The translations under genes were made by a program, and so were the position numbers. From Craspedostauros australis (taxonomy: Eukaryota), in contig JALAGF010003466.1 in assembly GCA_030167865.1 (NCBI GenBank), positions 1-50,037 of the forward strand: DNA of 50,037 nucleotides. The letters are read 5' to 3'. The notes under the pieces were generated by a model that saw only the letters and a list, made by a program, of their open reading frames with translations, searched no databases and had not been told where the DNA came from. Positions 1 through 50,037 of the stretch are shown here, piece by piece (position 1 is the first letter of the stretch; the number at the start of each line of letters is the position of its first letter).

Positions 1-1011
1 TTGGTCGCCATCGGCAACCGCACCTGCCGCGGACAAGGCGCATGCAGCGATGTCGTCTCCGCGAGCTTCGAAGACTTGAGCTGCACCGGGGCTGCAGCAT
101 GCCAGAACGTGCAGGGCAGCGCCGCCGCCCGCTCTGGATGCAACGGCGTCCAAGCCTGTCAAGACATGGTGCAGTCCTCCGTCGGTGAGGAGAGTTGCCA
201 AGGCACACAGGCATGCATGACATCCATGTTCATGACTGTGGTCAATGGCAGCTGTTCCGACACCCAATCCTGCCTCAGCGTGTCCGATTCTTTCATCGGC
301 AACTTCAGCTGCACGGGAACAGGAGCCTGCAGCGACCTGCAGACGGGATCTTTCATCCTCAACGATGCCTGCACAGGCGATCAATCCTGCTCCGGGGTCT
401 CTGAAGCCTTGGTCTTGAATCACTCTTGCTTCGGCACACAAGCATGTGCAGGAAGCAACGATGTCTTCGTGAGCATCAACTCTTGCCACGGTGAGCAATC
501 CTGCCAATCCCTCAATGGTCCCGGAGTCATCGTCGCTGAATTCGCATGCCATGGCAAACGTGCATGCCTGGGCTTGTCGGAGAATGCCACCGTCAGCGAA
601 TCTTCCTGCTTCGGCGAGGATGCCTGCTCATCGTTGAGCCTCTCCACCATCGGACAAGCATCGTGCCTCGGATACCAAAGCTGCATCGATTCCAAGTTCA
701 CCTTCACAGGTGAATCCGCGTGCATCGGTGCGCGAGCATGCGCCAACGCATCTCCGGCGAAAGATGGCGAAATTGTCTTTGTCGGAGAAAACTCCTGCAT
801 TGGGGCAGAAGCATGCGACTCGATCGGTTCCATAGTTACCGGCAATTCCTGTATCGGTGATCTCGCATGCAAGGGCGTCAGCGCAGTTGTCGGAGCAGAA
901 GCTTGCGTTGGCGAAAAGGCGTGCACGTGTGATGGATTCACCATGGCAGATGCTGAATTCATTCCGGATGGAATGTGCAATGAGGAGCTCGGTACATCTT
1001 GCTGTCCTTGA
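1..1011 (+). CDS. Cys-rich tandem repeat protein, 5'-partial (16 copies of [SA]C-x-G-x-x-[AS]C, ~19-aa period)
   Basis: Frame is open from base 1 to TGA at 1009-1011. Regular Cx5C motif (e.g. SCTGAAAC, SCFGTQAC, SCIGAEAC). The start lies outside the window. Confidence 0.85.
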   Translation: MVAIGNRTCRGQGACSDVVSASFEDLSCTGAAACQNVQGSAAARSGCNGVQACQDMVQSSVGEESCQGTQACMTSMFMTVVNGSCSDTQSCLSVSDSFIGNFSCTGTGACSDLQTGSFILNDACTGDQSCSGVSEALVLNHSCFGTQACAGSNDVFVSINSCHGEQSCQSLNGPGVIVAEFACHGKRACLGLSENATVSESSCFGEDACSSLSLSTIGQASCLGYQSCIDSKFTFTGESACIGARACANASPAKDGEIVFVGENSCIGAEACDSIGSIVTGNSCIGDLACKGVSAVVGAEACVGEKACTCDGFTMADAEFIPDGMCNEELGTSCCP

Positions 1012-1615
1012 AATAGGATGGACAAGACTGATGAGCCTGGACGGATGTGAACATGATCGACACATCTGCAATAAGAGCCTGAGAGATGTGACTTCTCGTG
1101 CGAAGAATGGTCCTCTGTCGATACATATATATAATCACGTGAGTACTAAAATTTGTAGTAATGATCTACTCTCTGGAGAGAATGGTACTCGAATGCGACG
1201 GCAATATTCCCGTATAGCATTTCCATCATGACACGGCGTGGCTTGGAGTCAGATGGACTCCTCTGCAAACATAGGCGCGTAGGTACATAGAATTCCTACG
1301 TCACATCGCTGCAATGGGACGAGAAGGGAGAATGTGATGACCGAGACAGTCCTGGACTTGAGAACACTTGTACGTAGACCGACCCAAACTGAATCGTCAC
1401 TAAGTCCATTGGCTGAGTGTGTCATGTTTCAGTGTGTGCTGCTTGTTACATGCACTTGCATCACCGCAGGAATGTGCGTTGCATCCCCGATGGTTTCGTT
1501 TATATCACCCTTTTGGCGCCTTGCCCATCGCACAGCAACGAAGCAAATCAGACTTGGTGCGTGCCTGTTATACTGCTCAAAGTGATCTGGCCTACCATCA
1601 ATTCACTCCGCGCTT

Positions 1616-2115
1616 CTATTCTTTCGCATGGTCACCAGCGGACGCTTTCCCAGAGCATTCCAACCCAATCCATGGGAACGTGATGCCATTGTTGTTTGGC
1701 TCCTCAGTTTCAACTGTTGCTTTCCTGCGAACATCATTGGCGCGGCGTCAACTGATTCATGCTATGCTATGCTATGCCGTGTCGTGCTGTGCCGTGCCGT
1801 GCTGTGGTCTGCAAACCACGCCATCCCCAAAGGAAAGTGTCCATCGGGTCCACTCGATTGCGAACTTGCTTGGCCCAGTATCCGATGCAGATGACCGTTG
1901 GGCAGAACATAGCATCGCATGACATAGCATTACTCCACCAGGAAGTAGTACAGCAACGTCCCGGCAACTATCCCAACCACGACCATCGCGACGACTCCAA
2001 GGCACAGATTCCGTTTCTCACGTCGCTGTCGCAATTCTCGTCCCGATAGCTGCCCCTCGCGCTGCTCCCTTGGCTGCTCTTCGCCGATGTTCTCAACGTC
2101 CTCGTTGCTTGGCAT
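1616..2115 (-). CDS. Putative small single-pass membrane protein (~96 aa), complement(join(1616..1724,1934..2115))
   Basis: Exon 1: charged N-terminus, basic stretch RRQRREKR-like, then hydrophobic LCLGVVAMVVVGIVAGTLLYYFLV. Donor GA|GTAATG at 1933 and acceptor TTCGCAG|G at 1725 are phase-compatible and give ...LVEKATVETEEPNNNG...AKE*. The unspliced form stops at 1930. Confidence 0.4.
1759..1806. repeat. Imperfect pentanucleotide microsatellite (GCTAT/GCCGT/GCTGT)n
   Basis: gctatgctatgctatgccgtgtcgtgctgtgccgtgccgtgctgtg; lies inside the proposed 1725..1933 intron. Confidence 0.8.
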
Positions 2116-2861
2116 GATGGCTGTTTCCTTGTGTTAGTTCTTGGAGTGGCTTGCTCTGCTCAGACCGCGCTTCTGCGTTGGTCTTGTCGTGCGCCTTCCC
2201 TCCCCTCTGCCGAATACTGTTGAAGCTTCAGCTCTGCCCTTGCGATGCCGCTTTTCCTAGTCGTATTCGTTCCACGAGATAGTCGTCGACGTTGAATGCT
2301 GTCACTCCAATTGAGTGGTGCCGATCTTGTTGTTGCTCTTGCTTTCTCTGTCTCTCTGGTTGCTGGGCATGTGACCCGTACATGCGGTCCTCTCTTGCGC
2401 GCCTGTGTTCCTCCCTTCTCTCTCTCTTGTTCGCACGAAGAGGTCGGAGAGACGAAAAGGTATCTTGTCACACATCACCGCAAAGATTGTGATGTCCGTA
2501 ACGGCCGTGTCAGACTTGATCCATTCATGCCTTCGAGTCATGAATGATGACGGAAATCGACTCATCGGACTGATGGTTGCCGACTGCCTCCGACCGAACA
2601 AAGGAGGACAACAAACTTCGTTCTTTTGTTCTGGAGCGTTCTGTTGTCGTTCCCCTCTTCCCCTCTTCTTTGACATTGATGAAGCAGCGACGAACCATCG
2701 TGGACTTCGAGCGGCAGTCGCGGCAACAACAGCAGCAAGGATCCTGATGCACTGCTGGATGAATGACTCTGTCACAATCAGCAACCGCCAAGGTCAAACA
2801 CAAGAGACACGAACAGAATTCCACGACGACGACGACCACCAGCAGAAGCAGAAGCAACAGC

Positions 2862-4253
2862 ATGATGATGAAGAGCCGATGCTCGTTGCCCGCGACAGCC
2901 ACAGCTGCAGCCTCCCTGCTGTTGATGGCATCCTTGTGGGGACCAGCACTCGGCCAGGCAACACATCATGCAAAGCAAGAGGAGGTGGTGCTGTCTGCAT
3001 TGCCTGCGCACTGGTCAGATCTGGAAGCAGGCGATGGCATGCTGCAGATGAACTCGCCATTGGACACACCCATCATCGGCATTCTCACGCAGCCGTACAT
3101 CGGTCGGAATGTGACACAGATCGCTTCTTCGTATCCCAAATGGTTGGAGATGGGTGGTGCGCGCAGCATCGCCATTCCCTACGACGCGACACCCGAGATG
3201 ATTGCGGATCTTTACGACATTGTGGACGGCGTCCTCTTTCCTGGTGGTGCCAGCGCGGTGCCGGAATCCGCGAAGATCTTGTGGAAGATGATCGTGTCTG
3301 ATGCCAATGACGGCAACGGCGTTGCCCATGGAAGTTCAGCATCGCCCAGCGAGCACCTGCGAGGCACGGATGCAGTATCATCATCATCGTACGGGTCGTC
3401 CGTCGACACAGAAGCATCAACCATGTCCCCTCATGCGTCGCTGCCTGTGTGGGGGACGTGCCTGGGATTCGAATACCTCCTGCAATTGGCAACCAACAAC
3501 TTCGTTGATATCCTCGAATCTGGCTTCGATTCTTACAACATTAGCCTGCCACTGGAGAATGTCAAGAAGCAGCTGCTGTACCGCAATGCCATCACGTACA
3601 GCATCGTCACCAGATATAACGTCACGATGAATAATCACCATGAAGGTATCTCACCGAAGCGTTTTTTGGACACTCCGGATCTCACCAAGTACTGGATGAT
3701 CACATCCACCAACAAGGACCGGCAGGGACGCGAATTCGTCTCCACCATCGAACCCAACGATCCTCTTAGATTCCCGGTCTATGGCGTTCAATTCCATCCG
3801 GAAAAGAACGCCTTCGAAAACGGAAGAAGTCAGGCGGATCCCAACTTTCCCTACCAAGCCATCGATCATTCGGCACGTGGTCTGGCTGCGGTGACGATGG
3901 AACAGGTGCTGTACTTCACTGGGATCGTGCGCGCGCACAAGCACCAACGCCGTCAGAAACGATCGCAAGAAACGTTGGACAAGATCGATCGTCTACAGCA
4001 GACGTCTCCATGGTTGTTCCGTCCGGTGTACTTGTATCCAACTGAATCTATCAAATACTGTGAGCAACTCTACATCGTGCCACTGGCAAACGAGCTCAAC
4101 CAGAAAGCAGCAACGGGCAACGACGGCAACACCGCTGCTGAAAATGCAGCGATTGCGAATGAAACCACAGGCTCGTGGTGCTTGGAAATCATCATGGGTG
4201 CTGTTCATCGGTTCGTGAATGCTCTGCTCCTTGTGAATGTTCGCTTTTCATAA
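2862..4253 (+). CDS. GGH: Gamma-glutamyl hydrolase (peptidase C26, class I glutamine amidotransferase fold), with signal peptide
   Basis: Motifs PIIGILTQP, IASSYPKWLEMGGAR, DGVLFPGG, catalytic PVWGTCLGFE, MNNHHEGISP and YGVQFHPEK. Hydrophobic N-terminal signal follows the ATG at 2862; an upstream in-frame ATG at 2763 is less likely. Confidence 0.9.
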   Translation: MMMKSRCSLPATATAAASLLLMASLWGPALGQATHHAKQEEVVLSALPAHWSDLEAGDGMLQMNSPLDTPIIGILTQPYIGRNVTQIASSYPKWLEMGGARSIAIPYDATPEMIADLYDIVDGVLFPGGASAVPESAKILWKMIVSDANDGNGVAHGSSASPSEHLRGTDAVSSSSYGSSVDTEASTMSPHASLPVWGTCLGFEYLLQLATNNFVDILESGFDSYNISLPLENVKKQLLYRNAITYSIVTRYNVTMNNHHEGISPKRFLDTPDLTKYWMITSTNKDRQGREFVSTIEPNDPLRFPVYGVQFHPEKNAFENGRSQADPNFPYQAIDHSARGLAAVTMEQVLYFTGIVRAHKHQRRQKRSQETLDKIDRLQQTSPWLFRPVYLYPTESIKYCEQLYIVPLANELNQKAATGNDGNTAAENAAIANETTGSWCLEIIMGAVHRFVNALLLVNVRFS

Positions 4254-5259
4254 GTGGAACAGAGCACTGTATGTACTCCAGGCAGAAGCAGATTGGCAGA
4301 GAGGAGAAGATCATTCACACTCAACATGCGGCAACACAAACTGACAGGACTCCAAACATCTGCTTGTCGGAAACCAGTTCGGGGAGAAGAACATTGGAGG
4401 ATTATTGCATTCCTCTGGTTTGCACCGTCCGAGCACTGTCTCGATTGTTTCACGTAGCACTCCATGCACTTCGTGTTTGGCTTCGGTCTCATAATGAGCT
4501 TCTTCGTCAAGCTTTCGTACATCGAGTGCAGCTGTCATCGTTCATGAAGTTGTGGAGGAGCGTTCAGCACGAACGATGATTCTCAGCAGTTGTGTTCGAT
4601 TTGGTCGTGGGATACTCATAGACTATGATGGTATGAACTACTACTACGAGTACGAGGAGAGGACGACAACCACCTCCTGTTTCCAATTCAAAGAGACATG
4701 CCATGATCGCGATAGCACATGATATTAAATGGCATCCCTGTCCAATACACGGCATACATAGGGTAGGGTAGAGCAGAGTAGCATACTCGACGAGTATTGC
4801 GCCACTTGTATCACACAGAGTACTGCCATGTGCTGTCTCCCACCGAAGTCTCTTGCTGATGGCGAGAGCTGGATGTTGAACAAAAGTTGTCCCGACCAAC
4901 AAACAGACAGACATCTCCAGTCGTGGGAAGTGCCACACCAAACAGCCACATGTTGCTTCATTCACGACAATACACGATCCACCGAAGAGCAATCAAAAGG
5001 ACACGATTCCGATCCCTGGCACCAAATCTGGTCGTGCGGACCCAAACTCCGAGGCGAAAGGTTCCCACCCACAAGTTGTGCACAAGAGGCGATATGCGAT
5101 GGAATGTGTGGTGGCGAGATCGTTGTGCTCATTGTGTGAATACGAGTGCGAGCGGGCATCATCCTTCGCACACCAGGCATACCATCGATTGATGAAGAGA
5201 TCAAAGGAAGCAAGCAAGCGCCCGAGACAGACAGAGAGAAGAGAGCAAGCGCTGCTACC

Positions 5260-7875
5260 ATGAACGACGCCCCGTGCTCGTGGTACCTGCCACCGATCCT
5301 GAGCGATCATGAGGATGCCATGGATTGCGCGCACGGCAGCGAGAGCGACGAGGGCGATCGTGGAGATGAGCATGGTGGTTCCGAGACCGAGAGGCGGCTG
5401 GGAAGGCTGCCAGTTGTGGCCGAGCTTGTGGATGCGGATGGAGGGACGATCGCAGATCATGGTTCGATTGGCGGTGCGTCGACGGCTGCGTTGCGCAGTG
5501 GACACCATTCGCGCTCGTATGAGCACAACAACGAGGACATGAACAGAACGGACGATTTGGTGGACAACATGCCGTACCTCTGGAGCAAGTCGGTGTTCGA
5601 TCAGCTCTACGTACCCATCCGCGTCAACAAACGCAAGCGCAAGTACGTGCCGCCGCAGGTCGCACGCGAGGCAAGGTTGGCATTCGACCGCCATCAGACC
5701 ATGATCGAGCTGCAGAAGCAGCAGGCCTACCTCGAACGACGCAAGGAATGGGCTGCCAAGGCCGACGAGCACCTCGCACGGCGTTTCCTGGAGCAATCGG
5801 CTCGGTTGGAGGAAGCCAGGCCGCCGGACGATGTCGCGCCAGATGATGAGGCACCGCAGACGAATATGGCGGACGTCGTTGCAGCTGCGACGGCGTCGTT
5901 GCTCGCGAGATCGAACGTGCAAGCGGCCGTGCCAGCGACGGCCCAGGAGAAGGCCCACCTTCTGCATCAGCAACAATTGGCGCAGAAGGAGGCGTTCCTG
6001 CGCACCATGCGGACCAATGTCGGGATGCAGTCGGTTCAACCTGCGATCGGGGCTGCAGCTGCAAGTGCAACTGTTGCTTCAAGTGCAAGCGCAAGTGCAA
6101 CTGAGGCTGCAAGTGCAAGCGTGGGTGGAAGCGATACCTCACCTCCAGAGGATGACGCAGCGCAGGCTCCCTTGGTTCCGGGTCAGTTTGATGATGACGA
6201 GGACGATCCGACGCTCTCGCTTGTCGATCAAATCAACCCGTCCGTCAAGGAGTCGCATATATCGAACATGACGCAACAGCAACAGCTTCATAGAGAAATG
6301 CATGAACGACGAGAGGAGCATTTAGCAATGGTACGACAGAGCCCAGCGCATCCCGGTGTGCTGAGGCTACTCGGCGACACCAACCCCGAGATGAGTCAGT
6401 TGCAGCGTAATCGCATTATTCAATTTTACGGGTCGTTGGTACCGTCGGATGCTAACGCCTTCCAACAAGCCTTGGTTATTGCAGGACAAGCCGCCAAGCA
6501 CAAAGCGAAACCAAAGGCCAAGCCTGTGCCCAAAGCTAAGCGTAGCCCCAAAGCCAAGACATCGAAGCCCTACAGACCCACCTTCAACCCGCCCAACCCT
6601 ATCATCCTTGGACCAGCGCCGCCCTCCACTAAAAAGCCAATGGTCTACAAGAAGAAGAGACCGATGGCCAAGCTTCAGCCAGAGGAGCTGCTCAACCTCA
6701 AGGACGCAGTCATGTCGCGCGAAGAAGCGATTGGCAACACGAACCCGACGTCGATCCGCAAGCCCCCAGAGGATCCCGATACCACGCCCAACAAGAACAA
6801 GAAGATCGCCCCGGCATGGAGCAAGAAGTTTGAGCTCCTCAAGGAATTCTCCGAGATCCACGGTCACACCGACGTGCCGCCCAGGTACGAGAAGGACCAC
6901 CTGCTGTCGCGATGGGCACGGCAGCAGCGGTACCAGTACAAATTGTTCAAGGAAGGCCGGATACCCAACCAATTCATCACGTATCCGGAACGTTTGGATC
7001 TCCTCAACACCATCAATTTCACGTTCAAGTACATCGAGAACAAGGCCGCCAAGGAATGGGAAGACGGATACCAAGGATACATGGACTTCATCGACGATCC
7101 AAACAAAGCCGAACAAACATCGCCATCCTTGGGACGTTGGATTCGGGAACAGCGGCGCAACTGGAGGCTCGTGCAGAAAGGTTGGATGGCGCACATTCAT
7201 TGCCTGACGAAGGATCGCATGGCGCGGTTGAAGCAACTCAACTTTGATTTTAAGTATCCGACAGAAACCGGCGCGTGTGATGAAAGCGACGAGGACAACG
7301 GCGACAAAGACAACGACACGGACGAAGACAAGGACAACGACAAGGGCAAGAGCAACAGCAAGGACAACGACAAGGGCAAGAGCAAGAGCAAGACAGCAAA
7401 AAAGACCCCCAAAAAGAAGAGAGGGGGGAAGAAGTCCGCAGCCAAGACCAAAGAGAGCGTGGCCAAAGTGGATGAAGACATCGACGAGCAAAAGGCAGAC
7501 GTCAGTGGTGGTGGCAGTAGTGACACGATTGGTAGTGCCGATGCCACTGATGCTGTTCCCGGCGCAAATGCCGATGGGCCCTCTGCTGATGATTCATCAG
7601 ACAATAGCAGTGATGGTGAGACTCCAAGCAATACGAGTGCAGAGAAAGCGACCAATACGAAGGCGGAATCGCAGACCGTCGCCAAACGTAAAGTATCTGG
7701 AAACGTTGCGGCCTCGTTTGCGAAGAAAGGCTCGCCTGCTGGCTCCCCTCGCAAATCAACATCGAAAGCGAAGAAAGCCGAATCAATTTCGGAAACAGAA
7801 GAGGATCAAATCGCTCAGCCAGATGCAGCAGAGCCAGCAAACGAGCAACCGAATGCAGAAGTTGACAGTGCTTAA
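5260..7875 (+). CDS. Helicase-associated (HA) domain protein: two tandem HA repeats with long low-complexity flanks
   Basis: WSKKFELLKEFSEIHGHTDVP...LSRWARQQRYQY...ERLDLLNTINF, then WEDGY...LGRWIREQRRNW...RMARLKQLNFDF. Lys-rich NLS-like stretches. First in-frame ATG is at 5260. Confidence 0.85.
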   Translation: MNDAPCSWYLPPILSDHEDAMDCAHGSESDEGDRGDEHGGSETERRLGRLPVVAELVDADGGTIADHGSIGGASTAALRSGHHSRSYEHNNEDMNRTDDLVDNMPYLWSKSVFDQLYVPIRVNKRKRKYVPPQVAREARLAFDRHQTMIELQKQQAYLERRKEWAAKADEHLARRFLEQSARLEEARPPDDVAPDDEAPQTNMADVVAAATASLLARSNVQAAVPATAQEKAHLLHQQQLAQKEAFLRTMRTNVGMQSVQPAIGAAAASATVASSASASATEAASASVGGSDTSPPEDDAAQAPLVPGQFDDDEDDPTLSLVDQINPSVKESHISNMTQQQQLHREMHERREEHLAMVRQSPAHPGVLRLLGDTNPEMSQLQRNRIIQFYGSLVPSDANAFQQALVIAGQAAKHKAKPKAKPVPKAKRSPKAKTSKPYRPTFNPPNPIILGPAPPSTKKPMVYKKKRPMAKLQPEELLNLKDAVMSREEAIGNTNPTSIRKPPEDPDTTPNKNKKIAPAWSKKFELLKEFSEIHGHTDVPPRYEKDHLLSRWARQQRYQYKLFKEGRIPNQFITYPERLDLLNTINFTFKYIENKAAKEWEDGYQGYMDFIDDPNKAEQTSPSLGRWIREQRRNWRLVQKGWMAHIHCLTKDRMARLKQLNFDFKYPTETGACDESDEDNGDKDNDTDEDKDNDKGKSNSKDNDKGKSKSKTAKKTPKKKRGGKKSAAKTKESVAKVDEDIDEQKADVSGGGSSDTIGSADATDAVPGANADGPSADDSSDNSSDGETPSNTSAEKATNTKAESQTVAKRKVSGNVAASFAKKGSPAGSPRKSTSKAKKAESISETEEDQIAQPDAAEPANEQPNAEVDSA

Positions 7876-8196
7876 CCAGATGACGCAAGAGACGATAACA
7901 AAGCCGTCATGTTCGCTGATGGCGACTAAGAGACGAACGCATGGCACAAATACAGCGGTACGTCCTTATCGGTTGCATCATGTTCGCTCGACCAAGACAC
8001 TGTGCTATGCGATAGCAGTGTCGGAAGATGGAAACGCATCACGATGTTGTCGGACGGAGACAATGATAGAGCGACTAATTGAAAATTACGTGATTTGGTC
8101 TATCTCGAGTTAGCTACCCGTGTGGGCACTCACTTTCGGATGGTTGGTAACCGAGGGGTAGCCTTCCTGCACTTTCAAGCTTCTCCACTGTCGTCT

Positions 8197-10050
8197 TCAT
8201 TGTCCCTGTGCGCTCTCAACTTTTGGCGCGTCAGTTTGTGCGGCTTCGCCCTCAGGTGTTTGTTTCTGCTCCTCGTGCGCGTCAGTTGCTTTTACTGTGA
8301 CAGCAGCTCCGCCGTCGTTTGCGTCGTCCTCGTCGCCATCTCCTGCAACAGGTGGCGCGATATCCTGCACTTTCATGGTGGCCAGCTGACGTTCCACCGA
8401 CTCCAATTCCGCCGCCAGCTCTGGATCATTTTCCAGCTGCGTCGAAAAGTCGACGTCATCTGCCAGCTCTTCGCCGTCCTCAAAGCCGGGATCTTCGAGA
8501 TCGTTCATGTCCTCCATGAATCCCATCCTCGCGGCGGACTCCTCCAGCTCCTTGTGCTTGCGGTCCTGCTTCTTCTCTCTGCGTATCTTCTTCTTGGACA
8601 TGCGCTTCTTCTTGTTAGCCGTCATGCGCGTGTCGCCCTCCTGCGGTTCGTCCTTCACGTCCGCGTTCGAAGGATCCTCCTCGACAACGTCGCCAGCCTT
8701 GTCCTTCCCGACGTTGACCTTCTTGACGAGGACGACGTCCGGCATGACGAAGCTGTTGTTTACGACCTCCTCGACGTCCACGACGCCGACTGAGGACGAC
8801 GTTCCTATCTGGCCGCAGGATGTGAGGTCGTACCCAAGCACGATGTCGCCTGGTTGCAGCAAATGGCCGAGGTGACTGACGCAGGAAAAGCTCTCGTCGT
8901 TGATTCCGAAATCCGATTCGCGGGCGACCTCGACATCCGCCAAGGCGTACTTGGACACGCCTGACGATGGACCGTTGTACTGCTGGGCCTTGTCGTTGTC
9001 TCCCTTGGCGCCTTGCTGGTGAGCGCCGTCGTCGCAAAGCTCGACATCCAATACGACGAAGCGAACGAGCCGCTCCGCGGAGAAGAGGATGGCGTATGCC
9101 TTGTCGCCACCGCCCTTGTAGTAGGACTCCGAGCCCATGTCCACCTGTTCCACGCCCCTGTCCCTCATGGGCGAAGCGTCGAGCATGTGGATGGAGGATG
9201 AGACCTTGCTGGTGAGACACAACCGGCCGGCGAATTTTGAATTGCGCGCCGACTTGTGCACCACGAGGAGGTCATCGCGGCAGATGGGCACCATGTCGCA
9301 AGATATCGTGTGCTTGATGTTGGCCGTGTTGTTCTTGGAATCCGTCGACACCAGCTTCTGGCTCGTCTTGATCTTCATGGGCGCCAGACGGCCGAGGAAG
9401 TGCGCGAATGCCTGTGCCTGCGCCAGGGTGAGGAAGTAGAAGTCCAGGCCGTTGCGACAGGAGTTGATGCGCAGCACGTGCCGACGCACCTCGGGACTGC
9501 GGGCGATGGCCATCTCCAAGGCCAGCAATCCCTTGCGCGGCGAGCCGATGGTGCGATGCTGCCGCAGCTGCACCAACGCCTGCCATGTGCGGTTGGTGTA
9601 CTCCCGGTTGCATTGCGAGCACATCTTCCAGTCCGTCTTGAACTCTACCATGACGCGCTGCTGCACGCGCACGCGCTCGATCTCCGTGCGGATGGTGAGG
9701 CGGATCTTGAGGCGGCGCGAGTGAGGCTCCGTCCACACCCACATGGCGTCCACCACGTGCAGGCCGTGCTTCGAGGCGTTGGACAGCGCCGGGACGTGCT
9801 TGAGGCAGATCTGCATGAGTTCCGGCGACTCCGGCTCGCAGTACTGGTACATGGTGGGCGTGCGGGCGAAGCGGCGGCACTGACGGCACTGCAGGACGAT
9901 GTGGAGGCCGTCCGCGTTGCTCCCGCGCTGCAGCAGGGACTTCAGATCGAACTGCTGCGCCAGACAGCTGGTGCACTGGTTGGCGGCGTTCGGCAGGATC
10001 ATCGTCCCGCACAAGCAGCACGCGATTTGGTTCGTTGTTGCCATCATCAT
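8197..10050 (-). CDS. NMD3: 60S ribosomal subunit export adaptor NMD3
   Basis: IACCLCGTMILPNAANQC, four CxxC pairs, ESPELMQICLK, DAMWVWTEPHSRRLKI, WQALVQLRQ, GLDFYF, SHLGHLLQPGDIVLGYDL, PDVVLVKK. MMM start at 10050. Confidence 0.95.
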   Translation of the reverse strand: MMMATTNQIACCLCGTMILPNAANQCTSCLAQQFDLKSLLQRGSNADGLHIVLQCRQCRRFARTPTMYQYCEPESPELMQICLKHVPALSNASKHGLHVVDAMWVWTEPHSRRLKIRLTIRTEIERVRVQQRVMVEFKTDWKMCSQCNREYTNRTWQALVQLRQHRTIGSPRKGLLALEMAIARSPEVRRHVLRINSCRNGLDFYFLTLAQAQAFAHFLGRLAPMKIKTSQKLVSTDSKNNTANIKHTISCDMVPICRDDLLVVHKSARNSKFAGRLCLTSKVSSSIHMLDASPMRDRGVEQVDMGSESYYKGGGDKAYAILFSAERLVRFVVLDVELCDDGAHQQGAKGDNDKAQQYNGPSSGVSKYALADVEVARESDFGINDESFSCVSHLGHLLQPGDIVLGYDLTSCGQIGTSSSVGVVDVEEVVNNSFVMPDVVLVKKVNVGKDKAGDVVEEDPSNADVKDEPQEGDTRMTANKKKRMSKKKIRREKKQDRKHKELEESAARMGFMEDMNDLEDPGFEDGEELADDVDFSTQLENDPELAAELESVERQLATMKVQDIAPPVAGDGDEDDANDGGAAVTVKATDAHEEQKQTPEGEAAQTDAPKVESAQGQ

Positions 10051-12286
10051 TCTTTCTTCTTTCCTTGATTTCAACTGTACAGCGGAGTGGAGTGGAGGAG
10101 AGTGGAGTGGAATAGGTTGTATAGTTAATCGTATGGTATGGTATGTAGTGTTCAGAGTTGTGCACTTCTTGGGTTCTGATTTGTGAGTTGATGTGGTTGT
10201 TCTGCTGTTTGTGTTGTCAAGGTTGATGTGGGCACGGTTGCACAGTCGTGTCAATCGAACACGTTCGAACAGATTGGAAATACGATCGACTCAATCGAAC
10301 TTCTCCGATGTCTCATGACGATTGACTACATGGACCAATAATTCGGGAACAAAATCGAGAATTGGGACTCGTCGAACCCATCATCATCGTTTTGTTTGGA
10401 ACTGTGTGGGTATGTCTGCACCAGCCTTCTTGGGGAGAGGCCTTTGTGAGAAAAGAGAGCTAGAGGCATGTGCACTTCTGAAGACTTTCTATGTTCTATA
10501 ATATTATAGAATACATCAGATCAGAGCAGAGAGAGATGCACAGTTATATCGAGTGAGACGGTGGGAACTCCAAACTTCCTGTCATCTGGGTCGTTTTGTT
10601 GGCTTCATTGGTGGATAGAACTCGTGGAAAGATCAGCAGTTGCTATCCTTGCGCGTTCTGACATTCGACGATCAGCAGGCATTCAATCATTGTTTTCAAC
10701 CCTACAAAACAAATATTTGCGTCCATCCTTGAAGTCATTTCGTACGTGGATACGATCTCCTTCCTTCGCAAACTCATCGGCCGGTTGGTTCGGATGGTGG
10801 CGTCATCTTGTCTGAAATTAATGCGGTGATGGATTCCCACGATAAGGCAATGCCGCCCATCAACCATTGCATTGAATTCACCGACATCCCAATCTGCCGC
10901 ACTTGCTCTCTGTCTCTCCTTCTCTCGTTACAGCGGAAATCACCATCCACAGCGGTAAATGCCAGCAAGAGTATCGCAAAGGCCTCTTCCATATTCATGT
11001 TGCGCTGCCCATCGAACATCATTCGTCGATATGGAATATTTGCACAGCACAGATTGTTGCTGCACTCTCCAATTATCCGTTCGGTCGTTGAATTCCGTCG
11101 CCAAGAATTGCGTACCATGGCCATGATGTGTCCCATACATTCGTTGATGTCACATAATTGTGCTGTCGATTGTGGATCGATTCCAGCTCGTTCAGAAGCC
11201 GCGGCTGACCGTGATGGCGAAACCAACATGATCAGCGACAGGATACGCCGCACTGCGTTGTCGAACGCAAGAGCACCATCATGATCGGCATGCAACGCGT
11301 CATCGTCGAGGCCGTGCATCGCACCCATCAACTCAGCTTCGCTCGGCCCAGCTCATGGTCGGCAACTGGATCGGCAGGTATTGGAAGGTATCATTGCCAT
11401 CACCATCGTCATGACCGTTGTGTGCCGTGCCATGTGACGAACATGGAGACTGCAATTGCGCGATTGCGCGATTGCGCAATGACGGAAGCAAGAAGAAGGA
11501 TTGCGAAAGAAGTGACATCGATGATGATTATGACGGCTTGATTTGATGCAGTTGCGCACTGCTGGTGCGGAGGCGAAGGATGTGAGGTGCACAGTATCGA
11601 AAATACAGGTAGCGGCGAAGAAGATGTCATTCTCCATGTCGGTGAGGAAGAAAGGTATCCAGGATTCGCAAATGAGTCGAATCATGTGCCAAAGTGCCGA
11701 AGATCTGAAACTCCTGAAGTTCAGAACATGCAAAGTTCCGGAAGGTGTCAAGAAGATGGTTCATCACAAATCACAACACGAATGGTAGTCATGAACAAGT
11801 TTCGAACAGAACAGATGGCAGACGGCATTGGCCATTGAGAAAGCAGAAAAGATACCCGCGGGAGCATGACGACACACAAAAAATGCCAACGAAAAATGAG
11901 TGGCGCAAAATGCCTGCAACGAAGACCAACACGACAGATGCCGGCAGAAGTACACGTCAGTTGCGTGTATTAGGAGTTAACAGACATCTTGAGGCTGTGA
12001 CGACGACTGCGAACAACCATACTCCATGACCAGAGTAGGTGTCTGTGCACGACGAAGGTGCAACAACGACCATCCCGAAGCTGCCGCCCTTCACAAAGGA
12101 AGAGAACAGCACTGGAGTCGAGACACAGACCACTGACCACGTCGTACGCATCGTTCGTCATTTCCCCATCACGGATCCAACACATGGCCGCTTTCCTCAC
12201 ACACCTCCGTCCCTCATCAGACACAAATTCCAAAAACGGAATCAATTCCATCACAACAAATCCAAACCCCAAACCCCAACCACACC

Positions 12287-14355
12287 ATGAAGTTCACCGC
12301 CGTCGCCATCCTGGCTTGCGCCACCACCGCTTCCGCTTTCGCCCCAAGTGCCTCCTTCCGCCCAGCTTCCGCCCTGAACGCTGTGTTGAAGCAGCAGACC
12401 GGCCAGTCTTCCCTCGACCCAGCCGTCATTGACAAGTACAACGCCCTCCCATTCCCAGCCGACAGCATCCTGGCTGAGTACGTGTGGGTCGATGCCGTTG
12501 GCAACACCCGCTCCAAGACCCGCACCCTCCCAGCCGCCAAGGTAGGTCAATTTGCATTCGGCATGACAAGGGAAAGGAAGAGATCTGCAGCTGGTGCTTG
12601 ATTGGATGATGACCTGAAATGAATGAGCGATTGTCGTGGGTGTCCTGTTTGATGCCAAGTATTCCGCGATACAAGAACGTCATGGATTCGGTGCGATCAA
12701 CACGGATTGGGGCTGACGAACATCAGCTCTTCCGTGTTGGTGCGACTCGTCAATCGATAGATCCGCTGGATTGATCCACTCGATGCCATTGCAGTTCAAT
12801 TCGCTGGCGGATCAAGAGCAGCCGGAATCCATGAGTTTGTCCCAACACGCGACAACCCAACGAAGATGCCAATGCCTCTCACAGACATCATGGAGAAAAT
12901 CATGCGAAATCTATTTCTCGCACTTCCTTCCTTTGGCTAATGTTTGACACAACCCATGACAAATTATGATGACGACGACAATAGGGCGAGAGTGTCGATT
13001 CCCTCCCAAAGTGGAACTACGATGGTTCTTCCACCGACCAGGCTCCAGGTGACGATTCTGAGGTCATCCTGAAGCCATGCCGCATCTTCAAGGATCCATT
13101 CCGCCCACGCTCTGATGGAACCGACAACATTCTTGTCATGTGCGACACCTACACCCCAGCCGGAGAGCCACTCGAAACCAACTCCCGCGCCATCGGTAAG
13201 TCGAATTCCATGCACAGAATTTTCGCCCTGGTCGCACGTCCATCGAATGAATGGGTGAATGAATGACTGAATGATTGAGCGAATGCCTTCGCAGCAGCAT
13301 TCCTATTGCCACGGCGCAAGCAACGGCACCGCCTCCGCACAGTGATGTACCATGCGATGGTGACAAACCGAACTGTTCGCAATGTTCTATCAGCTCCTGA
13401 CGATTTCTTCCTTTCCGTGCTCTCATGTACTATGTGGTACCACGCATATCCAACACCAATGAATTGCGACGTCGGAATGAATTCCATTGCCTGCCACTGC
13501 AATTTGCAATTCATCACACCCTATCTTGCATTGACCACGCCTGGCAACATTTCCACCCAACATGTATTTGTGCAAACAGCCATGGAGTCCTTCACGGACA
13601 AGGACCACGAGGAGGTCTGGTTCGGAATGGAGCAGGAATTCACTCTGTTCAACTTGGACGAGCGCACCCCGCTGGGCTGGCCAGAGGGTGGCATGCCAAC
13701 CCGCCCACAGGGACCGTACTACTGCTCCGTCGGACCAGAGAACAACTTCGGACGTGCCATCACCGATGCCATGTACAAGGCCTGTCTGTACGCTGGAATC
13801 GAGATCTCCGGAGTGAACGGAGAGGTCATGCCAGGACAGCAGGAATACCAGGTCGGACCATGCATCGGAATCGATGCCGGTGACCAGCTCATGATGTCGC
13901 GATACATCCTGCAGCGCGTGTGCGAGGACTTCCAGGTCTACTGCACACTCCACCCCAAGCCAATCGTCGACGGAGACTGGAACGGTGCCGGTATGCACAC
14001 TAACGTGTCCACCAAGTCCATGCGCGAGGAGGGCGGGCTCGAGGTCATCAAGAAGGCCATCTACAAGCTCGCCGACAAGCACGACGAGCACATCGCCATC
14101 TACGGAGAGGGCAACGAGCTGCGCCTGACGGGAAAGCACGAGACCGCCTCCATCAGCGACTTCTGCTACGGTGTGGCCAACCGCGGTGCCTCCATCCGTA
14201 TCGGACGTGACACCGACGCCGAGGGCAAGGGATACTTCGAGGACCGCAGACCTTCCTCCAACTGCGACCCATACCTCGTCACCGGAAAGATCATGAAGAC
14301 CATCATGGGACCAGAGGCACCAGAGGTCGCACCAATGAACAAGGCCGAGGCCTAA
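12287..14355 (+). CDS. GLN2: Plastid-targeted glutamine synthetase type II, join(12287..12541,12985..13195,13580..14355), 413 aa
   Basis: Signal peptide ending in ASAFAP. Motifs [69 protein letters not shown]. Both introns are GT-AG and phase-consistent. Confidence 0.95.
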
Positions 14356-14997
14356 ACGTGTTGTCGCCTCGTCGCAAACCACCCCCTCCTCGCGTCAAGC
14401 GCAAACCAACCAATAGCAACAGCACCGGAAGCGCGCGGCAGCACACCGCAACCTGCCGCCAATGACGGTCGTTCATATTTTTTGATCTGTACTCCTACCT
14501 TCACTTTGGAATCAGTTGGAGTAGTCGAACGAAGATGACATTAGTTAGCATGGTCGTTACGACACTTCCACGATTCATTGCTTCCATTTGTTGTTGCTGT
14601 TGCTTTCTGTTGTGTTGAGACTAGTAATTCGAAAGTTGGCGTTGCCTTGCTTGTGCGCAATTTCATGCTATGCCTACATCTAGAAATCGTAGCCTTTGGT
14701 ATCTTTCGCGCCATTGCGATGATCGCTCGTCGAATGAAAAGCGGTCTCGTGGAACCCAATCGAAGAAGACAGAAACAAAGCCTGAAACGAGACACACGCA
14801 AACATGTCACCATCACATGACGTAACCACAACGCAACCATCATAAATCTGCTCACTCTTCGCAACACATCAAGAGTAGCCATCGAGTATGGCAGATGTCC
14901 CCACTCTCTTCACAACACTCGCACAAGGAGACAACAGCAACGTCACGTATCTGATTCAAGACATAGCGTGAACGCCAACGGAGCAGAGAAACACAGA

Positions 14998-16186
14998 ATG
15001 AAACGACATCCATCATCGCTGCTGAGGCCCTGCCTCCTCGTCATGCTGCTACTCGCGACAGCCTGCACAGCCAAGCCACAGCACCGCACATTCAGTTCCA
15101 TCTCGCGAGGCGGATCATCCGTCCGAATCGCACCAGGAAAGTCACGCAATTCCTTCTCTGGCATGGCATCGTCGTCACAACAGCAGCAACAGTCCAGCAA
15201 ACCGAAGCTGTCCGTTTCTTCGACAGAAGCAGAAGATGAAGCGGCCACGAAGGAGATGATCGAATCGTTCCTTTCGCGTGACAATCGCAACAAGTTCATT
15301 GGTGAGTGTGTTTGCGTTTGTGGCGTTGAAGAGGATGTGGTGTGATGCACACGACGATCGCATCGATTGATCTCATGTCTCACATGGATCGCAATTGCTC
15401 CTTTGCATCATACTGTTACATTATATAATATGTTATGTTGTGTTATGTTATGTTATGTTACTGCATCCCCAACACAACCAAATACAACCACACTTCGACG
15501 ACACAGCGCGCGTCTACGCCATCCTGTCCATCCAACTCGTCGTGACGGCGAGTTCGTGCCTCGCATTCTCCCTGATCCCCAACCTCGCCGCCTCCATGCG
15601 CACGCCGGGATCGTCGGCCGCCATCGTCCCCATGATCAGCCTCGTCCTGAGTTCCATCTGCTGGTACTGGATGTGCCTGTCACCGACCGTGCGTCGCGAA
15701 AGCCCCAAAAAGTGGACGTTGCTGACCCTGTTCACATTGGGCGAGGCCATCTCGGTCGGTTTCCTGTCGAGCTTTTACAAACTGTCCAGCGTCGTATCGG
15801 CCATGGGCGCCACCGCTTTGGCGACGGGCGCCATCAGCCTTTACACCATCCTGCAGAAGAATCCGTACTACGATCTGACGCAGTGGGGTGCCGGGTTGTC
15901 GGCCTGCGGCGTCATCTTTCTCGTCTACGGGTTGTTGGGATTGTTGCAAATGACGGGCGTTCTGCCCAGCGGGTTCCTGCCTTACACGGATATGGCATAC
16001 AGCATGATCGGATCGTGTTTGTTCGCCATGTACTTGGCGTATCACACGCGGTTGGTTGTGGGTGGCAAGCATGCCAAGTTCTGTATGTCAGACAAGGACT
16101 ACGTATTCGCCGCCATGATGCTGTACAACGACGTCATCAATATGTTCATCTATCTGCTGCGCTTGATGGGTGAGGAGAAAGATTAG
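14998..16186 (+). CDS. Bax inhibitor-1 / Lifeguard (TMBIM) family membrane protein, join(14998..15301,15507..16186), 327 aa
   Basis: Splicing restores RNKFIARVYAILSIQLVVT. About 7 hydrophobic segments, LLTLFTLGE, VGGKH, DYVFAAMMLYNDVINMFIYLLRLMG. Donor G|GTGAG and acceptor CACAG. Confidence 0.9.
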
Positions 16187-16379
16187 AATGGATTGGGAGT
16201 TGGTGTGGTGGACACCATCTCATTTACACACATACAGACACGCTCCGGCGACTGGCTGTGCACTCAAGTAGTAGGGGTATCCTGAAGCATTATAGAGTGA
16301 GTAATGAAGCATTATATTATATAATATATCACGGTAGAATATATTCCACAACCGCAATCATGATCCCGCACGCATTTCG

Positions 16380-16952
16380 CTACCAATGATACTGCCAAGC
16401 GTTGGTGCCGCTGTTATCTGTAGCTTCGCCCTTGTAATCCACACCCAATTGCGACCGTATCTGCGCCGTGCTGTTGGCCGTGTCCGTCTTGGTGAGACTG
16501 TCCGAATGCATCTTGCCTTGATCGCGGATGGCCTGCAGAATGGAGGTGATATTGGTCTCGAGCACCATGCCGCCCATGACGATCTCATCGAGAACGTAAT
16601 GCACGCGATCCGAGTGAAAGATGAGATCGAGCTCGCATACATTCTCGAAGCACTTGTCGAGGGCCTCTACGAAGACCTGGATGAGATCGAGGATGCCGAG
16701 GTCGGACTCCTGCGCGTCGACGGCGAAGACGAAGAAGAGCGTGGCGTAGTGGCGGTAGATGAGCTTGATGTGGTCGCCCCATTCCGGGATGGAGCCCTCG
16801 AGGTAGTTGCAGAAGTTGTCGGGCCTCTGCGCCACCTGCGTGAAGATGCGGCGGATGACGGTCTGTTGCACGGCCTCGTTCTCGACGGATTGGTAGAACT
16901 TGGCGAGGCGGGGTTTGCCGTGGTTGTTCACGATTATCACGCCTTTGATCAT
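16380..16952 (-). CDS. AP3S: AP-3 adaptor complex small (sigma) subunit
   Basis: MIKGVIIVNNHGKPRLAKFY, CNYLEG, KLIYRHYATLFF, ESDLGILDLIQVFVEALDKCFENVCELDLIFH, EIVMGGMVLETN. Confidence 0.95.
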   Translation of the reverse strand: MIKGVIIVNNHGKPRLAKFYQSVENEAVQQTVIRRIFTQVAQRPDNFCNYLEGSIPEWGDHIKLIYRHYATLFFVFAVDAQESDLGILDLIQVFVEALDKCFENVCELDLIFHSDRVHYVLDEIVMGGMVLETNITSILQAIRDQGKMHSDSLTKTDTANSTAQIRSQLGVDYKGEATDNSGTNAWQYHW

Positions 16953-17485
16953 GTTACTTTGTGTTTGATTACTGTGATTCTGTGGTGGCAGACTTGAATG
17001 CTCTTTTGCTTGCTTCGTTGCCTACTTCGTTGCTTACTTGATTGCTTGATTCAATGGATGGATTGGCAGATGCAAAGGTTGTATGAGCCATGGCGACTTC
17101 TCCCGTCTCTCTGTGTTGTTGTTGGTGGCAACCAAGATGGTTGTTGGTCTTGTCTTGGTCTTTCCGTGTGTGTCTCTTTCGTGTTGTTTTGCGTTCCTTG
17201 TATCCACGAACGAAACGGGATTGGAATGATCGACAAGTCGGACTCCAACACAATTGACACGTCACAAGAAACAGGAAAGATCGAGAAGGTGACGAAAGCC
17301 AGCGCAAACACAAACACAAAACAAGAGAGGAGACACGAACGCAACCAGCACACAATCTCAACAAGAGGAAGACACAGTCAGGCCAAGTCAGACCAGACTA
17401 CGAGTACACCTGCACAATCACAACTGACAGGCAAGAGAGAGAGAGAGAGAGAGGCAACGACAAGTTGGCATCAGAAGTTCAGGCA

Positions 17486-19012
17486 ATGAACGTAGTTGAA
17501 GGAGCATCGGCGGTATCAGCCTCCATGATGGCATCCATGACGATGACAATGATGGCGTCAATGACGATGCTGCTGGTGGGCACGGCCAACGGCTTTGCGT
17601 TCGTGCCGTTGCCGTTGCCGAGCACCCGCATCAACAACCATCAGCTGCCAACATACCAACATCAGCAGCAGACGAGGACTGCAAGAACCTCATCCCTGTT
17701 CATGGCAATCAACGACGACACCACCACATCCAACGACCCTTTCCAAATCCTGGGCCTCACGGAACCGACGGCGGATCCCAAGGTCATCAAACGGGCCTAC
17801 AAGCGCATGGCGCTCAAGTTCCATCCCGATATGACGACGACCACGGCATCTTCACCCGAAGAGAAGAAGGCAGCGTCCGATAGATTTGCCAAGATCAACT
17901 GGGCCTACGAAACGCTCTCGGGCAAGCGTCAGAATGATTCCACGTACGGCAAGGCCAAGACCGATACGTCGCAAAAATCGACTTCATCGTCGTCGTCGGA
18001 TGGTTGGACTCCGCCGCATCGCAGAACGGGATCGTATGCGTCGTCGCGGTCGACCGATTGGAAGGATTACATGCCCAAATATGATGAAACCGACTACGAC
18101 ACCAACGGCGATTCCTTCGGTTCCATCTTCCGTGATCTATTTGTAGGTGCCGCAGCAGGTGCAACGACCGGCGGCGGCGTCTTCCGCGACTTTGTCGAGT
18201 TCTTGGAGAATAACGTCGACGGATACACGAGCGGCACTGCCGACGACGACGACGACACCGACTTGCGCGTCGTGCTGCAGACGGGCACCATCGACGACGT
18301 CGCCGAAGAGATGGACGACACGCAGCTCGTCATTGATCAGCTCAAGACCAAATCGGACAAGGTGCAGGAAGAGATCCTCATGCTGCAGGCCGACGTCGGA
18401 TTGTCGACACGGTACATGGAGCGCATCGAGATGGAGGAGCGTCTGGCCGAGCTCGAAGCACGCAAGGAGATCGTCGCCGGGTACATCAAAAAATCGCAGG
18501 CAAGGTTGCTCAAGTTGCAAACGAGGTACAAGGAGCTCATCACGAGCGGGCAGAATGATTACTATACCAGTAGTCGCGGGCGGACGCGGCCCAGCAGTTC
18601 GTATGATGATCGATCGAGTTCCACTTCCACCAACGCTTCCACGAATACAGGTGCAAGAGACAATAACGCAAGGAAGAGAGAAGGCTTCGGATCGTCTGGA
18701 CGCGGGGCAAGTCGTGGCAGTGCACGACGACGATCCACCAGCCGCCGCACTGAGACTTCGGCGAGGTCGTCGTACTCACCATCGTCGTCATCGGGAACTT
18801 CGTCCACTCAAGAGAGACCATCGTCATCATCGTACCGATCGCCGCCACCACCACCGCCAAGAAGAACGGAGACTTCCCGATCTTATGATGCCACGACACC
18901 GCCGCATCGTCGCAAATCTTCCTTCGAGGCCCAAGCCGAGGACAAGCGCCGTATGCGTGAAATGAAGGTCGACGAAGACTTTGAGAAGCTGAAGAAGGAC
19001 CTTGGGTTGTAA
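17486..19012 (+). CDS. DnaJ (J-domain) protein, probably plastid-targeted, with central coiled coil
   Basis: Hydrophobic leader ending ANG-FAFVP. J-domain DPFQILGL...IKRAYKRMALKFHPD...FAKINWAYETLS. Exact start Met is uncertain (several ATGs between 17486 and 17570). Confidence 0.88.
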   Translation: MNVVEGASAVSASMMASMTMTMMASMTMLLVGTANGFAFVPLPLPSTRINNHQLPTYQHQQQTRTARTSSLFMAINDDTTTSNDPFQILGLTEPTADPKVIKRAYKRMALKFHPDMTTTTASSPEEKKAASDRFAKINWAYETLSGKRQNDSTYGKAKTDTSQKSTSSSSSDGWTPPHRRTGSYASSRSTDWKDYMPKYDETDYDTNGDSFGSIFRDLFVGAAAGATTGGGVFRDFVEFLENNVDGYTSGTADDDDDTDLRVVLQTGTIDDVAEEMDDTQLVIDQLKTKSDKVQEEILMLQADVGLSTRYMERIEMEERLAELEARKEIVAGYIKKSQARLLKLQTRYKELITSGQNDYYTSSRGRTRPSSSYDDRSSSTSTNASTNTGARDNNARKREGFGSSGRGASRGSARRRSTSRRTETSARSSYSPSSSSGTSSTQERPSSSSYRSPPPPPPRRTETSRSYDATTPPHRRKSSFEAQAEDKRRMREMKVDEDFEKLKKDLGL

Positions 19013-19518
19013 GTGATCAAATGCATAGAATAGTTTACTCTCGATGCTTTACTCTACTACGCAAGTCCATGATAGTCATTTGCGTGGACTCCTTGATTTA
19101 GCGTCATGTTTTCACTGCCCTAATCTTGGCTGGACTCTCCAATCGTGTGGCACACCATGAAAGAGGCAGTGTTCGCGTAGTTCGTGCAGCAGGGGTACTC
19201 CTCCACAACCATGATGCCCAAGAACAACAAGGCGTCGTCCTCTAGCGATAGCGAGCCGCGTGTGATAAGTCCTCATGTTGTTTGGGTTTGTGTGTGTATA
19301 AATGGTTTCAGATAATTAGTTTACATTGTCTAATTCAGTGTCCGATCTGTGGGGACCATTGCCGCAGATAAGCTGCTGCTGCATGGTTTGCTTCCGCACG
19401 CCAGATCCGATAGGGAAGATAGGAATGTTGACCAAAAAGGGGTACCACGTCATGGAGTTCTCATCGGATATGCGCCAGACCATGAGGCCCGGGCAATGCT
19501 GAGCGAGGATCATGTCCT

Positions 19519-19986
19519 CTAGTTGACGGCTGTGGCAGCCTCACGAGTCTTCTTCCAGATAGCCTCGATCTGATTTTTTATCTTCTCAACCTCCTCGGTG
19601 TTGCGGCGACCCTCATGGTATGGGATCTGTGCCTGAAGCTTGGCGACCTTCTTGGCGTCCTTCCTGTGGTGTGATGCGAACGATTGGAGCATGGGCGATG
19701 TCGGTTCGATGATTGTTGACGCGGTGGTCGATAGTGATGGTGGCAACAAAAGGAGATGCGAGAGTTAGATGAGTGTTCTGCGGTGTAATAAGAACGCAAG
19801 AGCTATGAGGCGGAAGGGCAACATCGCATGCCCCCACTCGTGTCCAGCTCCCTGGTCGCCGCAGATCCAATGCCCATGCACGAAGCCATGCGAGAGCAGC
19901 GCGGCACACCCAGCAATCCATGCGACGACTTACTTGTTGAGGGTGATCTCCTCCTCCTTCTGCTGGCTCTTGCTCTTCTTGCCCAT
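19519..19986 (-). CDS. Two-exon 65-aa basic microprotein of unknown function, complement(join(19519..19663,19934..19986))
   Basis: ATG at 19986; donor AA|GTAAGT at 19933; acceptor CACAG|G at 19664; 198 nt in frame. Product: MGKKSKSQQKEEEITLNKKDAKKVAKLQAQIPYHEGRRNTEEVEKIKNQIEAIWKKTREAATAVN. Mostly G/C-ending codons. Confidence 0.75.
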
Positions 19987-21839
19987 GATGAAATGTGGTG
20001 TGGTGTGATGTGTTTGTTCCTCTTTGGATATTCCTTTCGGAAGTGCTTGCTGCTAGTTGGTTGATTGCTTGTCCTGATCCTTGGATCTTTGGTTTTATGA
20101 GAGAAGGATGGAGAGATCTCAGAGCCAAGCCAGAGATGCACGACGGAACGCAAGGCCAACCCGATGGAGAGGGCGAGAGGAGGGGAAGAAACGACGCAAC
20201 ACGGTCTCTCCCACAACAGAATCGGAACCAGATCTTTGCTCCAGCCTCTGTCTGATGCGGTCCCTGACACCATCCTCTGTCTCACGATGTGATCGTTCTT
20301 CGTGACAGCAATTGTTCTGCAAACCCTCAAGAGCCACTGTTCCCATCATCGCTCACCTGATTCTTGCCGAGCTTCAACAACGGTTTGCACAAGGAAGAAC
20401 GAGGCAGCTCTCCGCGGACAGCCTTCGCATCGCACCCGTCTCTGTCTTCTGCTTCCGTCATGAGACAGCCAACAGAAATTCGGCTTCCCAAAACGTGAGG
20501 GAGCTCTCATTGGCTTCACGAGCAACGAAGATGATCGCTGATCCATTCGTACGAGTGAGTGTACGCGTACGTCGCTGCTTCTTCTATTTGTTCTTTTTCG
20601 TTTCGGTGCTGCCGCTGTTGTCCGCACGCTCTGCCTCGTGGCCTCCTCATGCGTCCTGTTGCCAGCATTCTCGTTGCGTTTTGGGCCATGATGAGCAGTG
20701 TTGCCACTTCAAAGATACGATTCTCGTCAATTCCTCCAGTGGGAAATAGTATCTTCTCTACAGGAAACCGTGAGTTCTGGTTTTATCTGACAGCACCCGT
20801 GTCACTTCTCGTCCAATGAGAAAGGCACAGTTTGATTAAATGAGAAGCCTGTAGTCACGTGCGACTCATCTGCGAAGGGTGGACACGGTTAAGTTCTTCG
20901 TTGTTTAACAGAACCGAAGGCCGGCTTCATCCCACTTTATTTATTTTGCTGAACAAAGAACGTCACTGCGAATGAAAGCCGCTCAATCGACAAATCTGTC
21001 ATCTTGTCGTTGTGGAATCTCAGCCTCCTTCTCTTCCTCCAAATTGAGAATGTTGTGGTACGTAACAATGGCATGACGACAGTACACAAAGGAGACAAAG
21101 GATGTCGCAACAATCCTCATGTTCGGATTCCATCTGCTGGAGGTGTCAGAAATTGGCAGGAACAAGGCAGCCACAAAGAACGCTGCTGCCATGGAAGGGC
21201 GCCGGCCGGCCTCAACGACGTCACGTGTTGCTTGTGTGTGGACAGAGGAGAATACGAATGGGCGAAAAGGTGAGCGGCCGACGGCTTTGGTCTCTTCGGA
21301 TGTGTATCTGTTTGGAGGGTTGACACCGCAGGTTGTCACGTTGCAAATTAGCGACATCATCGTCATCATGGAGGTTCGGAGCGATGGGTTGAGGCTTCTT
21401 GTTTTGTCCGAAACCCTGGACTGGGCGGAGCTCGGCGATCGTTCTTGACCTCGTTTCTGTGTTTGCGTCTGCCTTCTTGTTGTTGGGTGCGGACGAGAAG
21501 GGAGGGTTTGTGGGAACCAACGGGATCAAAGGGTGCGGCCGAAAATCTTGGATGATGGTGTTGGCGATGAGCACGAGTTGTTCGTGCAGCAACTACAGCA
21601 GAATGAAGGAGGAAGCACAACGCTCTCTTCCACGATGATGTGTCCTCCCCCACGTCGTGCTCACAAACTTTTCATCCAATGAACAAGTAAGGAACAAACA
21701 ACGCAACAACAACGACAACAACCGAACGAACGAACAAACCGAGCATCCTACTCACTCAACTCAACTCGACTCACTCACCAACCAACTCACCCAGAGAACA
21801 CACCACTGAGAACAAACACAAAAGCACAGAATCGAAACG

Positions 21840-24800
21840 ATGGGAGCGTCTATGTCCACTGATACTGCAAAGGAGATCAAGGATGTGCCACATGAGCAAC
21901 ATCCCCGCAGTATGAGTGGACGGAAACAATCCCCCGAAAAGCAGGAAGACACCTCTCGCTTTGCGATCTCCACCATCGAAACCGATGAGGAGCCTTCCGT
22001 GTCCTCCGAGGACGAGAGTGCCGAAGAGGATAACGATCTTGAGTATGATGCGGCAGACGAAGATGAGGAGGAAGGTGAGCAAAGATACAAACCGATGTCT
22101 GCTGGTGTACATTGTTTGGTGCCAGCGATCGAAAAGATCTTCCCATGAGATCCAAAAGTGGGCATCAACATTTAGCCCGGGCTGATGTGTGATGGAAAGA
22201 CTTATTGCATGGGCTCCGTCTGTGTTTGGGACGGCGACGGCCTCACATATATCATGCACGAATGCCATGGTATGAGTGCATGTGCTCGATACGATACTCT
22301 ACTGATGTTGGTGCTGGTGCTGCCCATGTTCTGATACAAACCAGACTGACAATCGGTTCACTTGCGACCCTCCTCCAATCCTCCGCTGCTCTCCAACCAC
22401 CCCATACCACCATCATCACCATTGCTATTGCCACGCTACTGCTCCACCAAAACAACTGCACAGACGAGGAATGGAACGAACGCCTCGCCGTCCTCCGCGA
22501 TGCCCGCCAACTCAAGCAATGGGCCGACTTCTATGCCCACCCAGAAGCCCCGGTCGAGGTCGATCCCTTGGCCAAGGCCCGCAACTACTTCAACCGCCCA
22601 TCTGCTCCTCGCTCCAACGTTGAGGAAGAGATGGAGCGCATCCGCATCTTGCAGGATGCGAAGCAGCTCAAGCAGTTTGCTGTGGACTACATGCATCCCG
22701 AACTCCCAGTCAAGGTTACCGATCCTCTTGCAGGGGCTCGCAACTACTTCGGCCGGGCGTCCGCCGAGCCACAAGAATCCAAGGAAGAGGCCGACGAACG
22801 CGCCAGGATCCTGGAAGACGCGGCTGCTCTCAAGAAGCTCGCTGTGGACTACATGCATCCAGAGCTCCCAGTCAAGACCACCGACCCACTCGCCTGTGGA
22901 CGCAACTACTTCGATCGTCCATCTGCTCCACAACAGGAGCTCGACGAAGAAGCCGAGGAGCGTGCCCAAGTCTTGGCAGACGCCGCCGCTCTCAAGCAGC
23001 TTGCTGTGGACTACATGCATCCAGAGCTCCCAGTCAAGACCTCCGATCCGTTTGCCTGTGGCCGCAACTACTTCAGTCGTCCAGCCGCTGATGAATTCGA
23101 GGACGAAGATGACATGGATGAGCGTGATGACATTGTCGCAGATGCCATGAAGCTCAAGGAGCTTGCCATCGACTACATGCATCCGGAGAAGCCAGTTGCT
23201 GTAGATCCGTTGGCATCATGCCGCAACTACTTCGATCGTGCATCTGCCGAACCACAAGAATCCAAGGAAGAGGCTGACGAACGTGCCAGGATCCTCGAAG
23301 ACGCAGCCGCCCTCAAGAAGCTCGCTGTGGACTACTTGCATCCAGAGCTCCCAGTCAAGACCACCGACCCACTTGCTTGCGGTCGCAACTACTTCGATCG
23401 TCCATCTGCACCACAACAGGAGCTCGACGAAGAGGCTGAAGAGCGTGCCAGAGTCCTCGAAGATGCCGCTGCTCTCAAGCAGCTGGCCGTGGACTACATG
23501 CATCCAGAGCTCCCGGTCAAGACCACCGATCCATTCGCCTGTGGACGCAACTACTTCAGTCGTCCAGCCGCTGATGAGTATGAAGATGAGGACGATATGG
23601 ATGAGCGTGATGACATTGTCGCAGACGCCATGAAGCTCAAGGAGCTTGCCATCGACTACATGCATCCAGAGAAGCCAGTTGTTGTGGATTCATTGGCATC
23701 ATGCCGCAACTACTTCGATCGTGCTTCCGCTGAACCGCAAGAGACTGCCGAGGAGGCGGAGGAACGCTCCAGGATCCTTGAAGACGCAGCCGCCCTCAAG
23801 AAGCTCGCTGTGGACTACATGCATCCAGAGCTCCCAGTCAAGACCACCGACCCACTTGCTTGCGGTCGCAACTACTTCGATCGTCCATCTGCTCCACAAC
23901 AGGAGCTCGACGAAGAAGCCGAGGAGCGTGCCCAAGTCCTGGCAGACGCCGCTGCTCTCAAGCAGCTTGCTGTGGACTACATGCACCCAGAGCTCCCGGT
24001 CAAGACCACCGATCCGTTCGCCTGTGGCCGCAACTACTTCAGCCGCCCTGCTGCCGACGAGTATGAAGATGAAGATGACATGGACGAACGTGATGATATC
24101 ATGGAGGACATGATGAAGCTCAAGGAGCTTGCCATCGACTACATGCATCCAGAGAAGCCGGTTGCTGTGGATCCGTTGGCATCTTGCCGCAACTACTTCG
24201 ATCGTGCTTCCGCCGAACTGCAAGAATCCAAGGAAGAGGCCGACGAACGCGCCAGGATCCTGGAAGACGCCGCCGCCCTCAAAAAGCTCGCTGTGGACTA
24301 CATGCATCCAGAGCTCCCAGTCAAGACCACCGACCCACTTGCTTGCGGACGCAACTACTTCGATCGTCCATCTGCTCCACAACAGGAGCTCGACGAAGAA
24401 GCCGAGGAGCGTGCTCGTGTCTTGGCAGACGCCGCTGCTCTCAAGCAGCTTGCTGTGGACTACATGCATCCAGAGTTCCCAGTCAAGACCACCGATCCAT
24501 TCGCCTGTGGCCGCAACTACTTCAGCCGCCCATCCGCCGATCACGAAGCAGAGACCGAAGAACGCGAGCTCATCCTGGCCGAAGCCGCCGCCCTCAAGCA
24601 GCTCGCAGAAGACTACCAGCATCCCGAACGTTCGGTCCAGACCACCGATCCATTCGCGTGCGGACGCAACTACTTCGATCGTCCATCTGCTCCTGGTCAT
24701 GAGGAGCACATCCATTCGCATGTCGCCATGGATCATGATGAGCACGTGTACCACGACCATCATGGATACCACTACTACGACGACGAGCATCATCACCACC

Positions 24801-25024
24801 ATCACCATCCGGACGACCTTTCGCATGGTCACAGCGATCACTTCGAGATGGAGGAGGACTTCTCCAAGGAGTTCGCTTCGTTCCGCCAGAGCTTGGTCGA
24901 GACCGAGCCGTTCAAGGGCGATCATCCCCAAGAGGAGATCGTCACGGAGAACGAACAGGAGGGCAAGCTATCCCGCTCTCCATCTTCCGTCATGCTCTTC
25001 GATGGCGGAGCCGAAGTCAACTAA
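21840..25024 (+). CDS. Tandem-repeat protein of unknown function (14 x ~54-aa DYMHPE/RNYF repeats, His-rich tail), join(21840..22074,22464..25024), 931 aa
   Basis: Donor G|GTGAG at 22075 and acceptor CACAG|AC at 22463 join the acidic exon 1 (MGASMS...DEDEEE) to DEEWNERL. Repeats are intact and in frame, with many synonymous differences between copies. Confidence 0.9.
22478..24706 (+). repeat. Coding tandem repeat: 159-162 bp units with a 483-bp higher-order period
   Basis: Equivalent unit starts at 22796, 23279, 23762 and 24245 (483-bp spacing = 54+54+53 aa). Confidence 0.95.
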
Positions 25025-25586
25025 AGGACCATGCCGAGCCCTATGTCTTTGGTCGGTTCCATCTTATCCAAAGACACAAACCCACCACAACAAATACATT
25101 CATCTTCACAAGTGGCTCCTCATCCATTCAGTTGCTTTGGCACAAAAAAAAAACAGCACACGAATACACATTACTTCTACTCTCCAATCCCCCACACCAA
25201 CAACCTCCAACGCAACTGTACATTACATTGCATCACGAAATGCAACAAGCATCACCCACATGGACACAATGGCCATTTGTCACCAATACCTAATTTTAAA
25301 TCCCAAATACATGCACAACAAGTACGTTCATTAGATTCATGCAGCGTCTGGCATGTTGGTGGCATTTCGCAGTTCTTCCAGTTGCGGATCTTTACATGTT
25401 TCCAATCGCTCCACTCCTCCACATGCTCTCTCAATCGACATGTCTCACAACAGCAACACCAAGAGCATGCAAACAGCTTCTGACAAATGATGTGACATTA
25501 AATGATGATCATATTGGTTGGTCGGATGGCCATTCGCTACTCTGGACTTTTCCGCCACGATCCCGCGCTCGCACCAACGAACGTGC

Positions 25587-27647
25587 TTACGACGAAATCC
25601 TCTCATAGTTTGAACTTCGGTGATAGTACAGGTACCCTTCCGTGTTGATCCCCTCCTCCTGACGTCGGTACCGCACATCCCGCCACTGCTCGGAATCATT
25701 CTCGACGAGACTGAGCCAGTCGCCGAGGTTGCAATCCTCATCGTCCGGGCTGTCGTAGCAGCATTGCGAGCAGCAGGGACAGCTGATCTCCTGCTGCGCG
25801 TCAATAGCCGCCTGACCTTCGCAAAAGGGACAGTTGAAGGCCTCGTTGCCGCAGTCGGCCGTCATGACGCTGATGGGACAATTGGCGTCCGTGGCTGGTC
25901 CGAGGGTGCCGTTGAGCATGTTGTTGTCGACCGTGAGGAGGGTGAGGCTTGGCATGTTGACAATCTCCGGGGGGACGTTGCCCGTGAGCTGGTTGCGGTT
26001 GATCTGGAGGTACTTGAGTTCCGGCAGGGTGGAGAGGACGGTGGGGATCTCCTTGCTGAAACGGTTGAAATCGAGGTCGAGGAGGATCAGCTTGTCCATG
26101 TCGGCAAAGTAGGAGGGGATGGTGCCAGTGATTCCGAGCGACTGCAGGCTGAGGTACTTGAGCTCCGTGAGGCTGGCGAGCCAGTCCGGGGCGGGGTAGG
26201 AGTCTCCGAATCCCATCTTGGAGAGCATCAAGGCTCTAAGCTCGACGAGGCTCTGCAAGGTCGTTGGGATCTTGCTGTCGAGCGAGTTGTGGGAGACGTC
26301 GAGGTGGGTGAGATGAGAGCTGAGGAAGTGCAAGGATCGTGGAAGCTCGCCGCGCAGGACGTTGGACTTGACGTCGATGTACTCCAAGACTCCGTCGTAG
26401 TTCCGGGTGGCCTCATTGTTCCATTCCTCGGTCGAACCGATGGTGTTGTGGTGAACGTCGAGATGCTTGAGGGCTTTGAGTTCGGTGAACCAGGCGTTGG
26501 GGAGCGGTCCGGCGAGCTCATTGTTGTGCAAGGAAAGCACCTCGAGATTTTTGAGCTTGTCGAAGGTGCTGTGGTTGATGTTGTCCTCGAGGAAGTTGTT
26601 GCCGAGGTATATCTCCTCGAGGAGCCTGAGGTCCTCGATGGCGGACAGACCGCCCAGGAGGGAGTTGTGATCCATGGCGAGAACCTCCAGGACCCTGCAC
26701 TTGTTGATCTCCGGAGGGATCACGCCCTTGATGTTGTTGTTGGAGAGGGAGAGGACCCTGAGGTTGGTGAGCCCGCCGATGGTGGATGGCAGGGTGCCGG
26801 CCACGAAGTTGTACGCCATGGATAGATGCGAGAGCTCGGCGAAGATGGGCAGCTCGTTCTCCAGGCTGAGCTTGTTGACATCGAGCTCGATCTTCTCCAT
26901 GTACTTCATGGCCTCCAGCTCCGGCACGGGGAGGTACCCGAAGAGGCCCATCGACGGGAACCGGACCTGTATCATGCGCTTGCCGTCGTCGCAGATGAAG
27001 CCTAGCCGCTGGGGTTCCCGGGGTCTGTCCTTGCCATCGGGCATGAATCGGTCCTTGTACTTGGCGTTCCAGGTGCATTCTGACGAGTCCGGATCGAGGA
27101 GGTTGAGCTCGACGACCACGGACTGCGGCATGGTGGAGAAGATGAAGGCGGCCACGGCGTAGCGCTGCACGAAGGGGTCGTAGGCGTGGTTGGTGGGGTC
27201 GGAATCGGCTTTCGGCTTGGGCGTCTGGATGTTGTCCTTTCCCAGGATCCACTCTAGGGCCTTGGACTGCGGAGAGACGGGGTTCTGGAAGACGGCCTCG
27301 CTGCCGCCGTAGACGTTCTTGATGAGGAACAGGGCCTCTCCCAGGCCGGTGAGCTTGTTAGTGTTGGCGTTGCCAGTGGAGCTGGACGACTTGGACGAGG
27401 AGTCCTTGCGTCCCAAGGTGGCGATGAGGATGATGGCGATGATGACGGCGACCGTTCCGATGGCCGCCAGGAGGATGTTGCGCTTGCCCCTGGTGCCGCC
27501 GCCGTTGATCGCCTGCTCCGTCTTCATGTCCTCCACGTCCGGCAGCTGGTTGCCGTCGTTGCTCATGCTTGGCGCCAACGAGATGTCCTGGATCTCCTCC
27601 AGCCCCACGTCGGCCATGATGTTCGTCTCTGTGTCTGGCGTTTGCAT
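25587..27647 (-). CDS. Leucine-rich-repeat type II membrane protein (diatom receptor-like LRR type)
   Basis: KR followed by a TM helix (ILLAAIGTVAVIIAIILIATL), SPQSKALEW, QRYAVAAF, SECTW cap, many LxxLxLxxNxLxGxIP repeats, and C-terminal ADC...CPCCSQCC. Confidence 0.92.
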   Translation of the reverse strand: MQTPDTETNIMADVGLEEIQDISLAPSMSNDGNQLPDVEDMKTEQAINGGGTRGKRNILLAAIGTVAVIIAIILIATLGRKDSSSKSSSSTGNANTNKLTGLGEALFLIKNVYGGSEAVFQNPVSPQSKALEWILGKDNIQTPKPKADSDPTNHAYDPFVQRYAVAAFIFSTMPQSVVVELNLLDPDSSECTWNAKYKDRFMPDGKDRPREPQRLGFICDDGKRMIQVRFPSMGLFGYLPVPELEAMKYMEKIELDVNKLSLENELPIFAELSHLSMAYNFVAGTLPSTIGGLTNLRVLSLSNNNIKGVIPPEINKCRVLEVLAMDHNSLLGGLSAIEDLRLLEEIYLGNNFLEDNINHSTFDKLKNLEVLSLHNNELAGPLPNAWFTELKALKHLDVHHNTIGSTEEWNNEATRNYDGVLEYIDVKSNVLRGELPRSLHFLSSHLTHLDVSHNSLDSKIPTTLQSLVELRALMLSKMGFGDSYPAPDWLASLTELKYLSLQSLGITGTIPSYFADMDKLILLDLDFNRFSKEIPTVLSTLPELKYLQINRNQLTGNVPPEIVNMPSLTLLTVDNNMLNGTLGPATDANCPISVMTADCGNEAFNCPFCEGQAAIDAQQEISCPCCSQCCYDSPDDEDCNLGDWLSLVENDSEQWRDVRYRRQEEGINTEGYLYYHRSSNYERISS

Positions 27648-29023
27648 TGTTCCTCTACTCTACTCTTCTACACTCGGCTAATATTTCTGTTCCTGCCGTT
27701 CCTGCTGTTCCTGTTATGATGACTATCAATGTGGTTGCGAGTATGGACACGATCACGGCTGTGAGTATGGAAGTGTCTGGGTTTATGGGATGAATGCTGC
27801 TGCAGTTGGCGCGAATTTGTCTCTCCTTTGCCTTTCCTCTTTGCGTTTGTGTGTCGCAGTTTCAGATTCTTTTGATTTTCGGAGTTGCACAGCTCAACAC
27901 GGTGTGACGCAACGCAGCGCAACAAATGCATCCGCCAAAGTCGACCAAAGTCAATCGTGTTGCGTTCGTGCATTCCAATCAGCGGGATTTTTTTGTCCAC
28001 GTTCCGTCATTTGCGCGGAACACGTTCCCAACAAATTGGACCACATCAACTGCGACTCGCTGCGCAAGTGGGAAAGGTTGATTCCTCTCCGCAAGAGAAG
28101 CGACGCGCTGGTCGTCATCAAAATTGGAGTGTCTCCGAGCGGTTTCGATTGCCCCTTTCCCATCAAATTTGGTTACGATGTCATTCGACGACAGATCGAG
28201 GTGTAAGAAGCGTGGACGAAGCATAGGAGGAGAGTGCGTGGACCATGAAATATAGTATAATTGGTCAGCATCATCTTGCACAACTTTGATGATGGATGCG
28301 GATAGGGCAAGATGCCTAAAACAGAGCAACTACTCCAACTTCTCTTCTGATAGCAGGATCGCAGACCCCAACTTCACGCTCTCCCAGCAATGACGACGAC
28401 AGAGATTGATCACGATCGTCACACTTTCCTTCTTCTTGAATGTGAAGTCCGTGACAGATGTGCGCAATGTCGCCCTTTCCCACCATGGGAAACGGACAGC
28501 CACCTGCCAATGCCAAATTCGTCAGGTGTTGTTGCCACCGAGGTGCGCAGAGAGCCACCATGTGATACACATACAAATGATGAACAAATTGTCAACGAAC
28601 ATATTTCTGGTCACGTCTCATTCATGGATAGATCGACTCAATGGAGTACTTCACTGGTTTTGTTGACTAAATGGACCTAACGCGGTTCACGCGGGATGGG
28701 CAATCCTGCATACAGAAAATCCGAACCCGTGCAAAGCGAAGATCATCACACAAACCAACCGGCGAAAAGCACATCACAAGAAGATCGCCTCATCCCTGGT
28801 TCCAGTTCACCACGTGTTGCGCTCAGGGTCTCCACATGATTTGACAGTAGCCGCCTCCACAACGGCAACATCGCAACAACATCACAACAAGCAACACTGC
28901 AACAACACTTCATAAAATCAGAAGAAACGAACATCAACAGACCAACATCAACAAGCAAGTAAACCGTATCAAACCGAAGCATTCATCTCTCATCATCATC
29001 GCCACAGTAACAATAACGACACT

Positions 29024-30103
29024 ATGAGCAGTATCAACATGACGAGCGCAACACCAATGAAACGCACACTCTGGGGACAGGAACTGACGGATCTGCAGCT
29101 CGATCCCGAGACCTTCCCGACCGACGCCGAGATCAAAGAGATCGATGACATCTGCGGCGGCGACCTGCACGGATGGTACAAGAGCGAGGCCACGGGAAAG
29201 ATGATGCACTACCGCAAGTTCCTGCCCGACACGGACAAACCGCGTGGCATCCTCGTCTGCCTGCATGGCGTGCACGGCAATTCGGGACAGGCCTTTCGCT
29301 TGAAGGAGGAGGACGGCACCGAGCGATGCACGAGCATCGGCATCATCAGCCGCAAGCTGTGCAAGGCCGGGTTCGTCGTCTACGCGCCCGATTTCATGGG
29401 ACACGGATTCTCGGAAGGCGAACGATTTTACATTCCCAAGTGGGAGTACCATCGCGACGACACGATGCAGATGTGCCGTCTGGCTGTCGACGAGCACGAC
29501 GGCGTGCCCTTCTTCCTCATGGGCCAATCGTACGGCGGCGCGTTGACGTTGCACGCCATGCGCAGTTGGCAGGATCATCCCGAGACGCTTCCAAAGGGGT
29601 TCAAGGGCTTCATCGCCGTGTGTCCCGCCATCGAAGGCAAGCTTCCGCCACTGCCCGTCGTGTGGACCTTGCGGTACGGACTGGCGCCCATATTTCCCAC
29701 GTGGATCCCGTCCTTCATGCCGCATCCCGTCAGCCCCGATCGCATTTGGACCGACAAGAGAGTTAGCGAGATGGCGACATCGGAACGCATGACATCGATG
29801 GGTCTCTCGGCCGGCGGCAGACCGTACTGTTTGGGCACCGCCGTGGCGTTGCTGACGACGCTGGAAGAGGTCCGCAGCAAGGCCATTCCGGGTTTGAACT
29901 TTCCATTCTGCGCGGTGCACGGCACCGACGATGTGGCCGTGCCCATCAGCGGTTCCGAATATCTCCTGAAGCATTGCGCGACGCCCGAGAAGGATCGCAA
30001 GCTGCTGCGAATCGAAGGTGCCAAGCATGACATCTTTTCAGAACCCAATGCCGAAGAAATCATGGATCAGGTCGTCGATTGGATCGAGAGCCGCATGAAG
30101 TGA
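29024..30103 (+). CDS. Alpha/beta hydrolase (monoacylglycerol lipase / lysophospholipase-like, Hydrolase_4)
   Basis: CLHG oxyanion loop, DFMGHGFSEGER, nucleophile elbow GQSYG, HGTDD acid, GAKHD catalytic His. Confidence 0.92.
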   Translation: MSSINMTSATPMKRTLWGQELTDLQLDPETFPTDAEIKEIDDICGGDLHGWYKSEATGKMMHYRKFLPDTDKPRGILVCLHGVHGNSGQAFRLKEEDGTERCTSIGIISRKLCKAGFVVYAPDFMGHGFSEGERFYIPKWEYHRDDTMQMCRLAVDEHDGVPFFLMGQSYGGALTLHAMRSWQDHPETLPKGFKGFIAVCPAIEGKLPPLPVVWTLRYGLAPIFPTWIPSFMPHPVSPDRIWTDKRVSEMATSERMTSMGLSAGGRPYCLGTAVALLTTLEEVRSKAIPGLNFPFCAVHGTDDVAVPISGSEYLLKHCATPEKDRKLLRIEGAKHDIFSEPNAEEIMDQVVDWIESRMK

Positions 30104-30583
30104 TTCGGTGTTGGGCGGGTTCATGGGATGGATGGATGGATGAAGCAGCGAGTGAACGAACGAAGGAGTGATAGAGTTCTCTGTCAACATTGAGTAGTAT
30201 TCGTAATGATACATGCGCGCACACATACTACGAGCATTGCCAGTCATGGGTATGCACAGCAATAGAAGCTCCGTGATTGCTCTAGCTCGTATGGCACTTG
30301 TGAACATAGCTTTGATGCTGCTACTGTGCTTGGTCACCTTCGTTTCAGTAGGTCGCATGAGTTGTTGGCAACAGTTACGACGTCGTTGCTCAAATCATGA
30401 GTGTAGATATATTAAGGACTAAGCAAGTGCCATAGTGCATCTCGTCTAATCTAGATACCTTCGCCATTCAACAGCGTTCTTCGCAACACACAACAGCTCC
30501 TTCGCCTTTCTTGGCGCCCCATTCATCTGTGACGGCCATGTTCATAATCTCACAGAACCGTCTTTGATCGCATGTCATCCATC

Positions 30584-30630
30584 CATCGATTGACTCATCC
30601 ATTGACTCATCCATTGACTCATCCATTGAT
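30584..30630. repeat. 12-bp tandem repeat (CCATTGACTCAT) about 3.5 copies, upstream of the TMTC-like gene
   Basis: cgattgactcatccattgactcatccattgactcatccattgat. Confidence 0.85.
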
Positions 30631-30735
30631 TGATTGAGGGCACCTTCGATGAATACGAACAGAGAGATCGATTGCGATCGATTGCGATAATAGTGTTGGC
30701 AGCAGCAGCAACAGCAACACAAGTGGAAGCAGAAA

Positions 30736-32778
30736 ATGAAGCAAGAAGAAGATAACGCACCGGTCGGTCCGGAACCAACCGACGATGGCGCTGCTTCTGT
30801 GGATCCGCAGCAGCAGCAGCAGAAACAGCAGCAGCCGCAGCAGCCAGTGCAAACACCGACGGCACAACCAGAAGACTCCAATGAACCATGGTTCACCCAG
30901 ATTGCCAACAGCGAGATGGCCCGTTTGGCCGTGCATGCGCTGGTACACCTGCTGTGCTTGGCACTGTACGTCATTCCTGTGGTCTTCGAGGATCATCCCT
31001 ACGGTGGACCCACGCTGGACGAGCTGCACATCATGAGCGCGGACAATCGCGACATCCATGGCTTCTACGAGCTCGACGGCGGCACAGCAACCTCAACGAA
31101 GGACAGCCTCCAAACGGAATGGAACACGCTGCGGCAGATCTTCCAAAACGACTACTGGGGGCGCCCCATGGCATCGGAATCGTCGCACCGCTCATGGCGC
31201 CCGCTCACCGTCCTCACATTCCGGTACCTGCAAGGCTGCTTCACCAACTTCGAATTGACGACGCATCGTTGCGTCAACATCCTCACGCACGCGGCGGCGG
31301 CGCACATGGTGGGCTTGTTGGCCGCCCATTTGACGGCACGACCGCAACAGCGCTTCTGGATCACCATCTGGACCAAGATCGTCTTCATCCTGCACCCCAC
31401 GCACGTCGAGGTCACGGCCAACGCCGCCAATCGCAATCATATTCTGGCCGTGCTGTGCAGCGTCGTCCTTGCCGTCGCGTGTCGGTCCCATACGACTTTG
31501 TCGTTGTCATGGTATTGCGCCGTTCTCGTCATGGGGTACCTGTGCAGCGAGACGTTTCTGTTCCAGATTCCTGCCGTCATGGCCACGATCGTCGTGTGTC
31601 ACTATTATCAGCAGCAGATGGGTCGGTCATGCAAGGAGAATGTGGATGTTGCGAAGAATCGTGACGGACTCTTTGCCACGATCTACGATTTGAGCATCGC
31701 GTTGGTCCACGTCTTGCCTCGCATCGTCGTCCTCGCCCTTTCCATGGCAGTCTACGTCGGTGGTCGATGGTTTTTGGATACGTTATCGATTCCCGAAGGC
31801 TTGATCCGACCTGCGGAGAATCCATACTTCACCTTCGAAGGAGAACACCGCGTGCGCAACTACGCCTACGTCGTCCTCATCCATCTCGGCAAGGCCTGGG
31901 GATGGGATCCCATCGGTTTCTCCCACGAATACGGATTCGATTGCATCCCCGCCGTGCAGGATTGGTCCGATCAGCGCTTCCGATCGTTTCACACCATCTG
32001 CATGCTCGCCATTTTGGTATTGTCGCTCGTGCTGGCATTTGCATACCCGCGCAAGCTCTTGGCCTTGGTCGCGCTGCATTGGGCATGGATGACGACCTTG
32101 CTGCCCATCTCCGGCATCCTCAAGGTCGGAACGTTCGTATCGGACCGCATGGCCGTGCCGTTCAGCGTCATCACGAGCATCTGGATTGGCAACGCCTTGG
32201 CCTTTTGGATGACGCGCGCGTACCGCCATCTACCCGCCAAACCCTTGCAGCTCGTCGTCGTGGCGTGGTTGTTGCTGCAATCGACGATGAAAATCCACAC
32301 GCGCACGTTGCAATGGATGGACTCCGTCTCGTTGTTGCAATCCTCCATCGCCACGTGTCCGCGCTTCGCCAAGGCCCACATGGAACTGTCCAAGATCCAT
32401 TCGGGTCTCATCGCCGATCTTTACAACCTCAACACGGCGCAGCAGCATCTCGAATTGGCGCACGCCATCGATCCCGATACGCTGTGCGACGTGCATCAAC
32501 AGTATGCTCACATCGCCATCCAGCGCAACGACTTTGAGCGGTATGAAAACGAGCTCGTCGAAGCCATGCTGTGTCCCTTCTCGATGGGCGGCGCCATGGA
32601 TATGTGGAACAAGTACTGGAGTTTGTTGACGAGTTCCGCCGCCAATGAAGAGCAGCGGCTGGATGCGGAGGAGCGGCAGCAGCAGTACATTCAGATCATT
32701 CAAACAAGGGCGCGGGCGCAGCAAGAGAAGTTGGATCGGGCGGAGAAGGCGAAGGACAAGCGGTCGCCGTTTGTGTGA
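30736..32778 (+). CDS. TMTC-like (DUF1736) GT-C protein O-mannosyltransferase with a short TPR-like tail
   Basis: TLDE acidic motif after TM1, IFQNDYWG, SHRSWRPLTVLTFR, LHPTHVEVTAN, AENPY, KVGTFVSDR, CPRFAKAH; multiple TM helices. Confidence 0.85.
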   Translation: MKQEEDNAPVGPEPTDDGAASVDPQQQQQKQQQPQQPVQTPTAQPEDSNEPWFTQIANSEMARLAVHALVHLLCLALYVIPVVFEDHPYGGPTLDELHIMSADNRDIHGFYELDGGTATSTKDSLQTEWNTLRQIFQNDYWGRPMASESSHRSWRPLTVLTFRYLQGCFTNFELTTHRCVNILTHAAAAHMVGLLAAHLTARPQQRFWITIWTKIVFILHPTHVEVTANAANRNHILAVLCSVVLAVACRSHTTLSLSWYCAVLVMGYLCSETFLFQIPAVMATIVVCHYYQQQMGRSCKENVDVAKNRDGLFATIYDLSIALVHVLPRIVVLALSMAVYVGGRWFLDTLSIPEGLIRPAENPYFTFEGEHRVRNYAYVVLIHLGKAWGWDPIGFSHEYGFDCIPAVQDWSDQRFRSFHTICMLAILVLSLVLAFAYPRKLLALVALHWAWMTTLLPISGILKVGTFVSDRMAVPFSVITSIWIGNALAFWMTRAYRHLPAKPLQLVVVAWLLLQSTMKIHTRTLQWMDSVSLLQSSIATCPRFAKAHMELSKIHSGLIADLYNLNTAQQHLELAHAIDPDTLCDVHQQYAHIAIQRNDFERYENELVEAMLCPFSMGGAMDMWNKYWSLLTSSAANEEQRLDAEERQQQYIQIIQTRARAQQEKLDRAEKAKDKRSPFV

Positions 32779-33105
32779 GGGTAGCATTGCGAATGGGCAG
32801 GGAATGTCGAAGGCGTGTACGTGTGGTGGTAGCAATAACCTACAACGTCCACAACGTGCTCGTATGCACAAATACGAATAGTATCATGTTAGTATGTAGT
32901 GCTTGTATTCAATTTATGCTATCATTGATTGTAGCGTTGCTATCTCTGTTGCTGTTCAGACTGTTCAGAGTGTGGTTGTTGTTGTTGTTGTTGTTGTTAC
33001 CGTTGTCGCTGTTGTTGTTCAATGAATCGTACTCTCGCATCGTGCACTTCCTTCGCACTTCTGCCAGAAGAAACCACGCCGAGGCGGGACAAGCAACAAT
33101 CCCTT

Positions 33106-35942
33106 CTACTCCTTGGAGGATGCTTCCGACTTCATCACTTCGAACTTTTGTCGCGTCAATGCCAAACCAAAGTAGCTCATGACCCATGACGCAGCGCTGA
33201 TGAGAAGCTGCGCGCGGAATACCGTGGCGATGTTCTTGCCGTCCAGCCCGAATCGGCTCAGCGCTTCTTCTCCCGTGCGTGCCACCGGACCGCGATGACG
33301 ACCGCCCGCATCAAAGATCAGGTCCTCAAACTCGTTCAATGACAATCCTTCGAATCCCCATCGGATGAGACCCACCTTCGGGACCCAGCGCAGCAATCGC
33401 GGCGTATTCTCTTCGGAGATGTTGCGCCCATCGAAGATGATGTTGAGGACCAGGACGGCCGGGAAGAGGGCCAGGGCAGTGTCGGAGTTGGGACTCACGG
33501 CGCCCAGGAACAGGCCGAAGGATTGGCATGTGATGGTGTGCAGGGAGGTCAGGGTGAGGAAGCGTCTCAGCTTCTTGGCCGTGCCGTTGATGCCCGTGAA
33601 GTAGGACACCATGATACCGAAGATGCTTTGGAAGAAGAAGACGGGTGGCATTTCGGATATGGCCTTGCTGACGAAGTACGGGAGACTGCTGTACATCTTG
33701 GTCGCGATCTCACCCGACACGATGGCCTTTTCCTTGGGGAAGGCACGTATTGTCGATGCGATGGCCATGTTGGCTGCGCCGATGGCGATCAGCGAGAGCA
33801 AACCGAAACGATCCTGAATCGATGCTTGGTTGTTGCCAATGCTGTAGATTCCGCCGTAGATGATCGCCAACGTGACCTGCTGGACCGTCATGATGATGAG
33901 CTTGGCCTTGGCACGGAAATTCTCCCGCAACGATCGGCTGAACAGCAATCGGAATTGCTTAAAGATACCCGCCTTGCGTCCTCGCTTGCCTTCGCCATTG
34001 AACACGAGGAGGGCGGTGTCGTCGTCAATCTTTTTCGATTTGAGACCCAGATCGATCTTGGCATCCGCGGCGAGCTTGGCAAGGTTGGCGATGCGTGAAT
34101 GCATGTCCTCATCCGTCTCCTTGGGAAGCTGGGACATGGAGATGCAATCCAGGACGTGCTCCGACGTTCCCATCTCGGCCGGCGCCTTGCAATTCTGGCC
34201 TGCGAAGTACCCTCGCACCTTGCTGACTTCACCAAAGTACATCTGCTTGCCTTCCGACAAGAGCAGAAGATCGTCGAAGGACCCGAAGACGTGCTGACTG
34301 GGCTGATGAATGACGGCGACGATGGTCTTGCCGGCATCCGCCATCTTGCGCAGGTACTCCACCAACGTCGTCGCGGCCGTGCTATCCAACCCGCTGGTGG
34401 GTTCATCGAGGAACAGCACGGACGGACTCGAGATGAGCTCGCACGCGATGGACAACCGGCGACGTTCGCCACCCGAAATGCCGCGCACCTTGTCGCCGCC
34501 CACGATGGTGTCGGCCGACTTTTCCAATCCCATCTGCAGCAGCAGATCCTCGACGATGGCATCGCGCTGCGATTTGGCCACGATGCTGCCGAGCTTCAAT
34601 TCGACGCGGAAGTGCAACGTTTCACGCACGGTCATGTGGGGGAAGAAGTTCATGGACTGTGGCACGAAGGCGGCCGGGATCAGGGAGTCGCCCGAGACGG
34701 GCTCGCCGTTGATGAAGCGTTCGCCGAAGAGGTTCTGACCGGATTTCTCCTTGATGCGTCCCGCGAGGGCGTGCAGGACTGTGGATTTGCCCGCGCCGGA
34801 AGGTCCCATGATGGCCAGCATGCGTCCTGGTTGGGCTCTGCCATGGATGGATCCATCGAGGATGAGACGCGTTTTGTTGTTGCCGTTCTTGCCATTTTGC
34901 TTGTTCTTTTTTTTGTTTGGAATCTCCAATCGAAGGCCGCGGAACCCAAGATCGACCTTCTCGAAGTCGCCATGGACCGCCGTGGCTTCGTTGCCACCGC
35001 GGATGCTGTTGTCTGTTCATGCGTATTCATGTGTTGGTGATTGGGAGGGTGGAAAGCCAGAGTATGCATGTGAGTATAATATGAGGTTGCGAATGAGATG
35101 GTGAATGGCACATAGAATGTGTGCTCAATGGAAGTCGGCAAGCCACCCGTTGGGACAGTGACGTGCACTTCACGAACAGAGATCTGCCTAGTTCAGAAAT
35201 GCTCATCATGAGAAAGTGTGGGTTGTCGAGCAGTGGACACTGTGGATGTTTCGAATGCTGCAATTGCCGAGAGTCTCACGACATCCCCATGGATTCGACT
35301 ACGATCGGAAGAGGAATGATGGATGGACGGATGAGAGAATGTGCATTGCCGGAAGTGCAAGTTCCATTTGCTCTCCAAGGCTGCGCTGAAATGTATTCAT
35401 GCACACGCACGCAGTCTCACCCACTTACCATAGTAAACTCTCTTCCGTCTGCTCGAAGTGAACGTCGACACGAAATATCGCAGGATGATGATCGCAACGA
35501 AGACTACAAGGCTGTAAAAGAGGACGCCATCACCATCCAGCAGCTGGTCCAGCAGTTGATCCAGCAGTTGATCCATAGAAATGGCGTCCTCCTGAACCTC
35601 CGCTTCCTTCTGCTGCCGATTGCGCATGATCCGTTTCCAAATGGGAGGTTTTCGTTGCTCGTCCTGCGATGGTCTCTGCATGATGCGTTCCCAACCATCA
35701 TCAAAGGCCTGACCCATGGCATTCCATCCATCTTGTATCGTCTCCATGAACGTACCTTCGATAATGCTCTTTTTCGTGCTGCCTCCAGCAGAATTGCTGC
35801 TGCTGTTGCTGCCTGGCGTCTCCATGCGGCTCGCCAAGTTCGTTGCAGCGCGTTGGGCATGGATCGTGCCGCACAGTAGCGCGACGCAGACAAGCCAGAG
35901 GGCCAATCGACTTCGCGTCGATCCGAACCGACGTTGCTTCAT
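33106..35942 (-). CDS. ABCG (White-family) half transporter resembling plant ABCG7, complement(join(33106..35012,35429..35942)), 806 aa
   Basis: Walker A GPSGAGKST, signature ISGGERRR, Walker B LFLDEPTSGLD, IHQP, C-terminal TMD. The upstream exon joins via G|GTAAGT (35428) and AACAG|AC (35013) in matching phase. Confidence 0.9.
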
Positions 35943-36045
35943 GGTTGCGATCTTCTGTGGTACAACAGAACTGTATGGAATGGGTCGAGGACGACAGTAC
36001 GATCTCGTACGATGCAATCAACTCAATTTGGCGAAGGCAACAGAT

Positions 36046-36134
36046 CTGCTTTGCTTTGCTGTGCTGTGCTGTGCTGTGCTGTACGCTGGTGTGATGTGCT
36101 CTGATGCGCTCTGATGTGCTCTGCTCTGCTGTGC
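36046..36134. repeat. Imperfect pentanucleotide microsatellite (GCTGT/GCTCT/GCTTT)n upstream of the ABCG gene
   Basis: gctttgctttgctgtgctgtgctgtgctgtgctgt...gctctgctctgctgt. Confidence 0.75.
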
Positions 36135-36668
36135 CGGAATCGATGCTTTTTGTGATCCTCTCTCTTTCTTTCTGTGTTGGGTTTATGCCTTCGTCACCTC
36201 AGCTGATGATGTTGCCTTCTATCCCTTGATGGGGTGCCAAATGCCCATGCGAATGCTGCACTGCACACAAGGTGGTATTCGTATGGTGCCACACCTCCAC
36301 CTGGCTGGTCATCTTGCCTTGTGGCCATACGTGTTGTTGCAATTGCGGTCGTTGTCGTTGGCATGTTGATGCGTTCTCGTTGTCGAAAGATACTGGGATT
36401 GCGAGTCACGACATGGCGGGATTGGCAATACTGCATGAACGAGTTCCGTTGACGTTGCGATCATGGTTGTCGACGATGAGAGAGACATGAGTCTGGCGCT
36501 TTCTGTGATGTCATGGTTTGTATTGTTAATGTCTCGCAATAGGATAGAGTAGAATAGAATAATCTTGAGAGCACTCTATTCCGTTCCGGCCCTTGTCGAG
36601 GTCTGGTATTGCAATAGTAATTGCAGTCGTATCATATCCTATGATGCCGCGCCCTCGACTCACTGTGT

Positions 36669-37748
36669 CTACCCTTTCATGCCTTCTTGAATGATCAGTC
36701 CCATCCAATACAATTGCAAAGCCCCGAGCACGACGCCGGTCGTCAAGAAGACGTACAGAAAGGACAAGGGCCGCGCCTTGGTCGTCTCGTAATGCGCCAT
36801 GGCGTAATGACAATCATTCCACATCATGACGCATCGCGACAGCCATCCGTAGACGCGATACAACGCAAAGGCCACCGCGAAGGAGATTTTGGATGCCTCC
36901 ACGATGCCGTTCAGAATGTTCGCGCTGTCGGCCTGTGGTTCGGCGAGATCGTGCAGCAAGGTGTCCAAATCGAGGAGGACCAAGAAGATGGACGACACCT
37001 CGGTGCATCCGCCGTAGAAGATGGAATAATACGGCACGAATCGGTAGAAGAGGGAGTAGTAGGCCGTCGCGCCCGTCATGATGTGATGGAACAGGAAGAT
37101 GGGATCGGCGTGTTCGGGGATCGTGACGGAGACGACGAAATCCCAGATCTGATAACACAAGATGGCCGTGCTTTGGTCGTCAGCGGCGATGGAGATTTTG
37201 GAGGACTTTTCTTTGGACGCCGCAACGGACTTGCCGAAGACGCGGTATTCGATCATGGCGATATCGGCGTCGTCCGTCTTCTTGTGATCGACGTGTTGCT
37301 GATATTCCTTGCGCAGACTGGGACTGAAATGGAATCGATAAAATCCCGTCAAGCCCATGTAGCACATGGCCAAGAAGGACGCGGCCTTGTAGGCGATGAG
37401 ATCGGGGCGGTAGCACAGTTGCGTGTCGGGATGCAACGGCAGATCATGGTCGTCGCAGTACGAGCGTGCGACGGGAAGGAATTTGGGATTCCAAAAATAG
37501 ACGCCGACATAGACGGCCGTCAAGAATCCGACGCCCAGGATGATGCTGGATTGGTGCGTGCGGATGGCGTTGGGGTCGGCCGTGGGCGGGGCTGGTTTCT
37601 TTTGGATTGCGGACGGCTGCTGTTGGGTTGCTGCGGCCGATGTCGATGACACGGAGGATGATGCGCGGAACGTCAGGTCGTCCTTGGAGTTCATGTGGAT
37701 GGGATCCTCGGTCATGTTGGCGCCGGGGCTTTGCGGACGTGGTGGCAT
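36669..37748 (-). CDS. TLC (TRAM/LAG1/CLN8) domain membrane protein
   Basis: YQIWDF, FLFHH, EVSSIFL, FALYRV, LQLYW motifs in the TLC order; about 6-7 TM helices. Confidence 0.85.
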   Translation of the reverse strand: MPPRPQSPGANMTEDPIHMNSKDDLTFRASSSVSSTSAAATQQQPSAIQKKPAPPTADPNAIRTHQSSIILGVGFLTAVYVGVYFWNPKFLPVARSYCDDHDLPLHPDTQLCYRPDLIAYKAASFLAMCYMGLTGFYRFHFSPSLRKEYQQHVDHKKTDDADIAMIEYRVFGKSVAASKEKSSKISIAADDQSTAILCYQIWDFVVSVTIPEHADPIFLFHHIMTGATAYYSLFYRFVPYYSIFYGGCTEVSSIFLVLLDLDTLLHDLAEPQADSANILNGIVEASKISFAVAFALYRVYGWLSRCVMMWNDCHYAMAHYETTKARPLSFLYVFLTTGVVLGALQLYWMGLIIQEGMKG

Positions 37749-39337
37749 GGTTGTTGCTGCTGCAGTGCTGGTTGCTGTTGTGGTTGCTGTTGATTGATGT
37801 ATTGTACTATACTACGAATACGATGTAGAGGCTGAGTGGCTTTTGATTTTTTGTCTGACTTTCTGTTCTTTGTGATGACAGCAGCGATGTGACGGAATGC
37901 AAGATTGATTGCTCTGCGCTCTGCTGGATGCCGCAAGTGTGATGCTCGCACTCGAATGTTGCTCTTTGCAGTGACACCAACACAATCAATCAATGTCGGC
38001 ACAGAAGAATTGTTCGGTCTTGGGGTTCTTGGAGGCATCAACCGTTTGGAATGCAAAAGAAAGGTCCGCTTTTCTCGTTGGCTGCACGACCTCTATTGCC
38101 GATGCGGTTTCCTTCCTTCCTTCTCTTGATGTGATGGATGGAACTCAATCGCGATGCTCGATCACTCTGCCGATGCTATCACGATTCCAATCAAGAAGGT
38201 TGCTTCCTTTTTCTGATTCTCTTTTCTGTTTTGTTTGAGATGGAGGAAGATGGAGGTCCCTCTTCTACTTTGAGTGAGAATGTTGTTGGAGTTGGGTTGA
38301 GTTGCGTTGACTTGCGTTGCACGGGAGATCCTACGTTACAGATACGACCACCAATACTCTGCTCCATTTTCACAGCCACCTCATGTTCGTACGACAACAC
38401 ACTCTGCATCCAACATCCAGCGAAGAAAGTCGTTCTCGTCGGAGCCACTTCAACAAAGCAGAATCGGAAAAGTCAGGAACGAACACATCTTCGTTTGTTT
38501 GCACTGATGTCACATGCTTCAACAACCACCACGCAATGTATCGTGATTGGCTGCAAGTGGGTGACGACATCGGCTGTATTTTTGGCGATGTCGATTTGTC
38601 CCCATTTCAGACAGGCGGGCGACGGTTGGACGGAAGCAGAATTTTTTGATGTGTTGGTTGCTGGTTGGGTGGCTGTGACGCGATTGCATGAGGTCTTGTT
38701 GTTAGAATGTTACCAGGAAGCAAGAGAGAGAGAGAGAGTGAAGTACAACAGGAGTGAATGGCGGTATTGTTTCTGTTTACGGCTATGGTTAGTTCGTGAT
38801 TGATTGTTCTTAGTAATAAACTGCTACCTTCCTTGTTTGCTTGAATAATCGCGAAGGATAGAGTACTGTGCGATCTATTGATGTGTGTTGTGTTTCAATG
38901 CAATGCGATGTTTGTCTGATGGATCCCATATCAGAACATTGCTTGCTTGGTTGCTTGTCGTTGATGCCTGTTTGTTGGATGTTGCCCCGTTGTTGGTCAC
39001 ACGAGGAAGCTGCTTCAGCAGTGGTGTACATGGTCATATATATCTCGGCACTGTAGAGTACAGTGCGGTGCCATGGATACCATCTGCTGTGTGTTCGTGT
39101 GCGCATGATTGTTTGTATTGTATAATATGTTGTTGTTGTTGTTGTTGATGATGTCCTTTTTGAATGTCGTTGCAGCAGAAGCGTGGAGTCCGTCTGTCTC
39201 TTCATGTTGTTCACACCTAGCCGATGGTGCTGTCCCATAACAAAGAGCAAGAGCTGCGACTCACTTTCTGTTTGTTTCCCTTGTCTGCTCGCTTGATGCC
39301 TGTCTCCCCCGCCACGCTCATACAATATATTATGTGT

Positions 39338-40042
39338 TTACCCCATGATCATTTCTCCGCTGGCTGCCCCGTTGGTGGTTGCGGTGGTCGTCGTCGATGG
39401 CGATGCCCAGGCGATGTTCTCGCTGCTGCATGTTCGACGTCGCTTGAAGAACATGGCCTTCTGATCGTAACCGAAGGATTGTTCGGGACGCTTTTGTCCC
39501 AGAAGCGAGTTGGTGACCGTGGTGGGTTGCAGCGGAAGTGGTTGCTGTTGTGGCTGCTGCTGCACCAAATGCAACGTGATGGCCTGAAGCAGAGGACCGT
39601 CCGGATTGTCGAACATGGAGACGACGCCCGCGACCGTCTCATAAAAGTGGACCTGCAACGTGAGCTGGTTGCTCGTGTGCTGCGCCAAGGCCGCGAGGTT
39701 GGGAATGGGAAGCAGAACTTCATGCCACAATCCCCGATCGCGCCAGTTGCCATCGTAGAGACCCTTGGACTGCAGCAGGCAGGAGTAGTGATGCGTGTTG
39801 GGCGCCCATGAGACTGGCACGGCGTTGACGGCGACGGTGACGTGCACGCGGATGGTGCGGTCCGTGGGTTCGGAGCCGATGCGCAAGGCAAAGGCCGGTG
39901 CTTGGGCAGCCGCGTTGACGCAGAAGGGCTGCTGCACGACGAGGGCGCTGGAGCGGTCGGAGGTGCTTGTGGGCGTGCTGCAGGTCAGCAGGCTGCGTGG
40001 TTGGGAGATCACCTCCACAGTCAGTCCGTTGTGTTTCACCAT
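39338..40042 (-). CDS. Hypothetical protein, 234 aa
   Basis: ATG preceded by an ACAA-rich leader like the other genes here. GC-rich coding-like core with beta-strand-like patterns (IRVHVTVAV, LTLQVHFY) and a basic FKRRR near the C-terminus. No family recognised. Confidence 0.55.
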   Translation of the reverse strand: MVKHNGLTVEVISQPRSLLTCSTPTSTSDRSSALVVQQPFCVNAAAQAPAFALRIGSEPTDRTIRVHVTVAVNAVPVSWAPNTHHYSCLLQSKGLYDGNWRDRGLWHEVLLPIPNLAALAQHTSNQLTLQVHFYETVAGVVSMFDNPDGPLLQAITLHLVQQQPQQQPLPLQPTTVTNSLLGQKRPEQSFGYDQKAMFFKRRRTCSSENIAWASPSTTTTATTNGAASGEMIMG

Positions 40043-41396
40043 TGTCGTTTGTCGTTTGTTGAGAGTGTGCCGTGATTGGTGCTTGCTTCTGAATGTGCCT
40101 TGAAGTGTGGGAGCAGTGTTTGCTCTGCGCCACTGTGATTGTCGGCCTTGGGGTGGTTCGAAGTTTCAGTTCCAAGTATTGTGGTAAAGTGGTTTCCTGA
40201 CACGCAACAGTCGCTGTACCGTTGCTGTCTTGTTGTTGTTGGGATGGAAGGATGGTCGCCCAAAAGATGCTTCCAACTGTTTGGTTCACTTTGGTGTTGT
40301 CGCCGCAAACGCCGATGGATGGCTGGATGGATGAAGTGTCCCACACACACAGATGGCCAGGGTCACACACGAGAAGCACACACAACAAATCCGATCTCTG
40401 TTTGCGTCAGCGCAGTCTTGGTATCTTGCGGCTCTCGTTTTTCGTCTCTTGTTCGATTGTCGATGTTGCGGTTGTTGTCGATGATGGTCTTCCTACTTTG
40501 ACAATGGGGATGACAGTGATGGTGATGATGATGAGTGATTTGATGGATGGCAACCAAAGTGATGGATGAATGCGTGTGTGCTTGGTTCTCTGGTATAGTG
40601 TGTTGACACAGCGATCTGGCGATAGTGTTGTGTTGTGTGGTGCTGTGGTGTGTTGTGCAGCGTTGTGATGGTTGCCATGTCTGTTTCAACTGCGGTACTC
40701 GGCTCAGTTTTCTTGCCTCATGCGTTGTGTGATGTGATACGATACGATGCGAACTGGTGGAGGTGCGAACGAAAAAAGTGAATGAGAAAGCTGTGTGGAT
40801 TGGCGACGGGCCAGCTCCAAACGCGACATCACATCGCTCGCATCCTGTCACGTACAACACGTAGAGGCAGTACTGCAGAGACCTTCTAACTTTCTCGCAA
40901 CACCGTGGCGCGCTTTCTTCGAATTGACCAATTAGAACCCTTTTGTCATGGCTTGCACATGAAAGGCAGCGAGCCAATCATTTTCGTTCGCGAGATGGTC
41001 ACACAGCTTGATTCACGGATTCCATTGATACACGTCAGACAAATCCGAAGCGTCAGTGACTGGTTCGTGAATGGATAGAGCTGATTGCAAAATTCGGGAA
41101 AAGGAGAAGGAACGATGCCGATGCCTTCCGTCTCGATCGTCGCAACAACCGCAATGATCGAGTGGCTCGCACGGTACCACGGTGATTGGAAAGGACAAGA
41201 GGGAGCAAGATGATCATACCCTGAAGTAGAGCACAACCCATGCCCTGTTCTTCCACACATTCTCGAGAATAGAACATATACTCTCATATTATATCCTATT
41301 TATTATTGTATTTTATCATATCATATTATAACATAATAGTACGCCATACGAAAGCTGTCACTTGTACTCATACCTCGCAACTACGATCTGCACAAC

Positions 41397-42314
41397 ATGA
41401 TGGGCATCTCCCGCATCGCAAAGGCATCATTGCTTCTGGCCTTGCATTGCCAAGGCATTGCAGGCTTCACCAGCAGCGGCATTCGCACATTCAGCAGTCT
41501 CAGCAGTGCCAAGGGCAGCGTGAACAGAAATGGCATTAACATTGGCATTAGCAACCCATTCATCCACGGCCCATCCACATTGCCAAACACCGCGTTCGCG
41601 CACCAACGAACAGCTCTGTCGGCCGAATCCGCCGACGGCCCTGCCAACAGCGACACCTTCGACCTCCGAACCACCGTCGGCCTCATCGCCGGCCAATCCG
41701 CCTTGATCGGCGTCGCCGTCGCCTTGGCCGCGGTCTTGCACACGCCCAACTTTGGCTTCGGCCCCAACATCCAGCTCACGGCCAGCGCCGTCCTGCAGGG
41801 CGTCGTCTGCACGTTGCCGTTGGGCCTTCTGGCCTTCGTACTGGACAAGGTCGAACCACACGTGCCCGCCTTGCAACAAGTCACGATGGCGACGCAACGC
41901 AGCGTCATGGCCGTGTTGGGCACGCGATGGAAACCGCGCACGGCGTTGCTGGCGTCGACGGCGTTGGGCATGGCGGCCGGCTTTGGTGAGGAGATGCTGT
42001 TTCGCGGCGTTCTGCAATACGAGCTGGGTGCCTCGTTCGCGGCCGTGGGATGGACCAGCGTGCTGTTTGGATTGCTGCATGCCGTGACGCCATTGTACGC
42101 CGTGCTCGCGACGTTGGCCAGTCTCTACTTTGGGTGGCTCTATCTTGCGGCCGACAATCTGGTCGTGCCCATTCTGACGCACGGGTTGTACGATGTCGCG
42201 GCGCTCATGTATGCGCATTATACCGTCAGTAAGCTGTCGCCGCAAGAGCAGTTGGAGATTGCCGAATGGAGAGGGCCGGGGGATCCGGAGGAGAAAGAGG
42301 AGAAGAGTAGCTAG
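41397..42314 (+). CDS. CPBP (Abi / CAAX protease type II) intramembrane glutamic protease, likely plastid-targeted
   Basis: EEMLFR, FGLLH and HGLYD motifs; signal peptide ending IAG-F followed by an S/R/K-rich transit-like region. Confidence 0.9.
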   Translation: MMGISRIAKASLLLALHCQGIAGFTSSGIRTFSSLSSAKGSVNRNGINIGISNPFIHGPSTLPNTAFAHQRTALSAESADGPANSDTFDLRTTVGLIAGQSALIGVAVALAAVLHTPNFGFGPNIQLTASAVLQGVVCTLPLGLLAFVLDKVEPHVPALQQVTMATQRSVMAVLGTRWKPRTALLASTALGMAAGFGEEMLFRGVLQYELGASFAAVGWTSVLFGLLHAVTPLYAVLATLASLYFGWLYLAADNLVVPILTHGLYDVAALMYAHYTVSKLSPQEQLEIAEWRGPGDPEEKEEKSS

Positions 42315-42549
42315 GGTGCAGACCGACTACTATTGCTACGAGACATGCCATGATGATGTATGATGATGCAACATACCGTATTGTAGCATATCAATACAAT
42401 ACCATCGAGCATAGCTATTCCACTTTTTTGGCTAACGCAGTCTTTGAGAATAGAGTGTTGGAGCATGACATTGTGATAATCCTAGATAACGTGCTTGCAA
42501 TGCTGTGTTCTACCTCATCTATCTCGCCATGTTGCCTGTGTAGTTGAGA

Positions 42550-45261
42550 TCAACGACAAAGCTCCGTGGGAGTGTGATGGCGACTGGATGATGCCGCCAG
42601 GAAATCACTCAAGTGCAACGAATCGTCCATACCTCTCAACATCTCGGAAGCGGACTGGTAGAAGCTCGACGACGATCGTTCGAAATCTTCGGTTTCATTC
42701 TCGTACGGAATAGCGAGCAGCAGCTCGGATTCCACGGCTGGAAGGGCAGGATCCGAATCGCCCAGGTCCGACTCCACCAGATCCGGCGACGCGCATTGGC
42801 GATGGATGTAGCGTCCTTGCATGTCCTCGTCCGGGACGCGTCTCGGGCTGTTGTCGTGAGAACTGCAGTCCGCCCTGCTTGGCACTTCCATCTGCACAAG
42901 ATCAGGCGGCGCTGGGAAGCCCAGGGGCATCGATGCAGGCCAAGAAGAGCGTGCGCGGCTCGACGCAGTCACTGGCGACGTCAATGGCTGCGGCGAAGGT
43001 CGTGGACGTGGCTGCGACAGCGATCTTTGGCGTTGTGGCGAACGCAGAGGCGCTCGTGAATGGTCGAGAGCCGGTGACAGCGAACGTCGCTGCGGACCTG
43101 CGTGTTGCTGCCGTGTTCTGGGTCGGATGGTGGTTGTTTGAGGTGTAACCGGTGCGACTGTCTTGTTCCACGCCTGGACCTGCTGGAACAACGATTTGTC
43201 AGTGACTGGGTTAGTCTCAAGACCAAGCAGAATGGGTTTCACATCGTCCGCCGCTTCGTCGTCTGATGTCTGACGATTGCCGTTGCTGACCAGGCCGCAG
43301 AGCAAAGCGGTGGCGCCTTCGTCGCTGATGCGATTGCCGCGCACGATGACCTTCTTCAGCGTCTTGGAGGATGCCATCCATTCTCCCAGCGCAACGGCTC
43401 CTGCGTCACGCACGTTGTTCTGGCTGACGCTGATGGAGGCGAGGGTGGAAACGCCTGGGTTGGAGGACATGATGGTGCTCAGCGCTTGAACGCCCTGATC
43501 GCCCAGCACGTTGTGATCGAGCGACAGAATGGAGAGGGTTGGGATCTCGGTGAGGCTGGTGGCCATGAGGGACGCACCCTCGGGACCGATGTCGTTGAAG
43601 CTGAGGCTGACCTCGGTGATGTGGCACAGATCCGAAAACTGCAGCGCCTGGAAGATGTAGGAGACGCCTTCGTCGCCCAGATCGTTGTGAGACAACCGCA
43701 GCACTTTGAGCGACTTGGCGGCCGATTCTGCGAGGAGCAGACTGATGGCCTTGGCACCGAGCGGACCGATGTGATTCCATCGCAGGCAGAGCACCTTGAG
43801 GGTCGCGGGTGGGAACTGCACCAGCCACCGGACGAGCGCGACAACGCCCTCATCTCCCAAATCGCAACGATCCAAAATGAGCGTCTTGATGCCGCGCAGC
43901 TGGCTGTGGACGAGGACCTGGATGTCGTACTCGTCGATCTTGCGGCCAGTGAGGTCCAGCGTGTGGGGACTGCGGTGGGGGTTGATCGATGTCGATCCCG
44001 TGGGTGGACGGCCGTGGGTTCCGCGTGTGCTGCCGGATCTGCCCGTCCTGTAGCCTGTGCCCACGGAGCTGCTGGTGGCCGTGGTCATCGTGTGATGGCC
44101 GACGCTGCCGCCGGCGCAGCCACCATTGTTGCTTCCCTCGATTGCGGTGGGTTCGTCGAAGGTGATGGAGAGGTGGCCGAAACTGTCATTGTTGCCGTTG
44201 CAGCTTTGGTTGAAGTCGCTGAGGGCGCTGCGGCTGTGGCTGCTGTGTTGACTGTGATGATGGCTGCTGTTGCTGTTATTGCCATTGTAGGCGTTGTGAT
44301 TGGTGGTTGCGGCGCTGGAAGTGGTAATGTTGTGGCCCTTACCGTGCGCCCCTCCAGCTGAGTAACTGCGGGTGGGACGCGAATGATCGCTTGCGGAAGA
44401 AGTTCTTCGCTGACCAAGGTGGAGCGACGATCTCGATGTACCATCGCCGTAGTTGCGATCGTGCTGCGAGCTCTGTCGTCGCACCGAGTGCTGGCGATGT
44501 GCGTGGTTGCTGGAGTCATTGGAACCATCCGTGGATGACGACGACGGCGATGGTGCTGACTCTTCTGCGCCTGCTGGATACAACGCGGGAATGTGAACAT
44601 CGATCATTGCGTTGTGGCTGCTCCTGTTGGCATCATGGGTGCTATCATGGCCGGAACGATCGCGATGGGAACTGCTGCTCTTGTTGGCGCCGGTATTGGT
44701 ATTGATGGTGCAATCCTCTTCCCCTATCTCCTGCAGGAGGAGCTTGGCCTGCTCCAAGGTGTAGCAGGTTGGTTGCGTGCAGTATCCCTTGTAGACGATG
44801 TACTCGCCATCATCGCTGAGGACGGTCCTTGGCTTCCAATGCTTGCGTCCCCAGCGCAGCCGATGGAACTTGGATGGCTCATGCGTCTGCTGGACCCCGC
44901 ACATTTGGCACAGCCCCCGTCGTTCGCAGTACTGATCGAAGTCCTTCCCAGTGAGCAGCCTTCCACCCACCAGCCGTTGGTGCATTCCTGGTGCTCTGCG
45001 CTTGCGCTTCGTCTGTTGATGGGACTTGGACGCTTGCATTGCTGATGGCGCTGATGCTGGTGTTTGTGTTGGTGACATGGCGGACGTCAATGGCAAATGC
45101 ATTACGGATGATGACAGAGAGGACATGGATGATGAAGGCGTCTGCGTCGACGATGAAACTGTCGAGGGAGTCGTTCTGCCGCAGTGGGCATCGGACAGTG
45201 GGGAATGGAATGCAGTATCCACCATTGCGGCTGACGCTGGGCCTCCTTTCGTGGATGTCAT
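42550..45261 (-). CDS. Ribonuclease-inhibitor-type LRR protein with an N-terminal Cys/His domain and disordered linkers
   Basis: ~28-aa repeats LxxLxLxxNxIGxxG (LKVLCLRWNHIGPLGA, LKVLRLSHNDLGDEGV, LSILSLDHNVLGDQGV); 903-aa uninterrupted ORF. Confidence 0.88.
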   Translation of the reverse strand: MTSTKGGPASAAMVDTAFHSPLSDAHCGRTTPSTVSSSTQTPSSSMSSLSSSVMHLPLTSAMSPTQTPASAPSAMQASKSHQQTKRKRRAPGMHQRLVGGRLLTGKDFDQYCERRGLCQMCGVQQTHEPSKFHRLRWGRKHWKPRTVLSDDGEYIVYKGYCTQPTCYTLEQAKLLLQEIGEEDCTINTNTGANKSSSSHRDRSGHDSTHDANRSSHNAMIDVHIPALYPAGAEESAPSPSSSSTDGSNDSSNHAHRQHSVRRQSSQHDRNYGDGTSRSSLHLGQRRTSSASDHSRPTRSYSAGGAHGKGHNITTSSAATTNHNAYNGNNSNSSHHHSQHSSHSRSALSDFNQSCNGNNDSFGHLSITFDEPTAIEGSNNGGCAGGSVGHHTMTTATSSSVGTGYRTGRSGSTRGTHGRPPTGSTSINPHRSPHTLDLTGRKIDEYDIQVLVHSQLRGIKTLILDRCDLGDEGVVALVRWLVQFPPATLKVLCLRWNHIGPLGAKAISLLLAESAAKSLKVLRLSHNDLGDEGVSYIFQALQFSDLCHITEVSLSFNDIGPEGASLMATSLTEIPTLSILSLDHNVLGDQGVQALSTIMSSNPGVSTLASISVSQNNVRDAGAVALGEWMASSKTLKKVIVRGNRISDEGATALLCGLVSNGNRQTSDDEAADDVKPILLGLETNPVTDKSLFQQVQAWNKTVAPVTPQTTTIRPRTRQQHAGPQRRSLSPALDHSRAPLRSPQRQRSLSQPRPRPSPQPLTSPVTASSRARSSWPASMPLGFPAPPDLVQMEVPSRADCSSHDNSPRRVPDEDMQGRYIHRQCASPDLVESDLGDSDPALPAVESELLLAIPYENETEDFERSSSSFYQSASEMLRGMDDSLHLSDFLAASSSRHHTPTELCR

Positions 45262-48200
45262 CGTTGCAGGTTCTGCTGGCAGTGCCTGCGCTTCCTTGTT
45301 TCCTCGCTTCCTTACGTTCGTACTGTATTAGTGGTGCGTACAATATGTCGCAGCTGCTTTAAAGTATCGCAATCTCTCTTTCTCGTTTTATGCGAAGGTG
45401 GCTGGATCTCCTGGATTGCCACTATGCTGGTTCGTAGGGAGAGGACGAGTAGATTGTTCTGTCCTTGCGTTGTGATTGTGTTGTGATTGTATTCGTTGTG
45501 TCTGTGTCTGGTGGATTGTGATTGCGAGTGTGATTGTGAGTGTGATTGTGAGTGTGGTGAATGGTAGTGCAGTATGTGGTAGTGTTGTTGAGGATGTGGC
45601 ATCCGGTAGCAAGGGGAACTGTACTTGAAGTGCTGATGGTTGCCTTCACAATGCTTCGCGGCGACTCCAGACAAACAAACAAGTTTGTGATGTGATGGTT
45701 GGAGGTCGATGGTGTGAATGGCGATGCGTGATGAACGGTGCTCAAGTCATGACAACCTTGCTTGTGTTGCTGTGCCGTACCGTGTGCTGGTGCCTTCCTC
45801 TCGTGATGTTACCCCCTGTGCTGATGCTGCTTGGGCTTTTGCGGACCACCGAAACGTGCAGCAAATACTGTTGGAGCACATGAGTCGCGTTGCCCTTGTT
45901 GTCTGCGCCCTCTGCCCTGTGATGGAGTTTGGCCCAAAGTTGCACGATTGTGTGTATGGTACTGCTATCTGTCTCAGTCTGTTTACCTGTTTGTTTGCAC
46001 ATCTTTGCTTTTCCACGCGTTTGCATGTGTGTGTTCAGCTCTGCCACACTTCGTCTGTTTTGCGTATCTAGCGATTTGTGCAGTTTTCCGCGTTGCCGCC
46101 AAGCTTCGTGTCATGTTCCCACTGTTTAAGCCGCAGGTATCAACTCCGTTCCCGAGCGCGGCTCGGCCGGCTCGTTCCAACGAATCTGTGCCAAAACACG
46201 CACTGTCCTGCCAGCCATCAGACAAATTGTGCCATTCGCTGGTGTTTTTTCGCGCCAGCAGCCTCAACATCCATAAGCCTTCTGCGGAACAACACACCAC
46301 TGGGGCGATCACAAATTGAACCGTTCACCACACGCGTTGCAGAACGGGTATCACATTCGCAACAGCGACGGTTGGCTGGCACCACCAAAAGTACGCATCA
46401 CTCCCAAGGACATCAATGCCACTCACAATCACAGTCACAGCGGCAGTCACGGAAACATCTTCGCCAGCATTCAATCACACGTAAAAAAGAGCAGAACGCA
46501 ACGGAAGCCTTGGCAAACCAGCATCAAAAAGCGTACTCTCAGGCAGAGCCCGTTGGTTATGCCCAACATGAGAAGGGAATCCGCACACCGGACCCACGCT
46601 CTTGCGACCTGCTTCAACAAATAAGAGTGGACAAGCGCATCCATCACATTGTGGGTACAAACGGCGGTGATATTTTGTCGTTCCATCCCAGACTCGTGAT
46701 TGATTTGTTCACTGCTACCGTTTGCAAATAGTATCGTTGTTTTTGTTTTTATCGTCACCACAAGTCACCACCACACGGCTCCCTCGCGACGATCCCGTTT
46801 TTTCATCGGTCAAGTTGAATGTCGCCGAAAATGTCAACACGGACAAGAACGAGACAAAATACGGCAAGGCAACGGGCGTTGATGAGCAGAATCCAACCAC
46901 AACCACGATTCACGATCCTTGCATCGCAATAACATCGCCAACCCACCGTGCCATAGGTATTGCGTTGCTTCAACCGCAAGGATTCTTCGTCGTTGATTGA
47001 TTGATGGGCTGATGGATCATTGATGATGTATGTCAGGAGGTTCCCGGAGGGTGGTTGGGTTGCCTTGCTGCTCGTAGGCTAATTGCATTGCCTGTGTGGC
47101 AGTGAATCGGCCAGGCAGCGGACGTGCTACTTTGTCATTGGTGGTTGCCGTCAACCAACATGTGGCCCTCGTCGGAGGGGACAATTAGCACCAACACTTC
47201 TTGGGCTCCCTGTTTGGTTGCTTTGTGATGTGTCGGATCACACTCTGTGAACGTGTCAACTCTCTGTGAAGAGGCAGCATAGTTGCGGAACAGTGAACGG
47301 GGCAGCGCACGAATGATGGCAACGATTGCAACTGCCACAATGGCGAGGGTGAGAGTGAGGGAACCGCTCAGGGCGAAGTGGGCGCTGCGATGAATCCAGA
47401 TGCGGTGAGGAACTGAATCCTTGACATTTTTGGCGCTACTTTTTACTGTCATTCAGTAGCATGCAAGGTGAACATCACCATCTTTGTCCTGATGGACCGG
47501 CGAAGAAGCATCTGCTATTGAGCACATCTTCGGCTGTTGTTGACGGAGTGGACGGGCTTCTGTTGTCTCTCTCTGCTTCGCTTGCGGCAATGGCATTGCT
47601 GACGCACTGCCCCGCCCATCATCTCACATCGCTTGCCTTGCCTAGCATTGCATTGCGCTACGCCACGCGAATAGCCCGTGGGGAGCAGAGTGCTGAAAGG
47701 CTCCAATTCGCTTCGCGCTCTCCCGTTTCCACCTCCATCAAGAACTGTTGCTTGGTTGGAGCGAGTCGAACCCTTCGTTCGCAGTCGTGGGACGAAGCGC
47801 CGTCATGGGTGCGAAACAAGACCAAACCGAAGGACGATGGCTGAGTGTTGCGGGCTGCTCGAGCACCATGAGGTGTGCTCTGCTGCTCAGATGGTGATTC
47901 GGAACGAAGGTGGTTTTCACAACAGGGAACGCAACCAAATGAGCGACAGGCCTGTCCGCCCCCGTAGGTTTATACCAGCACGAGAGGATTGCAGCCCAGA
48001 GGTGAGGTTGACAAGGCAGGTGATGCATCAGAGAGGTTGATGCCGTTGGGTATGCGCTTCATTGTGAATGGATGAGCGAACAGCATTGCCACACAAACTC
48101 GTCCCCTCTGCAATGACGCACCCATGGGTACATACATACCCGTACATGTGTGCTGGTGGATTGTCGAATGGAATGCAGTTGACTCTTGCTAAAACTGGTG

Positions 48201-49622
48201 GGCCGACGCCGAAGCGCGGTTCCCACAACGACGCTCAGGGCACAGCGGTGGTGAACTGTGATGAGCATTGGCGCGGAGTCGACGGGCGATTGGCCCTGGG
48301 CGATCTTCGCCAGGGAGAGGGCGTCATGGAAAGGACGCATAGCCTTTGTGGCGCCGGCATTCGATTCAACCACTACCACAATCACGGCCACAGGTGCAAT
48401 CAAAGCCGCAGTTACAGTACTAGTTGCAATCAGGGATCAGAGCGCCACCATGCAAGAAGTACCCCAGGTTGATGTGGCCAAAGGAGAACGAAACGCCCAA
48501 GAACCGCCCTCACTTTTGATCTTGCCTACGGGCACAAGAGCAAGCCAGGCGGAGAACAGCATCGTGAATACGATGTGTTGTATCGCATCGCAGTCGCGCG
48601 AATGCTCCAGAGCATGGCAGAATCGCGAGCTTGCAACTTTCACCGGCCATACCCACGGCCACGCCCGCTTTCCGCCATTTATGCATCGCTATCGCACAGG
48701 GGATGTGATGCCGCACCAAAAACAGGAGGAAGAGGAAGAACGCTGTGCATCTCCGCGCGTCCGTGCCCGTGTGTGGGGGAGCGAGCGAGAGGGTGTGGAA
48801 GTGGCGCACAAAGGTAGACGCAGCGGCATGATTTGATTGTTGTTTTGGTTTGGGCCCAAATTGTGAGGATGCTGTCTGTTCGTGATAAGGTATATCAACA
48901 CATGACTGGAACTCGTGATTGACTGATTCTCCTCCTTGCTCGCAGGCTATCACACCAAACATAGATTAGACAAGATCAGAGTGTCCTTCGTGCACCATTA
49001 CGATCTAGTAGCCCATCTTGACAGATGTGGGAAAGCCCCCGGCTGAGGTGAAGCAAAAGAATGTGTGCACAAGATCCACTGCGTACGTATGATGGCTCCG
49101 GCGGATTAGGCAACGTCTCCAATCGGTTGGTGGGTGGGGATCAATCGTCCATCGATCCTGAGAACAAAATGTCGGGACGAACTTTTCGATGAGAGGTGTC
49201 GGTTCTCCTGCGACAAAAGGAGCTCGAATCAGAATGATGTGAAAGCACGAAACCGCCACCTTGTGATGGGTATCACCGTTTCTTCACGAGGGGACTTTGG
49301 CATCTTATTTGTGCCCGTTAGTCGGACAGCGTGCATGTGGGCGACGTTGGGATGTGATGGATCGTGGTAGAACTCATGGAAGTTCTCGATGCGGTGAGCA
49401 TCGGGCGGTGTTTCTCTGGTGTGATCCGTTGCGTCGACTCCAACCAGTCCCTGGCTCCTGTCTCCATCGTCTTTCCTCGAAAGATATCAAAGAGCGCTCA
49501 CGCGACAGGCGCGAGAGCACATTCGCGACCATTTGCGTATAAGACCCGCCTGAGCGAAAATAGTACACCTTTCTCGGGAAGTCCTCTCAGATTTCCCTAT
49601 AAATTTAATATGATGTTCCTCT

Positions 49623-49709
49623 NNNNNNNNNNNNNNNNNNNNNNNNNNNNNNNNNNNNNNNNNNNNNNNNNNNNNNNNNNNNNNNNNNNNNNNNNNNNNN
49701 NNNNNNNNN
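49623..49709. other. Assembly gap (87 N)
   Basis: Run of N. Confidence 1.
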
Positions 49710-50037
49710 CAGTAGCCCGTGCTTTAGGTTTTTAGCTTTCGATCGGACATGGATGCGACTCGTCATTGTCTTCAAGTTGGACGTCGGCGAGCGGCGAAAA
49801 TGTCCTTTTTTCCTCTCTGAGACGGACTCACAGCAAGGCACTCGAAGCTGAACTCAGACGTGTCTACAGTCGTGCGAACGGATCAACATTTCGGCTGTTT
49901 TTGGCCCCAATTGATTGCACGCAGTTTCTCGCAGTGGACTTGGAACAGGTGTGGAGGAGAAAAACTGCATCAGAATGCGATGGTACGTACGTGCACTGCG
50001 CTGTACGTACGACATTAGGATGGGATGAAGGTGCAGA

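Follow-up and report, generated by a model that had tools for sequence, protein, structure and literature searches.

What kind of protein is encoded at positions 21840-25024 (+ strand) of a 50,037-nucleotide stretch (hereafter, the window) of contig JALAGF010003466.1 from the diatom Craspedostauros australis (GenBank assembly GCA_030167865.1)? A reading of the letters alone (the sequence-only reading) had picked out this locus as a candidate for a membrane-anchored, metal-binding protein built from a repeat that it could not name. The function of roughly half of diatom genes is not known, and the cell biology that is distinctive of diatoms is short of cytosolic components; the repeat family that we describe here is defined, constrained, expressed and, so far, diatom-only. 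Its modular anatomy (a predicted anchor, a valency array and a possible regulatory end) makes direct experiments easy to design.

An expressed two-exon gene encodes a 14-unit acidic protein

The locus is a real, expressed nuclear diatom gene with two coding exons (21840-22074 and 22464-25024, + strand), which specify a protein of 931 residues and 106 kDa that is strongly acidic (net charge -120, pI 4.5, with Asp plus Glu at 24% of residues). A transcript contig that starts at 21681 covers the 5' leader (21681-21839, + strand); this leader contains no ATG, and the ATG of MGASMS at 21840 is the first within the transcript-covered region, with an in-frame TGA ahead of it at 21807. The coding part of exon 1 comprises 78 codons plus one base and holds the MGASMS start, the motif SGRK and a head rich in Ser and acidic residues; that of exon 2 runs through the TAA stop (25022-25024), and the open frame at 22193-25024 (+ strand) is intact. 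The intervening intron (22075-22463, + strand; 389 bases, GT..AG, phase 1) had been proposed from the sequence, and its splicing is supported by two observations. The transcriptome-derived protein P0012 shows identity over residues 1-190 and contains the junction between DEDEEE and DEEWNERL. In addition, a contig joint leads from 22072 to 22462 (cut +2) with zero cover within the intron; this joint comes from one run whose RNA nature is a guess, and contigs give no expression level, strand or transcript ends. Splicing joins the exons in frame, and a stop is met when they are read unspliced.

The translation agrees with the sequence-only reading of the spliced product: an MGASMS start, an acidic head and an array of 14 units (22472-24709, + strand), each of 51-54 residues, with 14 HPE anchors at the same spacing of 51-54 residues. 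A unit begins with a helix of ~25 residues (ERxxILxDAxxLKxxAxDY), continues as HPExPV...D...GRNYFxRxSAPE, and closes with an acidic linker. Also as had been claimed, none of the 14 units lacks Y-x-HPE or RNYF, and a single Cys occurs in each of units 3-14 (as ACGRNYF or ASCRNYF, i.e., two or three residues ahead of NYF); units 1 and 2 have none.

At the DNA level, Tandem Repeats Finder reports two periodicities: one of 162 (12.6 copies, 22667-24687, score 1292) and one of 483 bases, which corresponds to a super-repeat of three units (3.7 copies, 89% matches, score 2909). Three such super-repeats (units 3-5, 6-8 and 9-11; 22790-24235, + strand) share ~90% of their DNA sequence and 93-95% of their protein sequence. 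Comparison of these internal blocks yields dS values of 0.45-0.50 and dN values of 0.025-0.036, that is, a dN/dS of 0.05-0.08, from which we excluded block 4 (units 12-14) because unit 14 shifts the register. Bearing in mind how low dN is relative to dS, the repeat exceeds chance: strong purifying selection acts on it.

Three features follow in the tail. One is a His-rich block (24695-24844, + strand) with 20 His in 50 residues, which closes with a conserved DHFxMEED; another is a short predicted helix, EDFSKEFASFRQ (24854-24889, + strand; AlphaFold2 helix 800-811, low confidence); and the last is a conserved motif, LSRSPSSVMLF (24968-25000, + strand), placed 7 residues before the end.

The repeat belongs to a family found in diatoms

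Word-indexed protein searches returned 294, 585 and 222 matches, and of the 1.84 billion representative proteins that we searched with a profile, only 388 matched at E<=1e-3. The named relatives among the matches listed are all diatoms, both centric and pennate; within the reach of these searches, the family is found in diatoms only. The names Thalassiosira pseudonana and Phaeodactylum tricornutum do not appear among the 120 matches listed for each word-indexed search, where unnamed proteins remain. One full-length member, P0007, with an MGTAQST start and the C-terminal motif, comes from Nitzschia sp. Nitz4, a strain that the abstract of 10.1101/2020.05.28.115543 describes as non-photosynthetic. 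Family sequences are already public under the label 'hypothetical protein'.

Family members share an architecture: they start with MGxxx[ST], continue with an acidic head and 3-17 units (n=47 homologues with both conserved ends), and finish with a tail, in many cases rich in His, and the C-terminal motif [RK]S[PA]SSV[MN]LF. A logo of the unit, built on 1569 units from 121 family proteins (the C. australis protein included), gives R 85%, L 94%, K 90%, A 98%, P 99%, E 96%, R 98%, F 95%, R 95%, S 91% and A 92%. The strongest constraint thus falls on the non-helical part as much as on the helix, and the near-invariant residues are P, E, R, F, R, A, L and K, rather than Cys.

Comparison with described domains and folds

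The Pfam scan assigned the unit to no family. Ankyrin, TPR, ARM, LRR and EF-hand, none of which the sequence-only reading had recognized, are indeed missing among Pfam matches at E<=1, and the class of solenoid and classical repeats (ankyrin, TPR, ARM/HEAT, LRR), together with EF-hand, was rejected on that ground and on the failure of the units to pack in structural models (pTM 0.25-0.30).

The RIIa profile (PF02197) deserved closer attention: the sequence D-P-x-x-F-G-R-N-Y-F-x-x-L weakly but repeatedly resembles the P..D...F...YF part of profile helix II, the summed whole-protein scores are 24-54 bits against a cut-off of 22.4 in 8/8 homologues scanned, and 11/35 three-unit pieces match at E<=1. 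We nevertheless set it aside: the matching stretches are 12-17 residues long, are confined to positions 20-34 of the 38-position profile, and do not pass singly; the C. australis protein has no RIIa match at E<=1; and AlphaFold2 does not predict the RIIa helix-turn-helix for the diatom repeat. DUF7479 (PF24292, a 60-position profile) was rejected likewise, as its whole-protein sum is 32.9 bits against a cut-off of 27, yet no stretch passes; a three-unit piece scores 13.4 bits (E 0.083), and a match is seen in only 2/35 pieces. Among shorter motifs, the PSAP late-domain signal for ESCRT recruitment occurs six times in the C. australis protein, but P[ST]AP is not conserved (0.25 motifs per unit family-wide, and none in 96 of the 314 family proteins with at least five units), and the WH2-like LKK[LV] actin motif has no Pfam match and, by eye, a different spacing.

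For three units, AlphaFold2 predicts helices with pLDDT above 90 and loops at 50-75 (pTM 0.30); for the whole exon-2 protein, it predicts 14 helices of ~25 residues (pTM 0.25). In these models the units do not pack on each other, and the invariant motifs sit in the non-regular segments that join the helices. Since the three-unit model is devoid of tertiary structure, fold searches with it have little power: Foldseek against the PDB gave no match at E<=0.001, and the best Z that VIA-align 2 reached over 48,161 chains was 3.4, where the matches were all single long helices. Searches of the PDB by sequence produced only His-tag-like or chance rows, whether with the single protein (best E 0.22) or with a three-unit profile (best E 1.1), and the ESM Atlas gave no usable match to the whole protein or to residues 109-216. 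On the other hand, direct-coupling analysis of 2612 unique units recovered mostly local i,i+3/4 couplings, which extend into the supposed loop (positions 31-45), and long-range couplings that are weak (z ~3). The local couplings raise the possibility that the non-helical part has local structure that AlphaFold2 does not show; the unit may be a small autonomous fold.

Our literature search found no paper on this repeat family; a homologue could still be mentioned in a supplementary expression or proteome table. The passages of PMC5501833 that we read are unrelated to the family. Given that neither a profile nor a structure nor a paper matches, we regard the repeat and the protein family as new and undescribed by these comparisons, without implying that the cellular role is novel.

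The two ends of the protein

The sequence MGxxxS is the consensus for N-myristoylation. At its transcript-supported start, the C. australis protein has Met1-Gly2, a small residue at position 3 and Ser at position 6, and conservation bears out the earlier claim that this consensus is present: 80 of the 148 complete-looking homologues begin with MG, and 79 of those 80 have MGxxx[ST]. The other 68 start differently, many of them in a way that resembles a mis-called start. The Thalassiosirales homologues start with M(R/K)T.GT..ST and so have no Gly2; not every family member, then, would have the anchor. Given the conserved consensus and the lack of a signal peptide, as judged by eye, it is reasonable to read the protein as a cytosolic scaffold with a lipid anchor. 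Counting against it, the residues that follow the start are acidic, with neither a polybasic stretch nor a nearby Cys; as a consequence, myristate alone may bind the membrane only weakly.

At the other end, [RK]S[PAL]S.[VI].[LMF][FYCL] occurs in 228/290 homologue tails, where its median distance from the C terminus is 7 residues. This motif fits a basophilic-kinase site, which we take to consist of a hydrophobic residue at -5, R/K at -3, Ser, and a hydrophobic residue at +4. The His-rich block is more restricted: at least 8 His in 40 residues are found in 111/290 homologue tails and the DHF motif in 107/290, and in most members from Thalassiosirales, where there are at most two His in any 50 residues, the block is missing. 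Among these homologues, the His-rich tail is lineage-specific.

A candidate membrane-tethered scaffold and its alternatives

We propose, tentatively and as a reading with a little less than an even chance, that the protein acts as a multivalent scaffold tethered to a membrane, with one copy of a putative client docking on each unit. N-myristoylation of Gly2, as suggested by the consensus match, would attach the N-terminal end to a membrane from the cytosolic side. The body of the protein would then be a flexible chain in which 14 docking modules, almost identical to one another, follow in series. Each module would consist of one helix and one conserved extended motif, the latter probably ordered only on binding, and would bind one copy of the client. 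Many client copies could in this way be concentrated or spaced along the membrane, with the number of units setting both valency and reach. At the far end, the C-terminal motif might have a regulatory role or act as another docking site; the protein would then be a tether with two ends. The putative client would lie outside photosynthesis.

A different arrangement, which we consider unlikely, is a self-assembling cortical or membrane skeleton that has no client: helices of different molecules would pack through their small-residue (Ala) faces into a lattice or filament that underlies a membrane. In the unit logo, the helix carries Ala at 98% in one position and at 57% in another, with L, L and Y spaced 3-4 residues apart, and the protein has conserved motifs at both ends and a unit number that differs among species; all of this would suit such a skeleton. 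However, the helices remain unpacked in both the three-unit and the 14-unit AlphaFold2 models, the net charge would oppose self-packing unless counter-ions were present, and the top conservation of the non-helical HPExPV...GRNYFxRxSA is left unexplained.

A role in binding ions or polycations, with no protein as client, would also fit the extreme acidity. By this reading, the acidic linkers and the His-rich tail of a high-capacity binder, or of a hydrophilin-like protectant (cf. dehydrin, calsequestrin), would bind Ca2+, Zn2+ or polyamines at the membrane surface. The composition of the protein, the His-rich tails of its homologues and the largely non-globular chain predicted by AlphaFold2 point in that direction; still, we judge the idea to be quite unlikely, for an ion buffer requires neither near-invariant P, R, F, R, S and A at fixed spacing nor so low a dN/dS, and the His-rich block is missing from most Thalassiosirales members. 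As to hydrophilins, dehydrin and LEA proteins were rejected in the Pfam scan: no K-segment or 11-mer family matches the whole protein at E<=1, and for 35 three-unit pieces, which match 99 families, none is found among the 25 listed.

The sequence-only reading had itself suggested a metal or redox sensor with a His/Cys ligand site in each repeat, and that suggestion was not supported by comparison with the homologues, in which the Cys is not conserved, an outcome that the same reading had counted against it. In the C. australis protein, 12/14 units do have both the His of HPE and the loop Cys, and 70 of the 314 proteins with at least five units have Cys in at least 80% of them. Yet across the 3143 units of 374 family proteins (the C. 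australis protein included), the loop Cys is found in just 54%, the His in 82% and both in 45%; 16/314 proteins have no Cys-bearing unit at all, and in 47/314 such units make up 20% or less. Moreover, the main Cys column is nearly as often Phe (C 34%, F 30%), and a full metal site needs more than one His and one Cys. A site in every repeat is therefore very improbable; metal binding would be more plausibly placed in the His-rich tail than in the units.

Lastly, we see little prospect for a coat of amphipathic helices (perilipin, apolipoprotein or LEA-like), all 14 lying flat on a lipid droplet or vesicle, as the regular helix spacing in an otherwise unfolded chain and the lipid-anchor consensus might suggest: in 13/14 helices (for the 14, a modest hydrophobic moment muH of 0.21-0.45 and a helix net charge z of -4 to +2) the HeliQuest-type discriminant, 0.944 × muH + 0.33 × z, stays below the value of 0.68 above which lipid binding is expected, the hydrophobic moment of one helix is reached by 37% of shuffles, and the conserved non-helical motif is not accounted for.

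The membrane-tethered scaffold can be taken further, into a proposal that is more speculative and, as it stands, improbable: a diatom-specific, lipid-tethered sticker-and-spacer scaffold might organise a condensate, or an array at regular intervals, of a single client protein on the cytosolic side of a diatom-specific membrane (the silica deposition vesicle, say, or the cortex that underlies the frustule), with the number of units (3-17 across species) setting size or spacing and the C-terminal phospho-motif acting as a switch.

Comparison with known systems

Sfi1 with centrin, and nebulin with actin, are rulers in which one unit takes one ligand; they are basic and have periods of 23-35 residues. 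The diatom protein resembles them in its long array of short helical units with a conserved motif and, as we propose, in having one partner per unit; its grouping of units into super-repeats is also seen in nebulin. It differs from both in period and charge, and there is no sequence or profile match.

MARCKS, the BASP1/GAP-43 class and AKAP12/gravin are N-myristoylated, acidic, natively unfolded membrane scaffolds. The Gly2 lipid-anchor consensus, the high acidity and the scarcity of globular structure are common to these proteins and ours, and their regulation by basophilic kinases has a potential parallel in the diatom C-terminal motif, which fits the consensus for such a site. Unlike the diatom protein, they have no 54-residue tandem unit, and the Pfam scan of the diatom protein gave no match to them. 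They have, in addition, a second membrane signal (a polybasic effector domain or palmitate); neither is present in the diatom protein.

EPYC1, PYCO1 and CsoS2 are multivalent linkers of CO2-fixing condensates: basic proteins of the plastid or carboxysome that bind Rubisco. They and the diatom protein have in common tandem units of ~50-60 residues, a short helix or sticker motif in an unfolded chain, and a valency set by the number of units; the likeness is one of description. PYCO1 is described as a linker of a CO2-fixing condensate in the abstract of PMC10288592. In contrast to these linkers, the diatom protein is very acidic, has a lipid-anchor consensus instead of a targeting presequence, and belongs to a family that is kept in a Nitzschia described as non-photosynthetic. 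If the sticker-and-spacer proposal were true, the protein would apply the logic of the Rubisco linkers, in an acidic and cytosolic form, to the patterning of the cell wall or cortex.

The repeat gene is spliced and expressed

A splice joins the + strand open frame at 22193..25024 to an upstream exon, whose coding part (21840-22074, +) runs from the ATG at 21840, where the protein begins MGASMS, to the splice site. The intron (22075-22463, +) has GTGAGC as its first bases and CAG as its last, and the join G/AC keeps the frame; the unspliced reading meets a stop 24 codons on. The leader covered by transcript contigs (21681-21839) has no other ATG and carries an in-frame TGA at 21807. This splicing, predicted by the sequence-only reading, is confirmed by two lines of evidence. 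First, P0012, a transcriptome-derived homologue with the source label Craspedosta..., agrees with the spliced model at every one of residues 1-190, which span the junction DEDEEE/DEEWNERL. Second, a contig of X1 (the one public sequencing run that covers the stretch, in contig form and taken by guess to be RNA) skips 389 bases, with GT..AG ends, exactly at the intron, which lies outside all X1 contig cover. The gene is expressed.

A 1286-base X1 contig lies over 24664-25400 and farther at a depth of 170, against ~12-50 elsewhere over most of the gene; it begins in the final part of the coding sequence, crosses the intergenic DNA and continues beyond 25400, toward the convergent LRR gene (LRR_8/LRR_1 by Pfam, 25590-27659, -). 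The 3′ ends of the two genes may overlap, or there may be a separate abundant transcript at 24664-25400. Another X1 contig differs by three letters at 24271 (C>G), 24274 (C>T) and 24277 (C>T), 31-37 bases from its end; most likely this is repeat-copy cross-placement, not a variant.

The neighbours (NMD3, a DnaJ protein, two LRR proteins, an ABCG-type transporter, glutamine synthetase and an alpha/beta hydrolase) are ordinary nuclear genes, without functional hint for the repeat gene. Pfam places NMD3 at 8200-10290 (-), LRR_6 at 42553-45327 (-), an ABC transporter with ABC-2 membrane domain at 33109-35016 (-) and helicase-associated (HA) domains at 5140-7872 (+); for the 694-aa frame at 30694-32775 (+) and the frame at 19616-20281 (-), Pfam gives no family at E<=1e-5. 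An opposite-strand open frame (23699-24967, -, 422 aa) lies inside the array, with further long ones in other + frames within 22350-25334; we rejected these overlapping frames as separate genes, regarding them as a by-product of repeat composition.

Fourteen constrained units make up an acidic protein

The spliced protein has 931 residues (106 kDa; Glu 13.2%, Ala 12.8%, Asp 10.7%), a net charge of -120 and a pI of 4.5. Its exon-2 translation, P0001 (852 residues), contains 14 HPE anchors spaced 51-54 residues apart. Y-x-HPE and RNYF occur in 14/14 units, and Cys, absent from units 1 and 2, occurs once in each of units 3-14, as ACGRNYF or ASCRNYF. Tandem Repeats Finder reports a period of 162 bases (12.6 copies, 22667-24687, 68% matches, score 1292) and a super-repeat of 483 bases (3.7 copies, 89% matches, score 2909). 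Frame, repeat and translation results thus bear out the earlier description of the array (14 units, two invariant motifs, one Cys in each of units 3-14) on every checkable point. Between the blocks of units 3-5, 6-8 and 9-11, DNA identity is ~90% and protein identity 93-95%, with dS 0.45-0.50, dN 0.025-0.036 and dN/dS 0.05-0.08 (block 4, shifted in register, was excluded); so the copies are not of recent date, and the protein is tightly constrained.

An HMM built from these units collected, in one iteration, 1569 units from 121 family proteins including the window's own (9-18 per protein), and a later collection held 3143 units from 374 proteins. The consensus (%) of the helix part is E-R(85)-x-x-[IV]-L(80)-x-[DE]-A-x-x-L(94)-K(90)-x-x-A(98)-x-x-Y(80), continuing as -x-H(80)-P(99)-E(96)-x-P(71)-V(85)-...-D(81)-...-G(70)-R(98)-N(84)-Y(80)-F(95)-x-R(95)-x-S(91)-A(92)-P-E, after which comes the acidic linker. 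The Cys column holds C in 34% and F in 30% of the 1569 units. Of the 3143 units, 54% have a Cys at some position between HPE and NYF, 82% have the His of HPE, and 45% have both; among 314 proteins with at least five units, Cys-bearing units number none in 16, <=20% in 47 and >=80% in 70. The His/Cys ligand site proposed for each repeat is thus, by these frequencies, a trait of some lineages and not of the family.

The family among diatoms

Word-indexed searches matched 294 near-length proteins at E<=1e-3, 585 shorter ones at E<=1e-10 and, with a Thalassiosira member as query, 222 at E<=1e-20. Among the best 120 matches of each search, from which organism names come, every organism-named protein is from a diatom, whether pennate (Nitzschia, Cylindrotheca, Pseudo-nitzschia, Seminavis, Mayamaea, Stauroneis-like, Craspedostauros) or centric (Skeletonema, Thalassiosira, Cyclotella, Discostella, Stephanodiscus, Chaetoceros, Odontella, Attheya). 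‘Hypothetical’ and ‘unnamed’ are the only meaningful protein names among these matches; a few proteins carry function-like JGI names, which are scattered and disagree with one another. A profile of 35 three-unit stretches (alignment A1), run against 1.84 billion representatives, matched 388 proteins at E<=1e-3, a number that falls to 315 at E<=1e-10 and to 216 at E<=1e-30, in a nameless library that may hold non-diatom members beyond the matches listed. No domain fusion was seen, the longest of the best 120 of 294 matches having 1099 residues (eligible length 468-1491). P0007 is a full-length member from Nitzschia sp. Nitz4, a strain that is described as non-photosynthetic (10.1101/2020.05.28.115543), which argues against a photosynthetic role.

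Both ends of the protein carry conserved motifs. The N-myristoylation consensus recognised earlier stands: MGASMS begins at the first ATG of the leader, and of 148 homologues with a Met start and a stretch of 40 or more residues ahead of unit 1, 80 start MG, 79 of them as MGxxx[ST]. Slightly downstream, many homologues share [ST]xEI[TKN]D and [SN]G[RPQ]K. At the other end, 228 of the 290 tails that are 60 residues or longer contain [RK]S[PAL]S.[VI].[LMF][FYCL], its median distance from the C terminus being 7 residues, most commonly as RSPSSVMLF (92), RSPSSIMLF (36) or KSASSVNLF (17); 111/290 tails have at least 8 His per 40 residues, and 107/290 contain DHFxM[DE][DE]. Thalassiosirales proteins lack Gly2 and open with M(R/K)T.GT..ST, frequently with a Cys next, and GGRKT after that; in P0008, P0018, P0020, P0025, P0027, P0046 and other members of this lineage the tail is nearly His-free and the C-terminal end is KKSASSVNLFGLSE. 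Attachment or regulation may differ in this lineage.

Where both conserved ends are present (47 proteins), the array has 3-17 units. Over residues 191-566 of P0012, the assembled transcript hops between repeat units (one join reads THLLEDAA); short-read assemblies collapse or mis-join the array, and database unit counts are therefore unreliable.

Predicted structure and a possible mode of action

With A1, AlphaFold2 modelled three units at a mean pLDDT of 77.7 and pTM 0.30, with helices 2-22, 52-76 and 106-130 above 90 and the segments between them at 50-75. The whole exon-2 protein, modelled with alignment A2 (60 homologues; mean pLDDT 59.6, pTM 0.25), shows 14 helices of ~25 residues and a short helix 800-811, the remainder being non-regular at 35-65. 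Neither model stacks the units as a solenoid. Direct-coupling analysis (2612 unique units, effective number ~1490) gave mainly local i,i+3/4 couplings, including pairs within ‘loop’ positions 31-45; long-range couplings (P23-R37, P23-F40, K14-D31) are weak (z ~3). We read the unit as one stable predicted helix plus a conserved segment with some local order, without a strong autonomous fold, a pattern suggesting a module that becomes ordered when it binds a partner.

The expressed protein has a conserved lipid-anchor consensus, a flexible body made of 14 nearly identical modules under strong constraint, their number differing between species, and a conserved motif shortly before the C terminus. 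Our preferred reading, held tentatively, is that myristate would hold the N terminus on a membrane while each module would bind one copy of a client, so that the whole would serve as a multivalent platform or as a spacer. The LSRSPSSVML near the C terminus is likely a switch or second attachment point, given its presumed fit to a basophilic-kinase pattern (hydrophobic -5, basic -3, Ser, hydrophobic +4) and what we take to be its resemblance to a 14-3-3 mode-1 site.

That the protein instead assembles with itself into a cortical lattice is unlikely, and that it binds cations or polycations is decidedly unlikely. Metal sensing by a His/Cys pair in each unit is very improbable, with both residues present in under half of family units. 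A helix coat on a lipid surface is equally hard to credit: the helices are moderately amphipathic (muH 0.21-0.45) and mostly neutral to acidic (z -4 to +2), and so unlike lipid-surface helices.

Comparison with known families

Pfam (copy of 2025) gave nothing real for the window's protein. DUF7479 at 32.9 bits and RIIa at up to 54 bits, the latter in homologues and confined to profile positions 20-34 of 38, pass their whole-protein cut-offs only on the sum of many 12-17-residue matches, none of which passes alone; we rejected both. PSAP, present in six copies in the window's protein yet missing from 96/314 homologues, was also set aside. The earlier view that the repeat is not of the ankyrin, TPR, ARM, LRR or EF-hand type agrees with these results and with searches of the PDB by sequence and of known structures by Foldseek and VIA-align 2, and with ESM Atlas, none of which gave a match. 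Repeat and family are absent from Pfam (copy of 2025) and the PDB, full-text searches of the literature did not bring them up, and the family's sequences stand in public databases solely as hypothetical proteins; it is new both as a protein family and as a repeat type.
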